From Pseudomonadota bacterium (lineage in GTDB: Bacteria; Pseudomonadota; Alphaproteobacteria; Rhizobiales; Xanthobacteraceae): a stretch of DNA of 64,000 nucleotides. The position numbers were made by a program, and so were the translations under genes. The notes beneath the pieces are model-generated. The model had not been told where the DNA came from. It was given only the letters and a program-made list of their open reading frames with translations, and searched no databases. Shown one piece after another: positions 1 through 64,000 of this stretch (the stretch's first letter is position 1; every line of letters begins with the position of its first letter). The stretch covers positions 1,518 through 65,517 of the forward strand of contig JAKAPE010000001.1 of the NCBI GenBank assembly GCA_021811945.1, given 5' to 3'.

Positions 1-612
1 GCGGAGATGAACAGGATTTCTCCGCCTGAGACCGTGATGATCGACGATGTCGGCAACTGCCAAGTGTGGTCGGAACAGTATTGGAAGCCGCGGATCGCCG
101 GCAACCACATCACGGCCGGTGGCTTCGCCGCGATGGGCTTCGGCGTGGCCGGCGTCCTAGGTGCAAGGCTTGCCCGACCCAATTCGCCCTGCGTCACCCT
201 GTGCGGCGACGGCAACTTCATGATGATGCCGCACGCCGTCGCAACCGCCGCCGAATACAATCTTCCGGCGGTGTGGGTGCTGCAGAACAATTACGCCATC
301 GGCTGCATCCGGGACCTGCAGCGCGTCTATCACGACGGGCGCGAAATCGGCACGAGCTTCGTCAATGAACGCACTGGCGAGCTGTGGAATCCGGATTTTG
401 CCAAGATGGCCGAAGCCATGGGCGGGCGCGGCATCCGCGTCGAACACCCCGACCAATTCGGCGACGCTTATCGCGAAGCGATCCGCTCCGATGTTCCGAC
501 CCTTATCGACGTGATCATCAACCGAGACACGACCATGCCCGTCGTCGGCACCTGGCAGATGCCGCCCATCCCGGAGGTGCAACCCACCTTCGGCAAGCGC
601 AAGGTGCGCTGA
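1..612 (+). CDS. Thiamine-pyrophosphate-dependent enzyme (acetolactate synthase-like superfamily), C-terminal TPP-binding domain; 5' end outside the window
   Basis: Frame is open to the window edge. TPP signature GDG-x26-NN is present (CGDGNFMMMPHAVATAAEYNLPAVWVLQNN). Confidence 0.8.
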   Translation, partial: AEMNRISPPETVMIDDVGNCQVWSEQYWKPRIAGNHITAGGFAAMGFGVAGVLGARLARPNSPCVTLCGDGNFMMMPHAVATAAEYNLPAVWVLQNNYAIGCIRDLQRVYHDGREIGTSFVNERTGELWNPDFAKMAEAMGGRGIRVEHPDQFGDAYREAIRSDVPTLIDVIINRDTTMPVVGTWQMPPIPEVQPTFGKRKVR

Positions 613-680
613 GCGCGAGGAGAGGCCGCTCTGCTCCTTCAGCCTACCGCCCGCCGTCCGGCCGTTCAATTTGAAGAAGA

Positions 681-1340
681 TCAGGTGGTCACTTCGTCGC
701 GGAAATTCGCGGCGGCGGGGCTGGCCGCCAAAAGCCGAGGATAGAGCTTTTTGAAATCCGCGACGATGGCTTCGAACGGTACGTCCTCGAATGCCCCGCG
801 GTCCCGCAGATATTCCATGTGCCGGCGTCCGCTGCGGTCGAAGGGGTGAAACAGGCTGTCGTTCATGCCGTCGAAATCGAGCGGCCTGATCCCTGCGCGC
901 TCGCACAGCATCCTGTCGAAGGCGGGCGTGCACTTGACCCATCTGCCATCGACCTTGAACTCGGTGTACGAGTGCCAAAGAAAGATGTCGCCGACTGTCT
1001 CTTTCAGGCGCTTGGAGGTGAGATGGTTGCGCACGTCAGCATAGCCTGGACGCGCGGGGATGCCGGTGGCGCGCGCAGCGGCGGTGAGCAGCGCAGACTT
1101 GCCGACGCAAAAACCCCTGCCGGCACTCAGCACGCCGCTCGCCCGAAACATGGCCGGATCGAAAAAATCGATGTAGGGATCGTATTGGATCGAATCGCGC
1201 ACGGCGCCGTAAAGCGCGATCGCCTTATCCTTCGCGGTATGCTTGTCTGCGGCCGCCCTTTGCGCGAACGCCCGTACGGCCGGATGGTCGCAATCGACAA
1301 GGGCCGTGGCGTGGAGATAGTCCGTTTTGTCCATGCTCAT
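681..1340 (-). CDS. Transglutaminase-like (cysteine protease fold) family protein
   Basis: ORF 681..1508. The core GFCVGKSALLTAAARATGIPARPGYADVRNH resembles the transglutaminase-like Cys motif. Start is placed at ATG 1340 (MSMDKTDY) because longer starts overlap the next gene; ATG 1370 is also possible. Confidence 0.7.
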   Translation of the reverse strand: MSMDKTDYLHATALVDCDHPAVRAFAQRAAADKHTAKDKAIALYGAVRDSIQYDPYIDFFDPAMFRASGVLSAGRGFCVGKSALLTAAARATGIPARPGYADVRNHLTSKRLKETVGDIFLWHSYTEFKVDGRWVKCTPAFDRMLCERAGIRPLDFDGMNDSLFHPFDRSGRRHMEYLRDRGAFEDVPFEAIVADFKKLYPRLLAASPAAANFRDEVTT

Positions 1341-1441
1341 TTTCCATCCGTCCGTGCCGCCGCCCGGCATCCTCGATTTACCGTAGACTTCCGCCGATAT
1401 TTTCCAAATCGGCAATCGCTGTTGCCGCAATGCTGCAATGA

Positions 1442-2185
1442 CTAGACGTGCTGGCCGCCATTGATATGGATCTCTGCGCCGTTGACGTATGAGGCGGTGT
1501 CCGTGCACAGCACATAGATGATCTTTGCCACCTCGTCCGGCGTACCCAGGCGGTGCATGGGAATGTGCGCGACGATCATTTGCGTGCCGGGCGAGAGCAT
1601 GGCGGTGTCGATCTCGCCCGGTGCAATGGCGTTGACGCGTACGCCGAGCGCGCCGAAATCGGCCGCCATTTCGCGGGTGAGCGCGCCGAGCGCGGCCTTC
1701 GAAGTGGCGTAGGCGGCGCCGGCGAAGGGATGCACGCGCGAACCGGCGATCGAGGTGACGTTGACGACGGCCCCCTTGACGGCCCTGAGCTCATCGAGAA
1801 GTCCGCGTGCCAGCATGATCGGGGCGAAAAAATTCACCTGAAAGACGTGATGCCAATCTTCACGCGAGGTGTCGAGCGAGCCCAGCCGCTCGCCGCCTTC
1901 CGCCTTGGGCGAGATGGCGGCATTATTGACCAGAGCGTGCAGCTCGCCGTTGAGCCGCCGCTTGACTTCGGCAATCGCCGCCTCGGTGTTCTCGCTGTCG
2001 GCGAGATCGACCTGGATGTGGTCCTCGGGGCCTGCTTCCCACGGACAGTTCTCCGGAAACGGATGCCGGGAACAGGTGATGACACGCCAGCCGGCGGCGG
2101 AAAACCGCTTCACCGTCGCATGGCCTATACCGCGGCTCGCCCCGGTGAGAAGCAGCGTGCGTCGCGGTTGATTGCTCAATGGCAT
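1442..2185 (-). CDS. Short-chain dehydrogenase/reductase (SDR) family oxidoreductase
   Basis: TGASRGIG cofactor motif, NNAA, and the catalytic YATSK (YxxxK). Start is taken at ATG 2185 (MPLSNQ). Confidence 0.85.
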   Translation of the reverse strand: MPLSNQPRRTLLLTGASRGIGHATVKRFSAAGWRVITCSRHPFPENCPWEAGPEDHIQVDLADSENTEAAIAEVKRRLNGELHALVNNAAISPKAEGGERLGSLDTSREDWHHVFQVNFFAPIMLARGLLDELRAVKGAVVNVTSIAGSRVHPFAGAAYATSKAALGALTREMAADFGALGVRVNAIAPGEIDTAMLSPGTQMIVAHIPMHRLGTPDEVAKIIYVLCTDTASYVNGAEIHINGGQHV

Positions 2186-2297
2186 CTGCTGTTTCTTCTT
2201 TCTTTCAATCTTTCGACCCGTCATTGCCCGCGAAGCTAAGCAATGCGATTCTATGCTCGGAATTGCTATCTCGCTTCGCCCGCCTCATTGGCGCCGC

Positions 2298-2939
2298 CTA
2301 CGGGTAGAGCCGCGTCTTGCGCCAGAGGGCGGACGCATCGGACCGCGTAAAGACAATGCGGTCGTGCAGGCGGAATGGCCGCTCTTGCCAGAACTCGATC
2401 GCCACCGGTTTCACGCGGTAGCCAGACCAGTGCGGCGGCCGCGGCACTTCGCCGATACCGAATTTCGCCGCATAGCGCGCCACCGCCTTCTCGAAAGCCA
2501 TGCGACTTTCCATCGGTGCGGATTGCTTGGAAGCCCAGGCGCCGATCTGCGCCATGCGCGGGCGGGTCGCGAAGTAAGCGTCGGCTTCCGTGGCCACGAC
2601 CGGCTCGACACTGCCGCGCAGCCGCACCTGACGCTGCAAAGATTTCCAGTAGAAGGTCAGCGCCGCCTTTGCCGCCCCTGCCAATTCGCGCGCCTTCACA
2701 CTGTCGAGGTTGGTGTAGAACACGAACCCGTGCTCATCGAAACCCTTGAGCAGCACCATCCGCGCATTGGGAAGGCCATCGGCATCAACGGTCGACAGCG
2801 TCATCGCTTCGGGATTGACCGGCTCGGACCGCTTGGCCTCGGCGAACCAGGCCGCGAACAGGCGCAGCGGCTCGTCGACGGCAAAGAAGTCACCGGGCGT
2901 TAACCCTGTCGGGTGTTCTATGGCGGTTGCGTCGGACAT
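2298..2939 (-). CDS. pdxH: Pyridoxamine 5'-phosphate oxidase
   Basis: 213 aa. Characteristic PdxH blocks: [52 protein letters not shown], and [14 protein letters not shown] near the C-terminus. Confidence 0.93.
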
Positions 2940-3476
2940 TATCGGAGTACTCAGGTGTTCGGGTGGGGCGACCGGAAAGCGCGCCGCCGGTCTCTATATA
3001 GTGGAACCGGGGCTGCACGCCTATCGCGGCCGCTTGCCCCTGTCGTCGCGGTACTTTCCGCCTTGCTTTGCACCCTTCCTGCCGCCGGCTGCTCCTACCG
3101 GCTCAACTCGCTGTTGCCGAAGGACGGCGGGGACGTGGAACAGACCGGCTCCGTTCCCCGGCCGGCGAATGGTGCCACGAACGTCGCGGAGACCGCCCCG
3201 TCGGAAGTTGACCTCGCCTATGCGCGTGCCGTCGCGGCCGAAGTCCTCGCGCATGGCGGCAAAGACGCGAGCATACCATGGCAGAACCCACACACCGGCG
3301 CCGGCGGCAACATCACGCCGCTCGCAACTGCCTATAGCGAAGGCGGCTTCACTTGCAGAGAGTTTCTGGCGAGCTACGTGCACGGTCAAGCGCAAGCCTG
3401 GCTCACCGGCGAAGCGTGCCGCGCCGGCCATGGCAAGTGGGAGGTAAAGAGCCTTCAACCCTTCAAGAACAGCTGA
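2913..3476 (+). CDS. Surface-antigen-like lipoprotein (RT0821/Lpp0805-like)
   Basis: Signal peptide with lipobox ([10 protein letters not shown]). The C-terminal FTCREF...GEACR block recalls small 17-kDa surface-antigen-type proteins. Start is uncertain: GTG 2913 or GTG 2955. Confidence 0.55.
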
Positions 3477-3599
3477 TCGGTTTTGGTCAATGGCCCCACC
3501 GGATGCCGTCGAGTTGCGGGCAAGCCGATGAAGTCCCACATTTATCGGGTGGGCGGCGGGGCTTGCCCAAAAGCAGGCTGAAAGCGGAGTCTCCGGGGG

Positions 3600-4598
3600 A
3601 TGCGCGATCCCTACCAAGTGCTGGGCGTCGATCGCAAAGCGAGTGCAGCCGACATCAAGAGCGCCTTTCGGCGCCTGGCGAAAAAGCTGCATCCCGACGC
3701 CAACAAGAACGACCCCAAGGCCGCCGCGCGCTTTGCCGAACTCAACGCCGCTTACGAAATTCTCGGCGAAGAGGACAAGCGCAAAGCCTTCGACCGCGGA
3801 GAAATCGATGCCGAAGGCAAACCGAGATTCCACGGCTTTGAGGGGTTTGGAGCCGGCCCACGGCCGGGCGGAGGTTTCGACCCTAATGCGGAATTTGAGA
3901 CCTTCAGCTTCGGCCCGGAGGGCTTCACCCGTGCCACCCGACGAGGCCGCAGCGGCGGCGCAGGTTTCGGCGGCTTTGAGGACATTCTCCGCGAAGCTTT
4001 CGGCGGCATGGGAGGAGCAGCCGGTACGCGAGCACGTCATGGCGGGTTCGCGCCCGGGTTCGAAGGCGAAGATTTCGGCGCCGGTCGCGATGTGCGGGCA
4101 GCACTGACGGTAACCCTGCCGGAAGCTGCGCACGGCGCCGCCAAACGGGTGCGATTGCCGGCCGGCAAGGAAGTGGACGTGAAGATTCCCGCCGGCGTAA
4201 CCGACGGCCAAACGGTCCGGCTGCGGGGTCAAGGCATGGCCGGACCCAGCGGTGCCGGCGACGTGCTGATCGCCGTCACAATCGCCCCGCACCCGATCTT
4301 CACCCTTGAGGGAGCGGATGTGCGGCTCGATCTACCCGTTACTCTCTACGAGGCTGCGCTTGGCGCCAAGGTACGCGTGCCGACTCTCGACCGGCCGGTC
4401 GAAATCATGATCCCGCCGTGGACCAGCGGCGGCCTTACGTTCCGCCTCAAGGGCAAGGGTTTCCCCGCCAAAGGCCGCCCCGGCGACCTTCTCGTCACCG
4501 TGCGCATCACGCTGCCCGAGCGCGGCGACGGCGAGTTGAAAGCGCTGATGGAGAAATGGCAGGCGGAAAGGCCCTACGATCCGCGCAAGGACATGTGA
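3600..4598 (+). CDS. J-domain co-chaperone without zinc finger (CbpA/DnaJ-like)
   Basis: N-terminal J domain (DPYQVLGV...LAKKLHPDANK with HPD), a Gly/Phe-rich linker, and DnaJ C-terminal beta domains. There is no CxxCxGxG zinc-finger repeat. Confidence 0.85.
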   Translation: MRDPYQVLGVDRKASAADIKSAFRRLAKKLHPDANKNDPKAAARFAELNAAYEILGEEDKRKAFDRGEIDAEGKPRFHGFEGFGAGPRPGGGFDPNAEFETFSFGPEGFTRATRRGRSGGAGFGGFEDILREAFGGMGGAAGTRARHGGFAPGFEGEDFGAGRDVRAALTVTLPEAAHGAAKRVRLPAGKEVDVKIPAGVTDGQTVRLRGQGMAGPSGAGDVLIAVTIAPHPIFTLEGADVRLDLPVTLYEAALGAKVRVPTLDRPVEIMIPPWTSGGLTFRLKGKGFPAKGRPGDLLVTVRITLPERGDGELKALMEKWQAERPYDPRKDM

Positions 4599-4698
4599 CC
4601 CCTCCGGTTCCAGTTTGGTGCTCGTGCTTGATGGCTCCCTCGGCCCTATGCCATAGGAGATTTTGCGGCCTGGAAGTCGTCGAGCGGGGATCGGAGAA

Positions 4699-5532
4699 AT
4701 GTCAGGAATCTCGGGCCTCATGGGCGGCAAACGCGGGCTGATCATGGGGGTCGCCAACAATCGTTCGCTCGCCTGGGGCATCGCCAAAGCATGCCGTGCG
4801 CATGGCGCCGAACTGGCCTTCACCTATCAGGGCGAGGCGCTGAAAAAGCGCGTCGAGCCGCTGGCGCAGGAAGTGAGCGGCATCGTGGTCGGCGACTGCG
4901 ACGTCACCGTGCCGCAGACGATCGATGCCGTGTTCGCCGCCCTGCGCTCCGGCTGGAAGACGATCGATTTCGTCGTGCATGCGATCGCGTTCTCCGACCG
5001 CGATCAGCTCGACGGCCGGTACATCGACACCACCCAGGACAATTTCACCAAGACGATGCTGGTGAGCTGCTATTCGTTCACCTCGATCGCTCGGTGCGCG
5101 GAAAAGCTGATGCCGAACGGCGGCGCCATGCTCACGCTCACCTATTACGGCGCGGAGAAATGGATGCCGCATTACAACGTGATGGGGGTCGCCAAGGCAG
5201 CACTAGAAGCCTCGGTGCGCTATCTCGCCGCCGATCTCGGCGCCAACAACATCCGCGTCAATGCCATCTCTTCGGGACCGATCAAGACGCTTGCCGCTTC
5301 GGGCATCGGCGATTTTCGCTATATCCTGCGCTGGAACGAGTACAACGCACCGTTGCGGCGCAGCGTCACCATCGACGAGGTGGGCGAAGCCGGAGCCTAT
5401 CTTCTTTCCGACATGTCGCGCGGTGTAACCGGCGAAGTGCATCACGTCGATGCGGGTTATCACATCGTCGGCATGAAACACCCGGATGCGCCGGACATCG
5501 TCGTTGCCAAGAACGGCGAAGCCAAGGAATAA
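4699..5532 (+). CDS. fabI: Enoyl-[acyl-carrier-protein] reductase (NADH)
   Basis: GKRGLIMGVANNRSLAWGIAK N-terminus plus Y-x6-K catalytic region (YNVMGVAKAALE). ATG 4699 is preceded by GGAGAA. Confidence 0.92.
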   Translation: MSGISGLMGGKRGLIMGVANNRSLAWGIAKACRAHGAELAFTYQGEALKKRVEPLAQEVSGIVVGDCDVTVPQTIDAVFAALRSGWKTIDFVVHAIAFSDRDQLDGRYIDTTQDNFTKTMLVSCYSFTSIARCAEKLMPNGGAMLTLTYYGAEKWMPHYNVMGVAKAALEASVRYLAADLGANNIRVNAISSGPIKTLAASGIGDFRYILRWNEYNAPLRRSVTIDEVGEAGAYLLSDMSRGVTGEVHHVDAGYHIVGMKHPDAPDIVVAKNGEAKE

Positions 5533-5620
5533 GCAATCGCGTCATTGCGACTTCTGCACCGGCCTGACGGGCCGAATTGGTCAGCTCTTGGGCTTGCAAT
5601 GACTCCCCCGCAGGCGCGCC

Positions 5621-5658
5621 AAAAACAGCAGCGGCCGGAATTTTGTCCGGCCGCTGTC
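5621..5658 (-). terminator. Stem-loop GCGGCCGGA-loop-TCCGGCCGC followed, on the minus strand, by a T-run (CTGTTTTT)
   Basis: Perfect 9-11 bp GC stem at 5629-5656. The A5 run at 5621-5625 on the plus strand reads as a U-tail on the minus strand. It lies between convergent fabI and the mini-ORF 5728..5778. Confidence 0.5.
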
Positions 5659-5727
5659 GCGAAACACCGTTTAGACGCCTCGCGAAACTGACAGCGCGGC
5701 CCCGCTACGAGGCTCGCGCAGGCGTCA

Positions 5728-5778
5728 TTACTTCTTCGGCATCTTCTTCTTCTTGCTTTTCTTCTTGGTAGCAGCCAT
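5728..5778 (-). CDS. Candidate 16-aa highly basic micro-protein (MAATKKKSKKKKMPKK)
   Basis: ATG is preceded by AGGAACAAAGCC, and a TAA stop is followed about 70 nt downstream by the intrinsic terminator at 5621-5658. It is too short for the ORF track; coding status is unproven. Confidence 0.3.
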   Translation of the reverse strand: MAATKKKSKKKKMPKK

Positions 5779-6160
5779 GGCTTTGTTCCTTCTGATGTAA
5801 CGGCAGGGTTGAGTTCAAGCTTTCCGGGCGTCGTCTCGATCCCTTTGCTTTCGCCCCCTGACCACCAAAGATGATGACACAAGGCGATTTGCTCCGCAAC
5901 CCAAAAATCGAAAATAGTCTTTATTTTTCCGTAGCTTAACGAATATTCAGATTGTCATTAATCATCGTTCAGCGAGATGAACACGACGTGAATAGAAGAT
6001 GGCGCTGGTGCCGGCGATGGTGTGGATTTTTGCCTGCAGAAATAGCCTCGGCGGACGCGCCGCGGACGCGCATGGGGTGCATTATTTGACGGGCTCGGCA
6101 ACGCGGGCTACCAAGCCGGACGGGCCTTTGCCGTCATGTTTTCAGCGTCGTTCTGCGCTT

Positions 6161-7285
6161 ATGTCGTTCAACACATTCGGGCATTCGTTCCGGGTCACGA
6201 CCTTCGGCGAAAGCCATGGGCTGGCGATTGGTTGTGTTGTCGACGGTTGCCCGCCGCGCATTGCACTCACCATTGACGACATCCAACCCTATCTCGACCG
6301 GCGCCGGCCCGGCCAATCGCGCTTCACCACCCAGCGCCAAGAGCCGGACGTGGTCAAAATCCTTTCCGGGGTGTTTCTGGACGAGAGAATCGGCAAGCAA
6401 GTGACCACCGGTACGCCGATCGCGCTGCTCATCGATAATGTCGATCAGCGCAGCAAGGACTATTCCGACATCAAAGACAAATACCGCCCCGGCCACGCCG
6501 ACTACGCTTATGACGCAAAATACGGCCTGCGCGACTACCGCGGCGGCGGCCGGCAGTCCGCGCGCGAGACGGCGACGCGGGTCGCCGCCGGTGCCGTCGC
6601 GCGCAAAGTCGTGCCCGGTCTCGTGGTGCGCGGCGCCCTGGTGCAGATGGGCCCGCACCGAATCGATCGCGCGCGCTGGGATTGGGCCGAGGTCGGTAAA
6701 AACCCCTTCTTCTGTCCCGATGCCGAGAAGGCGGCCTTCTTCGCCGACTATCTCGACGGCGTGCGCAAGCGTGGATCTTCCGTCGGCGCGGTCATTGAAA
6801 TCATCGCCGAAGGCGTGCCGGCAGGTCTGGGTGCGCCAATTTATGGGAAGCTCGATGGCGATCTTGCCGCGGCGCTGATGAGCATCAACGCCGTCAAAGG
6901 CGTCGAAATCGGCGCCGGCTTTGCCGCCGCGACGCTTTCCGGCGAAGAGAATGCCGACGAGATGCGCATGGGCAATGACGGCAAGCCGGTCTTCCTCTCC
7001 AACAATGCCGGCGGCGTCCTCGGCGGCATTTCCACCGGTCAGTCTGTGGTGGCGCGTTTTGCCGTCAAACCCACTTCTTCCATACTTATTCCGCGGCGCA
7101 CCGTCGATCGCTACGGCCGCAACACCGAGATCTCGACCAGCGGCCGCCACGACCCGTGCGTCGGCATCCGTGCGGTGCCGGTCGGCGAGGCCATGATGGC
7201 GTGCGTCATTGCCGATCACTATCTGCGCCAGCGCGGCCAAGTCGGCCCGCCGCCGCCCTGGCCATCTCCGCCGCCGACAGGCTGA
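6161..7285 (+). CDS. aroC: Chorismate synthase
   Basis: Start [20 protein letters not shown] (ATG 6161). Conserved blocks GRSSARETA-like ([13 protein letters not shown]) and KPTSSI. The upstream 54 codons of the track ORF are judged non-coding. Confidence 0.95.
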
Positions 7286-7299
7286 GGACGCAGAAAAAT

Positions 7300-8391
7300 A
7301 TGGACGACACCCACCAACGCATCCGCGCCGCCGTCGCCGCCTTCGCCCGCGGCGAAATGCTCATCGTTGCCGATGACGACGACCGCGAAAACGAGGGTGA
7401 CCTGTTCGTCGCCGCGGCGCTGTGCACACCGGAGAAGATGGCATTCATCATCCGCAACACCTCGGGCATCGTCTGCGCGCCGCTGGCGCCGGAGGAGGCG
7501 CGGCGCCTGCACCTCGAGCCGATGGTCGCACGCAACGATGCGCCGCTCGGCACCGCTTTCACCGTCTCTGTGGACGTCCGCCACGGCTTGACCACCGGCA
7601 TTTCCGCCGAGGAACGCACCAACACCGTGCGGGCCCTCGCCAACGGCAATATGGGGCCGCGCGATTTCGTAAGACCCGGCCACGTGTTTCCCCTGGTGGC
7701 CAAGGAGGGCGGCGTGCTCATGCGGTCGGGCCATACCGAAGCCTGTGTCGACCTCTGCCGGCTCGCCGGCCTGCCGCTGGTCGGCGTGCTCGCGGAGTTG
7801 ATGAACGACGACGGCACGATGATGCGCGGCCCCGATCTCGCCGCCTTCGCCGAGCGCCACAAGCTCCAGCGCATCTTCATCGCCGAACTGATCGCCTATC
7901 GCCAGGCCCGCGAAAAGCTGATCGCGCGCGTCGGCGAATTCCCGGTCGAGTCCGAGATCGGCACGCTGACTGGTTACGCCTTTCTCACGCCGTTCGATCC
8001 AGTCCATCACATGGCCTTCATCTACGGCCGCGTCGGCGACGGCAACAAGGTGCTGACGCGGCTACATCGCGCCAATCTCATCGCCGACTTGTTCGGGGGG
8101 GCGAAGGCGATCCACAGCACGCTCGCCTGTTTCAAGGCCGAAGGCCGCGGCGTGTTGGTTGTGTTGCGCGACGGCGCCGCCGGCGTGCCGGTGGTCGCCA
8201 TTCCCAAATCGAACGAGACCTCGTCCGGCGAGGCGCGCAGCCGGCAATGGCGCGAGGTCGGTCTCGGCGCACAGATCCTCAAGGATCTCGGCGTCACTTC
8301 GATCCGGCTGTTGACCTCCTCGCGCATGACCTATGTCGGCCTGTCCGGCTTCGGCATCGAGATCGTGGGAACGGAGCCGGTCGAAGCGTAA
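7300..8391 (+). CDS. ribB: 3,4-dihydroxy-2-butanone-4-phosphate synthase with a degenerate GTP-cyclohydrolase-II-like C-terminal domain
   Basis: N-terminal RENEGDL...SGIVC...GHTEA DHBP synthase motifs. The C-terminal half aligns to the GCH II fold but lacks the Cys triad (LTRLHRANLIADLFGG where CLTGD..RCDC is expected). ATG at 7300. Confidence 0.85.
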   Translation: MDDTHQRIRAAVAAFARGEMLIVADDDDRENEGDLFVAAALCTPEKMAFIIRNTSGIVCAPLAPEEARRLHLEPMVARNDAPLGTAFTVSVDVRHGLTTGISAEERTNTVRALANGNMGPRDFVRPGHVFPLVAKEGGVLMRSGHTEACVDLCRLAGLPLVGVLAELMNDDGTMMRGPDLAAFAERHKLQRIFIAELIAYRQAREKLIARVGEFPVESEIGTLTGYAFLTPFDPVHHMAFIYGRVGDGNKVLTRLHRANLIADLFGGAKAIHSTLACFKAEGRGVLVVLRDGAAGVPVVAIPKSNETSSGEARSRQWREVGLGAQILKDLGVTSIRLLTSSRMTYVGLSGFGIEIVGTEPVEA

Positions 8392-8435
8392 CTCTGCCGT
8401 GCGCGACAAGCGCACCGAAACATTCGAGGGGCAGC

Positions 8436-9035
8436 ATGAACCGGATCGTCTCCCGCCTTCGCCTTGCCGTGGTGCTCGTCGGCATCGGCTTTGCCTTGTC
8501 GGCCTGCGGCTACAACACCATTCCGACGCTGCAGGAGCAGGCCAAAGCGCGTTGGGCGGACGTCGAGAACCAGTATCAGCGTCGCGCCGATCTCATCCCC
8601 AACCTAGTCGCGACGGTCAAAGGCTATGCGGCGCAGGAAAAATCCGTCCTTACTGCCGTCGTGGAGGCGCGCGCCAAGGCAACACAGGTCAAGGTCGACG
8701 TCTCCCAGCTCACCGATCCGCAAAAGCTCAAAGCTTTCCAGCAGGCGCAGAATGAGCTCACCGGCGCGCTCGGCCGGCTGTTGGCGGTCACCGAGAACTA
8801 CCCCGACCTGAAGTCCAACGCCAATTTCTTGGCGCTGCAGTCGCAGCTCGAAGGCACCGAGAACCGTATTGCGGTGGCGCGGCGCGACTACATCGACGCG
8901 GTGCGCGCCTATAACACGGCGTTGCGCACATTCCCGACCGTTTTGTGGGCGAAAACGGCATTTGCCGGTGACAAGCCGATGGCCGAATTCACGGCTACCG
9001 CCGGCGCGGAAAAGCCGCCGCAGGTGAAGTTCTGA
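8436..9035 (+). CDS. lemA: LemA family protein
   Basis: Signal/lipobox (FALSACGYN), then QEQAKARWADVENQYQRRADLIPNLV and NYPDLKSN...QLEGTENRI, typical of LemA. Confidence 0.9.
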   Translation: MNRIVSRLRLAVVLVGIGFALSACGYNTIPTLQEQAKARWADVENQYQRRADLIPNLVATVKGYAAQEKSVLTAVVEARAKATQVKVDVSQLTDPQKLKAFQQAQNELTGALGRLLAVTENYPDLKSNANFLALQSQLEGTENRIAVARRDYIDAVRAYNTALRTFPTVLWAKTAFAGDKPMAEFTATAGAEKPPQVKF

Positions 9036-9046
9036 TGAACGACTTT

Positions 9047-9223
9047 CGTCATTCCGGGCCGCGGCGCAGCGGCGGGCCCGGAATCCATAACCACACGTCC
9101 AACGGCGCAGGCACCGCCGGCGCATACTTGCGTCGTTCGTGGTTACGGATTCCGGGCTCGCGCGGGGCCTGTCATCGGGCCGGCCATTTCGGGCCGGGCC
9201 CGTTGGCGCGCCCCGGAATGACG
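9047..9223. repeat. About 177-bp nested palindromic intergenic element (REP/MITE-like) with termini CGTCATTCCGGG ... CCCCGGAATGACG
   Basis: Terminal inverted repeats at 9047-9058 and 9211-9223. Internal inverted pair GGAATCCATAACCAC / GTGGTTACGGATTCC. The first arm is itself a hairpin (CCGGGCCGC..GCGGGCCCGG). Confidence 0.55.
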
Positions 9224-10006
9224 GTGTTCTTGCTGCTCCTCGGCCTTGCCGCTGCGGCTGCGGCACTCACTTTTCCGCCGCTGACCGGCCGCGTGGTCGA
9301 TCAGGCGGGAGTCATGTCGGCGGCAAACCGCGCCGCGGTTGAGACGAAGTTGAAGGCGCTGGAGGAGAAATCCGGCATCCAACTGGTCGTCGCCACGGTG
9401 AAATCGCTGCAGGGTAGCGACATCGAGACCTACGCCAACGAGCTGTTCCGTTTCTGGAAGCTCGGCGAAGCCAAGAAGAACAACGGCGTTCTCTTGCTCG
9501 TGGCCCCGGCCGAGCACAAGGTGCGCATCGAGGTCGGCTACGGGCTCGAGGGCACGCTCACCGACGCGCTGTCGTCGGTGATCATCGCCAGCGCTATCAT
9601 CCCGCGCTTTCGCGCCAATGATTACTCCGGCGGCATCGAGCGCGGCGTCGACGGCATCATCAGCGTGCTCTCAACCGACTCCGGCGAATGGCACCGCAAA
9701 GTCGCTGTCCGCTCCGACAATCGCTCAGCGATCGCCAACGACATGTTTTCCCTTTTGTTTTTCCTGCTGCTGATGTTCGTCATCTGGTACCTGATGCGCC
9801 ACGCCAACGGCCCGTCAGGTCCGCCGTCGGGCCAAGGCGGCCGCCGCGGCGCAGGCGTGCCGCCGCTCTTCATTCCGTACGGCGGCTTCTGGGGCTCGGG
9901 CTGGGGCGGCGGCGGGGTTGGCGGCTTTGGCGGCGGGGGTTTTGGCGGCGGATTTTCCGGCGGCGGCGGCTCTTCGGGCGGCGGCGGAGCCTCGGGAAGC
10001 TGGTGA
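9218..10006 (+). CDS. TPM (YgcG-like) domain membrane protein with Gly-rich C-terminal tail
   Basis: Signal peptide MTVFLLLLGLAAAAAA, TPM core (VVDQAGVMS...IQLVVATVKSL...NGVLLLVA...VRIEVGYGLEG), a TM segment, and a GGGFGGG tail. ATG 9218 lies inside the repeat terminus. Confidence 0.82.
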   Translation: MTVFLLLLGLAAAAAALTFPPLTGRVVDQAGVMSAANRAAVETKLKALEEKSGIQLVVATVKSLQGSDIETYANELFRFWKLGEAKKNNGVLLLVAPAEHKVRIEVGYGLEGTLTDALSSVIIASAIIPRFRANDYSGGIERGVDGIISVLSTDSGEWHRKVAVRSDNRSAIANDMFSLLFFLLLMFVIWYLMRHANGPSGPPSGQGGRRGAGVPPLFIPYGGFWGSGWGGGGVGGFGGGGFGGGFSGGGGSSGGGGASGSW

Positions 10007-10614
10007 TGGCGTTCGGCAACGAAGATCACCAGGCTGTCGCCGCCGCCATCCGCGCCGCGGAAAAGCACACCTGCGGCCAGATCGTCTGCGTGCTGGCGCG
10101 CGCGTCCTCGGACTATGCCCATATCCCGATCCTGTGGGCGAGCGTGCTGGCGCTGCTGGCGCCCTGGCCGCTCATCGCCTTCACGCCATGGAGTGTGCAA
10201 CGGATTTTTCTGGTGCAGCTTGCGGTCTTCCTCGCCGCCGCCCTGCTGTTCGCCCTCACGCCGGCGCACCTCGCGCTCGTTCCGCGCGCCATCAAGCGCA
10301 GGCGAGCGCATCGCGCCGCGCTCGAGCAGTTTTTCGTGCGCCGCGTCGCCCATACCAGGAACCGCAGCGGCGTACTCATCTTCGTGTCGCTGGCGGAGCG
10401 CTATACGCGCATCATCGCCGACGACGGCATCGCCGAAAAAGTTCCTCCCGCGGAGTGGCAGGCAGCCATCGACGCGCTCGTCGACCACATGCGCGCTGGC
10501 CGCATCGCCGCGGGATTTGTCGCCGCCATCGAGCACTGCGGCACCGTCCTCGCCAAGCACGCGCCGCCCGACGGCTCGGTCGACGAACTGCCGAATCGGC
10601 TTTACGTGATGTAG
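10006..10614 (+). CDS. TPM domain-containing membrane protein
   Basis: ATG 10006 overlaps the upstream TGA (TGATG). It has the AAIRAAEKHTCGQIVCVLA motif, two TM segments, and a TPM-like C-terminal half. It is the third gene of the conserved lemA-TPM-TPM operon. Confidence 0.78.
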   Translation: MAFGNEDHQAVAAAIRAAEKHTCGQIVCVLARASSDYAHIPILWASVLALLAPWPLIAFTPWSVQRIFLVQLAVFLAAALLFALTPAHLALVPRAIKRRRAHRAALEQFFVRRVAHTRNRSGVLIFVSLAERYTRIIADDGIAEKVPPAEWQAAIDALVDHMRAGRIAAGFVAAIEHCGTVLAKHAPPDGSVDELPNRLYVM

Positions 10615-10638
10615 CCTCGTTCCCTGCCCCGTCGCGCA

Positions 10639-10682
10639 GCAACCAAGCAACCAAGCAACCAAGCAACCAAGCAACCAAGCAA
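10639..10682. repeat. Tandem octanucleotide repeat (GCAACCAA) x5 plus a partial copy
   Basis: Read directly from 10639-10682. It ends 6 nt before the ald start codon. Confidence 0.9.
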
Positions 10683-10687
10683 ACCCC

Positions 10688-11806
10688 ATGCTCATCGGCG
10701 TGCCCAAGGAGATCAAGGACAACGAATACCGCGTCGGCATCGTGCCTTCGACCGTGCGCGAACTGACCGACAAGGGCCACAAAATCCTGGTCGAAACGGG
10801 TGCGGGATTAGGCGCCGGCCTCGCCGACGCCGATTATCGGGCCGCAGGTGCCGAGATCGTGAACGACGCCGACTCCACCTACGGCAATGCCGAATTGATC
10901 GTGAAGGTGAAAGAACCGCTGGCGGCCGAGCGCAAGATATTGCGCCGGGGCCAGGTGATGTTTGCCTATCTGCATCTGGCGCCCGACCGCGGCCAGACCG
11001 AAGACCTGATCAAGGCCGGTGTCACCGCGATCGCCTACGAGACGGTGACGAGCCCGCACGGCACGCTGCCGCTGCTCACGCCGATGTCGGAAGTCGCCGG
11101 CCGCATGGCGCCGCATGTGGGCGCGCGCTGCCTGGAAAAGGAGAACGGCGGCCGCGGGGTGTTGCTCGCCGGCGTCCCCGGGGTACCGCCGGCAAGTGTT
11201 GTCATCCTTGGCGGCGGCGTCGCCGGAACCAACGCGGCGCTGATCGCCTCCGGCATGGGCGCCGAGGTCGCGGTCATCGACCGCAATCCTGAGGCGCTGC
11301 GCCGCGTCGATGCCGCCTTGGGCGGCCGCGCGCGCACGCTGTTTTCCACGCCAGACGTGATCGAACTGCTCTGCCGGCGCGCCGATCTCGTCATCGCCAC
11401 CGTGCTGGTCCCGGGCGCCACCGCGCCGAAGCTCATTTCCGCACAGACGGTGAAGGCGATGAAGCCGGGCGCGGTCATCGTCGACGTCGCCATTGATCAA
11501 GGCGGCTGCGCCGAAACATCGCGTCCAACCACCCATTCGCATCCGACCTACGTGGTCGACGACGTCGTGCACTACTGCGTGACCAACATGCCCGGCGCGG
11601 TCGCGCGCACCTCGACTTTCGCGTTGAGCAACGTGACCACGTCCTTTGTCCTCGCGCTCGCCGACAAGGGCTGGCGGCGCGCGCTCGCCGAAGACCGGCA
11701 TTTACGCGCTGGGCTCAATGTCCACGACGGGCATATCACCCACCGCGCCGTCGCCGACGCGCTCAAGCTTCCCTACATGCACGCGGAACAGGCGCTGCGG
11801 ATTTGA
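10688..11806 (+). CDS. ald: Alanine dehydrogenase
   Basis: MLIGVPKEIKDNEYRVGIVPS N-terminus and the VILGGGVAGTNAA Rossmann motif. 372 aa. Confidence 0.95.
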   Translation: MLIGVPKEIKDNEYRVGIVPSTVRELTDKGHKILVETGAGLGAGLADADYRAAGAEIVNDADSTYGNAELIVKVKEPLAAERKILRRGQVMFAYLHLAPDRGQTEDLIKAGVTAIAYETVTSPHGTLPLLTPMSEVAGRMAPHVGARCLEKENGGRGVLLAGVPGVPPASVVILGGGVAGTNAALIASGMGAEVAVIDRNPEALRRVDAALGGRARTLFSTPDVIELLCRRADLVIATVLVPGATAPKLISAQTVKAMKPGAVIVDVAIDQGGCAETSRPTTHSHPTYVVDDVVHYCVTNMPGAVARTSTFALSNVTTSFVLALADKGWRRALAEDRHLRAGLNVHDGHITHRAVADALKLPYMHAEQALRI

Positions 11807-11807
11807 C

Positions 11808-12140
11808 CTACGCAGACTTTCGAGCCGCCGCGTCGCGCCTTAGACGGGTCGCGCGGGCGCCGCCTCGCCAACCGGAGACGAGCTTCAGCCAGGGTGCCAA
11901 ATGAAAGGCGCTCTTCAACGCGTACATCAGCGCCATCCCGTTCAACGGCGATGCGTCCTGCATGCTCATGCAGAGCATGTCGGGCTGGCCGCTGAATAAG
12001 CCCGTCCACAGCGCCATGACGGCAAACGTCGGCGCAGCGGCAAGGCCGAGCCAACCGGACGCGCCGGAAGCGGTATGACCGCCTCCGGCAAAGGTCTCGA
12101 CGTCGTGACGCACGATGGAAGACATCGATACGTCAGTCAT
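11808..12140 (-). CDS. Hypothetical small membrane protein
   Basis: ATG 12140 (MTDVSMSS) with two hydrophobic segments (WLGLAAAPTFAVMALWTGLF, MALMYALKSAFHLAPWL). It overlaps the stop of the DUF899 remnant by 8 nt. No family was recognised. Confidence 0.3.
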   Translation of the reverse strand: MTDVSMSSIVRHDVETFAGGGHTASGASGWLGLAAAPTFAVMALWTGLFSGQPDMLCMSMQDASPLNGMALMYALKSAFHLAPWLKLVSGWRGGARATRLRRDAAARKSA

Positions 12141-12340
12141 GGCCGTACTCGTCGTGACGACGCCACCAGATGCCCTGCTCGTTGCGTCCCTTGGGCGCCC
12201 GATCGAGCCACTGATAGGCGCCCCACAGGCCGTCCAGTCCGCGCGCATAGGTCGAATAGGTGTGATAGATGGCACCGTCTTCGAGCGCGAAAGCGCTCAT
12301 GCCCGGCCGGTCGCGCCGGTAGGTCGCAACGTCAGTGCCG
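12133..12340 (-). pseudogene. DUF899 (thioredoxin-like) family, C-terminal remnant only
   Basis: RPGMSAFALEDGAIYHTYSTYARGLDGLWGAYQWLDRAPKGRNE..WWRRHDEY matches only the conserved C-terminal 60-70 aa of the roughly 230-aa DUF899 proteins. The upstream part of the frame is Arg/Ala-rich junk. Confidence 0.55.
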
Positions 12341-12416
12341 CAGGTCGCCGCAAACTGCGCGGCTGCGCGCGAAGCTGCGGACACTCGCGCGCGTGAGCGC
12401 GACGCCGCGCGGATTT

Positions 12417-12704
12417 GTGCTTGCACCGCAGCGCGCCCGCGACATCGTCGTGCTGGCACGGCCGGTCGAGGAAGAGCATGCGGCGGTGCTCGCCTTTCTC
12501 GCCGACGGCGAATTATGGTCGAGTTCCGCCTTGGCGCTGGCGCTCGGCGCCAGCCAGCGCAGCGTGCAGCGCGCGCTCGATGCGCTCACCGCCGCGGGCA
12601 AGGTGCAGTCTTTCGGTCGCGGCCGCGCGCAGCGCTGGCTGACGCCACCCGTGCCGGGATTCACGACGACCTTGTTACTCCCAACGCCGCTGCCGGTTGA
12701 TTAA
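12417..12704 (+). CDS. Possible small winged-helix DNA-binding protein
   Basis: The segment EEHAAVLAFLADGELWSSSALALALGASQRSVQRALDALTAAGKVQSFGRGRAQRW looks like a wHTH. Only a GTG start (12417) is available. It may be a fragment. Confidence 0.3.
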   Translation: MLAPQRARDIVVLARPVEEEHAAVLAFLADGELWSSSALALALGASQRSVQRALDALTAAGKVQSFGRGRAQRWLTPPVPGFTTTLLLPTPLPVD

Positions 12705-12740
12705 GAGTCTATCCATCACGCATAACCGAGGACGGAAACC

Positions 12741-13388
12741 ATGAAACGATCCGCAGCCGAAATCCTTCGCGAGTACGGACCCTTTCCGGGCGCCGATCGG
12801 GTGCATGGTGTTACGTTCGACGGTCAGAACGTCTGGTTCGCCTCCGGCGACAAGCTGATCGCCTTCGATCCCAAGAGCGGCAAAATGCGGCGCTCGATTA
12901 ATGCGGCGGCGCATGCGGGAACCGCCTTTGACGGGGAGCACCTGTTTCAGATCGCCGAGGATCGCATCCAGAAGATCGATCCCACCACCGGCCGAGTGCT
13001 GGCGACAATCCCGACACCCAGCGGCGGCGCCTCGGGGCTCGCCTGGGCCGAGGGCACACTGTGGGTGGGACAACAGCGGCGCCGAAAAATCCATCAAGTC
13101 GATCCCACGACCGGGGAGATCCTTCGCACGATCGAATCGAAGCGCTTCGTCACCGGGGTCACCTGGGTCGATGGCGAGCTTTGGCATGGAACCTGGGAAG
13201 GTGACGAGAGCGACGTGAGACGCATCGATCCTCAGACCGGCGATGTCCTGGAAAGCCTTGAGATGCCGCCCGGCCTGGGCGTATCGGGGCTCGAGTCCGA
13301 TGGCGGCGATCAGTTCTTCTGCGGCGGCGGAGGCAGCGGAAAGGTGAGAGCGATCCGTCGGCCCAGGCGAGGCAGCGGCGGGAAATGA
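12741..13388 (+). CDS. Beta-propeller repeat protein (glutamine cyclotransferase-like)
   Basis: Good RBS (GAGGACGGAAACC-ATG). Repeated blocks of the form hG.hW..... I..IDP.TG.V; 215 aa. Confidence 0.65.
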   Translation: MKRSAAEILREYGPFPGADRVHGVTFDGQNVWFASGDKLIAFDPKSGKMRRSINAAAHAGTAFDGEHLFQIAEDRIQKIDPTTGRVLATIPTPSGGASGLAWAEGTLWVGQQRRRKIHQVDPTTGEILRTIESKRFVTGVTWVDGELWHGTWEGDESDVRRIDPQTGDVLESLEMPPGLGVSGLESDGGDQFFCGGGGSGKVRAIRRPRRGSGGK

Positions 13389-13673
13389 ACGACACGCAGT
13401 TCGCCGAGATTGCCGCGTGGATCGGCGTAGCTCTGCACGGTGGTTTTGACTGGTTGAACCTGCGATCAGATTAGCTCGGGCAGCTGTTTGGGATCAACGA
13501 GAGCGGAGCGTATTGCGCCGATTGGTGGTGATTTCGCGGATTGCGCTGCGTTAACCTAACCGGCGTGACGATTCACATGTCAATCTCGTTCTCACAGAAC
13601 CTCGCCTCATTTTGTCCGAGGCGCCAAGTCAAGCCAACTGGAAACCGCTTCAGCCGACTGGAGGAAACGCGAC

Positions 13674-13830
13674 ATGACGATCTCATCCCTGCCCCTTTAT
13701 GCCGGCGACCGCCCACCCGGGGATTATGACCGGCCGCCGGAGCATGCGCAGATGATACGGGAGACCGACGTCGCGGTGCCGATGCGCGACGGCGTGAAGC
13801 TTGCGGTCGACGTCTATCGCCGGCAGGCGC
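13674..13830 (+). pseudogene. CocE/NonD (X-Pro dipeptidyl-peptidase S15) family hydrolase, N-terminal fragment
   Basis: ETDVAVPMRDGVKLAVDVYR is the typical N-terminal motif of roughly 550-650-aa CocE/NonD hydrolases. The frame degenerates after about 50 codons, where it abuts the 3' end of the DUF488 gene. Confidence 0.4.
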
Positions 13831-13836
13831 CCGCGA

Positions 13837-14373
13837 TTAAGGGCTGCGGGGGTAGATCAATACTCCAGAGCGCTGCAATCGCGCCGAACTCGTCATTCGC
13901 GCCGCCTCGACGTGTCTCGCACCAAGGATATGAAACACGGTATCGCCCGAGGCGATGAGATAATCGGCGATGATGCGCCGATGGCAGCGCCACCATAAAG
14001 TCTCCGCACACATGATGGCGCAGCACCGGTCGCGGCCCAGCTCCCTCAGGTGTGCCGAGCCGTCGCGAAAGCTCTGATCCATCGCGTAATCGGCGTAGTT
14101 GTGAAAGCTGTCGTTCTGCCAGAACGCGTTCAGGCTCGACTCCACATCGCGCCTTCTTCCGCGCAGGCCGCCCAGAGCCGCAATGTGTTCATAGCCGATG
14201 CGGGCTTGTTCGAGCGCGTGTGGCAGCACATCGCGGTTGTATTGCGGGTTGGTCCGCGAGCGCGGGACGGTGCGGACATCCGCGACCAGCGTCACGCCGA
14301 CGCTCCGGAGCAATTCTATGAATTCGTCCAGAGGGCGCGTGCCATGACCAATGGTGTAGAACGGGTAGGCCAT
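13837..14373 (-). CDS. DUF488 domain-containing protein
   Basis: FYTIGHGTRPLDEFIELL...VADVRTVPRSR...CAIMCAETLWWRCHRRIIADYL matches the DUF488 pattern. ATG at 14373. Confidence 0.85.
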   Translation of the reverse strand: MAYPFYTIGHGTRPLDEFIELLRSVGVTLVADVRTVPRSRTNPQYNRDVLPHALEQARIGYEHIAALGGLRGRRRDVESSLNAFWQNDSFHNYADYAMDQSFRDGSAHLRELGRDRCCAIMCAETLWWRCHRRIIADYLIASGDTVFHILGARHVEAARMTSSARLQRSGVLIYPRSP

Positions 14374-14590
14374 CCGGCGACCATGATACCGTCTTGCTTT
14401 AAGGAACGCAGGCCGCCTATGCGGCTTCTTGCATAACGAGAAAATACAAACCGACTCAATCACACTCGACGGTGAGGGCGGCTGGTATAAGCGGTGTAAC
14501 TTCTTGCGCGGACGACCCCACCACCCATTTTCGGCCGGTTGAGACGGTTACGGAATCGACCGGCCGCCGCACGAAAAGGATCGACCCCCA

Positions 14591-15490
14591 ATGTCCATTC
14601 GCCCGATCAAGCGCATCGTCACATCGAGGCCCACCATCGAGGGCGCCGGCGTGCACCTGCGCCGTGCTTTTGGCTTCGGCGACACCACCGAGTTCGATCC
14701 GTTCCTCCTGCTCGACGATTTCCGCAGCGACCGGCCGAGCGAATATCTCAACGGCTTCCCCTGGCATCCGCATCGCGGCATCGAAACCATCACTTATGTG
14801 CTCGCCGGCACCGTCGAGCATGGCGACAGCCTGGGCAATCGCGGCAATCTCGGCGCCGGCGACGTGCAATGGATGACCGCCGGGCGCGGCATTCTTCACC
14901 AAGAGATGCCGCAGGGCGACCGGTTGGGCCGCATGCACGGCTTCCAGCTCTGGGCCAACCTGCCCTCGGCGCTGAAGATGACGGCGCCGCGCTACCAGGA
15001 CATTAAGGCCACCGAGATTCCGGAGGTCGTCGACGACGACGGCACCCGCGTACGCGTCGTGTGCGGCGATTTTTGGGGCCAGCACGGCCCGGTCGAAGGC
15101 GTCGCCGCCGACCCGCGTTACCTCGATGTCGCGGTGCCACCCCGCAAGCGCAAGACGCTGAAGGTCGAAGTGGAAAGGCACGCCTTCGCCTATGTGTTCG
15201 AGGGTTCCGGCAGCTTCCGCGCCGCCTCGGAGCCGTTCGGCGTGCTCACCGAGAAGACCGAGGGCGGCGACATTCTGGTCCGCGAGCGGACCGGCAACCG
15301 CTCGCTCGTTCTCTTCGACAGCGGCGACGAGGTCACCGTGGAGGCCGGCGAGGAAGGCATCCGCTTTCTTCTCGTTTCCGGCAAGCCGATCGAAGAGCCG
15401 GTCGCGTGGCACGGGCCCATCGTGATGAACACGCAGGCCGAGCTGCGGCAGGCGTTTTCCGAGCTGCACGCGGGAACGTTCATCAGATAA
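14591..15490 (+). CDS. Pirin family protein
   Basis: GFPWHPHRGIETITYVLAGTVEHGDSLGN (cupin metal site) and a bicupin length of 299 aa. Confidence 0.92.
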   Translation: MSIRPIKRIVTSRPTIEGAGVHLRRAFGFGDTTEFDPFLLLDDFRSDRPSEYLNGFPWHPHRGIETITYVLAGTVEHGDSLGNRGNLGAGDVQWMTAGRGILHQEMPQGDRLGRMHGFQLWANLPSALKMTAPRYQDIKATEIPEVVDDDGTRVRVVCGDFWGQHGPVEGVAADPRYLDVAVPPRKRKTLKVEVERHAFAYVFEGSGSFRAASEPFGVLTEKTEGGDILVRERTGNRSLVLFDSGDEVTVEAGEEGIRFLLVSGKPIEEPVAWHGPIVMNTQAELRQAFSELHAGTFIR

Positions 15491-15758
15491 TGCGCTCGTT
15501 GCGCTGAAATGCGCCCCTCGGAGGACCTCCCGCACGGTAACGGCGCGCAGCGCACGCAGGCTATGGATCAATGGCATGGACGCTTTCATGGACGCTTTCA
15601 TGGGCGATTTCTCGCTCGACCGCCGCCGGGAGGGCGGATTGCTTGCGTTGGACGCGGGCATGCTTACATTGGCAAAGGACGGCCGCGTTGCGCTACCGCG
15701 CGCGTCGCAGCCAAGGTTAGGCATCTGATCGTCGAATTCCAACTCAACTCCCGTTCCC

Positions 15759-16583
15759 ATGACTTATGTGGACGCGACCTTCGCGCCGTTGCGCAAGACC
15801 GGACAGATCAAGATCCACGGTGCGGCCGCCTTCGACGGCATACGCAAAGCTGGCGCGCTGGCGGCCGAGTGCCTCGACATGCTGGCCGCCGAGATCAGAC
15901 CCGGCGTCTCCACCGACCGCATCGACAGGCTGGCCTACGGGTTCGGCATGGACCACAAGGCGCTGCCGGCGACACTCATGTACCGCGGCTACCGCAAGGC
16001 CACCTGCACATCAGTCAATCATGTGGTCTGCCATGGCATTCCGAGCGAGAAACCACTGCGGGAAGGCGATATCGTCAACGTCGACGTGACGCTGATTCTC
16101 GACGGTTGGCACGGCGATTCCAGCCGCATGTACGCGATCGGCGAAATCCCCCGCCGTGCCGAACGGCTGATCGAGGTCACCTACGAGGCGATGATGCGCG
16201 GCATCGCGGCAATCAGGCCCGGCGCCACCACCGGCGACATCGGCCACGCCATCCAGAGCTTTGTCGAAGCCCAGCACATGACGGTGGTGCGCGATTTTTG
16301 CGGCCATGGTGTCGGCCGGCTGTTCCACGATGAGCCGAACATCGTGCACGCGGGCCGGCCGGGCGAAGGCATCGTGCTCAAGCCGGGTATGTTCTTCACC
16401 GTCGAACCAATGATCAATCTGGGTCGCCCGCACGTCAAGGTGCTCTCCGACGGCTGGACGGCGGTGACCCGCGATCGCTCGCTGTCGGCGCAGTTCGAAC
16501 ACTCCGTCGGCGTCACCGAGAGCGGCGTCGAGATTTTTACGCTTTCGCCAAGGGGGTTCACCCGGCCGCCCTATCCGGTGTAA
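15759..16583 (+). CDS. map: Type I methionyl aminopeptidase
   Basis: CHGIPS...GDIVNVDVT...[10 protein letters not shown]...HGVGR..HDEP...FTVEPM metal-ligand pattern. Confidence 0.95.
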
Positions 16584-16645
16584 GGGCGGTCGCGCGCAAA
16601 GCGATTGCAAAATGCCGTAATCCGGGCATCCTTGGCGGGGGTATT

Positions 16646-17296
16646 GTGCCGTCTCTTGGCCGCTTTCAGCGGCGGTGGGATGACGTGCAAAGCCTGGAGT
16701 CGCGTCCAGTCCGAATGGTCGAGAGGAAACGCGATAGCGAGCGCGGCCTCGCCGAGGCCCCGCACTACTATGGTCATCGCGGGCGCCTGCGCGAGCGCTT
16801 TCGCGAAGCCGGCGCCGAGGCCCTGTCCGATTATGAGCTCCTGGAGCTGGTGCTGTTTCGCGCGTTGCCGCGGCGCGACGTAAAGCCGCTCGCCAAGACG
16901 CTGATTGCAACCTTCGGCTCGTTCGCCGAGGTGATCGCGGCGCCCGTGGCGCGGCTCGCGGAGATCAAGGGGCTCGGCGAGGCCGCCATCACCGAATTCA
17001 AACTGGTGCAGGCGGCGGCGAGCCGGCTGGTGCGCGGCGAAGTGAAGAAGCGACCGGTGCTGTCGTCGTGGTCGGCCGTGCTCGATTATTGCCGCACCGC
17101 GCAGGCCTTTGCCGACCGCGAGCAGTTCCGTGTTCTTTTCCTCGACAAGCGCAACCAGCTCATTGCCGACGAACTGCAGCAGGTCGGTACCGTCGACCAC
17201 GCGCCGGTCTATCCGCGCGAGGTGGTCAAGCGGGCGCTGGAGCTTTCCGCGACCGCCTTAATTCTGGTGCACAACCATCCCACTCGACCTTTCTAG
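16646..17296 (+). pseudogene. radC: RadC-family JAB-domain protein, 3'-truncated at the island junction
   Basis: Typical RadC N-terminus ([11 protein letters not shown], HhH region) and the JAB start ...[11 protein letters not shown]. The frame then reads TRPF-stop instead of SGxxxPSxxDxxxT..., so about 40-45 C-terminal residues, including the Ser/Asp of the JAMM motif, are missing. Confidence 0.8.
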
Positions 17297-17474
17297 ATCA
17301 CGTTCGATCACGCTCCTACCCATTGAATCACCTAAATTTTCTGGCTTGTCGTGGACTCGGACGCTATGGCATATTGGGGTCGGTTTTGAGGGGGATCAGT
17401 CGCCCTTTTGACCCCAGTCGCCGACCCCTACTAGCCGTCTGGCGACCCCACCCGAGAGCCGATGGGAGAGCCCA

Positions 17475-18719
17475 GTGCCGAGCCTTACCGATGGAGAAAT
17501 ACGCCGCGCTCTGAAGCAGGTGGAGCAGACGGGGAAGCAGCTAAGCCTCGTCGATGGAGAGGGACACGGCACCGGCCGTCTCGTTCTGGTCATGAAGCCC
17601 ATGCCCACCCGCATCACGGCGGACTGGATGGCGCAGCAGTGGCGCGATCAGAAGCGTCTGAAGAAGAAGCTCGGCTCGTACCCGTCAATGTCACTGAGCA
17701 AGGCGCGGGAGGTTTTCGCCCGCGACTTCGCCGACCTGATCCAGAAGGGCCGCAGCATCAAGATCGCCGGCGACACGCGGCCGGGCACGGTGGCCGACTT
17801 GTTCGAGGCTTACGTCCAATATCTGAAGGACGCGGAAAAGCCTTCGTGGAAGGAGACAGAGAAAGGCCTCAACAAGATCGCTGACGCCCTCGGCCGCAAC
17901 CGACCGGCACGCGAGATCGAGCCCGACGAAATCGTCGAGGTGATCCGGCCGATCTACGAACGCGGCAAGAAGGCGATGGCCGACCACGTCCGAAGCTACA
18001 TCCACGCTGCCTATAGCTGGGGCCTGAAGTCAGAGCACGATTATCGCAGCGCTTCCCAGCGCCGTTTCCGGCTCGTGTACAATCCCGCCGCCGGAATCCC
18101 GACAGAACCGAAGAAGGTCGGCACGCGCTGGCTCGACGAAGACGAGTTCGTTCGGCTCTACCGCTGGCTCGAAAACCCGGACGCACCCGTACATCCGCCC
18201 TATACGAGAGCCGTCCGCATACTCATGCTGACCGGTCAACGCGTGGAGGAGATTGCGCGTCTGCATGTCGACAACTGGGACGCCGAGGAGAAAATCATCG
18301 ACTGGTCGAAAACAAAGAACGGTGCTCCCCACGCGATTCCGGTGCCTCCCATCGCCGCGGAACTGATCGAATCGATCAAGCCGAACGAATACGGTTGGTT
18401 CTTCCCGTCAGCGAAGGATCCCAAGAGACCCGTCAGCCACGGGACGCTCTACAGCTTTATGTGGCGGCAGCGCGATCGCGGCGTCATCCCTGTCGTCACC
18501 AACCGCGATCTCCGCCGGACCTGGAAGACGCTCGCGGGCCAAGCTGGCGTTCCAAAAGAAATTCGCGATCGTATCCAAAACCACGCGTTGCAGGACGTAA
18601 GCTCGAAAAGCTACGACCGCTGGAACTACATGCGCGAGAAGCGAACCGGGATGGCCAAATGGGACAAGTTCGTCCGAGCGATGCTCGCGAAGAAGCGCCC
18701 TCTCAAGCTCGTCGCTTAG
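17475..18719 (+). CDS. int: Tyrosine-type site-specific recombinase/integrase
   Basis: Catalytic-domain pattern LMLTGQRVEEI (Arg I), ...HAIPV..., RDLRRTWKTLA (H-x-x-R region), NHALQDVSSKSYDRWNY (Tyr). GTG start at 17475. Confidence 0.9.
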   Translation: MPSLTDGEIRRALKQVEQTGKQLSLVDGEGHGTGRLVLVMKPMPTRITADWMAQQWRDQKRLKKKLGSYPSMSLSKAREVFARDFADLIQKGRSIKIAGDTRPGTVADLFEAYVQYLKDAEKPSWKETEKGLNKIADALGRNRPAREIEPDEIVEVIRPIYERGKKAMADHVRSYIHAAYSWGLKSEHDYRSASQRRFRLVYNPAAGIPTEPKKVGTRWLDEDEFVRLYRWLENPDAPVHPPYTRAVRILMLTGQRVEEIARLHVDNWDAEEKIIDWSKTKNGAPHAIPVPPIAAELIESIKPNEYGWFFPSAKDPKRPVSHGTLYSFMWRQRDRGVIPVVTNRDLRRTWKTLAGQAGVPKEIRDRIQNHALQDVSSKSYDRWNYMREKRTGMAKWDKFVRAMLAKKRPLKLVA

Positions 18720-18868
18720 GTCCCCCGCGCAGCCGCTCGAACTCCCCCCGAGCACACCGAGATGAAGGTCGACACCAGCACATGGCATGTGGAGCCGGAG
18801 GAAAATAGCGCAACATAGCGCCCCGTGGTTGGCCCAATGAGGCCGGCGCTGCCCCTCCGTGCACTTAT

Positions 18869-19918
18869 GTGACGATCCAACACCCGATGCCGCTTTACCA
18901 CACGACGCTCTTCTCGAACGATCCGCCCGGCGAGGCCTTCGCCTCGCGCGGCGCAGCCTGGTCCTTCGAAAAGGAGCCGGGCGTCTACCGTGGGACCCCG
19001 AATGAGATACACGCCTATTCCATGAAACTATTCAAGCAACGCGGCCACGCGGCGACCGGCAACTACGGGTCGGATGACGTGCCCGTGTTCTTCGACATGG
19101 AGATTATGATCCGGGCACAGAAGCTGGCGCATGCGCAACAGGCTATGAACTTGCTGGTCTCGGCGATGGCCGCGCTCGAAGGTTCGATCACGTTTGGTCC
19201 GGAGCCATTCAGCATCGAGCCACGGGCGGTCGGCGCCGCGGCACCAACCACGTCCTACCTCAGCCGGAGCGGGTTTCTGGACGCCTGCGTACTTGCGAAC
19301 CGCGCCAGCCGAAAACGCTCGTCAAGCTACGCATTACATAAGCTTGCGCTAAGCTACCAGTCCTCCTCGCCGCACCTCATGGACCTCCACCCGAGTGAGT
19401 CGCCGAGGCGATTTCAAGTGCAAAGTGATCCGATCTACCACGTGTACGTCGCGAACGCCGTCACGCTCGCGTACTCTGCAATCGAGGAACTCGGCTTGGA
19501 GTTGCGGGCAAGTCAAAAGAATCCATCGAAGATGCCAGACGGCACATGGAATCCGGTCGTAAAGGCGGATCTCGAGGAACGGCTTCAAAAGTCGGGCATC
19601 GACCTGTCAGATACGCATATATGGACCCTACGCGGACCCAAGACACGCATCGAGAAAAAGCGTCCGCCGCCTTCCGCGGGAAAGCCGAGCTGGTCCCGCG
19701 GCAATGTGCGCGACGTGAATGTCTGGCTGATCGATGCACTGGCCCTCGCAAGCTGGTTGCGCAGTAGCACGACAACCCACCGTTTCTCTGATGCCGCGCG
19801 CAGCTTGACAGTCTACGACGCGCATAACGTCCAATCGCTCGCACGTCATCTCATCATGGAGAAGTTTGGCTTTTGGCAGGCGCGAAGCAAGGAGTCGTCG
19901 GCAAGGAAGGACGCCTAG
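18869..19918 (+). CDS. Hypothetical protein (349 aa), no family recognised
   Basis: Long ORF with ordinary amino-acid composition, convergent with the Ubl operon. GTG 18869 or ATG 18887. Contains R-x5-H (LRSSTTTHR) near the C-terminus. Confidence 0.55.
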   Translation: MTIQHPMPLYHTTLFSNDPPGEAFASRGAAWSFEKEPGVYRGTPNEIHAYSMKLFKQRGHAATGNYGSDDVPVFFDMEIMIRAQKLAHAQQAMNLLVSAMAALEGSITFGPEPFSIEPRAVGAAAPTTSYLSRSGFLDACVLANRASRKRSSSYALHKLALSYQSSSPHLMDLHPSESPRRFQVQSDPIYHVYVANAVTLAYSAIEELGLELRASQKNPSKMPDGTWNPVVKADLEERLQKSGIDLSDTHIWTLRGPKTRIEKKRPPPSAGKPSWSRGNVRDVNVWLIDALALASWLRSSTTTHRFSDAARSLTVYDAHNVQSLARHLIMEKFGFWQARSKESSARKDA

Positions 19919-19942
19919 ATCGGCCGCGATCTGATTCTCGAC

Positions 19943-20995
19943 TTAGCGCTTGGACGAATAGGGCGTCTTGGAAGGAAGGCCCAACGCGTTGACAAGCCTG
20001 TCGTCGTCTGTGTTGGGGGCGTTCAACAAGCCGAGGCTTGCCTTGGGCGGCGCAGGCGGCCAATGCGAGAGAAGACCCCCAACGCCGGGAGCAAGCGGCT
20101 TCTCGCCCAATCCGAGTGCTGAGAGCGCACCAAGACCGAGGTGCGGCTGGGAAGGAGTCGTTGTCCGCGGCCAGTCGCGAACCGTCACGCGCTGGATGGT
20201 CCAGCGCCCGTCCGCCGTGACGTCGATGCGCATTGAACCATCCTTGCGGGTCGTGGCCACGTACCGCCGTTCGTTTGTGACGAAGACCGCGCCAGCGCAT
20301 CGAGTCCGATACCAGTCGTCAGTATCCTGACTGTCGTATTGACGTTGGTCATCCGAGACGATGACAAGCTGCGGCCGGAACAATTCGAACAGTTCGGTGC
20401 AGCAACCGCTGTCCCGGCCATGATGTGAGGCGACGAGTACCGAGACGTTCAGCACGTCCTGGCGGAAATCCTGGAGCGCCAGCAAACGTCGCCAGCCCGC
20501 AACCTCAAGATCGCCCGTGAACAGGATCTTGAACGTGCCGAATTGGGCGATGACCGCGAGGCTGAGATCGTTGGTCTTGTTCTCGGCCCCAGGGACGAAG
20601 AAGGGATAGTACCAGCGGATTTGAACATCCCCGAAATCCGGCTGCGCTCCAGCCAATGGATTTTTCGGTTGGGCAAGCCAAGCCGCGACCGCTTGCGCGC
20701 CGGGTCCCATGCCATCCTTCTTGAGCATCGCGAACTCGCGCGGGCCGACAGTGGGATTGCTGAGAATCCAGGGGACCGTGCAGTCCTGCATCACGTTCTT
20801 GAAGTCGCTCAGGTGGTCCTCGTCGAGATTCATCAGGCCAAGCAGATCGACAGTCTCGCGGAAGAAATGGAGCGAAGGAGTCCAAAAGCGATCTTCACCC
20901 CAACGGTCGCCGCAATCGAGCATCATGCGTCGCCCGTTTGGCGCGGTGAGCATGGCGCATTGGCCGTGACCGACGTTGAAGATTTCAATCCGCAT
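19943..20995 (-). CDS. ComEC/Rec2-related metallo-beta-lactamase-fold hydrolase (copy 2)
   Basis: FNVGHGQCAML..MLDCG, FTGDLE, LVASHHGRDSG, which is the COG2333-like MBL pattern. The start overlaps the patatin stop by 11 nt. Confidence 0.78.
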   Translation of the reverse strand: MRIEIFNVGHGQCAMLTAPNGRRMMLDCGDRWGEDRFWTPSLHFFRETVDLLGLMNLDEDHLSDFKNVMQDCTVPWILSNPTVGPREFAMLKKDGMGPGAQAVAAWLAQPKNPLAGAQPDFGDVQIRWYYPFFVPGAENKTNDLSLAVIAQFGTFKILFTGDLEVAGWRRLLALQDFRQDVLNVSVLVASHHGRDSGCCTELFELFRPQLVIVSDDQRQYDSQDTDDWYRTRCAGAVFVTNERRYVATTRKDGSMRIDVTADGRWTIQRVTVRDWPRTTTPSQPHLGLGALSALGLGEKPLAPGVGGLLSHWPPAPPKASLGLLNAPNTDDDRLVNALGLPSKTPYSSKR

Positions 20996-22199
20996 CGAGA
21001 GTTTCCTCGGCGCAAGACGGGTCGTTGACGAGATGAGGCAGATAGCTGCGAGCCAGGCAGAAGGTCAGTTGCTCCCCGCGCAGGCCGAGGCGCTCTATCC
21101 ATTCCTCCGGCATCGCGTTGAAATCAGTCGGATAGGCGTGTGCTTCCTCGCGGCGCACGAGGTCCGCGGGCGGTTTCGGGAGCTGCCGGTCTTGTTGTCC
21201 AAGATACGGGAACAGGAAAGCTTTGATTTGCCCAGTCCGCTGCGCCTCGTGCAGCCGGTGCATGGCGGCGTTCTGGGCACGATCGAACACCGCGCTGAAG
21301 ACGCTGAGCATGCGCGCGAAGATAAACTGACCTGGCGGATCCTGCCGCAAGCCGTAGCCTGCCGAGCAGCAGATGATCGTGTCAACCGGAACTACGTTGA
21401 GGCTCACGTCCGGCGACCGGTCCGGCCAGAGACAGCCGAGGCCGAGATTGTCGTAGATGCCCCCGTCGGTCAGGATGACGCGGCTATCCTTGAGCGCTCC
21501 GTCCTTTTCGAAGGTCAGCGTCTCGTCGAACGCCGGGAGAAAGAGCGGATAGGCCGCCGAGGCGGCGACTGCGTGGGCCACCGACGCATCGTTGCGGTGT
21601 ATCTTGCCCCAGCGCCAAGATCCCGACTCCATGGTGCCGAAGCGGAACGCCGATCCGGTTCTCAGCTCTGTGGCGTTGATGACGAGATGCGGTTGTGCCG
21701 ACAGGTCCTTCAGGGACGCTCCCTTGAACAAGAGGTCGTCGAAGACCGCTTCGAGCAAGGTGGTCCGGCTCGCGAAGCGATGCAGCGGCGATCGGATCTC
21801 GAAGCGCTCGAAACGCGCCGCGAGCCCCGGGGGCGTGACCCAGCGCGCCACCTTGATCGCCATCTTGATCAAGGTGACGGCGAGCGCGACCAGTCCAATC
21901 ACCACGAAAGCGGCGGCGACCTTGATACCGGTCACGCTGAAAAGCTTGCGGTACATCGGCGCCACAAGTCCTTGGCGGAGCAAGTGGCGGATTTTCGCCT
22001 CGAAGGAGGCGAAGTCGCCGTGGTGGGCGTGGAAATAAGCACCAATTACGCTGCCGCCCGACACCGTCGAGAGAATGGCAACGTGATCGAGAAGTCCGAG
22101 CCGCTTAAGCGCGCGCAGACACCCGAGGTGAAACGCGATGGCGCGCGAGCCGCCGCCCGAGAGGGCGAGGCCGATCCTGGGGGCGACCGCCGCGTCCAT
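20985..22199 (-). CDS. Patatin-like phospholipase
   Basis: Oxyanion GLALSGGGSRAIAFHLG, nucleophile elbow STVSGGS, catalytic Asp LTDGGIYDNLG. A hydrophobic segment (VAAAFVVIGLVALAVTLI) sits mid-protein. Confidence 0.87.
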   Translation of the reverse strand: MDAAVAPRIGLALSGGGSRAIAFHLGCLRALKRLGLLDHVAILSTVSGGSVIGAYFHAHHGDFASFEAKIRHLLRQGLVAPMYRKLFSVTGIKVAAAFVVIGLVALAVTLIKMAIKVARWVTPPGLAARFERFEIRSPLHRFASRTTLLEAVFDDLLFKGASLKDLSAQPHLVINATELRTGSAFRFGTMESGSWRWGKIHRNDASVAHAVAASAAYPLFLPAFDETLTFEKDGALKDSRVILTDGGIYDNLGLGCLWPDRSPDVSLNVVPVDTIICCSAGYGLRQDPPGQFIFARMLSVFSAVFDRAQNAAMHRLHEAQRTGQIKAFLFPYLGQQDRQLPKPPADLVRREEAHAYPTDFNAMPEEWIERLGLRGEQLTFCLARSYLPHLVNDPSCAEETLDAD

Positions 22200-22212
22200 G
22201 CCGGGCCGCCGC

Positions 22213-23073
22213 TCAGGCCGCGGTGGCCGGCGCGTTGACAGACCTGATAAGGGTCGTCGTCAACTCTGTCGGTCCGGGCTGGGTCAAGAGCGACACGCCG
22301 CCCTCCATGTTGGTCGCAAAGACGTGCTTCGCCACGCGGCTATAGACTTGCAGCGCCTGCGGATGCGGGTGGCCGTACTGGCTATCGACGCCGGCACTGA
22401 TCAGAACCGTGTGCGGGGCGATGTTGACGAGCGACGCCGGATGCGTCGCGTTTTTCGAGCCGTGATGGGGTGCGGCGAGCACGTGTGCCTTCAGCGCGGT
22501 GCCGAAGAGCTTATTGATCCGGTCCCAGCGCGGATTCTCCGTGTCGCCGGTGATGAGGTAGGAGAAGCCGCGAGCACCGAGCCCTGTGAGTTTGAGCACG
22601 ATGCTGCAATTGTTGGAGCAGTCCATGTCCTCGATGTGCGGCGAGAAGAGTTCGAACTCGAACTTGCCCGAGAGGCCGGTCAAGCAGCGGTTGGCGAGTT
22701 GGTCGACGCGCACCGAGACCTTCCTCAAAGGATTGTTGGTTTGCCGGCGCGCCGCCTCCTCGGCATTGATGAGGGCGAAGACGCGCTTCGCCTCGTCGCT
22801 GTCCTTGTAGTATTTGGGGTACATGACCCAGTCCGGGCGGTACTTGCGCAGCACGATCGAGGCGCCCACGATCTCGCTGTGGTCGCTGTCGAAGCCGGTC
22901 AGAATGAGGCCCGTCACGCAATGGTCCTTCAGGGACAGCGCCATGATCTCCTTGACGTAGGCCACGGTGCTGTCATCGGCCGGCGGAATGCGGCAATCGA
23001 CGATGATGGCTTCCTTCTGGTGCCTCACGATCGCGAGCGCGCCTTGGCCGACATTGACCGTGATGATGTTCAT
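22213..23073 (-). CDS. ComEC/Rec2-related metallo-beta-lactamase-fold hydrolase (copy 1)
   Basis: MNIITVNVGQGALAIV..IVDC, ITGDTE, LAAPHHGSKNA. ATG 23073 lies 5 nt after the JAB stop. Confidence 0.78.
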   Translation of the reverse strand: MNIITVNVGQGALAIVRHQKEAIIVDCRIPPADDSTVAYVKEIMALSLKDHCVTGLILTGFDSDHSEIVGASIVLRKYRPDWVMYPKYYKDSDEAKRVFALINAEEAARRQTNNPLRKVSVRVDQLANRCLTGLSGKFEFELFSPHIEDMDCSNNCSIVLKLTGLGARGFSYLITGDTENPRWDRINKLFGTALKAHVLAAPHHGSKNATHPASLVNIAPHTVLISAGVDSQYGHPHPQALQVYSRVAKHVFATNMEGGVSLLTQPGPTELTTTLIRSVNAPATAA

Positions 23074-23078
23074 GCCCC

Positions 23079-23996
23079 TCACCCCTTCTTGCCGCGATAG
23101 AGCGCCTGGTTGAGATCGCGTTCGAGCTGCAGAACGGCGTGCCTCGCCGAGCGGAACTTGCGCGCCCGGTACTGCGTCAGGATGTCGGCGATGACCGGGT
23201 TCTTGCAGGACGTGGCGATCGAATAGGACCGCGCCTTGTCGTCGGGGTCCTCGATCGCCACCACCTCGGCGCGCGAGCCGTCGACCAACTGCAACGGCCC
23301 CTTCCAATAGGGCGCGCCGCTATCCTTGGAGAGCAACGCCTTGAGGCCCGGATAGAATTCGGCAAAGAACTCCTGATCCTTGGCGCGCTGCGGGTTGGCG
23401 GCGCCGGTCTGGGCAGGCTGCGGCGGAGGATCGCGCGGCTCCGCATTCTCGGCCATCGCGCGCGGGCGCAGAACGGGGGTATCGACGAGCCGCACGTCTT
23501 TCGCGAGAACCTCGTAGATCGTGTCGTCGCCGCGCCGGAAGATGAAGTGCTTCACGGCGTAGCGCGGGTTGCCGCCGCCGTTCTTGGTGACGACGAGCAG
23601 CGCGTAGAAGAAGTCGGTATTGTGATTCTCGTGGTTGACGGTCTTGAAGTAGGTCTGCTTGTCGCCGCCGCTCAAGGTCGGGTAGCCGTTGACGTGATGG
23701 GTGTGCCAGTTGCCGAGATGCTCGATTTCGGGGTGGCTGGCTTCGATAGCGCGGAATAGCTTTTCCTGGTGGTCGCCGTCCTGCAAGAAATAAGTCGACG
23801 TCCGTTGCGCGTTCGGCCCCGGCTCGAGCACGCCCTTGACCTCGATGTCGTAGCGCCCCTGGTCATGGCGGTAGGTGCCGAGAAGCCGGCCGCCGGTTTC
23901 ATCGACATCGTAGCGGTCGCACTCGTCGAACACGGCTTCGAGCGCGCCGCGCGCGATCGAGATCGAGAACACCGGCTTTTTCGATCTAAACAGCAT
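23079..23996 (-). CDS. JAB/MPN (JAMM) metallopeptidase with a C-terminal extension of about 150 aa
   Basis: Complete JAMM signature: E (DVDETGGRLLG) ... HTHHVNGYPTLSGGD (H-x-H-x7-S-x2-D). The start overlaps the E1 stop by 11 nt. Confidence 0.85.
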   Translation of the reverse strand: MLFRSKKPVFSISIARGALEAVFDECDRYDVDETGGRLLGTYRHDQGRYDIEVKGVLEPGPNAQRTSTYFLQDGDHQEKLFRAIEASHPEIEHLGNWHTHHVNGYPTLSGGDKQTYFKTVNHENHNTDFFYALLVVTKNGGGNPRYAVKHFIFRRGDDTIYEVLAKDVRLVDTPVLRPRAMAENAEPRDPPPQPAQTGAANPQRAKDQEFFAEFYPGLKALLSKDSGAPYWKGPLQLVDGSRAEVVAIEDPDDKARSYSIATSCKNPVIADILTQYRARKFRSARHAVLQLERDLNQALYRGKKG

Positions 23997-24858
23997 GGGC
24001 CGTGCTCCTCGTGGCGCAGACCGCACACTGCTCCTGCGGGCTGAGCGCGGTGCGTTGCAGGTGAAAATGCTTATTGAAGGGATGGACAGGCCGGTTGCCC
24101 CAGATCAGGTAGTTCTCGTCGATAGGATCGAGGAATTTGGGACGCTCGCCGAGGCGCCTCGCGACGGCGTCGAGGACAAACCGGGTGTGGAACGAGGTGA
24201 TGAAGGTGATGTCCACCGTGAGGCCAGGCGAGTCCTTGATCTCGGCGATCTCCATGCCATAGACCTTCTCGCGCTCCTCGTCGGAGACGAGGTCGATCTC
24301 GCGGATGCCTTGCCGGAAGGGCGTGCGCTGCAACGCCGCTTCGAGGCAGGCGAGGCAGGCGCCCTCTGGCGGACGGTAGGCGAAGACTTCGCCGCCGATG
24401 CCGCGGGTGAACACACGGCCGACCACGAACGGAACGCCGTGGCGGATGCACATCTCGTTGATGGTGTAGCGGGTCGGCTCGTTATCGGTGGCGAGCACCA
24501 CCACGTCGGCCTTCACGATCTCGGCGGCGAGGCCGGGATAGTTCATGATGTCCGCGTCGATCTTGGCGATGCTGGCGTTCGGGTTGCGGTCGTGCAGCAC
24601 GTCGGCGACGGCGTCGGTTTTCTTCTGGCCGATGTAGCGGCGGCCGCAGACATGCCGGATGACGTTCTCCGGCCCGAGGATGTCGTTGTCGATCAGCGTG
24701 AAGTTGCGGATGCCGGACATGACGAGCTGGAGCGCGACGCTGGCGCCACCGGAGCCGCAGCCCGCGATGAGGACGTTCACGTTGGCGAAGGCGGCAATGT
24801 CGAACAGCGTCTCGATGCGTTCGAAGGTGCGGTCGGTCATGGCGCGGTCAGTCATCAT
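23986..24858 (-). CDS. ThiF/MoeB/E1-like adenylyltransferase
   Basis: Rossmann motif VLIAGCGSGGASVALQLVMSGI..TLIDNDIL, conserved R/D adenylation residues, and two CxxC pairs (CLAC ... CAVC) as in the ThiF/MoeB zinc site. The ATG overlaps the upstream TGA (ATGA). Confidence 0.87.
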   Translation of the reverse strand: MMTDRAMTDRTFERIETLFDIAAFANVNVLIAGCGSGGASVALQLVMSGIRNFTLIDNDILGPENVIRHVCGRRYIGQKKTDAVADVLHDRNPNASIAKIDADIMNYPGLAAEIVKADVVVLATDNEPTRYTINEMCIRHGVPFVVGRVFTRGIGGEVFAYRPPEGACLACLEAALQRTPFRQGIREIDLVSDEEREKVYGMEIAEIKDSPGLTVDITFITSFHTRFVLDAVARRLGERPKFLDPIDENYLIWGNRPVHPFNKHFHLQRTALSPQEQCAVCATRSTAHAV

Positions 24859-25382
24859 GCATCCGTCCTTTCCGGCCATTCGCCGGTCTTGCACCACTTG
24901 GCGTAGTGTTTGAGCCAGACCCGTGCGAGGCCGAGAGCGTGGCTGACGTCGTGGGTCTTGACGTTCCAAGCCGTCGTCGCGCCGAAGATCGAGAGCGCGC
25001 CGTCCGGCCAGCGCTGCGGGGCGTTGGACGCGACCTGCGCGGCGTAAATCCGCGGCGCGGAATTGGGGTAGCCATGCGGCAGCACGATGCTGACGATGAT
25101 GTTCTCGCCGGCGGCTGTTTCCGGGCAACTGATCTCTAGTTCTTTGCTCTCATTGATCGTGAGCTTGTAGCTCTCCTTCTTGCCGTCGAGCTTGGCGAGC
25201 TCTTTGGCGATGCGGTCGGGGGCGATGTCCGGCAGCAAGAAGGAGACCGGCACGAGGCAGGCCTTTGGCTGGCCGTTGCGCTCGACGACGAAGACCTCGC
25301 CGTCCCGCGCCACGCGGTCGAGAACCTCGCCCGGGGAGCTGCGCAGCTCCATCATCTTCAAGGTCTTGAAATCGACTTTCAA
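24855..25382 (-). CDS. Phd/YefM-like N-terminal domain fused to an E2-variant (UEV-like) domain
   Basis: The N-terminus ELRSSPGEVLDRVARDGEVFVVERNGQPKACLVP resembles Phd/YefM antitoxins. The C-terminus LPHGYPNSAPRIYA...DGALSIFG...W is paralogous to the neighbouring E2 but has Ser where the E2 Cys sits. Start is TTG 25382 or ATG 25355. Confidence 0.6.
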   Translation of the reverse strand: MKVDFKTLKMMELRSSPGEVLDRVARDGEVFVVERNGQPKACLVPVSFLLPDIAPDRIAKELAKLDGKKESYKLTINESKELEISCPETAAGENIIVSIVLPHGYPNSAPRIYAAQVASNAPQRWPDGALSIFGATTAWNVKTHDVSHALGLARVWLKHYAKWCKTGEWPERTDA

Positions 25383-25392
25383 AGGCCGCCCC

Positions 25393-25773
25393 TCAGTGCC
25401 TGATCTCGGCGCCTGGCCAGGTGCCGCCGTTGTTGCGCCAGACCTCGTATTTGTTGAGCCACTTCGCGGCGCGGCCGATGACGAAAGTCAGGTGATGGAC
25501 GCCCGGGTTCCACATCGTCGGATGCAGGTAACAGATGTGCCCGCCCTGATACCGGTGCGGCGCATGGGTGATGGTCGGCGCGTCGATGAACACGCGCGGC
25601 ATCTCGTTCGGATAGTTGTCAGGGAATTTGATCGAGAGCACATACTGTCGGCCGTTCGAGGTCTGCAGCGCCGCACGGGCATAGACCTTGCCGTCGAGCG
25701 TCGGCTGCAGCTCGACGAGCGCGAAGGTCCGCTGTGCCTCGGCGAATTCGCGGTGGATGCGAGCGATGTCCAT
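25393..25773 (-). CDS. E2 (UBC)-like protein with candidate catalytic Cys
   Basis: FPDNYPNEMPRVFI....HAPH...GGHICYLHPTMWNP parallels the eukaryotic E2 pattern FP..YP..PP.v.F...i.HPN....G.ICL..L...W.P. Confidence 0.65.
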   Translation of the reverse strand: MDIARIHREFAEAQRTFALVELQPTLDGKVYARAALQTSNGRQYVLSIKFPDNYPNEMPRVFIDAPTITHAPHRYQGGHICYLHPTMWNPGVHHLTFVIGRAAKWLNKYEVWRNNGGTWPGAEIRH

Positions 25774-25781
25774 CGCGGGCC

Positions 25782-25955
25782 TCAATACTCGCCGCCGAGG
25801 TTTTCTTTCATCGTCAGCGGCTTCTTGTTGCCGAGCTCGGACGACGTGGTCTGACCGATCTGTCGAATCTCGCCGTTCGGCAGGATCTGGATCGGGATGT
25901 CCTCCTCGCTGTTAAGGAGCCGCTCCAGCTCGTCGATTTTGGACTGTTGGCTCAT
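25782..25955 (-). CDS. 57-aa protein ending ...ENLGGEY; candidate ubiquitin-like modifier/tag
   Basis: Strong RBS (GGAGGGAAGGA-ATG). First gene of the operon. The C-terminal Gly-Gly is followed by two residues. The stop lies 8 nt before the E2 start. Confidence 0.5.
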   Translation of the reverse strand: MSQQSKIDELERLLNSEEDIPIQILPNGEIRQIGQTTSSELGNKKPLTMKENLGGEY

Positions 25956-26004
25956 TCCTTCCCTCCAAGGGCACGACACGACTCACGAGCTAATACAATT
26001 GCAC

Positions 26005-26032
26005 ACCCTACAACGGTTGCGCATAGAGTCAA
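26005..26032 (-). promoter_or_regulatory. Possible sigma70-type promoter of the Ubl operon (TTGACT-N16-TAGGGT)
   Basis: Minus-strand TTGACT (26032-26027) and TAGGGT (26010-26005), about 50 nt upstream of ATG 25955. Pattern match only. Confidence 0.25.
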
Positions 26033-26202
26033 TTTAAGATTTGGGGGGGGCGGGCGCTGATGGCTACCAGATAGGGGGGGTGCGGATCCGCCGCCAGCCG
26101 TAAGCGCGAAACTTGTTCCGGCCGGGAACTTGCGCCAAGGCACCGGAGTGCGCTCGGTTTGAGTATTGTTCTCGCGGCGGCGGGACGAACGAATGTCTGG
26201 CC

Positions 26203-26449
26203 ATGATCTATTACGTCGGGTCGCCCTTCACTGAGGTCGAAGGTGGCCTCGCGCCCGGCCAGGCCGTCGAGTGCTTGAGCAACGCCACCGCAATCGGCGC
26301 GCCGAGGCGAGGGCCGCGAACCAATGCAATGCCGGTGCCGTCGCCTTCTCCCGCAGCGGCGACCTCAATTTCGGCGAGTTCGAGACACCGTCATCCTTAA
26401 GACCTTCGGCGAGGTGCCCGAGGATTTCACCAGACCGCCGACGGCATGA
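26203..26449 (+). pseudogene. Decayed small ORF read through three frames
   Basis: Protein-like segments continue across two frame changes: MIYYVGSPFTEVEGGLAPGQAVECLSNATAIG / NAGAVAFSRSGDLNFGEFE / DTVILKTFGEVPEDFTRPPTA-stop. This resembles a small conserved rhizobial plasmid/island protein from memory only. Confidence 0.3.
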
Positions 26450-26623
26450 TCTACCGCAAGGGCGAGCTATCGCCAGCGATGATCAATCGCGGGTGCGCGC
26501 ACGCGAAACGATCAGCAAACCCCTCGCAATTGACGATGGTCTTGCCGCTGTAGTCCGGGTCGACCTGAGCGATATGACGGCCCGGTGCGGTATCGGCCGA
26601 ATGCACTCCTAAGAACCCGAAGA

Positions 26624-29600
26624 TTAGGAGACGGCCAACGTGGAATTCACCATCTCGAGATAGCGGCAGAACGCGTTCGCCAACTGAATCTGCCGCGGCG
26701 TCCGGCACTCCGTTTCGAATATCTGCGGTGAGCCGACGAGGACCGATACGCATTTGGCGCGCGAAGTCGCAACATTGAGCCGGTTGAGGCTGTAGAGGAA
26801 CTCCATTCCGCGCGGCGCGTCCGCATGGCTGGAAGTGGCCATCGAATAAACTGCGATCGGAGCTTCCTGCCCCTGGAACTTGTCGACCGTGCCCACGCGC
26901 GCACCCGACAGGCATTGCTGAATCTCGAAGACCTGCGCGTTGTAGGGCGTGATGATAACGATGTCGTCGAGCGTGATCGGCTTCTCTTGCCCTTCGCGAT
27001 CGACCCAAGTCGCCTTGCTCGCGAGGATCGCCCGCACGAGACGCGCGACCGCTTGTGCCTCTTCAGGCGAGCAGTTCTGATTGCCGCTGTGTGCGACAGG
27101 GAGAAGGTAGAGACCAGACCCGCTGACCGGTCCGGACCCTTTGATGACCAGCTTCTCTAGCCCGGTCTTCGAGCGGAGCTTGCCGTCATAGAAGACCTCG
27201 GAGGTGTAGGCGCAGATCGCAGGATGCAGCCGCCAGGTCTCTTCGAGAAACAGGCCCTTATCCGCAGAAATCGTCCGCTCGCCGCCGAGAATATGATCGA
27301 GCGCCGACACATCGGTGCCCTCCGGGTGGCTGCCTTGCATCGGCTGATCGAGTTGCTGCGGATCGCCGATCAGCACCACCGTCTTCGCCGCCTGCGACAC
27401 GGCAAGCACGTTGGCGAGCGACATCTGCGCGGCTTCGTCCACGAAGAGAACGTCGACCGTCTCGAACGTGTCCGGCCGCGACCACAGCCATGCCGTGCCG
27501 CCGCCGACCGAGGCGCCGCCGCTCAATGCCGCGAACAAGTCCTCATTTCTCTTGGCGAAGAAAAGGCGATGCTGCGGGTCTTCGACCTCATCGGCCTTTT
27601 GGCAGCATTGCAGGTCGATTCCCAATTCGTCGGCCGCCTTGATCGTCGCATCGATCAGGTTGCGAATGACCTTATGACTGTTGGCCGTGATGCCAACTTT
27701 CTTCCCACGGCGCACCAGCTCGCAAATCATCTGCGCACCAGTGAAGGTCTTGCCCGCACCGGGCGGTCCTTGGATCGGGAGAACGCCGCCCGCCACGTGG
27801 CCGCACAGCCGAACGGCGGCTTCAACCGTCGTCTCTCCGGCGCGGTGCAGCGGCTCATCGCCGACGCGCGGGCTTCCTCTGAGCAGGAGATCGCGCGCCG
27901 CCTGATAAGGCCCATCGCCCCGTACGCCGTGATCGGCGACATAGTCGCCGATCCGCACCAGCGCCTCGGCCATCACTTGGCCGCCAACATAGCTGTGGGC
28001 GAACGCGGCTTGCGGATGGAGGCTGGCGGTATCCTGGCGCTTCTTGATATCGACGGTGTTGTCTGCAAAGGAGATCACCTCGACCTTGCCGAGTTTGGCG
28101 CCGCCGAGATTGCAGAGTTCCTCGCCGCCGCGAATTTCGGTCTCCTGCGGCGGGAAACGGTAACGATGGATCGGCGCCTTGGCTGTGCCGCCGGCCGTGG
28201 CGGCAAAGATAAGACCGGAGAGTCCGGCGCGCTCCTCGAGTAGATCCTCGGCCGAGAGAGCGGCCAGCCGGAAATACTCCCACCACACCGCCTTCTCTTC
28301 CCGGCGATGCCAATCAACAATGTTTGCCAAGATCCAACGGGCCTGCTGCTCCTCATTCCGTTCGGTGGGATCCACCGGAACATCCGCCGTCAGTCTTTCG
28401 ATTAGCGCATTGATCTTGACCAGCCAGTCGGTGATCTTCTCGTTCGGCGCACCGTCACCAGGTTGCGGTCGAGGCACGACTGTTCCATCAGCGACCAGCT
28501 TCGTCCGGTGCGCTTCGAGCCAGTCGCGCAAGACCACGGTGGAACGGCAATCATCCTCGTTGTAGGCGCGCACCACTGCCTTGGTCTCTTCGGCAATTGA
28601 CGGCGCATCGCTGAGCTCGATATTGGCCTGGAGATTGGCGAGCGCGACATTCGCATCGGTCAGTGGCGTTTGACGTTCGAAGCCATAGAGGGGCTCCAAC
28701 CGCTTGATCGAATAGCTTTCGACGCTTGCACGAAGACTATGGCGCACGACTTGATAGAGATCGACGAAGAGGCCGGCGCGGAGCATCCGGTCGATCTCCT
28801 CCTCGCGCGTCGCGTAGCGGCCCATCAGGCGCTTCAGGGCCGCCGGCTCATAGGGAGCGTAGTGGTAGACGTGCAGGCCGGGGAACAGAGCCCACCGCGT
28901 CATCACAAAATCGACGAACTTTTCAAAGGCGCGCTTCTCGTCGGCGCGGGTGAAAGCCCAGTCGCCCTCGTAGACGAGCGCGCCGTGTGCGTCCTTGAAC
29001 AGATAGCCGACCAGATATTCGAGGCCATGCTCGCCGACAAATGGATCGCCTTCGAAGTCAAGAAACACATCGCCATCAGAAGGCTCGGGCAGACGGGTGA
29101 GCCCGAAGCCGGTCTCCACCGGCAGCAGCTCGAATATGCGAGTCCCTGCTGTGCGGGCCTCGACCACGATCCGCGCCTGCTCGCGGATGCGGATATAGGA
29201 ATCGGCCGAACCGCGATCGGGCTTCCACTCGAGCGGCAAGGGCATGCCGGCCAAACCTTGTACCGTCGCGACATCGCGTGCCTTCAACTCATTGATCTGA
29301 ATCTTCGAGATGCCGGCAACGAGGCAGAGATGATCGTCATCGCGGCGACGCTTGTCGCAAGCCTCTCGCCAACGGCAGATATCGCAATGCTCGATTGGAT
29401 CGGGGTAGGTGTCATCTGTCGCCGGCGCGGCCATGGCCGTCAGCAACCCGCGCTTCACCTTTCGGAAATACGCCGCATAGTCGGCGAAGCGATATTGCTG
29501 CGGCTGAAATTCCGACCACGGCGCGACGACGTACATGTATTCGGGCGGAAGTCCCTGCATGGCGGCCAGCAGGTCGGCGTAGAGACAGAGCTGGAGGATC

Positions 29601-30031
29601 GTTCCGGCTTTCGTTTCGCGTGCGAGCTTCGTGTCGACCGGCTCATAGGACCAGCCGCCCAGCGCGCTCGGTACTTCGACGCGGCGCAGGATGTCGGCGC
29701 GTCCGTTCCAGCCCTGATGCGCGAGTGCTGCCTGAGCGATGACCGGAACACCGCGCTGCATGATGGCGCGCGTCTCAGCGACGGCCCCGTGCGTGACTTC
29801 GACACCGTCGATCCGCACGGCGTCCAGCCCTGCGGTGGTGAGGTGCTCTATGTAACTCTGCTCATGGGCTATCCCGCGTTCGGCCAAGATCTGCAGAAGG
29901 GGGTCCCAGACCTTCGGCTTCGATAACGCCCCGTTGGCCACCGCGCGGTCCAGACCCGTGAGATGATGACAATTCAGGTAGCCGACTAAGTCGGTCGCGC
30001 TGAGCTCGAAGGACTCTCCGACCTTTTTCAT
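26624..30031 (-). CDS. RecB/Cas4-like nuclease + RNaseH-like domain (TM0106-type) fused to an SF1 (DNA2/Upf1-like) helicase, 1135 aa
   Basis: N-terminus has GRADIL...YEPVDTKL (PD-(D/E)xK) with [10 protein letters not shown], then DFEGDP (RNaseH-like). C-terminus has [38 protein letters not shown] helicase motifs. Confidence 0.88.
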
Positions 30032-30939
30032 GTGGTTTGAAAGCTTAGGTCGCGCACGGGAATGTACGCGCGGTTAGTTTCAGCAGCACGGCGCGCCTTT
30101 TCCTCGAGCACTGCAATGAGCGAAACGCGCCGCGATAGCACCTCATACAAATCCAGCCCGTCGACGCAGATGAGGTTCGTCTGACGGCCACGGCTGAATG
30201 CCTCCAGGCCCTCCTGGGTGAATCCTGAGTTGCTGACAAATAGGCCGCGCGCCCACGCCGCCTTGCCCGAGACTTTGCCCGAAAACGCCATCAGGTCGGC
30301 AAACCCAATCTGTGGCCCATGCCACTTGGCTTCGACCAGGTAGGTTTCCGTGTGCAGCCGAAAGCTCCCGTCAATCTGCTCTCCCACGATACGGAAGGAA
30401 CCACGGGGCGCCAGACCGAATGCGGCAAATATATCCGAGAGAAAACTTTCAAACCTCAGGCCTCTTTCTTGTGGGCTTAGGTTCGATATCTCGATCAAGC
30501 GCGCAATCAACGTCTGAGCGGCCGCCTCTGCCAACATTGGCTCGGGCGCAGTGCGTTCAGTCTTCGGCGGCTCGCCGAAGGTCTTCAAGAAGGCTGGATC
30601 GAGAAGCTCCGGAATCCTGAAAGACACGCCCGGCAGCGCCGCGTTCAATCGATCAATTTCATCGCGAGTCAGCGGATTACCCTTGCCCCGGCGCCAAGTC
30701 ATCGATTGGTGGACGATGGCGATCATCAACGGTGTGAAACGGTTCCGGCGATATTCCAGCGTTCGCTTCAGGAGCTCGACAATTGCCGGCCGCTTACTCC
30801 CAGAAGTCCAGAACTCACCGACACCGGCTTGGGCAGCAGCAAGCGGAAAAGCAGTCTTGTTATTGCCGCTTCCTGGCAGGAACTCATAGAGAATATCTGC
30901 GATATTCTCGATGGCCTGCGCTTCCGCGAGCGACAACAT
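30028..30939 (-). CDS. Mrr-like restriction endonuclease domain protein with an unknown N-terminal domain
   Basis: C-terminal half [12 protein letters not shown]...GEQIDGSF...YLVEAKW...[10 protein letters not shown] fits the Mrr_cat PD-(D/E)xK pattern. The stop overlaps the helicase ATG (ATGA). Confidence 0.72.
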
Positions 30940-30942
30940 AGC

Positions 30943-32055
30943 TCAGTCCTCCGACGAAACGAGTCTGAGCGGTGGCCGCGAGCGGCTTCGATCGCCGCTG
31001 TTGGGAATACCGTTGAGGCTGGTCAACGCCAAGCCGAACACTAGTTCATCAATATCTTTGGGGTGGACACGCAGCGCCTCTGCGACCTCCTCCTTGCTGA
31101 TTCCTTCCTTTCGGAGCGCCGCGAACACCTTTTGCAGCACCTGCGAGATCTCACGGGGCCCGCCCTCCGGCTCTTTTTTACGGAACCCACGCGACGACAT
31201 CTCGATATAGAGCTGGCGATAGTGCCATTCAGACAGAAGATCGAGTTTATGGAGCCGGTACGTCATCGCCGCCAGTGATACGCCCCAAACCTTTTTGAGC
31301 CGCATGAGATTGTCGATGGTGGCAAAGCGCGGCGCGTGGGCACGCACACTGGCTGGCGGCATCAGCAATGCGGACGCGAACGCGTTGGCATCCTGCTCGG
31401 CCTCCTGACCATTCGGCGCGGCGTGCCGATGCAGAACCAAATGTCCCAGCTCGTGGGCGGCATCGAACCGTCCATGCTCGGCCGACTTGAGCGTGTTGAG
31501 AAAGACAAAGGGGCGATCTCCTCGCCACATGGAGAATGCGTCAACCTCAGCAGCATCAATGGCGAGTGAGTAGACGCGCACGCCTTTCGACTCGAGCAGA
31601 TGCACCATGTTTTTGATCGGCAGTTCTCCCAACTCCCACGCACGACGTACCGCCGCCGCCGCCGTTTCGGGACTTGCATCACGACCGAGATCTGGCAATT
31701 GGGGCGCGGGCAAATCGAAGCGCGTTTCGATCCATTCGTTGAGCAGCATTGCCACAGCGCCGTTACCGAGCGCGGTGTCGCGTTGGCGCGCCGTCATCTT
31801 CGACAAAGACCGAAAGCTCGCCGTGTCGATCGCCGGCTCCTCGATATCGTCACCAAAGAAAAACGCCTGCGGAAAGTTCAGCGTGCGAGCAATGGTCGCC
31901 AACCGCTCAGGCTCCGGATTAAACTCACCCGTCTCGTAGGCTGAAACCGATCGCAACTCTACGCCGATACTCGCGGCGAGGCGGGTCTTGGTTAGTCCGC
32001 GTCTCCGACGAGCCCAGGTAAGGCGGGTGGGATTGAAGGCATCAACGACTGTCAT
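30943..32055 (-). CDS. XRE-family HTH fused to an ImmA/IrrE (COG2856) zinc metallopeptidase
   Basis: N-terminal HTH (RRGLTKTRLAASIGVELRSVSAYETGE) and HELGHLVLH (HExxH) in the central domain. Confidence 0.87.
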   Translation of the reverse strand: MTVVDAFNPTRLTWARRRRGLTKTRLAASIGVELRSVSAYETGEFNPEPERLATIARTLNFPQAFFFGDDIEEPAIDTASFRSLSKMTARQRDTALGNGAVAMLLNEWIETRFDLPAPQLPDLGRDASPETAAAAVRRAWELGELPIKNMVHLLESKGVRVYSLAIDAAEVDAFSMWRGDRPFVFLNTLKSAEHGRFDAAHELGHLVLHRHAAPNGQEAEQDANAFASALLMPPASVRAHAPRFATIDNLMRLKKVWGVSLAAMTYRLHKLDLLSEWHYRQLYIEMSSRGFRKKEPEGGPREISQVLQKVFAALRKEGISKEEVAEALRVHPKDIDELVFGLALTSLNGIPNSGDRSRSRPPLRLVSSED

Positions 32056-32696
32056 GCCTTTCGCTTCACATCGATATCGAGATCCGGCCCCACGGGCGCC
32101 ACGATTTCAACCTCGGCGCCGTCCAACGGGATCGATGGCAGCATGATGCGTTCCTGCCAGCGCGTGATCCGGCCGTCCGCCGAAATCTGCGACGGCAAGG
32201 ACAGTTCGCAACGCACCTCAGAGCCGGCACGGTGGAGAAGCAAAAACCAGGTCAGCGGACCCTCATCGCCCCGCACATGCGGCATGTCAGGAACCGGCAA
32301 ATCCAATTCGAGCTGCACCTGATTTACCGAGATGGCGTCTGCCGTGCTAACGCCCTTCGGCGCCCGGTTGCTGACATTGGCGGTTGGGATCCCCGTCCCC
32401 ATGTCGCCGGAAGCAATATTGATCGCCATCGACCCATCAGGGTGGATCACCAGGGCGTAGTTCTTCTCGTCTGACCGCGTCCAGCCAAGCGGCAGCAAAC
32501 CTTCCCGCAGCGCCGCAACTGCTTCCATCCAAGCCGCAATGCCGATGGCGAAGGGCGGGTGATTTATGGTGAAGCTTACCCAGGACAAATACCAACGCTG
32601 CGCCGCGTGCGCGAGAGGCTCATCGGTCAGCCCCATGGCGGCCAACCGGGCCTTCACGTCATCGGCATCTATGTACACGGACAGGGGCGCAGCCAC
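32052..32696 (-). CDS. Hypothetical protein (214 aa), first gene of the XRE-ImmA/Mrr/helicase operon
   Basis: GTG 32696 is preceded by GGAGAA. The stop overlaps the next start by 4 nt. No motif was recognised. Confidence 0.55.
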   Translation of the reverse strand: MAAPLSVYIDADDVKARLAAMGLTDEPLAHAAQRWYLSWVSFTINHPPFAIGIAAWMEAVAALREGLLPLGWTRSDEKNYALVIHPDGSMAINIASGDMGTGIPTANVSNRAPKGVSTADAISVNQVQLELDLPVPDMPHVRGDEGPLTWFLLLHRAGSEVRCELSLPSQISADGRITRWQERIMLPSIPLDGAEVEIVAPVGPDLDIDVKRKA

Positions 32697-32726
32697 TGGA
32701 TTCTCCGGGGAAGGGGCAGGTTCCGC

Positions 32727-32754
32727 TTTTTCTACCTCAAATGAGGGAGAAAAA
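32727..32754. promoter_or_regulatory. AT-rich 13-bp-arm palindrome TTTTTCTACCTCA-AA-TGAGGGAGAAAAA (one mismatch)
   Basis: Read directly. It lies 31 nt upstream of GTG 32696 and about 70 nt downstream of the res stop. It is a candidate operator or terminator. Confidence 0.3.
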
Positions 32755-32823
32755 CAAGAACCTCGGCCTCCTCCAATTGGGCTGTATTCCCCCGTCGCTA
32801 CCTGCCCCGGGGCGGAGCGTCCT

Positions 32824-35800
32824 TCAAAGCCGGTCCATCACGTCGTCGACGTTCCTCGCTTTGATATATCGTGCCGGATTCTTCCCAACAGCCAGCGCCT
32901 GGAAATGCGCCTCCCCGCAAGCGATCTTCGCCGCCTCATTGTCGCGCAGGTCGTCGACAAACATGCTGCCTTTGGTCTCGACAACGAAATACAGGCGCTC
33001 TTCGCCACTGACTTCAATAAGCACCGCCCAATCCGGGTTGTAGGTCCCGAGCGGTGTCGGCACTTTGAACCACGCCGGCAGCTTCGCGTAGATTCTCACC
33101 GCCTCATTTTTTTCGAGTTGTTCGGCGAACGTTCGTTCGACGCCGCCAGAGTCATAGACGACATGCTCGAAAACGGACTTCTGCGCGTCCTTCAGCATGT
33201 TCCGTAGATAGCCTGTAAGCTCCTCTTGCGAAAACAGCTCTTGCGCATAGTAGTATTCGTCACCGATCCGCTGGTACTTGATGCCGTCGACAATGGCCAA
33301 TCGCTTGGTCCGATTGATTACTTCTCCTGCAATCTCGATAAACGCCTGCGGGTTGCGCTTGAAATCCGTCAGGCGGCCGCACTCAGTTAGAACCCGGACC
33401 AGACTCTTGCGGGTTAGCTGAGTTCGATCCTGAAGATCGGTCAACACATCCGGCAGGACGATATCGCCTTCCTCGATCGTGACGATCGTTCCGCTGTTCT
33501 TGTCATGCTCCGTGGCTTCAACGCCGCCCTGACCAATTGAAAGATCCGCCTTTCTGATCCGAACGCGCGCTTTCGACACCGGTGGACCGTTGGCGATGGC
33601 CTTCGCGCAATCTGCGATCAGCTTCTCGTTGTCGAAGTGAACGCGATAGGTGGTCTTGTGCTTGATCCGGTCCCAAAGCGCCTGAAACTCGGCGCTTTCC
33701 AGAATGGCTTGCCGCGTTTTGACGACGACGCGCTCATCGGCGTTCTTGATATCCAGCTTGCCGGCCACCTTCTTTAGGACGTCGCGCACCGACGCCAAGT
33801 GCGGCGCCGGCGCCGGCGGCAGGGCGAAGGATCCGTCTTTGAGCGCGGTGCGCAGAGTGTCCTGCACCTTGCCTTTGGCGTCGACGAACCCTTGCGATCT
33901 CAGATGATCGAAGATGGCCGCCGACTCTTCGAAGCCCAGCATGCCGGTTGATCCGTCCGCCTTGACGATCGGTATGGCCGCGAACTGATGCTTCTCGACT
34001 ATGCCGAACTTGATTCCCGTATCCTTCTCAATTTCCTTCTGCAGGTTTTCGGCGAACTCCTCGTAGCTCTCGGTGGCGATCACGGTCAGGGTGTTAATGT
34101 CGAAGCCGCGAAGGCGCTCGCCCTTCTGGTTTACGCAAAGGCGCAGACCGCGACCGATCGTTTGTCGTCGCTCGCGCTCAGTACCGATTTCACGCAGTGC
34201 GCAAATCTGAAACACGTTGGGATTGTCCCAGCCTTCCTTCAGGGCCGAGTGTGAGAAGATGAACTTTAGCTTCGTCTCGAAGCCCAGAAGCTTCTCCTTG
34301 TCCTTCATGATCAGATTGTATGCGCGCTCCGCGTTATCGCGAGCTGATTGGGTATTGTCTGCCGTGTCGGTCCAGTGCCGGGCTTTGTCGATCGAAAAAT
34401 AACCATCGTGGACCTCCTCGGCCTCGGACGTCAAATCGACCTCCTTAAACAGGCTGACAAACTCGGGAAGCTTCGCTGCGCGGCGATACTCCTCCTCGAA
34501 AATCCGGGCGTATTTGCCCTTCACAGGGTTCCCGTCGGCGTCATAGGACCGGTAGTGCTCGACCGCGTCGATGAAGAACAGACTGAGCACCTTGATGCCA
34601 AGGGGCGCGAGGCGCTTTTCCTTCTCAAGATGCTCGTGGATTGTCCTGCGCAGCATCAGCCGCTTCAGCGCATCCGCGTCCACATCGCCCACGGCCTGGC
34701 CGGGCTGGAGAAATGTCTCGCTGCCGGGCAGCTTCACTTCCAGAAGCTGGCTGTCGCGCCCAGCGCGAATCTCGCCGATCCGGCAGTCCGCGTAGATAGC
34801 CCGCTTGGTCAGTTCCTCCAGGTCATCGCCGTCCTGAACGACCACCTCTTTGCGCCGGACTTGCTTGCTCTCCAGCACGTCGATTTCAACGCGGGCGGTC
34901 ACCGGCCCTTTGCCGTTGCTCGCCGAGACGAAACGGACGTAGGCCTTGTTGTGGCCCCCTTCGACTTCCAGCGAGGCGACCTCGATCTGCTTGACCAGCT
35001 TGCGCTCGTAGGCGTCCACAGCATCGAGCCGGAAAACCATGTGGTGTTTGTCGACATGAGTCGCCGAATAGCGGAGCGTGCAGAGCGGATTCATCTCGCC
35101 AAGCGCGTTCTTGCCGGCGCCAGATAGGCCGCCATCGACACTTTGCGGTTCATCGACGATCAGTATCGGCCGTGTCGCACGGATCAAATCGATGGGCCGC
35201 TCGCCTCCGGTCTTCTCACTGTCCTTGTAGAGGTTGTTGACGTCCTTCTTGTTGATGGCGCCGACGGTCACCACCATGATCTGAATGTTCGGGTTGGTCG
35301 CAAAATTGCGCACCTGGCCGAGCTTCGTGGAATCATAAAGGAAATAGTCGAACGGCTGGCCCGAATAGAGCCCCCTGAAATGCTCCTCCGTGATCTGGAG
35401 CGTCTTGTAGACACCTTCCTTGATGGCGACCGAGGGTACGACGATGACAAATTTGGTGAAGCCATATAGCTTGTTCAGTTCGAAGATCGTCCGCAGATAG
35501 ACGTAAGTTTTGCCCGTACCGGTCTCCATCTCGACCGTGAAATCGCCGGAGGTTAGCGCGGTTGATGGGGCAAGGCCATTGCGGAGCTGAATGTCCTTGA
35601 GGTTAGCCATGATCTCGTCATCCAGCAGGGTCAGCCTGTTGCCGATGCCGAGCTCGCTTTCGACCAACCCTAATTCGCCTTGCGGGCCAAGAAACGCGCC
35701 GAGATCAAGGTCAGTCTGACCGGTCCGTTCGGCCATAGGCCTGCGGATTACAGTGAATTCGGTTCGGTTGATCTCCTGCCCGCGGAAGAGGCCAGCGACG

Positions 35801-35853
35801 GCCTCAATCGCCGCCTCCTGATAATCAAGGTCGGGCTCAAAGTGCAGCTTCAT
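32824..35853 (-). CDS. res: Type III restriction enzyme, Res subunit (SF2 helicase + C-terminal PD-(D/E)xK)
   Basis: METGTGKTYVY (motif I), ILIVDEPQS (DExQ), QTIGRGLR (motif VI), and C-terminal PDWAVL...VVETKG endonuclease motif. ATG 35853 is preceded by GAGG. Confidence 0.9.
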   Translation of the reverse strand: MKLHFEPDLDYQEAAIEAVAGLFRGQEINRTEFTVIRRPMAERTGQTDLDLGAFLGPQGELGLVESELGIGNRLTLLDDEIMANLKDIQLRNGLAPSTALTSGDFTVEMETGTGKTYVYLRTIFELNKLYGFTKFVIVVPSVAIKEGVYKTLQITEEHFRGLYSGQPFDYFLYDSTKLGQVRNFATNPNIQIMVVTVGAINKKDVNNLYKDSEKTGGERPIDLIRATRPILIVDEPQSVDGGLSGAGKNALGEMNPLCTLRYSATHVDKHHMVFRLDAVDAYERKLVKQIEVASLEVEGGHNKAYVRFVSASNGKGPVTARVEIDVLESKQVRRKEVVVQDGDDLEELTKRAIYADCRIGEIRAGRDSQLLEVKLPGSETFLQPGQAVGDVDADALKRLMLRRTIHEHLEKEKRLAPLGIKVLSLFFIDAVEHYRSYDADGNPVKGKYARIFEEEYRRAAKLPEFVSLFKEVDLTSEAEEVHDGYFSIDKARHWTDTADNTQSARDNAERAYNLIMKDKEKLLGFETKLKFIFSHSALKEGWDNPNVFQICALREIGTERERRQTIGRGLRLCVNQKGERLRGFDINTLTVIATESYEEFAENLQKEIEKDTGIKFGIVEKHQFAAIPIVKADGSTGMLGFEESAAIFDHLRSQGFVDAKGKVQDTLRTALKDGSFALPPAPAPHLASVRDVLKKVAGKLDIKNADERVVVKTRQAILESAEFQALWDRIKHKTTYRVHFDNEKLIADCAKAIANGPPVSKARVRIRKADLSIGQGGVEATEHDKNSGTIVTIEEGDIVLPDVLTDLQDRTQLTRKSLVRVLTECGRLTDFKRNPQAFIEIAGEVINRTKRLAIVDGIKYQRIGDEYYYAQELFSQEELTGYLRNMLKDAQKSVFEHVVYDSGGVERTFAEQLEKNEAVRIYAKLPAWFKVPTPLGTYNPDWAVLIEVSGEERLYFVVETKGSMFVDDLRDNEAAKIACGEAHFQALAVGKNPARYIKARNVDDVMDRL

Positions 35854-35863
35854 CGAACAGGCC

Positions 35864-37789
35864 TCACAAGCTGCGCACGTCGGAGATGCCATTCTGGTTC
35901 AGGATCGCTGCCATGTTTGTCTTAGCGATATCATCCGTGATCCCTGAATCCTTGAACACGACGCGCGTGTCAGCCGCAGGCGCGAGTTCCGCGCGCCATG
36001 CAATAATGCCAGCACTGAGCGGCTCAATTACCTCCTTCGTTAGACCATCGGCGAGGCAAACTACTAGCACGCCTCCACCAATGGAATGGACCGCCTTCCC
36101 TGCAATGCTTCTCGTTTCGATCGGCACGCAGAGGTCGAGGCCGAGTTTGAGCAAAAGCTCATAGAGCACATCATCCTCGGCGCGACCTTGGACGAGATGC
36201 TCCGTGTTCTTCAGAAGGCTGTTCTCTATGTCATCTGGATCGGGCTCCCACGCGCGGATGTTCGAGGATGCAAGCTTAAAGACACGAAAGCCCGAATCAC
36301 CTTTGAAGAGCGGATTTTCTTCATCGACCCGTTTTGCAGAACGCCGGAGACGCTCTTTAGTCAATTCAGAAATTTTGCGCGGCAACTTCAATTTGTCACA
36401 AAAATCGGCCGCAACTTTCTGTTCCCTGTTGCTTGGGTCGAGCGGCTCGGGGAGCTGCACAAGCATATAGCGTCGCTTAACGCTTTCCGCAGCATTCTGC
36501 TTCAGCACCGCATGCCCTGTTGTCCCGGAGCCCGCAAAGAAGTCTAGGACTATGTCTCCATCCGCAGTGACCTGCTCAATAAGGCTTGCGATCAGTTCCG
36601 TCGGCTTCGGAAAGGCAAAGAGATCGACATCGAATAGTGATCGAATTTCCTGCGTACCGTCGGCTGTGTGAATTCCATCAATGATCGATCGGAACGCGAT
36701 AAACTCGGCGCGCATTTCATTGCGAAACTTCTTTTCGCGCGGCCTTCCTTGGTCGTTCTTAGGAAAGAGCACCTTACCCGCGGATATCAGTTCCGCCATT
36801 TTTTCCCTCGAGTAGCGCCATCCCGTTGAGGCATTCGGAGGGAACACCCGGCCTGTAGACGGCTCCACGATATCATAGTGGAGATTTGGCCGCTGATCGC
36901 GCGTGGCAAGACCGAGCATGCTCCGGCTCATCCAATCTCCACGCGGATCGTTATCAGGATTTCCAAACTTAGATTCGTCCCGCCCTACCCCCTTTAGAGA
37001 GAATCCGTCGTCCCTCGCATAAGCTAAAATGTATTCATGGTCAGTCGATATATTCGTATTCGCACGAGCGTCGGTGAATTGACGTGCTTTCCAAACGAAC
37101 TGCGCGACGAAATTTTCTTCGCCATAGATTTCATTCAGCATCAATCTAAGATTGGCCACTTCTCCGTCGTCGCATGAGACAAGGATGACACCATCGGGGT
37201 GGAGAAGATTCCTCGCCACCTTCAGTCGGGGATACATCATATTCATCCAGTCGGTATGAAATCTGCCGGATGCGTCGGTGTTGGAGCTGATTCTACGCCC
37301 GCCCTCTATCTGCCCGGTCAGCTCAAGATAGTTTTTGATGTTGTCGCTATATTTATCGGGATAAACAAAATCCTTACCAGTGTTGTACGGCGGATCGATG
37401 TAGATCAGCTTCACCTTTCCCGCAAAGCTCTTTTGCAATAGTTTCAGGACCTCAAGGTTGTCGCCTTCGATCAGTAGGTTCTGGGTCGTATCCCAATCTA
37501 CGCTCTCCTCCGGGCACGGAAGTAGCGTGCCGGTCGACGGCGTCAGTGCAATCTGCCGCGCACGACGCTTACCGTGCCAGTTGAGCCCAAATTTTTCATC
37601 GCGGCGATCAATCGATGAGCCGAGTAGCTCTCTCAACACGTCGAAATCGACCTGTCCTTCACCGAAGGCCTCAGGAAACAGCACCTTCAACGTCTCCAGG
37701 TTGGCGGCAACCAGATCAGCGCTCTTGGTCTCTGGGGCGTTCCAGTTCAATTTCTTGATTCCCGTCATCGGCGTCTGTTCCATGGTCAA
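35864..37789 (-). CDS. mod: Type III-like site-specific DNA methyltransferase (Mod, N6-A/N4-C beta class)
   Basis: IEGDNLEVLKLL...IYIDPPYNTG (motif IV) precedes VLDFFAGSGTTGHA (motif I), the beta-class order. Confidence 0.9.
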   Translation of the reverse strand: MTMEQTPMTGIKKLNWNAPETKSADLVAANLETLKVLFPEAFGEGQVDFDVLRELLGSSIDRRDEKFGLNWHGKRRARQIALTPSTGTLLPCPEESVDWDTTQNLLIEGDNLEVLKLLQKSFAGKVKLIYIDPPYNTGKDFVYPDKYSDNIKNYLELTGQIEGGRRISSNTDASGRFHTDWMNMMYPRLKVARNLLHPDGVILVSCDDGEVANLRLMLNEIYGEENFVAQFVWKARQFTDARANTNISTDHEYILAYARDDGFSLKGVGRDESKFGNPDNDPRGDWMSRSMLGLATRDQRPNLHYDIVEPSTGRVFPPNASTGWRYSREKMAELISAGKVLFPKNDQGRPREKKFRNEMRAEFIAFRSIIDGIHTADGTQEIRSLFDVDLFAFPKPTELIASLIEQVTADGDIVLDFFAGSGTTGHAVLKQNAAESVKRRYMLVQLPEPLDPSNREQKVAADFCDKLKLPRKISELTKERLRRSAKRVDEENPLFKGDSGFRVFKLASSNIRAWEPDPDDIENSLLKNTEHLVQGRAEDDVLYELLLKLGLDLCVPIETRSIAGKAVHSIGGGVLVVCLADGLTKEVIEPLSAGIIAWRAELAPAADTRVVFKDSGITDDIAKTNMAAILNQNGISDVRSL

Positions 37790-37816
37790 AGTTTCCGCTC
37801 CTTCTTCGCGACCGCT

Positions 37817-38812
37817 CTAAGGATGGAAGAAGCGATAGTGGTACTCGAGCGCAGCAGCGCTTGGGTGAAGTGCCGTCTTGGATGGGAGCGCAGGGCCTCG
37901 ACCGTCAAGTGCCTCATATTCTGATCCCTCCAGCAGCTTTGACACCTTCACGACAAACTTCTTTGGCTCGATAGAGATTAGAGCAAGATCGAAAAGTGTG
38001 TGGATGTCAGCACGAAGTAACAATCCATTAGAAACAGCGTTTGTTTTCATTCCTCGGTAGGGCGTGATATGGGCGGCTTCCAAGACCCAGAGAGTCTTGC
38101 ATTGCGTCATGGCGCATTGGGCGGCATATGCGGAGATAAGTTTTCGGCGGAACGCCCGTTGACCCAGGCGTCGAATGACCGCTGCGATTATTCGTTTTCT
38201 CCCGTCCGATATATTCTTAGGATCGAACGCATCTCCGCGTTCCTCCTCCTGTTGAATCAGAAATTCATCGAAGCGGCTTGGGCCGGGCACATGAAAGCTG
38301 ACAACAAACGCAGGTGGCGCCACTCCAATACCTGTGTGAACGGAACTTATCCCCTTCGGTCTTTCGGCAGCTCTCAACGCAAGAATGCGGCGTTCAAGGG
38401 AAAAACGTGCGTGAAATGACTTCCCAAACCTGAATATCAGGATATAGGGAGGATTGCTTGGGTCATAGACTGTCGGGAACCCGGCAGTCGTCGCCCAAGC
38501 CGGGTGCCTGCTACTATATTGATCGCGGATGCGCCATTCACCTCCTCTGCGCCGAGGATTTCCACTAAAGGCCAAATGCGCCACGCGGGTCCGATTACGG
38601 TCCGCCCCGGCAGAAATGATCACCTCGGTTTGCCCGCGAGCGTTTAGAAAATCATCAATTGGAAAAGCGTCGGTCCGCACACCGAGCGCGATGTGCATTG
38701 CGCCACCGCCTCGGCCGTGAGGGGATGCGCTCCCGTTCATCGCCCTGAAGTCGGTCGGGCTTATACGTCTCCAGAGCACCAGAGGATTCATTGTCTCCAC
38801 ATCCGGTGTCAT
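37817..38812 (-). CDS. HNH nuclease (HNH_2-type) with an unknown N-terminal domain of about 220 aa
   Basis: C-terminus CAMTQC..VLEAAHITPY....NGLLLRADIHTLFD fits the HNH_2 pattern. The ATG overlaps the DUF4391 stop (ATGA). Confidence 0.72.
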   Translation of the reverse strand: MTPDVETMNPLVLWRRISPTDFRAMNGSASPHGRGGGAMHIALGVRTDAFPIDDFLNARGQTEVIISAGADRNRTRVAHLAFSGNPRRRGGEWRIRDQYSSRHPAWATTAGFPTVYDPSNPPYILIFRFGKSFHARFSLERRILALRAAERPKGISSVHTGIGVAPPAFVVSFHVPGPSRFDEFLIQQEEERGDAFDPKNISDGRKRIIAAVIRRLGQRAFRRKLISAYAAQCAMTQCKTLWVLEAAHITPYRGMKTNAVSNGLLLRADIHTLFDLALISIEPKKFVVKVSKLLEGSEYEALDGRGPALPSKTALHPSAAALEYHYRFFHP

Positions 38813-39594
38813 GCATCATCCCCCGCCATCAATTGCTTATTCCGATCGATCGCCACCTCTATCGCTTTGATCTTCTGATTTAGATCTACTCGCTGGCTAA
38901 TCTGCTTTGCGCGCGCCGCCTGCGCTCGCAACTGAGCCGCCTCCCGCGCGAGGCGGGAGTGTTCTTCCAGCGCCATCCGCCGGCGGTCAATCAGACCACT
39001 TTCGTCCTTGATTTTGTAACTTCCCGACAACCGCGCGGCTGCCAACGCCTCAATCCGCGCAAGCCAGCCCCCATAGACAGTAGACAGATCGCGCGCGGGC
39101 TGGCGTTCGAGCGCGAGGCTATCTAGAAAAGCGCGCTCGACGGCCGGTGGCGCGTTCGGATCGATGTCCTCAGCGATCACGACGCGCTCGACAACAACCT
39201 TGTCGCCAACATTCTGCGCCGCACGTTTGGGCGCGACCGAGACAGCGAAGCCTCCGGCCCCCTTGGTAATCAAGAGAACCGGATACGGGATTGCGCGGTG
39301 AATCAACTCCGTCAGGCGCGCGGCACGGGCTTCGGGGCGAAATGCCGCGGCAATGACGGCGATCTCGGAATAGTCGTGGATATGGTCGTTGAACGCGGGA
39401 ATCGCAACCGTGTTCGGCTTGAGCACTGCAAGCCATTGCATCTCGTCGATGCCGTCCTGAATCGCTCGCTTATCGGCGGTCGTCGGGGCCCCTTGCTCCA
39501 CCAGCATCTTTTTGGGAACGCGCGCATCCACGCGCGCTCGCGACGGCAGGTCGAGAGCGGAGACAATTGCGGCGACCGTTGCCATTCCGGTCAT
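38809..39594 (-). CDS. DUF4391-like protein
   Basis: The position between the SNF2 helicase and Mod is typical for DUF4391. Pattern RVPKKMLVEQG..T..DKRAIQDGIDEMQWLAVLKP.T; assignment is from memory. 4-nt overlaps at both ends. Confidence 0.6.
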   Translation of the reverse strand: MTGMATVAAIVSALDLPSRARVDARVPKKMLVEQGAPTTADKRAIQDGIDEMQWLAVLKPNTVAIPAFNDHIHDYSEIAVIAAAFRPEARAARLTELIHRAIPYPVLLITKGAGGFAVSVAPKRAAQNVGDKVVVERVVIAEDIDPNAPPAVERAFLDSLALERQPARDLSTVYGGWLARIEALAAARLSGSYKIKDESGLIDRRRMALEEHSRLAREAAQLRAQAARAKQISQRVDLNQKIKAIEVAIDRNKQLMAGDDA

Positions 39595-42500
39595 GAGACC
39601 GCACTCGTCGGTGAGGGCAGGGCAACCAAGAATGCCACCACTTCGAAGTCGTTAATCCCTGCAAATTCACCCTTCATGGCGTGTGTCCCACCCATCTGAA
39701 ACAGGCTGGCGACTGCGCGCTCCTCGCGCTTTCCAACGAGCGTGCCCACAGCTTGAGCAAGCAGCTTTCGGTAGGACTCCATGTCGCGACCCGAGTGGGT
39801 CGCCTTGTCGAACCGCTTGTAGGACTCCTGGTCCGGCTGATCGCGCCCGAGACTGAGCTTCTTTAAGCGATCGAGCACCTGTTTCGCCTGCGTGTAGGGG
39901 AGCAACACCTCGCCATCCTCACCCACATGCACAACATAATGGGGCGCTAGCGGATAGCCTGGTTCGGCGACCGACAGCGCTGCATCCCCGACGGCCCGAA
40001 GGCAAAAGATCACGCCGGGCGGGATCGGATTCTCGCCGTCGCCGAGAGTCTCAGTCACCGCATAGGTGCCGAGCGGCAAGGAATCGAGCCGGCCCTTATT
40101 CGCTCGGAGATAACCGGCAAGATCGATACGGAAATCATTCAAGGTCAGATCGGCGATTGAAACGCCGCTCGACAAATCTTCCAGATCGATCACGGCGTCC
40201 TGGAGTTTCTGGAGTTGCGCGCGGCGATACTCCAGATCATTCATCTCGTTTCCGGCTTGAAACTCGATGACATTTTCCTCTCCCGTTGCCGATACATCCA
40301 GAAGAACCATGCGCCCGCTTACGCGGGACTCGAGATCCAGGTATTCGTCCAGCTCCATGTTCGGCCAGAAATTGACCAACTGGATCTTGGCGTTGCGGGA
40401 GCCAATTCGGTCGATGCGGCCAAAGCGTTGGATGATCCGCACTGGATTCCAATGAATGTCGTAATTGATGAGGTAGTCACAGTCTTGGAGGTTCTGGCCT
40501 TCAGAAATGCAATCCGTGGCGATCAGAAGGTCGATCTCGCCCTCCGTCGCAAGTTCGGCCGGGCGTTCCTTAGATTGCGGAGAGAAAGCACTCAGAATGC
40601 TGCTCATGTCTCCGCGCACGCCGGGCAACGTCGTCCGGTTCGATCCGGCACCGCTGACAACTGCACTGTGTAGGCCGAGTTCGGCGTGCGCCCAGGGCGC
40701 CAACTCACGATAGAGATAATCCGCGGTGTCCGCGAAGGCCGTGAACAGGAGAATCTTCCGATTGTTCTGGTTTATCGGTGAGCGAACCTTGTCCGCGATA
40801 ACCCGCCTCAGCGCGGCGAGTTTGGCGTCCCGTTTCGGGATCACAAGGCGAGCCGCCAGAAGAAGCGCTTCAAGGCGCTTGTGATCCTCGGCAAGGTCCT
40901 GTCGCCAACGAACACGGTCAACGTCTTGAAGCAATACCTTGACCTTCCGACCGACAAGCAAGGATTCGAAGGCCGGATCGTCGACGTCAACGTCGTCAAT
41001 CGGAATCTCGTCAACCGAGTCGTCATGCGCATCGATCTTTGCAAGCAGCGCGTCGACGTCGGCGAGTTGACGCTCTATGGTCAGGGAGAAGGACGCTACC
41101 GAACTCTCCATGCGCTTCAGGATATTCACCCGCAGCAGATGGGTGAGGCTCTCTTCGCGATCGACCTGTCGGAAAAAGCGATCGCCGCCGTGAATTTTCG
41201 TGCTGTACTTTTCGTCATAAGCGGCCTGCTTGTGCGAGAGCACGTATCGTAGTGGCGCGTAAGCGCCGAGAGTCAGGCGACGAATTTCATTGTTGACCTC
41301 ACGGATCGGCCGGAACTCCCCGGTGAGATCAACGTCGGCTTTGATGTTTACTGGCGGGAGCCGGTCGGGAAACTCACCGGTCTCCTCGATTCCATAATAG
41401 CGCTGCACATGCTTTCGCGACCGAGCAATAGTCAGCATGTCGAGGAGCTTGAAATAATCGAAGCCAAGCATGTCCATCAATCTGGCAGGACGTCGATCAC
41501 CTTCTGGCAATTCAAGCCACCGATTGAACTGCGCCTGCGCCTTGCGGATCGTAGCTTCGACACTGGGAATGCCACTGGCCACGAGGGCCACATCATTTCC
41601 TTCGGTCACGAATGCGATTTGGTTCTTTAGGTCGGCAAGACGGTTATTAACTGGTGTGGCCGACAGCATCAAAATCTTGGTTTTCACCCCCGACTGGATG
41701 ATCCGCTTCATGAGATGGTCGTAGCGGCTATCGCGGTCCTTATGGGTCGGTTTGTTCCGAAAATTATGAGACTCATCAATGACGACGAGGTCGTAGTTGC
41801 CCCAGTTGACGTGCGAGAGATCAATGTCCCCTGAAAGACCACCGTCGCGCGACAAATCCGTGTGATTCAGGACGTCATAATTCAAGCGATCTGGCGCTAG
41901 CACATTGCGGCGATCATTCGCTTTATAGAGGGTCCAGTTGTCGCGTAGCCGCTTAGGGCAAAGGACAAGAACTCGGTCGTTGCGAAGCTCATAATACTTG
42001 ATGACAGCAAGCGCCTCGAACGTCTTACCCAGACCGACGCTGTCGGCGATGATGCAACCACCAATCCTCTCGAGCTTGTCGATGGCTCCGGTTACGCCAT
42101 CTCGCTGGAAGTGAAACAGCTTCTTCCAAACGACGGTATTCCGGATCCCCGTGGCCGACTTGATGATTCGTTCTTCATCGAGCTCGTCGCCCAAATCCTT
42201 GAACATCTGATAGAGGATCTGGAAGTAAACGAGTGAGGGCGCCCGTTGAGAGCCCACATCATCCAGTACCTGCAGGAGATGAGCCTTCGCCGAGGGGTTA
42301 GGCTCCAAGTCATCCCAATTTGAACGAAACCATTCGGCGAAGTCTGCTGCCTCCGCGTCCGATTCGGTCGCTTGGACTAGCCCTAACCGGCCGGCGGGCG
42401 TCACCCCCAACCCCTCCGTTGTGAACGAACACGTTCCCAGCATCGCGCGGTGGAGAGAGGGTTTGCCGTCCACCAGAACTAATGACTGTGGTGGTGCCTT

Positions 42501-42803
42501 CCTGGCGTGGCGGATTTCGGCTCGTTTCTTGATCCAATCAGACGCAAGGCGGGCAAGCCAACGTCCGTGAAGTGCTCCCCTGGAAGCGATATCGGCATCA
42601 CCGCCGAATAGACCAGGCAGGACAGCGTCGGGCTCGCCGAGCAACAGTCGGCATCGTTCAACGCGGTCCAACGCATCGCGAAGCTCGGCGAAGGCGAACA
42701 AGGAGAAAGACGGGGAAACGAGGTCAATGCTAGCTCCCTGCGTCAACCACTCCCGCAGGCTGTCAACCCCTCGATCCGTCCCGCTATTCCGAACGAGCCT
42801 CAT
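39591..42803 (-). CDS. SNF2-family helicase with an N-terminal PLD-like (degenerate HKD) domain
   Basis: IADSVGLGKTFEA (I), VVIDESHNFRN (II), LSATPVNN (III), ATDCISEGQNLQD and WNPVRIIQRFGRIDRIGS (V/VI). The N-terminus IDLVSPSFSLFAF...CRLLLG resembles the PLDc_N_Snf2 type. ATG 42803 overlaps the RHH stop (ATGA). Confidence 0.88.
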   Translation of the reverse strand: MRLVRNSGTDRGVDSLREWLTQGASIDLVSPSFSLFAFAELRDALDRVERCRLLLGEPDAVLPGLFGGDADIASRGALHGRWLARLASDWIKKRAEIRHARKAPPQSLVLVDGKPSLHRAMLGTCSFTTEGLGVTPAGRLGLVQATESDAEAADFAEWFRSNWDDLEPNPSAKAHLLQVLDDVGSQRAPSLVYFQILYQMFKDLGDELDEERIIKSATGIRNTVVWKKLFHFQRDGVTGAIDKLERIGGCIIADSVGLGKTFEALAVIKYYELRNDRVLVLCPKRLRDNWTLYKANDRRNVLAPDRLNYDVLNHTDLSRDGGLSGDIDLSHVNWGNYDLVVIDESHNFRNKPTHKDRDSRYDHLMKRIIQSGVKTKILMLSATPVNNRLADLKNQIAFVTEGNDVALVASGIPSVEATIRKAQAQFNRWLELPEGDRRPARLMDMLGFDYFKLLDMLTIARSRKHVQRYYGIEETGEFPDRLPPVNIKADVDLTGEFRPIREVNNEIRRLTLGAYAPLRYVLSHKQAAYDEKYSTKIHGGDRFFRQVDREESLTHLLRVNILKRMESSVASFSLTIERQLADVDALLAKIDAHDDSVDEIPIDDVDVDDPAFESLLVGRKVKVLLQDVDRVRWRQDLAEDHKRLEALLLAARLVIPKRDAKLAALRRVIADKVRSPINQNNRKILLFTAFADTADYLYRELAPWAHAELGLHSAVVSGAGSNRTTLPGVRGDMSSILSAFSPQSKERPAELATEGEIDLLIATDCISEGQNLQDCDYLINYDIHWNPVRIIQRFGRIDRIGSRNAKIQLVNFWPNMELDEYLDLESRVSGRMVLLDVSATGEENVIEFQAGNEMNDLEYRRAQLQKLQDAVIDLEDLSSGVSIADLTLNDFRIDLAGYLRANKGRLDSLPLGTYAVTETLGDGENPIPPGVIFCLRAVGDAALSVAEPGYPLAPHYVVHVGEDGEVLLPYTQAKQVLDRLKKLSLGRDQPDQESYKRFDKATHSGRDMESYRKLLAQAVGTLVGKREERAVASLFQMGGTHAMKGEFAGINDFEVVAFLVALPSPTSAVS

Positions 42804-43006
42804 TTCTCGTGGCCCCTCCGGACACCGGTCGGTGCCGGTGGCTGATGGGAAGCCTGAGGCGAGCCATCGATGAATTGTCGAATCGCTTGTCGGATGACCC
42901 ACGAAACCGAAGCATCTTGCGCCAACGCGATCTCAGTCAGGGTTCGATAGTCCTGCTCTTCCAAGCTCACCGTCAGCCGTGTTGCCTTGCGAGGGCGCTC
43001 GTTCAT
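42800..43006 (-). CDS. Ribbon-helix-helix (CopG/MetJ-type) DNA-binding protein
   Basis: RLTVSLEEQDYRTLTEIALAQDASVSWVIRQAIRQFI is a classic RHH pattern. RBS is GGGGAG. It is translationally coupled to the SNF2 gene. Confidence 0.8.
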   Translation of the reverse strand: MNERPRKATRLTVSLEEQDYRTLTEIALAQDASVSWVIRQAIRQFIDGSPQASHQPPAPTGVRRGHEK

Positions 43007-43178
43007 CTCACTCCCCACGATTCCTGACCGAGCTTAGAGAGCGGCGCATCAAACATCAACAGAGTGATGCACTTTTCACCACTTTCCGAGAGCTACGGCG
43101 TATCCCTGCGATGAGCCTTGATTGGCAAACTCCATCGGCGACGTCGCGCAGGCGACCTTGATAGCTCTGGAGCACCGA

Positions 43179-44207
43179 TTATCGCGTCTCACTGTCGCGG
43201 CGCCCCCCTGGTCTCGCGCGTCGCGCCAGCGACCCGTCCCCAGATTTCCAGGCTTTGACGTTCTGCGCTTTCCATCGCAATGCCGGAGAGGCTGCTATCG
43301 CCGCGCGCACGGGTTCGGGCACATCCAGCGAAGACGGATCGATTTCTCCCCGGTCCAGCACTGCGTCCAGAAACGCCCGTTCTCCGGCCGTAAGCTGGAA
43401 AAGCGGTGCGAGCTTCTCCCGGCATTCGGCTGTGACTCTCTCAATCCAGCCTGCCGGGCCGCCGAAGGCATCGAAATACCGATCATGCAGGCACATGGTG
43501 AGCTTGCCGGTGATGTCGCCGACTTCGCATGCGATCGCGTCGGGCGAAGCTGTGCGCCAATCGAAGCTCTTGGCGCTCGCACCGATCATCAAGGTGGCTG
43601 CCTTGATCTTCGCCCAGTCGAGATCGGGCATGGCGATGATCCGATGTGCATCGAACAGATCGCGCGCGGCGCGCCGCGTGACCAGCGCGACCATCTTGCC
43701 GGCGACGATCTCATGGATGTCGAGAACCGGCACATTCGTCGCTTGGTACGATCCGATCGGCACCGACTCCATGCGATCCACGCCGTAAAGGGGGCCGCGG
43801 AAGAGATAGTTGATGTCGATCTCGATGGTCCCGGCGCCGCCGAGCGCGGAGGTGTAGCGGTAGATCCATTTGCCTCCCGCATGCTCCGACGGCTCGCGCC
43901 GCACGGCGTAGCCTTTCGATTCCATCAGGCGCTCGATTCGGTCTTCTAGACCCGGCCGGTCCGCATCCATCCGTTCCTTCTCAGTCGCGCCGACATAGTT
44001 GACGTCGATATCGACCGAGAGGCGGTCCAGATCGGAATGGAAGACGTTGAGTGCCGTGCCGCCTTTCAAGGCGATCCGCGGCCCGATCACTGCGTCGGCG
44101 CCGAAGGCGTCGAGAATGTCGATCAGCCGGATCACACGCTCCAGCGTCGCAGGCTGGAGTTGCCGCTCGGCCGCAAGGTCTTGAAGGGTTTCTCGCGAAG
44201 CGACCAT
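43179..44207 (-). CDS. abiEii: AbiEii/AbiGii-family nucleotidyltransferase toxin (type IV TA/abortive infection)
   Basis: IALKGGTALNVFH..LDRLSVDIDVNY NTase motif; 342 aa; coupled to the upstream AbiEi (TGATG). Confidence 0.85.
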   Translation of the reverse strand: MVASRETLQDLAAERQLQPATLERVIRLIDILDAFGADAVIGPRIALKGGTALNVFHSDLDRLSVDIDVNYVGATEKERMDADRPGLEDRIERLMESKGYAVRREPSEHAGGKWIYRYTSALGGAGTIEIDINYLFRGPLYGVDRMESVPIGSYQATNVPVLDIHEIVAGKMVALVTRRAARDLFDAHRIIAMPDLDWAKIKAATLMIGASAKSFDWRTASPDAIACEVGDITGKLTMCLHDRYFDAFGGPAGWIERVTAECREKLAPLFQLTAGERAFLDAVLDRGEIDPSSLDVPEPVRAAIAASPALRWKAQNVKAWKSGDGSLARRARPGGRRDSETR

Positions 44208-45019
44208 CAGACGCCTTCAAACGCAGCCTCGACGGCCTGCGGCGGGAGAAGCACGCGCCACGGGTCGACAAGTACGGCATGACCAGATTGCGCACCCAGC
44301 GCGTAGTGCTTCGATCGTGGGAGCCGCGCTCGAAGGCGTGCCAGCACCTCGTCGGTGACAGCGAGCGCGGCGCGCCGCTTCTCGAGCCACCAGCCGGAAA
44401 CGGAGGCGATTGAGCGATTGTCCAGCAGCTCGACATAATCGGCGACCTTCGCCGGGTCGAGATAGCGCACCAGGTCCAGCGATTTGAGGACTTCCTCGAC
44501 ACCGCCCGCGAGTTCCGGCCGGTGCAGGACGTCGACGATCGTGCGTTCAACCGCGGTCACGCGCACCGCCACACCCTGCCGATCCACGGTCGTGGTCAGG
44601 TAGTCCGCTTTGCCGGCCGTCACCAACGCCTTCGGCGGGGTGACGAAACGGCAGGCGCCGAAAGGCAGGTCTACAAGTTCGGTCCGTCCGGCGCTGATGA
44701 GCTGGACCTCGTTGAACTCGGAATAGGCTATGCCGTGCAACTCGAGTGCGGAGTGAAATCCGAGAACGCCATCGGCGCGCAGTTTGCTCGCCGCGGCGAA
44801 GCGGTCGATCACCATCCGGTCCGCCGCGAGATGGGCCGGGACGGCGGCGAACACCTCGCGGCTGACGCGCTTTATATTGCCGGCCCGCAGGTGATGCCGG
44901 AGCAGGCTGGTGACATTGGCCGCGCTCGTCGGATGACCGAAGGCCGCTGCAAACTCGGCCCGCGTGAAGACCGGGTGCGCGGATAGGAAGCTGGCCGTCT
45001 TGTGTTGGCGAGGCTGCAT
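44207..45019 (-). CDS. abiEi: AbiEi-family antitoxin/transcriptional regulator
   Basis: Its position and size upstream of AbiEii and its N-terminal wHTH-like region (FTRAEFAAAFGHP...) support the call. Start is ATG 45019 or TTG 45028. Confidence 0.75.
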   Translation of the reverse strand: MQPRQHKTASFLSAHPVFTRAEFAAAFGHPTSAANVTSLLRHHLRAGNIKRVSREVFAAVPAHLAADRMVIDRFAAASKLRADGVLGFHSALELHGIAYSEFNEVQLISAGRTELVDLPFGACRFVTPPKALVTAGKADYLTTTVDRQGVAVRVTAVERTIVDVLHRPELAGGVEEVLKSLDLVRYLDPAKVADYVELLDNRSIASVSGWWLEKRRAALAVTDEVLARLRARLPRSKHYALGAQSGHAVLVDPWRVLLPPQAVEAAFEGV

Positions 45020-45305
45020 GTCAGTCAATGATTCTGCTCTAGATTAGCAAATTATTTGCCCTTACAGAGCATATTTGTCAACTCTTCTTCGATAGGAAGG
45101 GGGAACCACGAGCATCGCCTCGGTCCCGAAAAATGTATCGTAGCGGGCAGGAATTACCCTTTTCGGTACACTTTCGCAAACCACCGATGGGCCGCGACGC
45201 CCATTGGGGGAAAGCCTTCCCCTGCGGCCGAGCCTGTAGTCTCGGCCGACCCCTTCTGCGGGGACACCCCGCAACGCCCCGAGAGTGAGAGTGCGGACGG
45301 GTTTT

Positions 45306-45362
45306 CCGTGACGGGTTGAGGGCTGGGAGAGAGGCTCCTGGCGCCCGTCGCGGAGATCCGCG
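45306..45362 (+). promoter_or_regulatory. Conserved structured leader, copy A (CGTGACGGGTTG...GGCGCCCGTCGCGGAGA) upstream of ardC
   Basis: Near-identical to 46431-46490. GACGGG/CCCGTC form an outer stem, and GGAGA (SD) sits at the 3' end. Confidence 0.45.
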
Positions 45363-46316
45363 ATGTCCAGAGAAGCCGCTCGCGCTCGGTCCGGTGCCAG
45401 CCGGACGAGCCTCTACGATGAAATCACCACCAAGATCATTGACGAGCTGGAGGCTGGCCGCGTGCCTTGGGTGCAGCCTTGGGGCACGACGGCCGCGAAG
45501 GCGCCGCTCGCCATCCCGAAGAACGCCAGCACCGGGCGGTTCTATTCCGGCATCAACGTGCTGATCCTCTGGGGTTCGGTCATCGAGCATGGCTTCCCGG
45601 TCCAAGGTTGGCTGACCTTTCGCCAGGCCCTCGGTCTCGGTGGCAACGTCCGCAAGGGCGAGCACGGCACCACTGTCGTCTATGCCGACCGCTTCGTTCC
45701 CGACGACGAGAAGAAACGGGCGCAAGAGACCGGCGAGGAAGCGCAAGCGATCCCCTTCCTGAAGCGCTTCACCGTCTTCAACCTGGCGCAATGCGAAGGC
45801 CTGCCGGAGAATCTCGTGGTCGCAGCACCGCCACCCGTGCCGGGCCTCATCGAGCCCAAGGTGGAAGCGTTGATCAAAGCGAGCGGCATCGACTTCCGCA
45901 TCGGCGGCAGCCGGGCCTTCTACATGCCCGCGCAGGACTACGTGCAGGTCCCACCGCCGCAAGCCTATTTCGAGCCGATCAACTGGCACCGCACGGCGCT
46001 TCACGAGCTCGGTCACGCCAGCGGCGCGCCGCACCGGCTCAATCGCGATCTCTCCGGCTCTTTCGGCTCTAAGAAATACGCGTTTGAAGAGCTGGTCGCC
46101 GAGATGAACGCCGCGTTTTGCTGCGCCTCGCTCGGCATCGTGCCGACCGTGCGCCACGCCGATTACATCGGCTCTTGGCTGGAGGTGTTGCGCGAGGACA
46201 ACCGCGCCATCGTTCGAGCCGCATCGCAGGCGAGCAAGGCCGCCGACTTCCTTCTCGGCTTTCTTCCCAGCGATGACGCACAAGCCTCCACCGCGAATGA
46301 GCAGGAGGCCGCGTGA
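45363..46316 (+). CDS. ardC: ArdC-like antirestriction protein (ssDNA-binding N-domain + zincin metallopeptidase)
   Basis: LYDEITTKIIDELEAGRVPWVQPW N-domain and HELGHASG (HExxH) C-domain. Confidence 0.88.
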   Translation: MSREAARARSGASRTSLYDEITTKIIDELEAGRVPWVQPWGTTAAKAPLAIPKNASTGRFYSGINVLILWGSVIEHGFPVQGWLTFRQALGLGGNVRKGEHGTTVVYADRFVPDDEKKRAQETGEEAQAIPFLKRFTVFNLAQCEGLPENLVVAAPPPVPGLIEPKVEALIKASGIDFRIGGSRAFYMPAQDYVQVPPPQAYFEPINWHRTALHELGHASGAPHRLNRDLSGSFGSKKYAFEELVAEMNAAFCCASLGIVPTVRHADYIGSWLEVLREDNRAIVRAASQASKAADFLLGFLPSDDAQASTANEQEAA

Positions 46317-46430
46317 TGCGCTTTCGGTCGCGACAGTGAGCAAGCCGTCACGCGAAGACGGATTTGTGCGGATGCGCATCTCCGGCTCGCCGCAAATCCG
46401 GCGTTCCAGAGGAAGAGGGCTGCGCCGGTC

Positions 46431-46490
46431 TTCGTGACGGGTTGGAAGCCGAGAGAGAGTCTTTCGGCGCCCGTCGCGGAGACAATCCCG
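46431..46490 (+). promoter_or_regulatory. Conserved structured leader, copy B, upstream of the parB-like gene
   Basis: CGTGACGGGTTGGAAGCCGAGAGAGAGTCTTTCGGCGCCCGTCGCGGAGA. Outer stem GACGGG/CCCGTC and inner stem GCCGA/TCGGC. Confidence 0.45.
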
Positions 46491-48626
46491 ATGGCTACTG
46501 CCGTTCAGAAGATCACCCTGTCGTCGTCGCGCGACATCCCCTTCAACAAGCTCGTTCTCTCCCAATCGAATGTCCGGCGCGTGAAGGCCGGCGTCTCGAT
46601 CGAGGAGCTGGCGGAGGACATCGCGCGGCGCACGCTCCTGCAAAGCCTCAATGTCCGGCCGATCCTCGACGCCGAGGGTGTCGAGACCGGCATTTTCGAG
46701 GTTCCGGCCGGTGGCCGGCGCTATCGCGCGCTCCAGCTTCTCATCAAGCAGAAGCGTCTCGCCAAAACGGCCCCGGTGCCTTGCGTCGTGCGCGATCCCA
46801 GCGTCGACATCTCCGCCGAAGAAGACTCGTTGGCCGAGAACGTTCACCGCGCGTCGCTCCATCCCCTCGACCAGTTCCGCGCGTTTCAGGCATTGCGCCA
46901 GAAGGGCCAGTCCGAGGAAGAGATCGCCGCAGCCTTCTTCGTCGGCGTGAACGTCGTGAAGCAGCGGCTGCGTCTGGCGGCGGTGTCGGAGAAGCTGCTC
47001 GACATCTATGCCGAAGACGGCATGTCGCTCGAACAGCTCATGGCGTTCACGGTGACGAACGATCACGCGCGCCAGGAGCAGGTCTGGGAGGCGCTGCAGC
47101 GCTCCTACAGTCAGGAGCCCTATCAGATTCGCCGCATGTTGACCGAGCGCACGGTGCGCGCGTCGGACCGGCGAGCCCTGTTCGTCGGCCTCGACGCCTA
47201 TGAGCAGGCGGGCGGCATCGTCATGCGCGATCTTTTTCAGCAGGACGATGGCGGATGGCTGGAGAATGTCGGGCTGCTCGATACGCTGGTCGCCGAGAAG
47301 CTGAAGGCCGAGGCGGAGAAAATCGCGGCCGAAGGGTGGAAATGGATCGAAGTGAATGTCGATTTCCCGTTCGGCCATACGCATCATCTGCGCGAGCTCG
47401 AAGGGACGCCGACGGACCTCACGGCCGAGGAACAAGCGACGATCGAGGCCTTGAAGGCCGAGTACGCCAAGCTTGAGGCGGAGTACGAGAACGCCGACGA
47501 GCTGCCCGACGACATCGATGCTCGTCTCGGCGAAATCGAAACGGCGCTCGCCGCCTTCGAGGATCGGCCGGTGAGCTACGATCCCGCCGAGGTCGCGTGC
47601 GCCGGCGTCTTCGTCAGCATCGACCCGGATGGCGGCCTCTCGGTCGATCGCGGCCACGTCCGGGCCGAAGATGAGCCGCCTGCCAGCGCGAATACCGAAG
47701 GCGACGCCGGCAGCGACGGCAATGCGAGCGAAGGTGGCGAGCCTTCCGCACCTACCATCCAGCGCGCCGTGATCACGATCGGGGGCCAGCCCGAGGTCGA
47801 GGAGGACGAGGAAGACACCATCAAGCCGCTGCCCGACCGGCTGGTGAGTGAGCTGACCGCCTACCGGACGCTGGCGCTGCGGGATGCGGTGGCGAACAAT
47901 CCCCATGTCGCGATGACAACGTTGCTGCACAAACTCTGCCTGGACACTTTCCAGCACAGTGCAGCGGGTACTTGTCTCGAAGCCTCGGTGCGGCACGTGT
48001 TCTTCTCAATCCAGCCGCCTGACTTGAAGGACAGCTCGCCCGCGAAAGCGGTCGCGGAACGGCACGAGGCCTGGAAGGCGGACCTGCCGAAGGACGAGGC
48101 CGCTCTCTGGGACTGGATCGCCGCTCTCGACGACGCCAGCCGCGCCGCACTGCTGGCCCATTGCATCTCCTTCGGGATCAATGCGCTCTTCGAGAAGGGC
48201 GACCGCTACGGCGGCCCGGGCATCTCGGTTCATGGCGTTCAGCGTCGTCTCGTCCAGGCCGAGCGTCTCGCGCGCGCGGTCGGGCTCGACATGGTCGGGG
48301 CCGGCTGGCGGCCGACCGTCGACAATTATCTCGGCCGTGTCACCAAGCCCCGCATCCTCGAGGCCGTGCGAGAGGCGAAGGGCGAACAGTCCGCGCAGCT
48401 CATCGACCACCTGAAGAAGGCGGACATGGCGAAAGAAGCCGAGCGCCTCCTGGAAGGAACCGGCTGGCTCCCCGAGCCGCTCCGCACGTTAGAGACGGCC
48501 GGCGCCGACACCGCGGATGCCGACGACGGCGGGGATGAAGGAGCGCTACCCGCCTTCCTTGCCGACGACGAGGACGGCGCCGGCGAAGAAGACGCAGACG
48601 AGCCTGCCGTGATCGCCGCCGAATAG
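46491..48626 (+). CDS. ParB/Spo0J-like nuclease-domain protein (ICE type, long C-terminal extension, acidic tail)
   Basis: LVLSQSNVRRV...ELAEDIARRTLLQSLNVRP...VPAGGRRYRALQLL ParB box. ATG 46491 follows GGAGACAATCCCG. Confidence 0.86.
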   Translation: MATAVQKITLSSSRDIPFNKLVLSQSNVRRVKAGVSIEELAEDIARRTLLQSLNVRPILDAEGVETGIFEVPAGGRRYRALQLLIKQKRLAKTAPVPCVVRDPSVDISAEEDSLAENVHRASLHPLDQFRAFQALRQKGQSEEEIAAAFFVGVNVVKQRLRLAAVSEKLLDIYAEDGMSLEQLMAFTVTNDHARQEQVWEALQRSYSQEPYQIRRMLTERTVRASDRRALFVGLDAYEQAGGIVMRDLFQQDDGGWLENVGLLDTLVAEKLKAEAEKIAAEGWKWIEVNVDFPFGHTHHLRELEGTPTDLTAEEQATIEALKAEYAKLEAEYENADELPDDIDARLGEIETALAAFEDRPVSYDPAEVACAGVFVSIDPDGGLSVDRGHVRAEDEPPASANTEGDAGSDGNASEGGEPSAPTIQRAVITIGGQPEVEEDEEDTIKPLPDRLVSELTAYRTLALRDAVANNPHVAMTTLLHKLCLDTFQHSAAGTCLEASVRHVFFSIQPPDLKDSSPAKAVAERHEAWKADLPKDEAALWDWIAALDDASRAALLAHCISFGINALFEKGDRYGGPGISVHGVQRRLVQAERLARAVGLDMVGAGWRPTVDNYLGRVTKPRILEAVREAKGEQSAQLIDHLKKADMAKEAERLLEGTGWLPEPLRTLETAGADTADADDGGDEGALPAFLADDEDGAGEEDADEPAVIAAE

Positions 48627-48726
48627 TGACCAAGAGCGGGGCGGCATCGGCCGTCCCGCTCATTCCCTCCATCCAACCCACTTCGCCCGGACATCGCGCC
48701 GGGCGATTTCATTTCAGGAGACCGCC

Positions 48727-49206
48727 ATGACGAATGCTTCCGACTTCCCGTCAGTCGTCGACAGCGCGCCGTCCCATTGGGAGACCAAGCGCGCCGCCCA
48801 GGATCGGCTGCACGCCGAGCTGCAACCGCTCAACAAGGCCGCGCTGTTCGAGGCACTCGCAGCCGCCGGCGTCACGCTCGTCGTCGTCAGTTTCGATGGC
48901 TACGGCGACAGCGGCCAGATCGAGAACGTCGAGGTGAAGGCCGGCGACACCGTCGTCCCAATGCCCAAATGCGCCATCGAGATCGCCGAGGCCGTGTGGG
49001 ACCAGCTGGAGCCCAACCGCACGAGCATCAGCATCGCCGATGTGATCGAACGCCTCGTCTACGACCTTCTCAACGACACGCATTGCGGTTGGGAAAACAA
49101 CGACGGCGCTTATGGCGATTTCACCTTCGATGTCGCTGAGCGGACGATCACGCTCGACTACAACGAGCGTTACACCGCGTCCGATTATTCGCAGCACATC
49201 TTTTGA
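48727..49206 (+). CDS. Conserved ICE hypothetical protein
   Basis: Preceded by the hairpin+RBS cassette. Motifs FDGYGDSGQIE and WENNDGAYGDFTFD. Family number not asserted. Confidence 0.65.
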   Translation: MTNASDFPSVVDSAPSHWETKRAAQDRLHAELQPLNKAALFEALAAAGVTLVVVSFDGYGDSGQIENVEVKAGDTVVPMPKCAIEIAEAVWDQLEPNRTSISIADVIERLVYDLLNDTHCGWENNDGAYGDFTFDVAERTITLDYNERYTASDYSQHIF

Positions 49207-49216
49207 GGAGGCGGCG

Positions 49217-49591
49217 ATGGGACATTGTTATCATCACGCGCTCTCTTCGGCGAAGAGATGGGGCGGCGTCGCGGAAGACTATCTGCCGCTGCATCAGTGG
49301 TTCGATGAATCGAAGGCGATCACCGCCGACTTTCGTCATCGCGCCCTGCGTCATCACGCGGAGGGCATCTTCATGCTGGAGCGATTCTTCAGCGCGACCA
49401 TCACCGTCTCGACCGGGCGCGTCGTTCCCGTGCGGCTGATCGGCGAACAGCACGTGGTGGAGGATCTCGGTTTCATCCCAAGCTTCGCCGACTGGGTCCG
49501 CTGCATCCGGCCCGAGCCGTGGATGGGCCGGGCTCAGCCGATCCACAAGCTGGTCGATCCCTTTGCGGCCAGAGCGGCGGGAGGTGCCTGA
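49217..49591 (+). CDS. Hypothetical protein
   Basis: ATG 49217 follows GAGGAGGCGGCG. 124 aa (MGHCYHHALSSAKRWGG...). Confidence 0.6.
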   Translation: MGHCYHHALSSAKRWGGVAEDYLPLHQWFDESKAITADFRHRALRHHAEGIFMLERFFSATITVSTGRVVPVRLIGEQHVVEDLGFIPSFADWVRCIRPEPWMGRAQPIHKLVDPFAARAAGGA

Positions 49592-49593
49592 TC

Positions 49594-49788
49594 ATGTACG
49601 GCACCTATCTGCGCCTCAACATCACCGTACACGACGGATGGCGCGCCGTTATCCGCGCGGCTGCCGGGAAGCTCACACCACAGGCTCGCCGCGATCCGGC
49701 GCATCGCGAAGCGCGTCATCGCTTCTATCGGCAGATGCTGGCGCATCACCAAGAAGCACAGCAGCTCATCCGCACCTGGCGGCTCTGA
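49594..49788 (+). CDS. Hypothetical small protein (64 aa)
   Basis: ATG 49594 lies 2 nt after the upstream stop, with GGGAGG as RBS. Confidence 0.45.
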   Translation: MYGTYLRLNITVHDGWRAVIRAAAGKLTPQARRDPAHREARHRFYRQMLAHHQEAQQLIRTWRL

Positions 49789-49864
49789 CGCCGGTCGCTC
49801 ACTCGATTTGTCTATCGCGAAGCCCGGCCGTCACGCCGGACTTTCGCGTTTTGAGGAGGTCACA

Positions 49865-50263
49865 ATGCCGTTCTTCACCATCGAAGTCACCTACCGCCTT
49901 CCGGTCTATCGGCAGCGCGCCTACGAAGCCAACACGGTCGAGCAGGCTTGCCGCCTCGCGATCGAGGACGACGACTGGTCCGATCAGAAAGAGGATTTCG
50001 ACTCCTCCGGCGAAACCTACGTCACCGGCGCATGGCCCGGGCCGGATAGCGCCTATCGCGTGACTGCGCTTCCCGTCCCATCGCAGTTCGGCGAGACCAC
50101 GCAACGCAAGGCCGACCATTTCGAGACCTTGCTCGGCATTCTGAAGGTCCTCGCACACGCGCCGGATGGGACGGCGTCCGATCCGCCGTTCTGGCGACAG
50201 CGCGCAGACGCGGCGATCGCCAAGGCCGAGGCCATTCTCACCGGCGCGCGCGATCCCGACTGA
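49865..50263 (+). CDS. Hypothetical protein
   Basis: ATG 49865 follows TGAGGAGGTCACA and a degenerate copy of the hairpin cassette. Confidence 0.55.
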   Translation: MPFFTIEVTYRLPVYRQRAYEANTVEQACRLAIEDDDWSDQKEDFDSSGETYVTGAWPGPDSAYRVTALPVPSQFGETTQRKADHFETLLGILKVLAHAPDGTASDPPFWRQRADAAIAKAEAILTGARDPD

Positions 50264-50346
50264 CCGTCCGGCGCGCGCGGCGCGTCATCCCATTTCCACC
50301 CGTCACGCCCGGCCGTTGCGCCGGGCGTTCATTTCGGGAGACCGTT

Positions 50347-51258
50347 ATGGCTGATTACTTCGAACAGACCGTTGTTCAGCAGACTATCCCGACCGCCGAC
50401 ATGACGCCGCTGGAGCGCCTGCTCCTGTCGCGCATCTTCGAATGCGAGCGCGACGGCGACGGCTGGTACTTCTTCGCCGAACAGAGCCCGTCCACCATGA
50501 TCTTCGCGACCCGCGCGGAGCTCGATGCAGCCCTCGTATCGTCGCCAGACATCGCAAGCGCGGCGCATCTCTACGTCACCGAGCAACTCGCCGCAGCCGA
50601 GGCAGACGCGACGGAGATGGATCTCGATCTCAGCGGCACATCCTGGGAGTTCTTCTTTCAGGACATCGTGAAACGCTCCACGACGCTGGCCTATGTCAGC
50701 GTCGTCGCCGCCTTCACCTGCAGCAAGATGCGGCCCGACGGATTCGGCGGAATGGCCACCCTCATCACGCGGGACGCCATCGTCGGCAAATCCACCACCG
50801 ACCTGCTGGCGGACTTTCTCGCCGAGCCCGACTCGACGGTGGCGAGACGCCGGAAGCGGAAACCTCGGATACGACAGTCCCGCCCGCATCAGAGTGAGAG
50901 GCGGGCCGGGACACGGGCGAGCCCGGAAGCGGAAAGAGAGCGCGCCGCCGGACTTGCCCATCGTCCGCTCTCGGAGTCCCCAGGTATGAGCGAATACGTC
51001 GTCAAGATCGGCTTCTGGCTGCGCGCCTACGACGGCTTCACCGTCGAGGCCGATACCGACGCGCAAGCGATCGAGAAGGCCAAGGCGGCCGCGAAAGCGG
51101 CGATGGTGTCGGGTATCCATCCCGAGCACATCGACGTCGAGGAGCGGCGCCAAGGCGTGATCGCCTTCATCGATCGCGTCGCAGCGGATGGTCGCCGCGC
51201 CGTCGCCGAGGACGTCGAATTCGACGACGACCGCATCCACGGCAGCCCGACCAGCTGA
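50347..51258 (+). CDS. Hypothetical protein; possibly two ancestral genes read as one frame (second module starts at ATG 50986)
   Basis: Globular N-terminal module (aa 1-155), an Arg-rich junk-like linker that contains a hairpin, then the MSEYVVKIGFW... module of 90 aa. Confidence 0.5.
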   Translation: MADYFEQTVVQQTIPTADMTPLERLLLSRIFECERDGDGWYFFAEQSPSTMIFATRAELDAALVSSPDIASAAHLYVTEQLAAAEADATEMDLDLSGTSWEFFFQDIVKRSTTLAYVSVVAAFTCSKMRPDGFGGMATLITRDAIVGKSTTDLLADFLAEPDSTVARRRKRKPRIRQSRPHQSERRAGTRASPEAERERAAGLAHRPLSESPGMSEYVVKIGFWLRAYDGFTVEADTDAQAIEKAKAAAKAAMVSGIHPEHIDVEERRQGVIAFIDRVAADGRRAVAEDVEFDDDRIHGSPTS

Positions 51259-51327
51259 TCTCCGCATCACCGCAATTCCAAAAGAGCCCGGCCCTCGCGC
51301 CGGGCTTCGTCGTTTGAGGAGGCCATC

Positions 51328-51753
51328 ATGGCTGACTTCTTCACTCACTTCTCATGCGTGCTCGATGTCGGCACGCCCGACGACGCCGCACGCGCGCTCG
51401 ACCTCTACCAGGCCTTCATGCAGGAAGCTGCGCGGGAGGACATCCCGCCCGCCGGATTTCTTCTCTCCGTCCAGCCGGAGCACGGCGGCAGCGCGCTGTG
51501 GATTCGCGATGAGGTCACCGGCGACCCGCAGCAGGTAATCCTGTTCGTGCTGCGCTGCGCCGAGGCCTTCAATCTTACAGGCCGCTGGGGCTTCCAATGG
51601 GCGAACACCTGCTCGCGGTCACGCGTCAACGCTTTCGGCGGCGGTGCGCATGTCCTCGATCTGGCGACCCGCGAGACGATCGCCTGGATCGACACCAATG
51701 GCTGGCTGGCACGGACACTCGCATCCCCGCGCAAACAGCGAGGCGCGCGATGA
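51328..51753 (+). CDS. Hypothetical protein (N-terminus MADFF... paralogous to 50347 MADYF...)
   Basis: Preceded by the hairpin cassette and GAGGAGG. Confidence 0.55.
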   Translation: MADFFTHFSCVLDVGTPDDAARALDLYQAFMQEAAREDIPPAGFLLSVQPEHGGSALWIRDEVTGDPQQVILFVLRCAEAFNLTGRWGFQWANTCSRSRVNAFGGGAHVLDLATRETIAWIDTNGWLARTLASPRKQRGAR

Positions 51754-51992
51754 GCATTCCCGATCACGCCCGCGCCAACTTCCAGACACTGCTCCGCGCT
51801 GCCGCGGACGGCAATCTCGCGCTCATGGAATGCACCGACGCCGCGACGCGCGAGACCCGCTATGTCATCTGCGCTGTCGGCCGTGACGGCTTGGATTTCG
51901 TGTTCACGCCCTTCGGCCATCTCGCCGACGGCAATCCCTACGTCGCCTACATGCCGCCGTCTCCAACCCTGCGCGACGATCGAGCCCCCTGA
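51750..51992 (+). CDS. Hypothetical small protein (80 aa)
   Basis: ATG 51750 overlaps the upstream TGA (ATGA). Confidence 0.5.
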   Translation: MSIPDHARANFQTLLRAAADGNLALMECTDAATRETRYVICAVGRDGLDFVFTPFGHLADGNPYVAYMPPSPTLRDDRAP

Positions 51993-52136
51993 CCCTCTGC
52001 GCCGGGATCTGTCTGGACGCGGCAGCCCACCAGTCAACGGGCAAGCCGTTTCCGCATCGCTCGCGATGCGTGACCGCCGGGCCTCGGCCGCATCCGGTCG
52101 CCAGTTCGGCGCAACGGCATCAGGAGGCGATCGGAA

Positions 52137-52446
52137 ATGTGCAGGGTTCTCAACAAGCATCACACGGGCGTCCCTGCGGGCGCCGTCTATATCGGGCGCG
52201 GCTCGAAGTGGGGCAATCCGTTCCGCATCGGCCCCGACGGCGATCGCGCCGCTGTCGTCGCGAAATACGCGCGCTGGCTCGCCGACCAGCACCAGCTCTT
52301 GCGCGCGCTCGATGAGCTGCGTGGGTCGCGATCTCGTATGCTTCTGCGCGCCGCTTCCATGCCACGGCGATCTGTTGCTTCGGCTCGCGAATGCGACCCG
52401 CGAGGCGCGCATCGCGTGGTGGCGCGGCGTGAAAGCCGCGGCGTGA
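52137..52446 (+). pseudogene. DUF4326-family gene with a +1 frameshift
   Basis: The N-terminal part is in one frame (YIGRGSKWGNPF...LDELRG). The C-terminal part GRDLVCFCAPLPCHGDLLL...stop at 52446 is in another frame. The switch is at the GGG run 52323-52325. Confidence 0.65.
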
Positions 52447-52543
52447 CGAGAGGGAGAGTTCGGCCGGAAAGGGTTTGAGCCGACGCGGTCCAGAGAGAGC
52501 GCCGGCCGGCTCGCCCGGTTCCGCTCTCCCGAGGTCACTTTCC

Positions 52544-55500
52544 ATGTCACATCCTTCCGTCGCGACGGCCGCACCAGCGGTCGCTCCGATCCCGTGCGAC
52601 CGCACGGATGCCCCGGCGTCGCGCATTGCCGAGGCTGCACGCCTCCTTCTTCCCCATCTTGAGCAAGGCCGCCGCGTCGATGCCGCCATCCTGCGCGCGG
52701 AGATGGAGGAAGCCTTCGGCGCCTCCGATTCTTCCGGCGCATGGGACTGGAAAACGGCCTATGACGCCTGCGAGGCGGCGACCGTCCTGTTCTTGCGCAG
52801 ATTCGGGAAGGCGCTTTTCCGCAAAGCCGGTTCTCCGGTCGCGGCGCTGCCACAGTTTGCGAAGGTCGCGAGCCTTCTGCCCACCCACACTCGACGCTCC
52901 GAGGAGAGCCAGGCCCTCCAGCAGTTCTCGACGCCGATCCCGCTCGGCCTCGCTGCACTCTGCGCCGCCGCGATCGTACCCGGCGACCGCGTGCTGGAGC
53001 CTTCTGCCGGCACCGGCCTTCTCGCCGTTCTGGCGGAGATCGCGGGCGGCGCGCTCGTGCTGAACGAGCTGGCCGACACGCGCGCCGCGCTCCTCGACCA
53101 CCTCTTTCCCCGGATCACCGTCAGTCGCCTCGATGCAGCGCAGATCGACGATCATCTCGACGCTGCGGTGACGCCCAGCGTCGTGCTGATGAACCCGCCA
53201 TTCTCGGCGATGGTCAATGTCAGCGGCCGCATGGCCGACGCCGCTTATCGTCATGTCGCCTCGGCGCTGGCGCGTCTCGCCGAAGGCGGGCGGCTGGTCG
53301 CGATCACCGGCGCCAATTTCGGCCCGGAGATGCCGACCTGGCGCGACGCCTTCACCCGCCTGCAGGAGCGCGGCCGCGTGGTGTTCACCGCGGTCATCGA
53401 CGGCGCGGTCTATGCCAAGCATGGCACGACCATCGAAACGCGCCTCACCGTCATCGACAAGATGCCCGCGTCTGACGCGGCGCAGTTTCCGCCTTCTGCC
53501 GGTATCGCGCCCGACGTGCCGACGCTGCTCGGCTGGATCGGCGAGCACGTCCCGCCACGCCGGCCGGTCGCCCTGCCGACGGCCGGCGGTTTCGCGGCGC
53601 CGCGAACCGTCCGCGGCTACCTTGCGCGCACCGCTTCGCGGCAGCCGGCCACCGCGATCGTAGAGCCGGAAGGCGTCGAGCTCGCCTACGACACAGTCGA
53701 ATGGACACCTCCCGAGGGCAGCCGTCTCACGGATGCGCTTTATGAAGAATACGTCCTTCAGTCGATCCGCATTTCCGGTTCTCAGGCGCATCCAACGAAG
53801 CTGGTGCAGTCCGCGGCGATGGCCTCGGTCGCGCCGCCCAAGCCCTCCTATCGGCCGCATCTCCCAGCGAAGCTCGTCGGCGACGGCGTCTTGTCCGACG
53901 CGCAACTCGAAAGCGTGATCTACGCCGGCGAGGCCCATGCGGATTTTCTCGCGGGGTCGTGGACGGTCGATGAGACCTTCGACCTTGTCACCGCCGCGCG
54001 CGACAGTGCGGAGAACGCGGTCCGCTTTCGCCGTGGCTGGTTCCTCGGCGACGGCACAGGCGCCGGCAAGGGCCGCCAGGTCGCCGGCATCCTGCTCGAC
54101 AATTGGCTGAAAGGCCGACGGCGCGCCGTCTGGATCAGCAAGTCCGACAAGCTGATCGAGGACGCACAACGCGACTGGTCGGCGCTCGGTATGGAGCGGC
54201 TGCTGGTCACACCGCTCTCCCGTTTTCGCCAGGGCACACCAATCCGGCTCGCCGAAGGCATCCTATTTGCGACCTATGCCACGCTGCGCACCGACGAGCG
54301 CGGCGAGAAGCTTTCGCGCGTCCGTCAGATCGTCGAATGGTTGAGCTCCGGTTTCGACGGAGTGATCATTTTCGACGAGTCACATGCGATGCAGAACGCC
54401 GTCGGCGGCAAGGGCCAGCGCGGCGAGCAGGCGCCGTCGCAGCAGGGACGCGCGGGTCTCAGACTCCAGCACGCCCTGCCGAACGCCCGCATCGTCTACG
54501 TCTCAGCGACCGGCGCCACAACGGTCCACAATCTCGCCTACGCCCAGCGCCTCGGTCTCTGGGGCGGCGAGGATTTCCCGTTCGCCACGCGCGCCGAGTT
54601 CGTCGAAGCGATCGAAGATGGCGGCGTCGCGGCGATGGAAGTGCTGGCACGAGATCTCAAGGCGCTTGGCCTCTATGCGGCCCGCTCGCTCTCCTACGAA
54701 GGCGTCGAGTACGAGTTGGTCGAGCACCAGCTCACGCCGGAGCAGATCCGCATCTATGACGCTTATGCCGGCGCCTTCTCGGTCATCCACAACAACCTCG
54801 ACGCGGCGATGCGGGCCGCGAACATCACCGGCGAGACCAGCACACTGAACGCCCAGGCGAAGTCCGCCGCGCGCTCCGCTTTCGAGAGCGCCAAGCAGCG
54901 CTTCTTCGGCCATCTTCTCACATCGATGAAGACGCCCTCGCTGATCTGCTCGATCGAGCGCGATCTCGAGGCTGGCCACGCCGCCGTCATCCAGCTCGTC
55001 TCGACCGGCGAGGCCCTGATGGAGCGCCGGCTCGCGGAGATTCCGACCGAGGACTGGCGCGACGTCCAAGTGGACATCACGCCGCGCGAGTATGTGCTCG
55101 ACTATCTCGCCCATTCCTTCCCGGTGCAGCTCTATGAGCCGTTTACCGACAGCGAAGGCCATCTCTCGTCCCGGCCCGTCTATCGCGACGGCCAACCGGT
55201 CGAGAGCCGCGAGGCTGTCGCACGCCGCGACCGGTTGATCGAGAAGCTCGCTTCGCTCCCGCCCGTACCGGGCGCGCTCGATCAGATCGTCCAGCGCTTC
55301 GGCACCGATCTGGTGGCCGAAGTCACCGGCCGCTCGCGACGTGTCATCCGCAAGGGCGATCGGCTGCAGGTCGAAAATCGCGCCGCCTCGGCGAACCTCG
55401 CCGAGACCGCCGCTTTCATGAATGACGCCAAACGCATCCTCGTCTTCAGCGACGCCGGCGGCACCGGACGCAGCTATCATGCCGAGTTGTCGGCGGGGAA

Positions 55501-56869
55501 TCGCAGGTTGCGCGTCCACTACCTGCTCGAACCCGGCTGGAAGGCTGATGCCGCCATCCAGGGCCTCGGTCGTACCAACCGCACCAACCAGGCGCAGCCG
55601 CCTTTGTTCAGGCCGATCGCGACGGACGTGAAAGCGGAGAAACGCTTTCTCAGCACGATCGCGCGTCGCCTCGACACGCTGGGCGCGATTACGCGCGGGC
55701 AACGCCAAACCGGTGGCCAGGGCCTGTTCCGGCCTGAGGACAATCTCGAAAGCCATTACGGGCGTGACGCGCTGCGCCAGCTCTACATGCTGCTGGTTCG
55801 CGGCAAGGTCGAAGGCTGCCCGCTTCAGACCTTCGAGGACGCGACCGGCCTCAAACTCGTGGACACGAACGGCATCAAGGACGAGCTGCCGCCGATCACC
55901 ACCTTCCTTAATCGCTTGCTGGCGCTGACCATCGACCTGCAGAACGTCCTGTTCACCGCGTTCGAGCAGTTGTTGACGGCTCGTATCGAGGGCGCGATCG
56001 CGTCCGGCACATACGATGTCGGTTTGGAGACGCTGCGCGCCGAGAGCTTCGTCGTCACCGACCGGCGCGTCATCTACACGCATCCCGGCACCGGCGCGGA
56101 GACCCGGCTGCTCACCATCATCGAGCGCCGGCGCAACCATCCCGTCACGCTGGATGAGGCGCTCGATCGGCTCTCCGATCCGCGCGCTCTGCGCCTCATC
56201 AACGAGCGCTCGGGCCGCGCCGCCGTGCAGGTGCCGGCGCCAAGCCTGATGCTCGACGACGGCGAGATCGAGCGACGCGTCCGGCTGATCCGGCCGATGG
56301 AGAGCCACGGCGTTCCGCTGAAGATGCTGGCGGAAAGCCACTGGACGGAGGTCGATCGCGCGCGCTTTGCCGCCGCATGGCAGGCGGAGATCGCTGCCGT
56401 GCCGGAGTTCACCGACAGCACCATCCATGTGGTAGCAGGTTTGCTCCTGCCGATCTGGAAGCGGCTGCCGAACGAGTCGACGCGCGTCTACCGGCTTCAG
56501 ACCGATGCCGGCGAGCGCATCATCGGCCGCAAGGTTTCGCCTGCTTGGGTGGCGACCGCGCTCGCCACGGACGCGCCAACTCTGACGCCGGAGAATGCCT
56601 TTGCTGCCCTCTTGGACGGGCGGACGGTCTTCGACCTCGCCGAAGGTCTTCAGCTCCGACGCGTCCGCGTCATGGGCGCCACGCGCATCGAGCTGTCGGG
56701 TTTCAACGACACGATGCGCGACCGGCTCAAAGCCTGCGGGCTCTTCCACGAGATTATCTCATGGAAGCTGCGCATGTTCGTGCCGACCGACGCTGCGGGC
56801 GTCGCGGTCCTGGCGCGGGTGCTCGACCGCTACCCCGTCGAGCGGGTCTGCCAATCGGAGGCCGCGTAA
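52544..56869 (+). CDS. N6-adenine methyltransferase domain fused to a strawberry-notch-like SF2 helicase (1441 aa)
   Basis: LEPSAGTGLLA (motif I), VLMNPPFS (motif IV), then GDGTGAGKGRQVAG P-loop, IIFDESHAM (DExH), and the long Sbno-type C-terminus. Confidence 0.88.
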   Translation: MSHPSVATAAPAVAPIPCDRTDAPASRIAEAARLLLPHLEQGRRVDAAILRAEMEEAFGASDSSGAWDWKTAYDACEAATVLFLRRFGKALFRKAGSPVAALPQFAKVASLLPTHTRRSEESQALQQFSTPIPLGLAALCAAAIVPGDRVLEPSAGTGLLAVLAEIAGGALVLNELADTRAALLDHLFPRITVSRLDAAQIDDHLDAAVTPSVVLMNPPFSAMVNVSGRMADAAYRHVASALARLAEGGRLVAITGANFGPEMPTWRDAFTRLQERGRVVFTAVIDGAVYAKHGTTIETRLTVIDKMPASDAAQFPPSAGIAPDVPTLLGWIGEHVPPRRPVALPTAGGFAAPRTVRGYLARTASRQPATAIVEPEGVELAYDTVEWTPPEGSRLTDALYEEYVLQSIRISGSQAHPTKLVQSAAMASVAPPKPSYRPHLPAKLVGDGVLSDAQLESVIYAGEAHADFLAGSWTVDETFDLVTAARDSAENAVRFRRGWFLGDGTGAGKGRQVAGILLDNWLKGRRRAVWISKSDKLIEDAQRDWSALGMERLLVTPLSRFRQGTPIRLAEGILFATYATLRTDERGEKLSRVRQIVEWLSSGFDGVIIFDESHAMQNAVGGKGQRGEQAPSQQGRAGLRLQHALPNARIVYVSATGATTVHNLAYAQRLGLWGGEDFPFATRAEFVEAIEDGGVAAMEVLARDLKALGLYAARSLSYEGVEYELVEHQLTPEQIRIYDAYAGAFSVIHNNLDAAMRAANITGETSTLNAQAKSAARSAFESAKQRFFGHLLTSMKTPSLICSIERDLEAGHAAVIQLVSTGEALMERRLAEIPTEDWRDVQVDITPREYVLDYLAHSFPVQLYEPFTDSEGHLSSRPVYRDGQPVESREAVARRDRLIEKLASLPPVPGALDQIVQRFGTDLVAEVTGRSRRVIRKGDRLQVENRAASANLAETAAFMNDAKRILVFSDAGGTGRSYHAELSAGNRRLRVHYLLEPGWKADAAIQGLGRTNRTNQAQPPLFRPIATDVKAEKRFLSTIARRLDTLGAITRGQRQTGGQGLFRPEDNLESHYGRDALRQLYMLLVRGKVEGCPLQTFEDATGLKLVDTNGIKDELPPITTFLNRLLALTIDLQNVLFTAFEQLLTARIEGAIASGTYDVGLETLRAESFVVTDRRVIYTHPGTGAETRLLTIIERRRNHPVTLDEALDRLSDPRALRLINERSGRAAVQVPAPSLMLDDGEIERRVRLIRPMESHGVPLKMLAESHWTEVDRARFAAAWQAEIAAVPEFTDSTIHVVAGLLLPIWKRLPNESTRVYRLQTDAGERIIGRKVSPAWVATALATDAPTLTPENAFAALLDGRTVFDLAEGLQLRRVRVMGATRIELSGFNDTMRDRLKACGLFHEIISWKLRMFVPTDAAGVAVLARVLDRYPVERVCQSEAA

Positions 56870-57930
56870 TGCCGCGCGACGCCTCCGAACTGGCGCACCG
56901 CCTCGCGCGCGACGCCGAGGCGGTGTGCCGCCACTATCTCTCCAATGGCCGGCGAGAAGGCCGCTACTGGTTGGTGGGCGACGCGCGCAACACACCGGGC
57001 CGGTCCATGTTCGTCCGGCTCAAGGAGTCGCCGAAAGGGGCGGCCGGCAAATGGACCGACGCCGCCACCGGCGAGCATGGCGATCTGCTGGACGTCATTC
57101 GCGAGAGCTGCGGCCTCATCGACTTCCACGACGTCACCGACGAAGCCCGCCGCTTCTTGAGCCTGCCACGTATCGAACCGGAGCCTCCCCCGAAACATCC
57201 GCGACTGCCCGCGCAGATGGGCTCGCCAGAAGCCGCACATCGGCTCTTCGCCATGTCGCAGCCGGTGATGCGCACACTCGTAGAGACGTATCTCCGGAAT
57301 CGCGGCATTACGCCTTCGCACGAAGACGGCGCGCTGCGCTTCCATCCCCACTGCTACTACCGGCCCGACGAGCATTCACCGACGGAAATCTGGCCGGCGA
57401 TGATCGCGCGCGTGACCGATCTCGACGGCCGGATCACCGGCGCGCACCGGACGTGGCTCGATCCCGAGGGCTTCGATCCTGTCCGTCTCGGCAAGGCACC
57501 GATCGACACACCCCGACGCGCGATGGGCGACCTCCTCGGCAACGCCGTGCGCTTCGGGGTGGCGAACGACGTGCTCGCCGCCGGCGAAGGCATCGAGACC
57601 ATGTTGTCCTTGCGTTGCGTGTTGCCAACCCTGCCGATGGCCGCCGCCTTGTCTGCCAATCACCTGGCCGCTCTCCTGTTCCCGGCGACACTGCGCCGAC
57701 TCTATATCGTGCGCGACAATGATGCGGCCGGCGAGCTGGCCGCGGCGGCCCTCACCGAACGCGCCGAGGCAACCGGCGTCGAGACGATCGTGTGGATCCC
57801 CAGACGTGGCGACTTCAACGAGGATCTGCGCGCCTTCGGACTCGATGCACTTCGAGCGGACTTGCGGGTGCAGCTCGTCCCGCAGGACGTCGCCCGCTTC
57901 ATGCTCCTGATGTCGGCCGAAACGGGCTGA
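56869..57930 (+). CDS. Toprim domain protein (ICE primase-like, DUF7146-type N-terminus)
   Basis: The ATG overlaps the upstream TAA (TAATG). C-terminal toprim-like AAGEGIET...IVRDNDAAG (E ... DxD). Confidence 0.75.
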   Translation: MPRDASELAHRLARDAEAVCRHYLSNGRREGRYWLVGDARNTPGRSMFVRLKESPKGAAGKWTDAATGEHGDLLDVIRESCGLIDFHDVTDEARRFLSLPRIEPEPPPKHPRLPAQMGSPEAAHRLFAMSQPVMRTLVETYLRNRGITPSHEDGALRFHPHCYYRPDEHSPTEIWPAMIARVTDLDGRITGAHRTWLDPEGFDPVRLGKAPIDTPRRAMGDLLGNAVRFGVANDVLAAGEGIETMLSLRCVLPTLPMAAALSANHLAALLFPATLRRLYIVRDNDAAGELAAAALTERAEATGVETIVWIPRRGDFNEDLRAFGLDALRADLRVQLVPQDVARFMLLMSAETG

Positions 57931-58236
57931 GCAACAGCAGTTCGGGTGTCGCCATGGCCGGTCGGCGATGCCCGATAAGCCGAACAGAGTCCGCGCCCTG
58001 GCCTTCTAGAGGGCGATCGGACGGCAGCCGGCCCGGCCCGGCAATGGCTGCGCCCGGCTATTTTCCGCCGGCCCTCTCGGGCCTTTGCATCGCGAAGCAA
58101 AATAGCCGGGCTTCGCCATCCTCCGCTGACGCTGCGGCCCTGCGCTGCGCTCCGGGTTCTGGGCCGCGCCGCCCGCCGTCTGGTGATCGCCACGAAGGCC
58201 GCGATGGGCGCGGCCGATCCGGCAAAGGGCCTCACC

Positions 58237-59175
58237 ATGACGACCGACCACGACGACACCGAATTCGAGCTGCCGCACAGCTCATCCCCGACCGATCACG
58301 TCCTCAACGAGCTTCAGCTCTATGGCTACCGTCCCCTCCAGGACGAGCCTGATCCGAGGCCGCTTCCCGAAGGCAACGTGGTGGCCGACGCCGTCGCCGA
58401 CATCTTCGATGCCCTGGTCTCGACCCTGAACGACACGCGTCTCGAACCGGACATCGAGGACTTGCTCTGGTCGACCGTCAATCTCTTCCACCGCGCCACA
58501 GGTCGCATCGAACGCGAGCTCGACGACAACGAGCTGGCGCAGCGGCGGAGCCAACGCGAGCAGAACGGCTCGGAGGTGCGATCCGTCGAGCTCGAACGGC
58601 TCACGGCCGAAGGCATCACACTGACCGAGCGCCGCAACTGCATGGAGCTCTTCCGCGACCAGGCCGCCGAACGTTTCGAAGTTCATACCGGCACGCCCTG
58701 GCGTCCCCGCTCTGGATCGCTGGTGAACCATCGCACGCTCACCGCCGCGATGATCGACAGTCGCGATTTCCTGGCCGCCAAACGCCGTGCCGAGGCCGAG
58801 GTGATGCTGCCGCCGGGGCCGAAGATTGCGCTCACCGGCGGGCTCGACTTCAACGATCATCGCCTGATCTGGGATCGGCTCGACAAGGTGCACGCGAAGC
58901 ACCCCGACATGGTACTGCTGCATGGCGGCTCGCCGAAGGGCGCCGAACTCATCGCCGCCAAATGGGCGAGCAACCGCAACGTGCCGCAGATCGCCTTCAA
59001 GCCCGACTGGACGAAGCACGCGAAGGCCGCTCCATTCAAGCGCAACGACGCGATGCTCGCGGTCCTGCCGATCGGTGTCATGCACTTCCCGGGCACGGGC
59101 ATCCAGGACAACCTCGCCGACAAGGCAAAGAAGCTCGGCATCCCGGTCTGGAAATTCGGCGAGGGCGGCGCATGA
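58237..59175 (+). CDS. DUF2493 (SLOG-fold) domain protein
   Basis: C-terminal LTGGLDFNDHRLIWDRLD...VLLHGGSPKGAELIAAKWA...PDW matches the DUF2493 pattern. Confidence 0.75.
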   Translation: MTTDHDDTEFELPHSSSPTDHVLNELQLYGYRPLQDEPDPRPLPEGNVVADAVADIFDALVSTLNDTRLEPDIEDLLWSTVNLFHRATGRIERELDDNELAQRRSQREQNGSEVRSVELERLTAEGITLTERRNCMELFRDQAAERFEVHTGTPWRPRSGSLVNHRTLTAAMIDSRDFLAAKRRAEAEVMLPPGPKIALTGGLDFNDHRLIWDRLDKVHAKHPDMVLLHGGSPKGAELIAAKWASNRNVPQIAFKPDWTKHAKAAPFKRNDAMLAVLPIGVMHFPGTGIQDNLADKAKKLGIPVWKFGEGGA

Positions 59176-59317
59176 AGCGCCGCCACCCCCACGACAGGCA
59201 ACCTGATCCCGCTGCATCGCTCTCGCAAGATGGGCTGCCCTCGGCTATACTTTGGACTGCGCCGTGGTGGTGGTGGAAGGCGCGACCGACACATCCTTTG
59301 TCACGGAGGCTTCCACC

Positions 59318-59800
59318 ATGCTTGTCATCGGACTCATCCTCAGCATGTTCGGGATCGGCCTGTTTTGCTGGCTGATCTTCACGCTTACTGTTTACGCGCT
59401 CCCGTTCTTCGTCGGGCTTACCGCCGGCATGGCCGCGTTTCACAGCGGCGCTGGCGTCCTGGGCGCGCTCCTTGTCGGCATCGTGACCGGCGCCGTCACA
59501 CTGGCCATCGGACAGATCGCGTTCGCCGTGGTTCGTCCGCCGGTGCTTCGTGCCGTCATCGCCGGCGCCTTCGCCATTCCCGCCGCGATTGCCGGCTACC
59601 ATGCTGTCCTCGGGCTCTCGCAGATCGGCGTGCCCTCGCTTGTCTGGCGCGAGGTCTTCGCCTGGATTGGCGCGCTCTTCATTGGCGGCACGGCTTGGGC
59701 GCGGATGACGGTGTTCGCGGAGCCTCTTCCGTTGCGACCGGGCGGGGCATCACAGAACGAGCCTCAGCCACTTCTCACTGGCGCGACGCGACAGAGTTAG
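59318..59800 (+). CDS. Hypothetical integral membrane protein (4-5 TM)
   Basis: GGAGG RBS; consecutive hydrophobic helices. Confidence 0.55.
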   Translation: MLVIGLILSMFGIGLFCWLIFTLTVYALPFFVGLTAGMAAFHSGAGVLGALLVGIVTGAVTLAIGQIAFAVVRPPVLRAVIAGAFAIPAAIAGYHAVLGLSQIGVPSLVWREVFAWIGALFIGGTAWARMTVFAEPLPLRPGGASQNEPQPLLTGATRQS

Positions 59801-59873
59801 GCCTTCGCCGTCTCGCCAAACCGTGCTCTGGCGATCGGATGCTTTGCTTCGCCTCAAACGAGGCGACGGGCAG

Positions 59874-61364
59874 TCAATCCTTATTGCTGGCAAGCGCGAT
59901 CAGGCCCTGATGCAATCGCACCATGGCCCAGGTGTCGCGTTGGCAGTAGGCGAGCAGCGACTTGCGCAACCGCGTCGATGTCGCGGCATCGACGCGGCCG
60001 TTAGCCATTAGCCAGAACGCGGTCGAGGCGGCGCCACCGTCCGCGATATCGTCCAAATCATCGTATGTCACGTCTGGACAAAGAGCCGGCGCTGCGGTCT
60101 TGATCGAACTGCTGAAATCGAAGTTTGGATGATAGATCGCGCTACGGACAACGGGCAGAAGATCCGCTAGTCGGCGGATAATGCCGCGCAATGGCTGTTT
60201 TAGGTCGCGGAAATGCGTGGCGAGTTCTGCTAAACGCGTCTGTTCGTAAGATGAATAGACAACGATCGGCAATTTGCTCCCCTTCAGCGCTGCGACCAGC
60301 GTCTCGGCGAATTGCCGTCGCGGGTCAGGGCCAGCATCGGCAAGGAATTCTCGATGGCTCACAACTCCGTTGGCATCGACGTGGTGTAGCGACCATTGAA
60401 AGGGAATTGTCTGATATGGCCGTGTGCCGTGATAGAGCGGCACGGCTGGCAGGAATGCCTCGAAATCGAGATAGAACGCCGGCGGACCAAACCCGGAGAG
60501 TCGCAGCGAAAGGTCCGGAGATACATGGAGAGCTCCGTTTCGTGTCGCTTCACGAATGACAGTCTGGCGCGGTGACAAACGAAAATCATCGGGGATTGCC
60601 GAAATCGATTCTATCCCGAGAGCCCTAAGTTCTTCACGTCGCGCGCTCCGGAAATTGGGCATGTAGAATACCCAGTCACTTGGCTTCGACGCCGTGCAAC
60701 TCTCCCAGTGTTCGCATGATACGGGAGTGTGACAGTGTGACTCTGGCTCGATCTTCGGTGCCTTCGCGCGTGCAAGGCAGGCCCGCTGTTTCCTGAGTCG
60801 CGTCTCGATTCCATCAAGCCGTTTTTTCGCTTCTGCCTTTACATCGACCCGGCTGAAGAACTTCGGCCAGGAAACGCTGTTATGACCGCGCACATATGCC
60901 TTGTTCACATGGAGAATATCGACCGCGGAAAGACGAACGCCCGCGCCACGAAGGACATGAAGCTGGACCGCAACATCATCGTAGTGATGGTCCTTGACCT
61001 CCCCGCTGCTCTTCACCTCGCACATCGCCCAATATCCGCGCGAACGGCGCTCAAGGACGTCCACACGGACGCGGACACCTGAATGAACGAAGGCGGCCTC
61101 GAAGATGGCCGCCACAGACCGGTCAGCCATCAGTGCCGCGGTACGGGCAACTGCTTCTGCGTGTTCCCAGGGCGGTTCCTCGACGAGAACTCCCCCAGGA
61201 AAGAGAAGCCGCGCCATTTGGCCGATTTCGAGACCAACAGCTTCAATGGACCCGGACTCCGGCTCCTCCCATTCCGCCGGCTCGTGAACGTTGAGCCACA
61301 GCCGACGCAAGCACTGCAGGCCGGCCGTATACCGCGATTTGGTCAGATAATTGGGCTCGGCCAT
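59874..61364 (-). CDS. DUF2779-type protein (Cas4-like PD-(D/E)xK + RNaseH-like domain)
   Basis: N-terminus LTKSRYTAGLQCLRRLWL, RVDVL...CEVKSS, then YLDFEAF...RPYQTIPFQWSLH, typical of DUF2779. Confidence 0.7.
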   Translation of the reverse strand: MAEPNYLTKSRYTAGLQCLRRLWLNVHEPAEWEEPESGSIEAVGLEIGQMARLLFPGGVLVEEPPWEHAEAVARTAALMADRSVAAIFEAAFVHSGVRVRVDVLERRSRGYWAMCEVKSSGEVKDHHYDDVAVQLHVLRGAGVRLSAVDILHVNKAYVRGHNSVSWPKFFSRVDVKAEAKKRLDGIETRLRKQRACLARAKAPKIEPESHCHTPVSCEHWESCTASKPSDWVFYMPNFRSARREELRALGIESISAIPDDFRLSPRQTVIREATRNGALHVSPDLSLRLSGFGPPAFYLDFEAFLPAVPLYHGTRPYQTIPFQWSLHHVDANGVVSHREFLADAGPDPRRQFAETLVAALKGSKLPIVVYSSYEQTRLAELATHFRDLKQPLRGIIRRLADLLPVVRSAIYHPNFDFSSSIKTAAPALCPDVTYDDLDDIADGGAASTAFWLMANGRVDAATSTRLRKSLLAYCQRDTWAMVRLHQGLIALASNKD

Positions 61365-61637
61365 GTACTCGCAAAACCCTTTAGTTTGCCCGACGGGAGC
61401 GTTTCATAGGCCCGGAAAAGCTTAGGCTGGTGACGATCCGGAATCCATAACGCCATGGATAAGGCTGCCATCAATACGTCCGTTTCTGACGTATCACCCC
61501 AACAAGACGCTTCGGCGATTGCCCGGACGGGAGGACCGACGGGTCGGTCGCGCCTTCTTCGCACCGACGCCAAATCTGACCGTCCGTGCGTCCGTTTCTG
61601 ACGCACTCGCCCGTCATAATTCACCTATGCGGAACAG

Positions 61638-63740
61638 ATGGAGGCAGAGGTGATGCGTCGGCACAGAACTCATGGGAAGGCGCAGGTTGCCAGCGACATC
61701 GCGAGACAGCAGCTCGGTTGGTACATGCGAAATTGCGCCTCGAGTCCAGCGTACGGGCTCCTCGAGCGCCTCATGCTGACCCGGCTGGATCGGTTGAAAG
61801 GAGAGCAGGACAGCGATCCCGACGAGATTGAATTTGATGTGGACGCCTCGTTTAACGCCAGGGATTTGAGCTGCCGACGCCGGGAGCTCCGGCACGTTCT
61901 CAAGAAGTATGATGCGATCGTCCCTTGCGATGATGGTGCGGAACTCAATGCCTTCTTTGCGCGCGATAAGTTCGGCTTAGACGAAATCGATACCGAAATT
62001 CTACTTCTCCTTCTGCGGTACGAGCGCAACGGTGATCTCGAACAGTTTGCCGATGAGGTATTGCAACGCCTTCACGCTCCGGCGCGCGCCGTGGCGGCGG
62101 TGCTCGGCGTCGATTGGCGCGAGGCTCGCAATCGGATTGCTGTAGGGAGCCCGCTGATCACGACCGGGCTTATCTGCATCAGTGAAGACGGATGCTATTC
62201 CGGTCTGGCGGGGCAGTCAGGCTATCTCCAACTCGCTCGGCCTCTGCGCAAGGTCGTGCAACGCTCGTATGCTTCGCGCCAGGAATGGGTTGCAGCGCTC
62301 ATCGGCGAGCCGCTGGCAACTCATCTCGGGTGGCAAGACTTCGAGCATCTGGGAGCATCTCGCGACTTGGCGGCGAAACTCATAGCCGGCGCCAACCGCG
62401 CCGGTGCCAGAGGCGTGAATATCCTGCTGCATGGTCCGGTCGGAACGGGAAAGACAGAATTCACGAAGGTTCTTGCAGCACAGGCGGGGATGAAAATCTG
62501 GTCGGTCGGAGAAACCGACGACGATGGCGGAGAGCCGACGCGAGGTGAGCGGCTCGCCGCCTTGAAACTCGCCCAAAGGCTGCTCGCTAAGCAGGACGGT
62601 GCTCTCATCCTTCTCGACGAAGCGGAAGACGTCTTGTCGTCGGAAGTATCCTTCCTCGGTCCATTTCCCGGCCGTCGCCGTGACGGATCGAAGGTCTATC
62701 TAAATCGCCTGGTCGAGCAGAATTCCATACCCATTCTTTGGACCTGCAACGAGCTTGCAGGAATTGATCCCGCGGTGCTGCGGCGCATGACGGTGGCGAT
62801 TGAGGTCAAGACACCGACCCGGCCAGTGCGGGCGCGCATCTGGCGCCGCGCGTTGGCCGAAACGGAGCTGAGGCTTGGCGAGGACGCGGTAGATCGACTG
62901 TCCCGCCACTATGCAGTCCCACCCGCAATCGCGACCAATGCGGCTCGGGCAGCTCTGCTCTCCGGTGGCGGGGAGGCCGCCGTCGAAGAGGCCATGGGCG
63001 GCGTCTTACAGCTTCTCGGAAATGGCGTCTGTCCGGCTGACGCTGATGCCAGCGATTTCGCCGCGTCGCTGGTGAATTCCGCCGAGGATCTGAAGGCGCT
63101 CACGGAGCGCCTTGTCGAACCCAGCGCCTCGCGCCGATGGTCACTATGCCTCTATGGCCCGCCGGGCACCGGCAAATCGCAATTTGCGCGCCACCTTGCC
63201 GTACGGCTTGGGATGGAGGTGATGCAGCAACGCGCGAGCGATCTCCTCTCCTGCTGGGTCGGCGAAAGCGAAAAGCAGATTGCGGCTGCGTTCCAAACAG
63301 CGCGCGCACGCCGCGCGATGCTCATCATCGACGAAGCGGATTCGCTCTTGTCTGACCGGCGCGAGGCCGTCCGAAGTTGGGAAGTGACACAAGTCAACGA
63401 GATGCTGACCTGGATGGAGAGTCACCCATTGCCATTCGTCTGCACCACCAACCTGATGGACCGGCTGGACCAGGCATCGCTTCGCCGCTTCACGCTGAAG
63501 CTGCGGTTCGACGCGCTGGGGGCGCAACAGGCGGCCCTCGCCTTCGAGCATTTCTTCGGCGTCACCGCATCAAGACGGCTCGCCGACGGGCTGACACCCG
63601 GCGATTTCGTGACAGTCCGCCGCAAGCGCGATTTGCTTGGTGCCAATGATCCTTCTCTTCTCGCAGATTGGCTCGATCAGGAAGCCGAGGCCAAAGGAGC
63701 CAGGACGCAACCAATAGGCTTCGCAGCCACTCATCGCTGA
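61638..63740 (+). CDS. AAA+ ATPase with two ATPase modules and an N-terminal domain of about 250 aa
   Basis: D1 has HGPVGTGKT / ILLDEAED. D2 has YGPPGTGKS / LIIDEADSL plus a second region of homology (classic AAA). Alternative start at ATG 61653 has the better RBS (GGAGGCAGAGG). Confidence 0.85.
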   Translation: MEAEVMRRHRTHGKAQVASDIARQQLGWYMRNCASSPAYGLLERLMLTRLDRLKGEQDSDPDEIEFDVDASFNARDLSCRRRELRHVLKKYDAIVPCDDGAELNAFFARDKFGLDEIDTEILLLLLRYERNGDLEQFADEVLQRLHAPARAVAAVLGVDWREARNRIAVGSPLITTGLICISEDGCYSGLAGQSGYLQLARPLRKVVQRSYASRQEWVAALIGEPLATHLGWQDFEHLGASRDLAAKLIAGANRAGARGVNILLHGPVGTGKTEFTKVLAAQAGMKIWSVGETDDDGGEPTRGERLAALKLAQRLLAKQDGALILLDEAEDVLSSEVSFLGPFPGRRRDGSKVYLNRLVEQNSIPILWTCNELAGIDPAVLRRMTVAIEVKTPTRPVRARIWRRALAETELRLGEDAVDRLSRHYAVPPAIATNAARAALLSGGGEAAVEEAMGGVLQLLGNGVCPADADASDFAASLVNSAEDLKALTERLVEPSASRRWSLCLYGPPGTGKSQFARHLAVRLGMEVMQQRASDLLSCWVGESEKQIAAAFQTARARRAMLIIDEADSLLSDRREAVRSWEVTQVNEMLTWMESHPLPFVCTTNLMDRLDQASLRRFTLKLRFDALGAQQAALAFEHFFGVTASRRLADGLTPGDFVTVRRKRDLLGANDPSLLADWLDQEAEAKGARTQPIGFAATHR

Positions 63741-63755
63741 GGGGCGGAGGCTGCA

Positions 63756-64000
63756 ATGGCTGCACCGATACCGGTCTTTTACGACTGCGAAGCCTCGGAC
63801 ATGGAAGGCTACCCGATCGAAATTGGGTGGGCATTCCTGGATCCGGAAGCGGGTACCGTTGTCTCGGAGAGCCACCTCATCCGGCCGCCGGACGATTGGC
63901 CAATCAAGGAGAGCTGGGACCCGGCGGCCGAAAGGCTGCATGGCATAGCGCTGTCCCAGTTATGGCTTGATGGACGCCCGGTCTGGGAAATCGGGCGGCG
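63756..64000 (+). CDS. DEDD-type (DnaQ-like) 3'-5' exonuclease, N-terminal part; runs off the window
   Basis: Hand translation from ATG 63756 (RBS GGGGCGGAGG) gives MAAPIPVFYDCEASDMEGYPIEIGWAF...AERLHGI, with Exo I D-x-E. The frame is open to position 64000. Confidence 0.5.
   Translation, partial: MAAPIPVFYDCEASDMEGYPIEIGWAFLDPEAGTVVSESHLIRPPDDWPIKESWDPAAERLHGIALSQLWLDGRPVWEIGR

Follow-up and report, generated by a model that had tools for sequence, protein, structure and literature searches.

A widespread defence-type operon of separate E2, E1 and JAB genes, with a GG-tailed 57-residue protein, is a relative of 6A-MBL

The window analyzed here, a stretch of 64,000 nucleotides, contains a real and widespread bacterial defence-type operon that is a relative of 6A-MBL, a system made up of an E2–E1–JAB fusion and an MBL-fold protein (Iyer et al. 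2006, operon class 6a; NCBIfam NF058523 and NF058524) and cited as validated against phages. Neither a name for the operon nor a paper on it was found in NCBIfam 2026, PADLOC 2023, Pfam, RefSeq annotation or the literature consulted. The proposal that it is an undescribed conflict system thus holds as regards name and publication, but it had overlooked the kinship with 6A-MBL. The features, in order of transcription, are as follows.

25989..26032, minus strand: putative promoter and operator (function inferred)
25782..25955, minus strand: mini-tag, 57 aa, MSQQSK...KKPLTMKENLGGEY, with an LGGEY C-terminus
25393..25785, minus strand: E2 (UBC-like), 130 aa from a TTG start at 25785, recognized by E2 models
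24855..25382, minus strand: fusion of a Phd/YefM domain (TIGR01552) to a second E2 (E2'), 175 aa, assigned by paralogy to E2
23986..24858, minus strand: E1, a minimal adenylating enzyme of ThiF/MoeB type, 290 aa (Pfam ThiF)
23079..23996, minus strand: 305-aa peptidase of JAB/JAMM type, extended by an additional C-terminal domain (PADLOC JAB)
22213..23073, minus strand: MBL1, core MBL-fold protein, 286 aa, a homologue of the 6A-MBL enzyme
20985..22199, minus strand: patatin-like phospholipase, 404 aa, occupant of the effector slot (Pfam Patatin)
19943..20995, minus strand: MBL2, an accessory MBL-fold member of PADLOC family PDC-M48B, 350 aa (PDLC04674)

All eight open reading frames of the initial annotation are present as tightly packed minus-strand genes, and an independent gene caller reported proteins of 57, 126, 175, 290, 305, 286, 404 and 350 aa (contig DAHVMC010000029.1, GCA_027320025.1). 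The E2 of 126 aa corresponds to a conserved ATG at 25773, which is a likelier start than the TTG at 25785; the junction with the mini-tag gene is an 8-nt gap from the ATG and a 4-nt overlap from the TTG. The remaining junctions are a 10-nt gap (E2 to Phd-E2'), a 4-nt overlap (Phd-E2' to E1), an 11-nt overlap (E1 to JAB), a 5-nt gap (JAB to MBL1), a 13-nt gap (MBL1 to patatin) and an 11-nt overlap (patatin to MBL2), matching the overlaps of 4–11 nt and gaps of at most 13 nt described initially. No terminator-like sites were found on the minus strand inside the operon. Upstream, a putative promoter comprises TTGACT (26027–26032), a 16-nt spacer, TAGGGT (26005–26010) and then GTGCAATTGTATTA (25991–26004), followed by a GGAGGG ribosome-binding site at 25961–25966. 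The corresponding layout of TTGACA, N16–17, TAGNCT and GTGCAATTGTATTA precedes the mini-tag gene in many loci, and 33 of 69 upstream regions contain TGCAAT, versus 3.5% of random 100-nt windows. The type of upstream repeat co-varies with the variant of the Phd domain when loci are counted regardless of shared ancestry.

We identified 75 related loci from at least a dozen phyla. Mini-tag, E2, Phd-E2', E1, JAB and MBL1 recur in this fixed order in about 70 of them, a co-occurrence far beyond chance; the mini-tag gene is missing from three loci and E2' from two or three. The defence-island setting was also borne out, with an integrase adjoining the island. The reading of the operon as a ubiquitin-like conjugation and deconjugation kit with effectors is supported, with the correction that the tag does not have a ubiquitin fold. 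The last three genes had been taken as effectors; the patatin, with MBL2, does occupy a variable slot, but MBL1 belongs to the invariant six-gene unit, being present in essentially every locus with room for it, and is therefore a core gene rather than an accessory effector. Cyclase models gave no match to any protein of the operon, in agreement with the reported lack of a CD-NTase.

In about 66 of the 69 loci with room for it, the mini-protein gene immediately precedes E2. The reported LGGEY ending of the protein is invariant among relatives, within a near-invariant PLTM+E[ND]LGGEY segment, and no other GG-type tail in the operon is invariant. In roughly half of the copies a variable tail of 2–12 or more residues extends past EY, and the combination of invariant LGGEY and variable extension is as expected for a processed pro-tag. 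The invariance of EY itself would be unexpected if these residues were simply cut off, and the mature end could instead be Tyr57. A large protein collection contained 445 clusters of mini-proteins, none with an informative name. The AlphaFold2 model, of moderate confidence (pLDDT 71) and built on a shallow alignment whose members are mostly >77% identical, comprises a helix (residues 2–14), a hairpin (22–32) and a flexible tail; a Foldseek search with it returned no match, and the predicted fold is not beta-grasp. If its enzymes attach this protein as a tag, as is probable, the operon makes a very small form of ubiquitin-like tagging available for study.

Profiles of both putative E2 proteins match UBCs. 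E2 itself matches PADLOC models of stand-alone CBASS E2s (down to 2e-11) and eukaryotic UBCs (UBE2W, 7.5e-5), carries the precomputed Pfam family PF26395 E2-CBASS, and keeps Y58-P59...P63, H77, C85 and W92-N93-P94 invariant in 71 orthologous sequences, the His, Cys and WNP of the GHICYL...WNP motif recognized at the outset among them. The Phd-E2' fusion scores 24.7 bits against TIGR01552 phd_fam (cut-off 20.8), and its C-terminal half is paralogous to E2 (tblastn E ~1e-10), in a small family of 105 representatives at 50% clustering. Its description as a Cys-to-Ser E2 holds for the protein in the window but not for the family: among 70 orthologues the active-site position is Cys in 52, Ser in 14 and Gly, Ala or Gln in 4, so E2' is not ancestrally inactive.

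The E1 matches Pfam ThiF (4.1e-31) and, across its whole domain, the PADLOC CBASS E1–E2 model (6.5e-31); its best solved relatives are MoeB, MccB and ThiF. Both CxxC pairs and the GxGxxG motif noted earlier are present (GCGSGG, C168xxC171 and C278xxC281) and, with R68 and D125, invariant, leaving the adenylation motifs intact, while no conserved cysteine was found in the crossover region (residues 173–216). In Cap2 the E1 cysteine is dispensable in vitro, and the E2 cysteine can take over. The JAB protein matches the PADLOC JAB model (1e-16), and its AlphaFold2 model matches MPN/JAMM structures, Cap3 among them. All 74 sequences compared keep the residues E33, H98, H100, S109 and D112, which confirm the annotated E...HxHx7Sx2D signature, except that the spacing from His to Ser is 8 rather than 7. 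We found 1567 relatives of this peptidase. On phage contigs, the JAB was the only member of the operon present, as a stand-alone gene 44–59% identical to this JAB family and adjoining terminase and portal genes, which fits a counter-defence deconjugase.

We lean, by a small degree, towards the view that the region is an uncharacterised anti-phage or anti-mobile-element system, related as a “split” sister to the conjugation systems of 6A-MBL and type II CBASS, with the following mechanism. The 57-aa protein would act as a dedicated non-beta-grasp tag, either JAB or an E2 trimming its tail, most likely behind Gly55, with loss of EY and any variable tail; such pre-processing of Ubls by JAB peptidases has been shown for Bil and Bub. 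An E1 dimer would then adenylate Gly55 and, because it lacks a crossover-loop cysteine, pass the acyl group straight to Cys85 of E2, which would attach the tag to a target (candidates being MBL1, the effector, a phage protein or E2 itself), with the Phd-fused E2' perhaps serving as a second carrier or adaptor. Tagging would activate MBL1 and a membrane-damaging effector, either patatin or a 4-TM protein, and so abort infection; JAB would undo the tagging, and the Phd domain probably represses the operon at the conserved operator.

A less probable reading, though one to be taken seriously, is that the tag stays on E2 or E2' as a covalent adduct, whether a thioester or a Lys isopeptide, and that the adduct itself is the switch, E1 and JAB merely setting the level of charged E2 until infection shifts the balance and frees MBL1 and the effector. 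E2 belongs to the stand-alone E2-CBASS family, in which a cyclase appendage of helix, sheet and Gly recruits a UBC-like E2 that cleaves past the conserved Gly and becomes covalently linked to the appendage; the mini-protein has a comparable layout, and the operon encodes two E2 paralogues and neither an E3 nor a substrate-recognition protein. However, an E1 with intact adenylation motifs is always present here, whereas E2-CBASS needs none, and no sequence or fold match was detected between the mini-protein and the CdnG appendage.

It is improbable, in our judgement, that the eight genes are not one system and that the patatin, with or without MBL2, is a neighbouring defence cassette co-transcribed with a separate six-gene core. 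The patatin orthologue and MBL2 are missing from most loci (a patatin of some kind directly follows MBL1 in 22 of 70, counting two extra patatins seen by tblastn, and MBL2 accompanies the core in 3 of about 70, the locus in the window and two others), MBL2 matches a protein of the separate PADLOC candidate system PDC-M48B (PDLC04674, 4.8e-55), and defence genes cluster anyway. Yet the junctions concerned are an 11-nt overlap and a 13-nt gap between start and stop codons, and the position after MBL1 behaves as a variable slot, occupied in about 59 of 70 loci, for the most part by proteins that act on membranes: patatin in 20, a multi-TM protein (such as a 4-TM membrane protein) in 17 and a complete 6A-MBL and patatin module, immediately after the core, in 12, with a further MBL as another occupant. 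The three effector families of the slot also come after 6A-type E2–E1–JAB genes and are in some cases fused to them, giving proteins of 1136–1181 aa; the 4-TM effectors of the two systems are 30–38% identical, plasmid-borne members of the MBL2 family lie downstream of a 6A-type MBL, an E2–E1–JAB fusion and a 4-TM protein, and a Bradyrhizobium plasmid carries a genuine 6A-MBL operon whose patatin shares 81% identity with the one in the window. The initial identification of the latter as a patatin lipase is upheld by Pfam (7.6e-16) and by GGGSR, TVSGG and TDGG motifs; the protein has a hydrophobic segment at residues 85–121. Patatin and MBL2 in the window are one exchangeable effector cassette. 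The 11 of 70 loci with no co-oriented gene after MBL1 imply that an effector is not obligatory, or that MBL1 fills that role.

MBL1 and the 6A-MBL enzyme are homologues (hhalign 95%, E 4e-8, 232 columns), and both MBL proteins of the operon gave ComEC-type matches with scores under the curated cut-off. The invariant residues of MBL1 are T59-G60-x-D62-x-D64-H65, H146, D177 and H203-H204, and the activity of the protein is uncertain because Gly replaces the first His of the TH-x-D-x-DH metal motif. This homology, and the published view that enzymes of the Cap2 type conjugate their own signalling enzyme, would allow MBL1 to be conjugated through its own C-terminus, as in 6A-MBL and type II CBASS, leaving the 57-aa protein as a regulator, decoy or inhibitor. 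We regard this as very unlikely: the 69 MBL1 orthologues have unconserved C-termini without a terminal Gly, whereas 6A-type MBLs in the same loci keep a Gly tail (..PRAG, ..YGRG or ..GFG plus 0–3 residues), and the only invariant GG-type tail is that of the mini-protein, suggesting a shift of the conjugated C-terminus to a gene of its own. Weaker still is a ribosomal peptide natural product, with the 57-aa protein as a precursor activated at its C-terminus by a ThiF-like enzyme (cf. MccB, PaaA) and processed by JAB and the MBLs; MccB is indeed close to the E1 and the substrate is short with a conserved C-terminal core, but two UBC-fold E2s with invariant Cys, His and WNP have no role there, the operon has no exporter or immunity gene, and the defence island, exchangeable membrane effectors and phage-borne JAB homologues do not suit it.

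Among known systems, Bil (BilABCD) and Bub resemble the operon in encoding a Ubl-type tag, E2, E1 and JAB separately, in JAB pre-processing and in their defence-island context. Their tags are beta-grasp Ubls, unlike the mini-protein, and neither has a core MBL or patatin or TM effectors; the Bil E1 combines an inactive and an active adenylation domain with a Cys domain, in contrast to the 290-aa single adenylation domain here, and Bub has a Ser-type E2 and the BubE (DUF6527) protease. Pup, at about 60 aa, largely disordered and with a GG-containing C-terminus followed by Glu, is similarly small and GG-tailed, but it is ligated via the Glu side chain by PafA/Dop, of glutamine-synthetase fold, whereas the operon has E1, E2 and JAB enzymes and no PafA/Dop homologue among its eight proteins.

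Type II CBASS (CD-NTase, Cap2 E1–E2, Cap3 JAB and an effector) shares patatin or TM effectors and the logic of reversible conjugation, and CBASS models give the closest matches to the E1 and JAB here. The operon differs in lacking a CD-NTase, in its unfused E1 and E2, in its separate mini-protein substrate, in an E1 without the crossover Cys and in an E2 with three features that the E2 of Cap2 lacks: the Pro-rich motif, the Trp and a His placed 8 residues ahead of the Cys. In E2-CBASS (type II “short”, CdnG and a stand-alone E2), the E2 is likewise canonical-UBC-like and of the same Pfam family, and the substrate module again combines a helix with a small sheet and a tail containing Gly; there, however, the module is the C-terminus of the cyclase and E1 and JAB are absent, whereas here a free protein is accompanied by E1, JAB and a second E2.

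The nearest known system is 6A-MBL, which is closer than the CBASS and Bil comparisons of the initial annotation. It already joins E2, E1 and JAB chemistry to a specialised MBL-fold protein and, among its relatives, to the patatin family seen here; the MBLs are homologous, and the effector families (patatin, 4-TM protein and PDC-M48B-type MBL) are held in common. Against the curated 6A-MBL models, proteins of the window score 59.7 and 46.3 versus 320 and 35.3 versus 220, all far below cut-off. MBL1 is about 90 residues shorter than its 6A counterpart, without the conserved Gly tail, and has Gly in place of the first metal-motif His; E2, E1 and JAB are separate, the E2 being canonical-UBC-like, and the operon adds a second, Phd-fused E2 and the 57-aa GG-tailed protein.

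The eight minus-strand open reading frames of the operon (19943–26080) sit where the initial annotation had placed them, and their products (57, 126, 175, 290, 305, 286, 404, and 350 aa) are the same in the public gene calls of a metagenome-assembled genome (MAG; GCA_027320025.1, contig DAHVMC010000029.1). Adjacent genes overlap by 4–11 nt or are separated by gaps of 5–13 nt, and no minus-strand terminator-like site interrupting the eight genes was found. The first product, a 57-aa protein called mini here, is followed by proteins with the following matches:

E2: stand-alone CBASS E2 models in PADLOC (2e-11) and Pfam UQ_con (2.2e-5, under the curated cut-off); a 22-sequence profile aligned with eukaryotic UBCs across the active site (UBE2W, 7.5e-5)
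E2': N-terminal Phd/YefM domain (TIGR01552, above cut-off) and a C-terminal half that is an E2 paralogue and also matches UBCs
E1: one ThiF domain (4.1e-31), closest to CBASS E1 domains (6.5e-31) and, among solved structures, to MoeB, MccB, and ThiF
JAB: CBASS JAB models (1e-16); its AlphaFold2 model matches MPN/JAMM structures
MBL1 and MBL2: ComEC-type matches, both under cut-off; MBL2 also matches the PADLOC candidate-system protein PDC-M48B (4.8e-55)
Patatin, encoded between MBL1 and MBL2: Pfam Patatin (7.6e-16)

The motifs quoted in the initial annotation are present, with one correction: the His-to-Ser spacing in JAB is 8 residues rather than 7. Its statement that the operon lacks a CD-NTase also holds, as none of the eight proteins matched a CD-NTase or other nucleotidyltransferase in Pfam, PADLOC, or NCBIfam.

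The operon lies in a defense island, as had been claimed, with an integrase on one side and defense genes on the other. G+C content falls to 0.53–0.59 across 30–44 kb, and no tRNA gene that could mark an attachment site was found anywhere in the window. The neighbors are:

17475–18719, plus strand: tyrosine integrase adjoining the operon, with RadC beyond
18869–19918, plus strand: 349-aa ORF converging on MBL2, without a family match and found on the source contig only
26624–30031, minus strand: 1135-aa helicase-nuclease, Cas4/RecB-like nuclease at its N-terminus, SF1 helicase at its C-terminus (PADLOC MkoA of Mokosh, 1.6e-40)
30028–30939: Mrr
30943–32055: HTH-M78 peptidase fusion
32052–32696, minus strand: 214-aa ORF, no Pfam match
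32824–35892, minus strand: type III restriction enzyme
35864–37789, minus strand: type III methylase
37817–38812, minus strand: HNH protein
38809–42902, minus strand: DUF4391 protein and SNF2 helicase
43179–45028, minus strand: AbiEii/AbiEi toxin-antitoxin pair
45078–47996, minus strand: 972-aa ORF, no Pfam match

We considered the 349-aa ORF as a further member of the system and rejected it, since no family matched it and it is not conserved alongside the operon genes.

Relatives of JAB number 1567 in a large protein collection, and a scan of one genome per species yielded 75 loci, nearly all in MAGs from soil or peat. These span Alpha- and Gammaproteobacteria, Acidobacteriota, Verrucomicrobiota, Planctomycetota, Gemmatimonadota, Nitrospirota, Elusimicrobiota, Binatia, Eremiobacterota, Armatimonadota, and Myxococcota. 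In tblastn searches with the eight window proteins, the order mini, E2, Phd-E2', E1, JAB, MBL1 was kept in essentially all loci with room for it; mini is absent from three loci and E2' from two or three, and one locus is degraded. In one locus (L071, 10900–12777), MBL1 is in two pieces about 1 kb apart with a 321-aa ORF between them, probably an insertion. Two carriers are cultured, Mesorhizobium sp. AR10 (seven genes, on plasmid pMspAR10a) and Bradyrhizobium genosp. A BDV5028 (all eight genes, on the chromosome), which opens ideas about the system to testing; RefSeq gives the proteins of both only generic names.

Weak matches, far below cut-off, to two NCBIfam models named "anti-phage 6A-MBL system" led us to the closest known system, which had been omitted from the nearest systems first listed. 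Operon class 6a consists of an E2-E1-JAB triple fusion adjoining a specialized MBL (Iyer, Burroughs and Aravind 2006, PMC1779556); according to papers that cite it, 6A-MBL is an anti-phage (jumbo-phage) system of Pseudomonas aeruginosa, with van den Berg et al. 2024 as the primary report. Whereas E2, E1, and JAB are fused there, they are separate in the system described here (hereafter, the split system). Against the NF058523 equivalog (cut-off 320 bits) the window E1 scores 59.7 and JAB 46.3, compared with 629–644 for true members at two loci (L047 and L006); against NF058524 (cut-off 220 bits) neither MBL1 (35.3) nor MBL2 (22.7) passes. MBL1 and the 6A MBL are nevertheless homologous at the profile level (hhalign 95%, E 4e-8, 232 columns). 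An invariant Gly in MBL1 replaces the first His of the 6A TH-x-D-x-DH motif, and MBL1 is ~90 residues shorter than the 6A MBLs. In the same loci, the C-terminal tail of 6A MBLs is conserved and contains Gly (..PRAG, ..YGRG, or ..GFG plus 0–3 residues), the conserved terminal Gly being the presumed conjugation site, whereas the MBL1 C-terminus is unconserved (69 orthologues). From the sequences, the simplest reading would be that the conjugatable tail moved from the MBL to a separate gene.

We then surveyed the next co-oriented gene after MBL1 in 70 loci.

Genes in the slot after MBL1 (70 loci)
Patatin of at least two subfamilies: 20 loci (plus 2 missed by the ORF picker)
Multi-TM protein of 213–325 aa, several unrelated families: 17 loci
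Complete 6A-MBL system, followed by or fused to a patatin: 12 loci
Another MBL: 2 loci
Something else: 8 loci
Nothing: 11 loci

These counts indicate that MBL1 is core and that the cassette following it is exchangeable and mostly membrane-acting. Of the last three genes, all taken for effectors in the initial annotation, MBL1 therefore belongs to the core, and patatin and MBL2 lie in the exchangeable cassette; by analogy, a core with an exchangeable membrane-acting cassette is the usual layout of abortive infection. Outside the close alphaproteobacterial relatives, just a few loci have an orthologue of the window patatin after MBL1, and MBL2 follows only in the window and two other loci (L009 and L010). 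The complete 6A-MBL systems in the slot pass the curated models (MBL 403 bits, cut-off 220; fusion 349–644 bits, cut-off 320). Their tandem arrangement with patatin directly after the core lies at about 11.8–16.5 kb in each of L035, L047, L049, L054, L056, L057, L061, L064, L066, L073, L077, and L080, and in several of these 12 loci E2-E1-JAB is itself fused to patatin (1136–1181 aa). Helicases follow MBL1 in three other loci (L036, L072, and L079), and a relationship between them and the 1135-aa helicase-nuclease (26624–30031) was rejected because only generic SF1 motifs are common to them; the window gene is treated as an independent neighbor.

Effectors are also shared with 6A-MBL systems on plasmids. 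In a plasmid DNA search with the operon, patatin alone matched at the DNA level, and this match uncovered a Bradyrhizobium operon of 6A-MBL plus patatin: the Bradyrhizobium barranii conjugative plasmid NZ_CP049702.1 (L006, 4746–12583) has two genes that form a genuine 6A-MBL pair (409 and 629 bits), and the patatin encoded after them shares 81% identity with that of the window. A second patatin-family gene (825 aa) lies just past the first on this plasmid. Plasmids of Sphingobium baderi (L083) and Agrobacterium tumefaciens (L084) each carry a 6A-type E2-E1-JAB fusion with a 4-TM protein and an MBL2-type (PDC-M48B) protein downstream, and the Sphingobium plasmid has an annotated metallohydrolase before the fusion. 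PDC-M48 may thus belong to such systems as an effector cassette and not be a system in its own right. The 4-TM proteins of the two plasmids are 30–38% identical (E down to 4e-43) to those after MBL1 in seven split-system loci. Together, the common effector pool and the MBL homology lead us to regard the split system and 6A-MBL as sisters.

Both E2 and E2' carry YPxxxP and, flanking the catalytic position, a His eight residues ahead of it and W-N-P beyond it; the Cap2 E2 has none of the three (Ledvina et al.). Both are similar to the stand-alone E2 found in E2-CBASS, a mimic of human UbcH5B. The catalytic Cys of E2 is invariant in orthologues. Of 70 E2' orthologues, 52 have Cys at the corresponding position, 14, which make up the clade of the window, have Ser, and 4 have Gly, Ala, or Gln. 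The description of this gene as a Cys-to-Ser paralogue is accordingly correct for the window copy and misleading for the family, which, given its 52 Cys members, is not an ancestrally dead variant; the window protein could be a pseudo-E2 or could, like the Bub E2, form an oxyester. E1 keeps all adenylation and zinc motifs, and a conserved Cys is absent from its crossover region (residues 173–216). An E1 of this kind could pass its substrate straight from the adenylate to the Cys of E2, a route for which the Cap2 C548A mutant provides a precedent in vitro (Ledvina et al.).

Mini is conserved end to end, with a near-invariant PLTM[RKQ]E[ND]LGGEY that is extended beyond the Tyr by a variable tail in about half of the orthologues; its family comprises 445 clusters in a large protein collection, none of which bears an informative name. 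AlphaFold2 models were made of mini and JAB. That of mini, with a pLDDT of 71 (moderate confidence), has a helix (residues 2–14), a hairpin (22–32), and a flexible tail, and Foldseek returned no real match to it (best E 0.7). This layout and the lack of a Foldseek match argue that the fold, as modeled with moderate confidence, is not β-grasp. A mini profile gave only a chance-level match to solved structures (E 0.2). Homology of mini to the 6A MBL tails was considered and rejected, profile-profile comparison with their C-termini giving 0.2% probability.

Upstream of mini, many loci (among L003–L081) share TTGACA, N16–17, TAGNCT, and GTGCAATTGTATTA, the window copy lying at 25989–26032 on the minus strand; GTGCAATTGTATTA often forms the inverted repeat TGCAATT...AATTGCA. 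In a second clade, GTGCAATTGTATTA is replaced by two to four GC[AG][CT]GA repeats, and this type occurs in 14 of 16 loci with Thr11 in the Phd domain versus 3 of 49 with Met11 (Fisher p = 1e-9, without correction for shared ancestry). The two loci without Phd-E2' have neither motif type, and the Phd domain is the sole DNA-binding candidate in the operon. We infer that GTGCAATTGTATTA is operator-like and that Phd-E2' regulates through it, so that the Phd-E2 fusion could link conjugation directly to transcription. The promoter was seen only by comparing loci: a consensus promoter scan of the region found none, because its -10 rule rejects TAGGGT, and no notable inverted repeats were found in the 750 nt upstream.

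Stand-alone JAB genes (~160–180 aa) were found on four viral contigs (L085–L088) in a scan of IMG/VR, with no other system genes on these contigs, and none was found in the GenBank phage collection. The viral proteins lack the C-terminal domain and are 44–59% identical to all 74 bacterial catalytic domains, as high as the identity between distant bacterial members. Three are placed as follows:

L086, 6346–7074: JAB
L087, 7989–8480: JAB, between the terminase large subunit and a portal/adaptor gene
L088, 8001–8510: JAB, adjoining terminase

The viral JAB fits a deconjugase captured from, and directed against, the system, and is a candidate phage "deubiquitinase" for counter-defense; if so, its capture argues that conjugation is the arming step.

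Sequence comparison thus establishes a parts list, invariant catalytic residues, a fixed core, exchangeable effectors, and kinship with 6A-MBL. On this basis we propose, with moderate confidence, that mini is a tag handled as follows. JAB or an E2 would trim mini, probably after Gly55; since EY is invariant, Tyr57 is an alternative mature end. E1 would adenylate the exposed end and pass it to Cys85 of E2, for attachment to a target. Tagging would arm MBL1 and the membrane effector, JAB would reverse it, and Phd-E2' would repress the operon. In a bolder and rather doubtful version, mini would amount to a "mini-ubiquitin" that stands alone as a dedicated tag of non-β-grasp fold, activated by a cysteine-less E1 and carried by canonical-type E2s, equivalent to the glycine tail of a CD-NTase or MBL made into an independent gene. 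Its target could be MBL1, the effectors, phage proteins, or, as with Atg8, a membrane lipid; its attachment would arm membrane-destroying effectors, phages would respond with JAB captured from the system, and the Phd-E2 fusion would couple the state of conjugation to operon transcription. If the proposal holds, bacterial E1/E2 chemistry can dispense with the ubiquitin fold, and an LGG tail on a helix and a hairpin would be enough.

The main rival to the proposed tagging mechanism is a self-adduct switch like that of E2-CBASS. The last ~47 residues of the CdnG of that system form a helix and a three-stranded sheet and include a conserved Gly; they recruit the stand-alone E2, which removes whatever lies past the Gly and attaches itself covalently with no E1 involved (PMC12948482). 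Precomputed Pfam annotation lists the window E2, and weakly E2', in PF26395, the family of this stand-alone E2. Where E2-CBASS has the helix, sheet, and Gly at the C-terminus of a clade-G CD-NTase, the split system has a free 57-aa protein of similar layout and no CD-NTase; fold and profile searches detected no homology between mini and the CdnG appendage, and we treat their likeness as an analogy only. Of the lesser rivals, conjugation of MBL1 itself would follow 6A-MBL, yet the C-terminus of MBL1 is unconserved across its 69 orthologues. Two adjacent independent systems, or a peptide natural product, are likewise less favored readings.

The split system can also be set against the other known systems. 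In type II CBASS, E1 and E2 are fused in Cap2, with an Atg3/Atg10-like E2 and a crossover-loop Cys, whereas the split system has separate genes and canonical UBC E2s and lacks that Cys. JAB resembles Cap3 (PADLOC JAB 1e-16), which is also among its fold matches, but scores 30.3 bits against the 200-bit cut-off of the Cap3 equivalog and has an extra C-terminal domain. The BilA of Bil is a β-grasp Ubl, whereas mini is modeled, with moderate confidence, as one helix, one hairpin, and a flexible tail; the Bil E1 has inactive and active adenylation domains and a Cys domain, whereas the 290-aa E1 here has one ThiF domain and no Cys domain. Bub has the serine protease BubE (DUF6527) and a Ser-type E2 family-wide, whereas no DUF6527 match was found in Pfam for the eight proteins, the E2 Cys is invariant, and E2' retains it in 52 of 70. 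The antitoxin domain of E2' (TIGR01552, 24.7 bits, cut-off 20.8; PF02604, 27.4, just under 29.8) carries an E2 fold where Phd/YefM antitoxins have a toxin-binding tail, and no toxin family, of Doc/YoeB type or otherwise, matched any of the eight proteins in Pfam, PADLOC, or NCBIfam.

The gene set, as first supposed, appears undescribed: we found no model, rule, or paper for it in NCBIfam (June 2026), PADLOC 2.0, Pfam, RefSeq annotation, or the full-text literature, in which subscription journals are thinly covered, so that an earlier mention is possible. That E1, E2, and JAB can control an MBL accompanied by patatin or TM effectors is known in principle; new are the free non-β-grasp tag, the pair of canonical E2s, the fusion to Phd, and the cysteine-less E1. 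Papers citing 6A-MBL call it an "MBL pathway related to type II CBASS" whose E2-E1 is thought to conjugate its signaling enzyme, and the split system offers a compact, soluble, and genetically separable version of this poorly understood pathway. If the proposed tagging is true, the split system would stand between the enzyme-tail conjugators (type II CBASS and 6A-MBL) and the systems with a separate Ubl (Bil, Bub, and eukaryotic ubiquitin), and would bear on the origin of free ubiquitin-like tags.

Follow-up and report, generated by a model that had tools for sequence, protein, structure and literature searches.

A Phd/YefM-type domain fused to a predicted pseudo-E2 in a mobile bacterial cassette resembling Cap2/Cap3 conjugation systems

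Organisation of the gene cassette

The DNA analysed here (the window) is a stretch of 64,000 nucleotides from a Pseudomonadota bacterium, and contains a series of genes that all lie on the minus strand. The first encodes a protein of 57 residues, called small57 (25782..25955), with GGAGG upstream of its ATG and an invariant LGGEY end, which is a candidate conjugated tag or E1 substrate. It is followed by E2cys (25393..25773), a standalone Cys-bearing E2 of CBASS type with a predicted UBC fold, and by PhdE2 (24855..25382), in which a Phd/YefM-type N-domain (approximately residues 4–51) is joined to a predicted pseudo-E2 (approximately residues 52–173) with Ser131 at the catalytic position. Next are a ThiF-type E1 (23986..24858; ThiF, E 2.3e-31; PADLOC E1-E2 model, Cap2-like, E 4e-31), whose start overlaps the PhdE2 stop (ATGA) in a way that suggests translational coupling, a JAB/JAMM peptidase (23079..24026; Prok-JAB, E 8.2e-5; PADLOC JAB, E 1e-16) and MBLa (22213..23073), a ComEC-like metallo-beta-lactamase-fold (MBL) protein (TIGR00361 ComEC_Rec2, E 8.1e-25). 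Beyond these lie a patatin-like phospholipase in a variable effector slot (20985..22199; Patatin, E 7.6e-16) and its partner MBLb, a second MBL-fold protein (19943..20995; PADLOC PDC-M48B, E 4.8e-55). A Pfam scan places an integrase at 17475–18719. A preliminary description of this DNA had reported the two E2 reading frames with their motifs, and MBL and patatin genes; both frames and motifs are present on the minus strand, and the E2 pair is indeed linked to genes for MBL and patatin proteins.

The genes from small57 to the ComEC-like MBL, namely small57, Cys-E2, the Phd-E2 fusion, ThiF-type E1, JAB peptidase and MBLa, form a six-gene core. Of 23 genome loci, 22 have this core, the exception being L013, where the contig ends before MBLa; so do all 31 metagenome loci that have room for it. 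E2cys is followed by PhdE2 in 60 of the 61 metagenome loci with room. One natural cassette (L095) has small57, E2 and E1 and is without phdE2, which fits the expectation for an accessory subunit. The E1 motifs GCGSGG, ATDN and two CxxC are conserved across the 23 loci, as are the JAB motifs ETGGR and WHTHH...LS.GD. The JAB protein has a poorly conserved C-terminal extension of around 170 residues, and a Pfam scan of its C-terminal 173 residues gave no matches. This extension could be an alternative DNA binder of the cassette; besides PhdE2, scans with Pfam, PADLOC and NCBIfam recognised no further DNA-binding domain in the core. MBLa is the last gene of the conserved core, and its C-terminus is variable (22 loci).

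The effector slot 3' of the core is swappable and membrane-directed, and is here occupied by patatin and MBLb. A patatin match follows MBLa in 9 of the 23 genome loci, two of these being short only (L002, residues 1–31; L022, residues 8–91), while in L021 a patatin lies upstream on the opposite strand. In most of the other loci its place is taken by a protein with three to four hydrophobic segments. MBLb comes after patatin in L006, L010 and L019, and an extra MBL is also found among the variants of the slot.

Among 41 relatives searched, the cassette is restricted to its own genome, and its hosts include Alpha- and Gammaproteobacteria, Acidobacteriota, Omnitrophota and Elusimicrobiota. The six-gene core has been transferred horizontally across phyla, and the cassette is a mobile, probably anti-phage gene set.

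Promoter and operator-like site

A putative cassette promoter lies upstream of small57 on the minus strand (26005..26032), with TTGACT at 26032–26027, a 16-nt spacer and TAGGGT at 26010–26005. When 18 upstream regions belonging to different phyla are aligned, TTGAC is followed about 17 nt on by TAnnnT, at a constant distance to the first gene. The putative −10 sequence TAGGGT has 3 of 6 positions as in TATAAT, and a consensus promoter and terminator scan of 25700–26700 returned no sites.

Just 3' of the putative −10 is a conserved palindrome of the type TGCAATTG. In the window it takes the form of an operator-like, imperfect palindrome, GTGCAATTGTATTA (25991..26004, minus strand), which is symmetric at 8 of 12 positions when read by eye and is the one exact copy in the window. 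Of 19 upstream regions, taken from 18 genome loci and the window, 17 have the motif YRYAATYN about 24–32 nt after TTGAC begins; those without it as defined are L001, which has one mismatch, and L003. Among 73 distinct upstream regions from metagenomes, 64 have the motif and 9 are without it, whereas it occurs in 20 of 1303 control windows. An inverted-repeat search of 25940–26640 missed the operator, its three weak pairs lying elsewhere; the site was found by cross-locus comparison only.

The two E2 proteins

E2cys is here assigned an ATG start, while the ORF list begins it at TTG (25785). It matches UQ_con with E 2.2e-5 (24.5 bits, below the cut-off of 27), Prok-E2_B with E 8.5e-4 and the PADLOC E2 models with a best E of 2.1e-11. 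A PADLOC ‘Cyclase’ match to E2cys spans model positions 441–542 only, which is the C-terminal E2-like part of that model. The Cys is invariant in all 23 genome loci and all 80 metagenome loci, and there is an invariant block C-x-x-H...WNPG-x-H. Judged from its sequence, E2cys is a catalytically competent-looking E2.

PhdE2 starts at a TTG that corresponds to ATG starts among its relatives. BLASTP aligns it to E2cys with 33% identity over 85 residues and E 3e-14, with the Cys opposite the Ser, a likeness well above chance. The motifs described earlier, FPDNYPNEMPRVF / LPHGYPNSAPRIY, GHICYL...WNP / GALSIFG...WNV, and ELRSSPGEVLDRVARDGEVFVVERNGQPKACLVP, can all be read in the sequence. The AlphaFold2 (AF2) model of PhdE2 is confident (pLDDT 90.6, pTM 0.81), and in it residues 52–173 have a UBC fold, a fold made up of α1, a four-stranded sheet, an active-site loop and α2. 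Foldseek matches the model to Ubc13, UFC1 and UBE2S (E approximately 2e-4; probability 1.00 for Ubc13 and UFC1). In VIA the matches to many E2s have Z of 8–10.9, including BubB (10.9), UFC1 (10.1), the Tsg101 UEV domain (9.6), a CBASS E2 (9.0) and Cap2 (8.4), with Tsg101, Vps23 and Mms2-complex structures at 8.5–9.6. Citrobacter BubB is the structure that scores highest with the E2 domain (rmsd 2.7 Å, 104 aligned residues), although VIA's own note treats Z values within 1 as a tie, which applies to BubB and UFC1. A profile of the PhdE2 family also matches human UBE2A (E 1.3e-4), with the Ser column on the Cys of DGSICLD, which we take to be the catalytic Cys. Relatives of PhdE2 in the Atlas carry the Pfam 38.1 labels PF26395 (E2-CBASS) and PF02604.

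It had been proposed that the two E2s are duplicates of one another. They are indeed homologous, but the tree puts the Cys-E2 together with other standalone E2s (support 100/99) and the Phd-E2 domains in a separate clade, and a recent tandem duplication of one E2 is rejected on this ground. A predicted complex of E2cys (alignment A4) with PhdE2 (alignment A3) gave a score of 0.01 and a mark of 0.32, which counts neither way on binding.

Loss of the catalytic cysteine

Sequence and profile alignment place Ser131 of PhdE2 on the Cys of E2cys and of UBE2A, as expected from the earlier proposal that the second E2 is without a catalytic Cys. Among the 120 closest cluster representatives this position is S in 101, A in 16, Q in 3 and C in none. 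The His equivalent to that of the HPN motif is relaxed in the same 120 (K 56, H 26, N 14, Q 10, M 6, R 5, G 2, T 1), and PhdE2 does not have the catalytic Cys with an upstream HPN-type motif. The catalytic-site residue in the 23 genome loci is S in 17, A in 2, Q in 1 and C in 3, and in 60 metagenome loci S in 44, A in 15 and Q in 1. Seven full-length, deeper Phd-E2 relatives have kept both Cys and His, and the tree places the non-Cys crown (support 99/98) inside Cys lineages.

Because members of the clade have S, A or Q at this site, with no case of C, and the deeper relatives have Cys, PhdE2 is, as far as alignments can tell, a derived pseudo-E2 and not a serine E2. From the tree, the Cys loss appears independent and recent, within the bacterial E2-CBASS-type lineage. 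The replacement of Cys by Ser noted previously therefore holds for this protein, but Ser is not a conserved feature of the family. Residues W125, D127, G128, L130, I132–G134, W139 and N140 are invariant in 17 sequences. Such invariance in the former active-site region indicates that a binding surface has been kept.

The N-terminal domain

The N-domain matches PF02604 with E 2.9e-6 (27.4 bits, just below the Pfam gathering cut-off of 29.8) and TIGR01552 (phd_fam) with 24.7 bits, above the cut-off of 20.8. In the AF2 model, residues 4–51 superimpose on VapB46 (Z 7.2, rmsd 1.8 Å, 44 aligned residues) and on M. tuberculosis RelB1 (Z 7.2, rmsd 1.0 Å, 46 aligned residues), and the domain thus has the Phd/YefM-type fold assigned to it earlier. 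Searches at the sequence level against solved structures gave less: phmmer with residues 1–55 found no matches among PDB sequences, and a profile of 19 N-domains found nothing significant among solved antitoxins (VapB5 complex 3dbo, E 0.27; VapB46, E 0.69).

In the Phd/YefM family the N-terminal half dimerises and binds DNA at palindromic operators, and the C-terminal tail is the toxin-binding part. The match in PhdE2 covers Pfam profile positions 3–43 of 74, which is the N-terminal half, and an E2 fold stands in place of the toxin-binding tail. The neighbours of the gene encode an E2 and an E1, with no Doc, YoeB or PIN-type toxin gene adjoining it. The suggestion that the fusion carries a toxin–antitoxin-type interaction domain is therefore not borne out. 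The N-domain is the most conserved part of the protein, with 85–98% identity in the crown, compared with 69–91% for the whole protein.

The nearest non-fused relatives of the N-domain adjoin a PIN-like ORF (L025), recognised as PIN by eye from a DTSALV motif.

The small57 protein

A small57 with the LGGEY end is found in 23 of 23 genome loci and in 79 of 79 metagenome loci with room. LGGEY is invariant and extensions beyond it are variable. The dN/dS values of 0.08–0.19 (computable for 11 of 16 pairs) indicate purifying selection. AF2 predicts a helix (residues 3–16), a hairpin (22–32) and a low-confidence tail, with a mean pLDDT of 69.5 and pTM of 0.28, and does not predict a beta-grasp. The family has no match in Pfam (E up to 10), PADLOC or NCBIfam, and no usable match in the ESM Atlas.

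We consider small57 a candidate substrate of the E1. Its role and its processing site are uncertain, because EY is as invariant as GG, which is unusual for a tail that is trimmed off. Natural in-frame fusions of small57 to the N-terminus of an E2 exist (P0228 and P0210), and although rare they parallel the Ubl-E2 fusion BubAB. A C-terminus of this kind has a counterpart in Cap2, which accepts (10.1101/2022.03.31.486616) a C-terminus that is disordered, conserved and not beta-grasp.

Comparison with known systems

The closest prokaryotic relatives of ubiquitination are the E1/E2/JAB modules of Type II CBASS, Bil, Bub and 6A-MBL, which function in phage defence. In Type II CBASS, Cap2 (an E2-E1 fusion) and Cap3 (JAB) conjugate and release the C-terminus of the CD-NTase, and CBASS also has patatin or membrane-protein effectors. 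The cassette resembles it in its Cap2-like E1 (PADLOC E1-E2, E 4e-31), E2 (E 2e-11) and JAB partner, in the E2-CBASS label that Pfam 38.1 gives to the PhdE2 relatives, and in a candidate substrate whose C-terminus is flexible, conserved and not beta-grasp. It differs in having two E2s, one of them fused to Phd, and an MBL in the core, and the Pfam, PADLOC and NCBIfam scans detected no CD-NTase or other nucleotide cyclase or nucleotidyltransferase family among its genes.

The 6A-MBL system (Iyer et al., 2006, row 6a; NF058523/NF058524) has a protein with E2, E1 and JAB modules adjoining an MBL; in the literature searched, two papers mention the system by name only. The cassette shares with it E2, ThiF-type E1, JAB and MBL-fold components, mobile DNA and a patchy distribution. 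On NF058523 the E1 scores 60.3 bits and the JAB 46.3 bits (cut-off 320). Here E2, E1 and JAB are three genes and not the single chain of cap2_3. Neither MBL reaches the cut-off of 220 for the partner enzyme NF058524 (6A-MBL_enzyme): MBLa matches weakly (E 6.7e-9, 35.3 bits) and scores higher on the ComEC MBL domain (87 bits), and MBLb scores 22.7 bits. The cassette also adds the dead Phd-E2, the 57-residue LGGEY protein and the swappable membrane effector. The discussion in the Bub preprint (10.1101/2024.11.21.623953) describes the signalling enzyme of MBL pathways as the conjugated substrate. By this analogy MBLa was considered as a substrate of the E1, and was rejected on its C-terminus, which varies across 22 loci, unlike that of a conjugated substrate.

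The same preprint, in the sections covering Type I Bub, describes a Ubl-E2 fusion, BubAB, which is cleaved by the JAB-E1 protein BubCD, and a serine E2 (10.1101/2024.11.21.623953). PhdE2 is like it in having Ser at the catalytic site and BubB as its top fold match. The differences are that this Ser is not invariant and has no S-x-H, that a Cys-E2 stands alongside, and that no beta-grasp is predicted for the candidate tag; Pfam scans of the cassette proteins gave no match to DUF6527 (BubE). With the Phd/YefM antitoxins, including VapB, PhdE2 has in common the N-terminal β-α-α-β-β domain (rmsd 1.0–1.8 Å) and a palindromic site at its own promoter, but it is without a toxin-binding tail and the next gene is E1, not a toxin.

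In the portions of the literature that were searched, including PMC1779556, PMC13276650, 10.1101/2025.09.30.679545 and PMC10557695, there was no description of a Phd-E2 fusion and nothing that joins Phd/YefM or prevent-host-death with E1, E2 or JAB, although related architectures could be listed in operon tables, for example in Table S1 of the Bub preprint.

Proposed function of the fusion

It is very probable that the protein is a pseudo-E2 fused to a Phd-type domain within a Cap2/Cap3-like mobile cassette. We infer further that the fusion is an autoregulator or non-catalytic subunit of the cassette, which would be a conjugation defence system of Cap2/Cap3 type. The E1 would adenylate a C-terminal tail that is conserved and flexible, most probably the small57 tail once JAB has trimmed it at or after GG, and hand it to the Cys-E2, much as Cap2 and Cap3 deal with the CD-NTase tail. 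The Phd-pseudoE2 would carry no tag. Instead, a dimer would sit on the TGCAATTG-type palindrome abutting the −10 and repress the operon, while the former active-site face, which is still strongly conserved, would bind one part of the conjugation apparatus, be it the tail of small57, the E1 or the charged E2, and thereby link transcription, conjugation activity or both to the state of that apparatus. A tagless, DNA-bound pseudo-E2 would make it a built-in regulator and not an enzyme. The loss of the catalytic Cys, together with the presence of the DNA-binding half of an antitoxin, makes a built-in regulator of the cassette the most likely role. The conserved promoter and palindrome, the match to Phd profile positions 3–43 of 74 and the conservation of the N-domain support this reading; the promoter that the scan did not find, the imperfect palindrome, the upstream regions without the motif and the sub-cut-off score of the N-domain weaken it. 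Taken as a whole, we regard the regulator mechanism as evenly balanced between right and wrong.

Other roles have to be weighed against that of a regulator. PhdE2 might be a cofactor like UEV or Mms2, forming a heterodimer with the Cys-E2 that positions the acceptor, either a target lysine or another small57, and thereby determining conjugation specificity or chain type; the only task of the Phd domain would then be to dimerise the complex, and a regulatory role would also be compatible. The arrangement is that of Mms2/Uev1–Ubc13 and of Tsg101/Vps23, with a Cys-less UBC fold beside an active E2, here in a single operon, with fold matches to Tsg101, Vps23 and Mms2-complex structures at Z 8.5–9.6 and with a highly conserved former active-site region, as would suit a retained binding surface. 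PhdE2 differs from the UEVs, however, in that its Cys loss is independent and that it is fused to a DNA-binding-type domain. A cofactor role is rather unlikely, given that the tree shows no co-duplicated E2 pair, that a cassette without phdE2 exists (L095), and that the conserved operator and the top conservation of the N-domain would be left unexplained. We think it quite unlikely that PhdE2 is a decoy, in which the non-catalytic E2 holds the pathway silent until infection, either by blocking the site where the E1 binds an E2 or by capping the tail of small57. This would be the logic of an antitoxin applied to a pathway, with DNA binding optional. Defence systems with membrane effectors require tight restraint, which is a general point in favour of a decoy, as are the translational coupling suggested by the ATGA overlap of phdE2 and E1 and the conservation of the E2 face without a nucleophile; but the deeper relatives have Cys and His, and the ancestor was thus probably a working E2.

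The remaining two roles take the Phd domain or the Ser at face value. As a neutraliser, the Phd domain would hold MBLa, patatin or MBLb inactive, as Phd does with Doc. The domain does belong to a type II antitoxin family, and its nearest non-fused relatives adjoin a PIN-like ORF (L025). It is nevertheless the N-terminal half only, the toxin-binding tail of these antitoxins being C-terminal, and the effector slot varies while the N-domain remains 85–98% identical, which makes neutralisation distinctly improbable. If PhdE2 were a serine E2, Ser131 would be a nucleophile carrying the tag as an oxyester, as in BubB, which is the best structural match (Z 10.9). The Bub E2s act through an invariant Ser, within an S-x-H motif in BubB (10.1101/2024.11.21.623953), whereas the LSIFG of PhdE2 has no His two residues past the Ser. 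Of the 120 closest representatives, 19 have Ala or Gln in place of the Ser, as do 16 of 60 metagenome loci and 3 of 23 genome loci. The constraint on the HPN-equivalent His is relaxed, and BubB and UFC1 are tied in Z. It would be very surprising indeed if PhdE2 were a serine E2.

Returning to the regulator, a more ambitious version of it is possible but on balance doubtful: that the cassette is an undescribed ubiquitination-like defence system, with small57 as a peptide modifier and with a transcription factor, built from an antitoxin domain and a dead E2, that senses the charging of the pathway. Small57 would then be largely unstructured and non-beta-grasp, with a Cap2-type E1 to activate it and the Cys-E2 as its carrier, and the factor would switch on the operon together with membrane or nuclease effectors. 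If true, this would mean that an E2 fold is wired directly into gene regulation, and that UEV-like pseudo-E2s arose independently in bacteria.

Small57 is a very small candidate modifier, and is not predicted to be a beta-grasp. The combination of an E2 fold, an antitoxin-type DNA-binding domain and a matching conserved operator suggests that conjugation chemistry and transcription are directly linked. With Cys-bearing relatives extant, the family offers what appears from the alignments and tree to be a clear and datable case of the change from an active E2 to a pseudo-E2, and a natural model for the origin of UEV-type cofactors. It comprises 874 clusters at 90% identity and is common in soil and peat metagenomes. 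Public records label it solely as ‘Phd/YefM antitoxin’, which is misleading.

Organisation and conservation of the cassette

The cassette occupies a single operon on the reverse strand (19943-26032), in which the genes are tightly packed. In order of transcription it encodes a 57-residue protein (small57, 25782-25955), a Cys-bearing E2 (E2cys, 25393-25773), a protein in which a Phd/YefM N-domain is fused to an E2 fold (PhdE2, 24855-25382), a ThiF-type E1 (23986-24858), a JAB peptidase (23079-24026), an MBL-fold protein (MBLa, 22213-23073), a patatin-like phospholipase (20985-22199) and a second MBL-fold protein (MBLb, 19943-20995). The stop codon of PhdE2 overlaps the E1 start as ATGA, and at the remaining junctions the genes overlap or are separated by a few bases. 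The E2 pair noted in the preliminary description coincides exactly with E2cys and PhdE2, and all the motifs quoted there are found in the sequence.

The window proteins were compared by tblastn with 23 genome loci, each encoding a full-length PhdE2 relative. The order small57, E2cys, PhdE2, E1, JAB is kept in all 23, with MBLa next in 22; in the other (L013) the contig ends before MBLa. Among 80 metagenome loci collected via E2cys, small57 lies ahead of E2cys in all 79 with room for it, PhdE2 follows E2cys in 60 of 61 with room, and PhdE2, E1, JAB and MBLa are all found in the 31 with at least 3.9 kb of room. The sole exception among the 61 (L095, 488-1956) has E2cys directly followed by E1, with no Phd-E2 gene between. 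The C-terminal half of JAB (about 170 residues, 23079-23600, reverse strand) has no family match and, in contrast to the JAMM core, is poorly conserved among the 23 loci; a role in target recognition or DNA binding is possible.

Named hosts include Alphaproteobacteria (among them a Bradyrhizobium chromosome), Acidobacteriota, Omnitrophota, Elusimicrobiota, Lysobacterales and Pseudomonadales. A search of 41 genomes from the genus and order of the window found the PhdE2 gene in the window's own genome only. This, together with a tyrosine-recombinase integrase beside the operon (17475-18719, forward strand), marks the cassette as part of a mobile element.

Fold of the E2 pair

BLASTP aligns 85 residues of E2cys and PhdE2 with 33% identity (E 3e-14) and sets the Cys of GHICYL against the Ser of GALSIF. 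E2cys is recognised by UQ_con (E 2.2e-5), by Prok-E2_B and by the CBASS-type E2 models of PADLOC (E as low as 2.1e-11). Two of its His residues are invariant in 26 sequences (alignment A4 of E2cys relatives): one at the third position past the Cys (C-x-x-H), the other as the last or penultimate residue. PhdE2 matches two PADLOC E2 models (E 6e-5 and 2e-4), and its family profile matches human UBE2A (E 1.3e-4), aligning 'DGslsif' with 'DGSICLD', which places the Ser column on the Cys of a canonical E2; the family 'PH' is placed on the 'PN' of HPN. Residues 7-47 match PF02604 (E 2.9e-6; 27.4 bits, slightly below the cut-off of 29.8), and TIGR01552 phd_fam scores 24.7 bits, above its cut-off of 20.8.

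The AF2 model of PhdE2 (27 sequences in the alignment) is confident, with a mean pLDDT of 90.6 and a pTM of 0.81. After an initial beta-alpha-alpha-beta-beta unit come a helix and four strands, and a long loop region then leads into a long helix. In the PDB, Foldseek matched E2s, namely Ubc13, UFC1, UBE2S, Rad6 and the UEV domain of Vps23 (probability 1.00, E from about 2e-4 to 1e-3). A structure search independent of Foldseek, using residues from about 50 to 173, gave BubB (Z 10.9) as the top match, followed by UFC1 (10.1), the UEV domains of Tsg101 (9.6) and Vps23 (9.3), the CBASS CdnG-associated E2 (9.0) and Cap2 (8.4). With residues 4-51 as query, this search matched the VapB46 N-domain (rmsd 1.8 A over 44 residues) and M. 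tuberculosis RelB1 (rmsd 1.0 A over 46), both at Z 7.2. The homology, fold and N-domain matches thus agree with the preliminary description in its three essentials: the second protein is predicted to have a UBC fold, its Ser is equivalent to the Cys of E2cys as judged by two concordant alignments rather than by superposition, and its N-domain is Phd/YefM-like. One relative, the putative gene P0121, has two tandem Phd N-domains ahead of the E2 domain.

The catalytic position and its history

The catalytic position of PhdE2 is variable. The 120 nearest cluster representatives (identity of at least 74%) have Ser in 101, Ala in 16, Gln in three and Cys in none; the 23 genome loci, which span at least five phyla, have Ser in 17, Ala in two, Gln in one and Cys in three; and 60 metagenome loci have Ser in 44, Ala in 15 and Gln in one. 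The equivalent of the HPN-motif His in the 120 is Lys in 56, His in 26, Asn in 14, Gln in 10, Met in six, Arg in five, Gly in two and Thr in one. The Cys of E2cys is kept in 23/23 genome and 80/80 metagenome loci. Seven deeper full-length Phd-E2 relatives (37-50% identity) retain both Cys and His, and two further ones have Pro at the catalytic site in the 225-sequence alignment, where a smaller alignment reads Asp in P0150.

In a maximum likelihood tree of 45 E2 domains, hand-picked from loci and representatives and midpoint-rooted for drawing only, one branch (support 100/99) sets apart all the Phd-fused domains. The non-Cys crown that includes the window forms a single clade (99/98) amid Cys-bearing Phd-fused lineages, and P0137 is a separate Cys loss within the Phd-fused group. 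E2cys clusters with other standalone E2s (100/99), not with PhdE2. From the site counts and the nested position of the crown we conclude that an active second E2, with the Phd domain already attached, appears to have lost its nucleophile in the window's lineage, and the Ser is on this evidence a degenerate site and not a feature. Ala and Gln cannot act as nucleophiles, and their frequency at this site makes it unlikely that PhdE2 is a Bub-type serine E2, notwithstanding BubB as the top fold match. In Bub E2s, in the available part of the report, the Ser is invariant and a His accompanies it (10.1101/2024.11.21.623953).

A predicted operator and a proposed role for PhdE2

Upstream regions of small57 from different phyla were aligned on TTGAC. 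They share TTGAC(A/T), about 17 nt, TAnnnT, and then at once a TGCAATT(G/A)-type element, which is often a clear inverted repeat (GTGCAATTAATACAATTGCAC in L008, TGCAATTGCA in L013). In the window, this alignment gives TTGACT (26032-26027), TAGGGT as the -10 (26010-26005) and, directly after it, the operator-like element GTGCAATTGTATTA (26004-25991), all on the reverse strand. A promoter scan tool did not call the cassette promoter. Of 73 distinct upstream regions from metagenome loci, 64 carry the operator-like motif between -65 and -15, whereas 20 of 1303 control windows taken from these loci have it; since the upstream regions are related by descent, the count is to be read as conservation of sequence, not as independent recurrence.

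The best explanation for a putative repressor site that abuts the -10 and travels between phyla together with the cassette is a binder that the cassette itself encodes, for which PhdE2 is the obvious candidate. Pfam, PADLOC and NCBIfam scans found no recognised DNA-binding domain in the other core proteins (small57 to MBLa). Conservation within PhdE2 is highest in the N-domain (85-98% identity within the crown). This domain retains positions 3-43 of the 74 in the Phd/YefM profile, which we take to be the dimerisation and DNA-binding half, the toxin-binding tail being missing. Its nearest unfused relatives (L024, L025) resemble ordinary short antitoxins; in L025, the next ORF is PIN-like, as assigned by eye. 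The residues around the former active site are still invariant, so that the E2 half probably still binds something. We infer that PhdE2 would act as a regulator, binding the operator-like site as a repressor, and that its E2 half, through its own binding partner, would link operator binding to the conjugation machinery.

Small57 as a candidate E1 substrate

The small57 gene has GGAGG ahead of its ATG. Of 16 pairs compared, five were saturated in dS and the other 11 gave dN/dS values of 0.08-0.19; by this codon comparison the gene is under purifying selection. The protein has two invariant blocks, ILPNGE and KP..M.E.LGGEY. LGGEY is present at the end in all loci seen, and a short variable extension follows its Tyr in 7/23 genome loci. 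In the AF2 model (mean pLDDT 69.5), which is not a beta-grasp, a helix at the N-terminus is followed by a hairpin and a tail of low confidence. Two independent putative genes, P0228 and P0210, fuse small57 in frame to the N-terminus of an E2cys-type E2 with the junction LGGEY-A-(E2), while in putative gene P0241 the module, including LGGEY, is embedded in a 199-residue protein with other sequence on both sides.

There are parallels in the available parts of two reports. Cap2 is reported to adenylate a non-beta-grasp protein at its C-terminus, which is disordered and conserved, and Cap3 to cut exactly after that C-terminus (10.1101/2022.03.31.486616); BubAB is a Ubl-E2 fusion that is cut by the JAB domain of its operon (10.1101/2024.11.21.623953). 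In view of these parallels, the LGGEY conservation, the purifying selection, the E2 fusions and the variable C-terminus of MBLa, small57 is the likeliest E1 substrate. Simple trimming does not account for the invariant EY behind the GG.

Comparison with known systems

The mechanism we infer for the cassette resembles that of the Cap2/Cap3 family (Type II CBASS, Type II Pycsar and 6A-MBL). It is not a 6A-MBL system, because a separate gene encodes each of its three enzymes, whose scores fall far short of the NCBIfam cut-offs, nor is it a CBASS, because no cyclase was found in the Pfam, PADLOC and NCBIfam scans. In the available text of Iyer et al. (2006), none of operon types 6a-6e has two E2s, a Phd fusion or a small57-like protein; inactive E2/RWD-like domains are noted there in bacterial type 6e operons, and a later report, again in the part available, shows these to be serine E2s (10.1101/2024.11.21.623953). 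Pfam 38.1 labels PhdE2 relatives E2-CBASS plus PhdYeFM_antitox and public records name them Phd/YefM antitoxins; literature searches found no paper discussing the fusion. The cassette is of real interest for pseudo-E2 evolution and the regulation of conjugation-based defence.

Variable genes and neighbourhood

Defence systems of the CBASS kind usually have a conserved core and an exchangeable, membrane-directed effector, and the cassette shows this layout. Beyond MBLa, gene content varies across the genome loci. A patatin match directly follows MBLa in 9/23, two of them (L002, L022) giving a short match only. The pair of patatin and MBLb follows MBLa in L006, L010 and L019, and L021 carries homologues of both upstream, on the opposite strand; L011 and L023 have an additional MBL-fold protein downstream, and L022 a patatin. 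Most of the 12 downstream ORFs checked have no Pfam family, and 11 of them contain three or four hydrophobic 19-residue segments in a Kyte-Doolittle scan. MBLb strongly matches the PADLOC candidate-system protein PDC-M48B (E 4.8e-55), and the patatin has no PADLOC match. The pair, at 19943-22199 (reverse strand) in the window, is found again next to the core in diverged form and may be a separable two-gene module. A 349-residue ORF between the integrase and MBLb (18869-19918, forward strand) has no Pfam, PADLOC or NCBIfam family, and no homologue beside the cassette in the 23 genome loci.

Three further defence-type genes lie immediately upstream of the cassette (26624-32055, reverse strand). 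They encode an 1135-residue protein with Cas4-like PD-(D/E)XK, RNase H-like and SF1 helicase domains (PADLOC MkoA, E 1.6e-40), an Mrr-like restriction endonuclease, and an HTH and M78-peptidase protein (PADLOC RmrA, E 2.1e-158), neighbours that fit a defence island. The G+C content is 0.53-0.61 over about 30-44 kb (30001-44000), against 0.62-0.69 on either side, which suggests that the foreign region reaches well past the cassette.

Follow-up and report, generated by a model that had tools for sequence, protein, structure and literature searches.

A 57-residue protein heading an E2/E1/JAB operon as a candidate conjugation tag outside the β-grasp fold

In the window, the 64,000-nucleotide stretch of DNA analysed here, a 57-codon gene encodes the protein MSQQSKIDELERLLNSEEDIPIQILPNGEIRQIGQTTSSELGNKKPLTMKENLGGEY, which ends in LGGEY. 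The gene, its family, its synteny, its pattern of conservation, its natural fusions and a predicted shape that is not that of a β-grasp protein were observed directly. On this basis we lean, tentatively, towards the reading that the ubiquitination-like cascade encoded by its own operon has this protein as its dedicated substrate ("tag"), that it is not a β-grasp modifier and that its reactive end is Tyr57. No other dedicated substrate of the cascade is plausible, because this protein is encoded by the first gene, has the wrong predicted shape for a β-grasp and has a flexible C-terminal part with an invariant Gly-Gly.

The gene, its family and its cassette

The coordinates of the gene and of its neighbours are collected in Table 1. 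The length of the ORF is uninformative by itself, because 124 ORFs of at least 40 aa were listed within 14 kb; conservation is decisive, and the coding call rests on the homologues rather than on ORF size. By this measure the ORF is a genuine gene. The differences from the homologues are distributed as 731/451/1277 over the three codon positions, the third predominating, and 758 codon changes are synonymous, a pattern that indicates purifying selection. An alternative GTG start appears in the ORF list eight codons 5' of the ATG; the homologues begin at the ATG. A Shine-Dalgarno-like match of at least 4 nt is found in 61 of 79 homologous loci.

Table 1. Features of the operon and of its upstream region in the window
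Feature	Position	Strand	Remarks
57-aa small protein gene	25782..25955	minus	ATG 25955-25953, TGA 25784-25782
Shine-Dalgarno-like GGAGGGAAGGA	25956..25966	minus	immediately 5' of the ATG; from the sequence and homologous loci
Promoter-like TTGACT-N17-TAGGGT, then near-palindrome GTGCAATTGTATTAG	25985..26035	minus	conserved upstream of the loci
E2, 126 aa	25393..25773	minus	conserved His73 and Cys81; orthologues with Pfam PF26395 "E2-CBASS"
Phd/YefM-like domain + E2-like domain, 175 aa	24855..25382	minus	E2-like part without catalytic Cys (UEV-like)
ThiF/MoeB-type E1, 290 aa	23986..24858	minus	GCGSGG, two CxxC pairs
JAB/JAMM peptidase, about 305 aa	23079..23996	minus	intact E...HxH...S..D; C-terminal domain of unknown function; weakly Cap3-like
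ComEC/Rec2-type metallo-β-lactamase-fold hydrolase (MBL1)	22213..23073	minus	conserved cassette member
Patatin-like phospholipase	20985..22199	minus	variable accessory gene; adjoins the cassette in a subset of loci
Second MBL-fold protein	19943..20995	minus	PADLOC PDC-M48B, 4.8e-55; variable accessory gene

A simple sigma-70 scan returned no promoter upstream of the gene, and the TTGAC-N17-TAnnnT element is visible only through the comparison of loci. The motif CAATTG occurs in 19 of 79 upstream regions, compared to 3.8% of control windows, and the layout is the same across phyla. The near-palindrome GTGCAATTGTATTAG is a candidate operator, to which the Phd domain of the 175-aa protein may bind.

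The family of the 57-aa protein comprises 445 clusters at 90% identity and 334 representatives at 50%. It is unannotated: scans against Pfam, NCBIfam (both at E≤0.1), PADLOC and PHROG gave no match, and a search of PDB sequences with the family profile returned nothing, even at E≤10.

The small protein is the first gene of a cassette that continues, in this order, with the E2, the Phd + inactive E2 protein, the ThiF-type E1, the JAB peptidase and the ComEC-type MBL. It occupies this position in about 150 bacterial and metagenomic loci, where it is accompanied by an E1, an E2 and a deconjugating peptidase. The cassette is spread over more than ten bacterial phyla, also occurs in one archaeal MAG and comes for the most part from soil and peat. 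In 80 genomic loci, the E2 follows the small gene in 79, the E1 and the JAB in 76 each and the MBL in 71, always in the same order; the missing genes are mostly explained by contig ends. The same gene order is found in 64 of 80 metagenomic loci. In the reverse direction, a search that started from the Phd-E2 protein found a called gene of 56-57 aa before the E2 in every contig with room upstream. A tblastn search against plasmids retrieved one record, pMspAR10a of Mesorhizobium sp. AR10, in which the gene is annotated as "hypothetical protein".

The six-gene cassette is described neither in the Pfam, NCBIfam, PADLOC and PHROG libraries nor in the literature searched for combinations of E1, E2, JAB, MBL and patatin, for GGEY and for 6A-MBL, which gave no account of the family or of the cassette. 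It appears to be a widespread six-gene system of which we could not find a description in these sources.

The C-terminal motif and the predicted fold

The C-terminus of the family reads PLT-x-[RK]-E-x-LGGEY. Among the representatives at 50% identity, G54, G55, E56 and Y57 are all invariant or nearly so. The earlier note had noticed the C-terminal LGG followed by EY, which the translation bears out, and had asked whether an alignment would find the Gly-Gly invariant, which is the case. Conservation ends after Y57: the later residues, from none to 14 or more, are unconserved (the C-terminus of one tail-bearing homologue reads ...LGGEYGRRGKLS). The protein ends exactly at Y in 24 of 80 genomic copies (30%), including that of the window, and at GG in none of about 300 copies inspected. 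The whole peptide is conserved, not merely a core, and Lys44 and Lys45 are conserved in a flexible linker of roughly 15 residues, which contains the conserved KKPLT.

This pattern does not follow that of ubiquitin precursors, to which the earlier note had compared the protein on the assumption that Gly-Gly is invariant and Glu-Tyr disposable, since E56 and Y57 are as invariant as the glycines and variability begins only after Y57. In β-grasp modifiers, Gly or Gly-Gly is terminal or precedes an unconserved, removable tail, whereas here Gly-Gly always precedes an invariant Glu-Tyr. The pattern fits a mature end at Y57, and LGGEY is probably the mature end. The window copy would then be made ready, without trimming. 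The original idea of a tag is well supported by context, with the gene at the head of an E2/E1/JAB operon and an invariant Gly-Gly close to the flexible end of the protein; that of a disposable EY is not.

The AlphaFold2 model of the 57-aa protein (pLDDT 72) contains a helix (residues 3-14), a hairpin (22-24/30-32, with the sequence ILPNGEIR) and a low-confidence tail. The helical N-terminus and the β-hairpin had been guessed from the sequence, and the model matches the guess; the N-terminal helix and the hairpin would form a docking module. Models suggest a possible third strand around KPLT, in addition to the helix and the two predicted strands. As had also been suspected, neither the small size of the protein nor its predicted shape is that of a full β-grasp. 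A β-grasp identity was rejected on the basis of this helix, hairpin and disordered tail, together with the lack of any Foldseek match at E≤0.001 and of any Pfam match. In Foldseek searches of the model, no match in the PDB or BFVD had an E-value below 0.4, and no known fold is supported by the Foldseek, PDB profile and Pfam searches.

The small protein also occurs fused to the E2. At least six diverged fusion proteins, 51-60% identical to the query fusion P0181, carry a linker of one to seven residues after GGEY, and three of them are the first gene of full operons with a JAB. In the AlphaFold2 model of the natural fusion P0393, the E2 is predicted confidently, while the small module has a pLDDT of 61-71 and shows no confident docking on the E2. 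These fusions parallel the BubAB fusion, which is cut by its own JAB (PMC11601596), and the CD-NTase-E2 fusions on record (PMC12948482).

The enzymes, the proposed mechanism and its rivals

The His and Cys of the E2, the nucleotide loop and zinc motifs of the E1 and the JAMM motif are conserved among the orthologues, so that E1, E2 and JAB look active. The JAB peptidase that the earlier note had placed in the operon is indeed encoded there. The closest solved relatives of the E2 are UBE2W and the CdnG-E2 of S. marcescens, and Foldseek matched the modelled E2 to 8yjy_B (TM 0.51). Its assignment to PF26395 rests on precomputed matches for the orthologous E2s and for the small-E2 fusion proteins, which match this Pfam family as well. 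The second-best solved relative of the E1 is MccB. No conserved cysteine lies between the CxxC pairs of the E1 among the cassette orthologues, and the enzyme has no obvious catalytic cysteine.

The 57-aa protein is the only protein of the cassette with a conserved C-terminal motif. The MBL had been a candidate substrate of conjugation, following the proposal made for 6A-MBL systems, and is rejected here because the C-terminus of MBL1 is unconserved across 71 orthologues. A plasmid search with MBL1 for examples of 6A-MBL returned only generic ComEC-like proteins.

From these features we infer the enzymatic steps, the reactive residue, the targets and the role in defence as follows. The helix-hairpin module would bind the E2/UEV pair, and the ThiF-type E1 would adenylate the C-terminal carboxylate of the tail, the reactive mature end being Tyr57 (…LGGEY-COOH). 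The acyl group would pass to Cys81 of the E2, maybe directly, because the E1 lacks a conserved crossover-loop cysteine. The E2 would then hand the tag to an amino group of a target, which may be a phage protein, a host protein or Lys44/45 of another tag; in the last case the inactive E2 may assist the transfer. In homologues with an unconserved tail or a fused E2, the Cap3-like JAB would trim these off, and it would also reverse conjugation. Conjugation might direct or license the MBL hydrolase, and the patatin effector where present, in phage defence.

Against Tyr57 as the reactive end, a bulky C-terminal tyrosine would to our knowledge be unprecedented for the E1 of a conjugation cascade, the known ends being Gly or Ala. 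In E2-CBASS, the closest E2 family, the reactive end is Gly-Gly (PMC12948482).

In a version close to that of the earlier note, the protein would be a tag that reacts through Gly55, after removal of Glu-Tyr and any further tail by the JAB or, as in E2-CBASS, by the E2; until then the obligatory EY cap would keep the tag inert. We consider this unlikely. The invariance of Gly-Gly and the constant presence of a JAB in the cassette are in favor of it. QbsE-GG-CF and QbsD set a precedent for a two-residue cap: QbsE is a small carrier whose GG is followed by two extra residues, which are removed by the JAB of its operon (QbsD) before adenylation by the E1. QbsE is, however, a β-grasp sulfur carrier in siderophore synthesis, without E2 or protein conjugation. 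The characterised relatives use a small C-terminal residue: Gly in ubiquitin, Bil and Bub, Gly436 in DncV and G397-G398 in S. marcescens CdnG (PMC12948482; 10.1101/2022.03.31.486616). SmE2, whose Pfam family is that of the cassette E2, removes a C-terminal GFP as the adduct forms (PMC12948482). On the contrary, the conservation of EY across phyla and in phage copies equals that of GG, and the stop codon follows Y directly in nearly a third of the genomic copies and never follows GG. The cut made by Cap3 falls directly behind the last conserved residue. Known JAB/Cap3 enzymes recognise the residues that precede the cut and must also cut Lys isopeptides, and invariant P1'-P2' residues are unexplained by the known enzymology of these families (10.1101/2022.03.31.486616). 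An obligatory cap would also be unique among Ubl families, whose tails are variable and some of whose genes specify the mature form directly.

The phage-borne members of the family bear on a further reading. Lone homologues, with no E1, E2 or JAB nearby, occur in phage contigs of IMG/VR; LGGEY is equally invariant in them, three lie directly 3' of portal genes, and some are fused to Phd or Lar domains. The Phd-like partner is of the same domain type as the head of the inactive E2 of the operon. Searching 50,697 GenBank phage records by tblastn with the window protein and a phage-type copy gave no match; the link of the family to phages rests solely on the IMG/VR contigs.

Since LGGEY is invariant in orphans that have no cascade genes, the motif could serve a function unrelated to adenylation. 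The protein could also be a non-covalent or E2-bound regulatory subunit or adaptor, without ever being passed to a target: for example a pseudo-substrate that occupies the E1, E2 or UEV or restrains the MBL and patatin until infection, or else a mimic of a phage protein serving as a sensor. The position of three orphans directly after portal genes and the fusions to Phd-like domains are consistent with such a role, as is the lack of a conserved catalytic cysteine in the E1. In E2-CBASS, likewise, the covalent link between E2 and cyclase serves regulation and does not tag third parties, and the E2 holds CdnG (PMC12948482). However, the cassette contains a complete and apparently active set of E1, E2 and JAB and no other candidate substrate, and the flexible C-terminus with its invariant GG, like the repeated in-frame fusion to the E2, is a hallmark of covalent substrates. 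The orphans are equally well explained as decoys of the tag, which they may be. An adaptor role is improbable in our opinion.

The protein is very improbably the precursor of a RiPP-like product, with a C-terminus modified by a ThiF enzyme of the MccB/PaaA kind and with maturation by the peptidase and the MBL. MccB does adenylate the C-terminus of a 7-residue peptide, and the cluster does pair a small peptide with a ThiF enzyme and a peptidase, but an E2 with a catalytic cysteine and a second E2-like protein, which have no role in such pathways, are always present, the conserved cassette includes no exporter/transporter or immunity gene, conservation is not confined to a core peptide, and the operon is surrounded by restriction and helicase-nuclease genes.

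Relation to known systems and significance

The closest relatives of the operon enzymes are those of CBASS Cap2 and of E2-CBASS. In E2-CBASS, the C-terminal part of the cyclase, made of a helix, a sheet and a Gly tail, recruits the E2 and becomes covalently bound to it (PMC12948482). In S. marcescens CdnG this module (residues 352-398; PDB 8yjy/8hsb; PMC12948482) has about 47 residues, which form a helix and a small β-sheet before a flexible tail whose last residue is Gly; it is covalently attached to the E2, and C-terminal extensions are lost during the reaction (PMC12948482). The partner E2 belongs to PF26395 in both systems, and both have fusions, cyclase-E2 in E2-CBASS and small-E2 here. 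In contrast to the CdnG module, the 57-aa protein is free-standing, with no cyclase or nucleotidyltransferase in the cassette, it ends in LGGEY rather than GG, and two strands, with a possible third, are predicted where the CdnG module has a three-stranded sheet. The cassette also has an E1 and a JAB, neither of which is present in E2-CBASS. No similarity between the protein and the CdnG module was found by sequence or by Foldseek, with 8yjy in the searched library. From its build, with a putative docking module, a linker and a C-terminal tail, we read the 57-aa protein as a stand-alone relative of the module by which CBASS cyclases recruit the E2 at their C-terminus.

Type II CBASS offers a second comparison. 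There too, what is conjugated is a disordered tail and not a β-grasp, and a non-Gly end is possible: Cap2-type E1s accept such ends, and CdnD from E. cloacae ends in ...TGRFA (10.1101/2022.03.31.486616). The earlier note considered a non-β-grasp substrate of an E1 and E2 unusual, which is overstated, as both CBASS Cap2 and E2-CBASS use cyclase tails (10.1101/2022.03.31.486616; PMC12948482). The best PADLOC matches of the operon E1 and JAB are the CBASS E1-E2 and JAB models. The 6A-MBL systems (Iyer et al. 2006, Table 1, rows 6a/6b, PMC1779556; NCBIfam NF058523/NF058524) have the same set of E2, E1, JAB and MBL-fold domains. Unlike type II CBASS and 6A-MBL, in which E2-E1(-JAB) fusions are found, the cassette has one gene each for E2, E1 and JAB, both in the window and in those homologous loci in which they could be located. 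It also has an extra Phd + inactive-E2 protein and the extra small protein, there is no cyclase, and the tail of MBL1 is not conserved, so that the MBL is not the substrate here. The operon proteins fall far short of the cut-offs of the curated models NF058523, NF058524 and NF050170 (60.3 and 46.3 compared to 320, 36.7 compared to 220 and 30.3 compared to 200 bits).

In Bub-type systems (BubAB), as in the cassette, the gene of the modifier comes first, and E2, E1 and JAB have genes of their own after it. Pre-proteins and Ubl-E2 fusions are cleaved by the JAB of these systems, which are located in defence islands or mobile elements, and the Bub E1 likewise has no catalytic cysteine. The cassette differs from them in that its E2 keeps the cysteine, its small protein is not a β-grasp and ends in LGGEY, and it adds the Phd-UEV protein and the MBL hydrolase.

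The protein resembles Pup and UBact in being about 60 aa long, largely disordered and non-β-grasp, with an acidic helix and Gly-Gly-Glu near its end. The side chain of the terminal Glu of Pup is ligated by PafA, which has a glutamine-synthetase fold, for delivery to the Mpa-proteasome, whereas the cassette encodes E1, E2 and JAB and no PafA/Dop-like protein, and the Glu precedes an invariant Tyr (GGEY). The "Pup-like" label once attached to the protein does not hold as a statement of membership, since there is no Pfam Pup match, no PafA/Dop-type ligase in the operon and no terminal Glu.

The most far-reaching picture is speculative, and we regard it as unlikely to be right in every part. A free-standing mini-modifier of about 57 residues and without a β-grasp, activated at its C-terminal Tyr by an E1 without a catalytic Cys, would be conjugated by a UBE2W-like E2 together with a Phd-tethered inactive E2. 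The widespread cassette would serve in phage defence and control an MBL hydrolase; phages would counter it with lone decoy tags, some of them fused to Phd or Lar, and the tag would be a living intermediate between CBASS tail conjugation and a dedicated modifier.

If the 57-aa protein is conjugated, as we tentatively propose, it would be the first dedicated E1/E2-dependent modifier without a β-grasp. It would bridge the CBASS enzymes whose own tails are conjugated and the true ubiquitin-like proteins, and the origin of dedicated modifiers would become directly testable. The invariant Glu-Tyr after Gly-Gly would represent either a new reactive end or a new obligatory cap. A tag of at most 57 residues that can be ligated enzymatically may also be a possible tool for protein engineering. 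The phage-borne orphans, finally, suggest decoy tags, that is, a counter-defence of phages against the system.

The small gene and its surroundings

In the G+C-rich DNA of the window, 14 kb of which hold 124 ORFs of at least 40 amino acids, an ORF of 57 amino acids is unremarkable, and the case for the small gene therefore rests on conservation. Its product has 445 relatives (clusters at 90% identity), or 334 as representatives at 50% identity, 153 of these below 1e-10. Compared with 45 homologous genes of equal length, the differences at codon positions 1, 2 and 3 amount to 731, 451 and 1277, and 758 codon changes are synonymous. An SD-like element precedes the start codon in 61 of 79 loci, and the copy from Mesorhizobium sp. 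AR10 is already called in RefSeq (WP_258600245.1, "hypothetical protein"). The ORF is a genuine gene: conservation, the excess of third-position differences and the SD-like elements bear out the earlier note on this point. It is the first gene of a closely packed operon (table).

Features of the operon and its surroundings, in window coordinates
Feature	Position	Strand	Remarks
Small-protein ORF	25782-25955	minus	ATG at 25955, TGA 25784-25782; product MSQQSKIDELERLLNSEEDIPIQILPNGEIRQIGQTTSSELGNKKPLTMKENLGGEY
SD-like element	25966-25956	minus	GGAGGGAAGGA, immediately 5' of the small-gene ATG
Promoter-like sequence and near-palindrome	25985-26035	minus	TTGACT-N17-TAGGGT, then GTGCAATTGTATTAG
Non-coding gap	25956-26623		~670 nt, between the operon and the upstream helicase-nuclease gene; G runs ~26044-26080
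E2	25393-25773	minus	matches at UQ_con / Prok-E2_B level; conserved His73 and Cys81
Phd and E2-like protein	24855-25382	minus	175 aa; N-domain Phd/YefM-like, C-terminal E2-like domain without Cys
E1	23986-24858	minus	ThiF family, 2e-31
JAB/JAMM peptidase	23079-23996	minus	metal motif intact
MBL1	22213-23073	minus	MBL-fold hydrolase, ComEC-type
Patatin	20985-22199	minus	patatin-like phospholipase
MBL2	19943-20995	minus	second MBL protein; PADLOC PDC-M48B (candidate system), 4.8e-55
Defence-type neighbours	26624-35892		five genes on the operon's upstream side

The operon lies in a defence island. The upstream neighbours encode a 1135-aa protein (PD-(D/E)XK, RNase-H-like and SF1 helicase), an Mrr-type nuclease, an XRE and M78 peptidase (IrrE-like) regulator, a 214-aa protein of unknown kind and a type III restriction-like enzyme that contains an endonuclease domain. 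No tRNA genes or Rfam matches were found within the window, and Rfam and terminator scans of the non-coding gap were both empty. The arrangement of promoter-like sequence and near-palindrome is kept across phyla at the equivalent position in the genomic loci (L001-L080); of the 79 upstream regions, 19 contain exact CAATTG, versus 3.8% of control windows. The near-palindrome is a candidate operator, which the 175-aa protein may recognise through its Phd domain.

Distribution of the cassette and phage-borne copies

A pattern scan with one genome per species gave 80 genomic loci, distributed over Alphaproteobacteria, Gammaproteobacteria, Acidobacteriota, Planctomycetota, Omnitrophota, Elusimicrobiota, Gemmatimonadota, Verrucomicrobiota, Myxococcota, Nitrospirota and one Methanosarcinales MAG. 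The gene order directly 3' of the small gene is constant (E2 in 79/80, E1 in 76/80, JAB in 76/80 and MBL1 in 71/80), the Phd-E2-like gene is found in 71/80, and missing genes mostly reflect contig ends. The Phd-E2-like gene is absent from four loci (L042, L058, L066 and L071). The matches to patatin and the second MBL are weaker and less regular; these two genes (19943-22199) are a variable add-on, which only some of the loci have next to the conserved six-gene cassette. The operon is also present in 64 of 80 loci from a metagenome scan, and a reverse search from the Phd-E2-like protein showed a called gene of 56-57 aa 5' of the E2 on every contig with upstream room. Homologous operons thus keep the small ORF, and the objection foreseen in the earlier note, namely that they might lack it, fails. 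The archaeal-binned contig (L020, 10001-13718) carries the full cassette (small gene, E2, Phd-E2-like, E1, JAB and MBL); either the cassette was transferred horizontally or the contig was wrongly binned. The family and its cassette are undescribed within the libraries and literature searched.

Homologues of the small protein also occur at 17 distinct loci on IMG/VR contigs, none of which has an E2, E1 or JAB nearby; such lone homologues lie on contigs L081-L090, L093, L097-L100 and L103. A portal gene lies directly 5' of the homologue in L086 (10001-10171), L087 and L089 (9986-11053), and scaffold and capsid genes follow it in L086 and L089. Other copies stand among small early genes close to helicases, and one viral contig of 82.8 kb has two. 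The module, or its hairpin and LGGEY tail, is joined to a Phd/YefM-like domain in two proteins from phage-like DNA (L107, 5905-6135, and P0411, on L200 at 6001-6438); this domain is of the same type as the N-domain of the operon's inactive E2. In P0244, a Lar restriction-alleviation domain is joined to the module. Twelve of the 80 metagenomic loci are phage-type orphans, often ending in ...GGEYAA or AVA. LGGEY is invariant in the phage copies also, and no copy was found in 50,697 GenBank phage records. The simplest reading is that the phage copies are decoy tags which jam the host cascade, but they may instead be structural components of the head, in which case the host system would mimic a protein of the phage.

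Fold and functional end of the small protein

The N-terminal consensus is x-P-T-I-x-E-L-E-x-[IL]-L-x-x-E-E-D-x-x-I-[EQ]-I-L-P-N-G-E-[IV]-R, followed, after 12-25 variable residues, by K-P-L-T-[MFL]-[RK]-E-[ND]-L-G-G-E-Y. Even the diverse 50%-identity representatives all share G28, G54 and Y57, and their conservation is 90% or higher at L14, I24, P26, N27, E29, P46, T48, E51, L53, G55 and E56. AlphaFold2 (121 sequences, pLDDT 72) predicts a helix (3-14), two strands (22-24 and 30-32) and a low-confidence tail. Profile searches against Pfam, NCBIfam, PADLOC, PHROGs and PDB sequences were empty, and Foldseek of the model against PDB and BFVD gave no significant match. On this prediction the protein is not a beta-grasp. 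Membership of the Pup family was not detectable in profile searches, and the label "Pup-like" given earlier is not supported.

The earlier note expected GG to be invariant and EY to be a variable, disposable tail, as in ubiquitin precursors. However, GGEY as a whole is invariant in the family, and the variable tail starts only after the tyrosine. Among 150 representatives, 15 end exactly at Tyr and the others have 1-28 more unconserved residues or, rarely, a long extension, the residue next to Tyr being mostly Ala, Gly or Ser; 24 of the 80 genomic loci end at Tyr and the others have 1-14 more residues. No copy ends at GG among representatives, genomic loci or metagenomic loci. In L001-L080 the length of the tail peaks at 7; in many loci the frame simply continues into the E2 gene, whose start overlaps it, a sign that the tails may be incidental.

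By the usual logic, according to which the conserved part is the mature product and the unconserved part is removed, Tyr57 would be the functional end, and the window's copy of the small protein would then be synthesised already mature. The enzymology of the closest relatives agrees with this view: Cap3 reads residues N-terminal to the bond that it cleaves, its cut falling exactly behind the last conserved one, and Cap2 adenylates E. cloacae CdnD at ...TGRFA, so a Cap2-type E1 needs no terminal Gly (10.1101/2022.03.31.486616). A cut after Gly55, with EY as an obligatory cap, keeps real weight: all characterised reactive ends are small, the E2-CBASS cyclase terminates in G397-G398, and the E2 of that system is itself able to take off an extension at the C-terminus (PMC12948482).

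Searching with one such fused sequence turned up at least six diverged fusions of the small module to E2 (P0181 and P0391-P0395), with 1-7 residues between GGEY and E2. In L199, L201 and L202 the fusion opens an operon that is complete in its other genes (E2-like protein, ThiF, JAB and MBL). At 591 aa, the JAB product of L201 and L202 (7921-9696) is roughly double the normal length and apparently carries an added domain. One parallel to the fusions is BubAB, which is cut by its own JAB domain (PMC11601596); another is the joining of cyclase and E2 noted for CBASS (PMC12948482). The small-E2 fusions show that LGGEY can precede a peptide bond; should a free carboxylate be required, this bond must be cleaved.

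Comparison with known systems and a possible pathway

Five types of E1/E2/JAB operons were listed by Iyer et al. (rows 6a-6e of their Table 1, PMC1779556). Row 6a (an E2-E1-JAB fusion with an MBL) was later named the "6A-MBL" defence system, row 6b type II CBASS and row 6e Bub. Row 6d, judging from its gene content, presumably resembles the later Bil operons most. In domain content the present cassette equals row 6a, but its genes are split and it has two extra proteins. NCBIfam scores of the cassette proteins are all far under the cut-off. The best PADLOC matches of E1 and JAB are CBASS models, and Pfam PF26395 (E2-CBASS) matches the orthologous E2s and also, in the Phd protein, the C-domain. 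The E2 model can be superposed on UBE2W, UFC1, Ubc9 and the CdnG-bound E2 of S. marcescens (8yjy_B); its closest solved relative in sequence and fold is human UBE2W, which modifies N-termini (PHRYQGGHICY vs PHVYSNGHICL).

In E2-CBASS, the C-terminal 47 residues of the cyclase fold into a helix and a three-stranded sheet with a tail ending in Gly; in the complex they recruit the E2 and become covalently bound to it (PMC12948482). The 57-aa protein, encoded beside the same kind of E2, is likewise predicted to combine a helix and a hairpin with a flexible tail that contains Gly. It looks like a free-standing version of this module, but the resemblance is limited to architecture and context: Foldseek and PDB sequence searches gave no sequence or fold match to the CdnG module, and in the AlphaFold2 model of a natural small-E2 fusion the module was not docked onto the E2.

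That the small protein is the tag of an E1/E2 cascade, as first proposed, is well supported by context, if unproven; the likeness to ubiquitin precursors and Pup is not. Its helix-hairpin would dock on the pair of E2 and E2-like protein, and the E1 would adenylate its terminal carboxylate. In MoeB/ThiF-type E1s, the catalytic Cys is located between two CxxC zinc motifs. The 76 E1 orthologues have no conserved Cys there but a conserved EIKDSPGL, so that the acyl group might be passed directly to Cys81 of the E2; the E1 may only adenylate, or use Ser as Bub enzymes use oxyesters. The tag would then be transferred to an amine on the target, or to the conserved Lys44/45 of another tag. UEV proteins act as partners of Ubc13, and the E2 with its Cys-less, Phd-bearing partner is reminiscent of such pairs; the inactive E2 may thus play the part of the UEV. 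JAB would trim tails or fusions and reverse conjugation. The unconserved C-terminus of the MBL rules it out as a substrate of the cascade; the likely effectors would be the MBL hydrolase and, where present, the patatin. We rate the system as a bacterial ubiquitination-like conjugation type with an unusual candidate modifier, which is not a beta-grasp protein.
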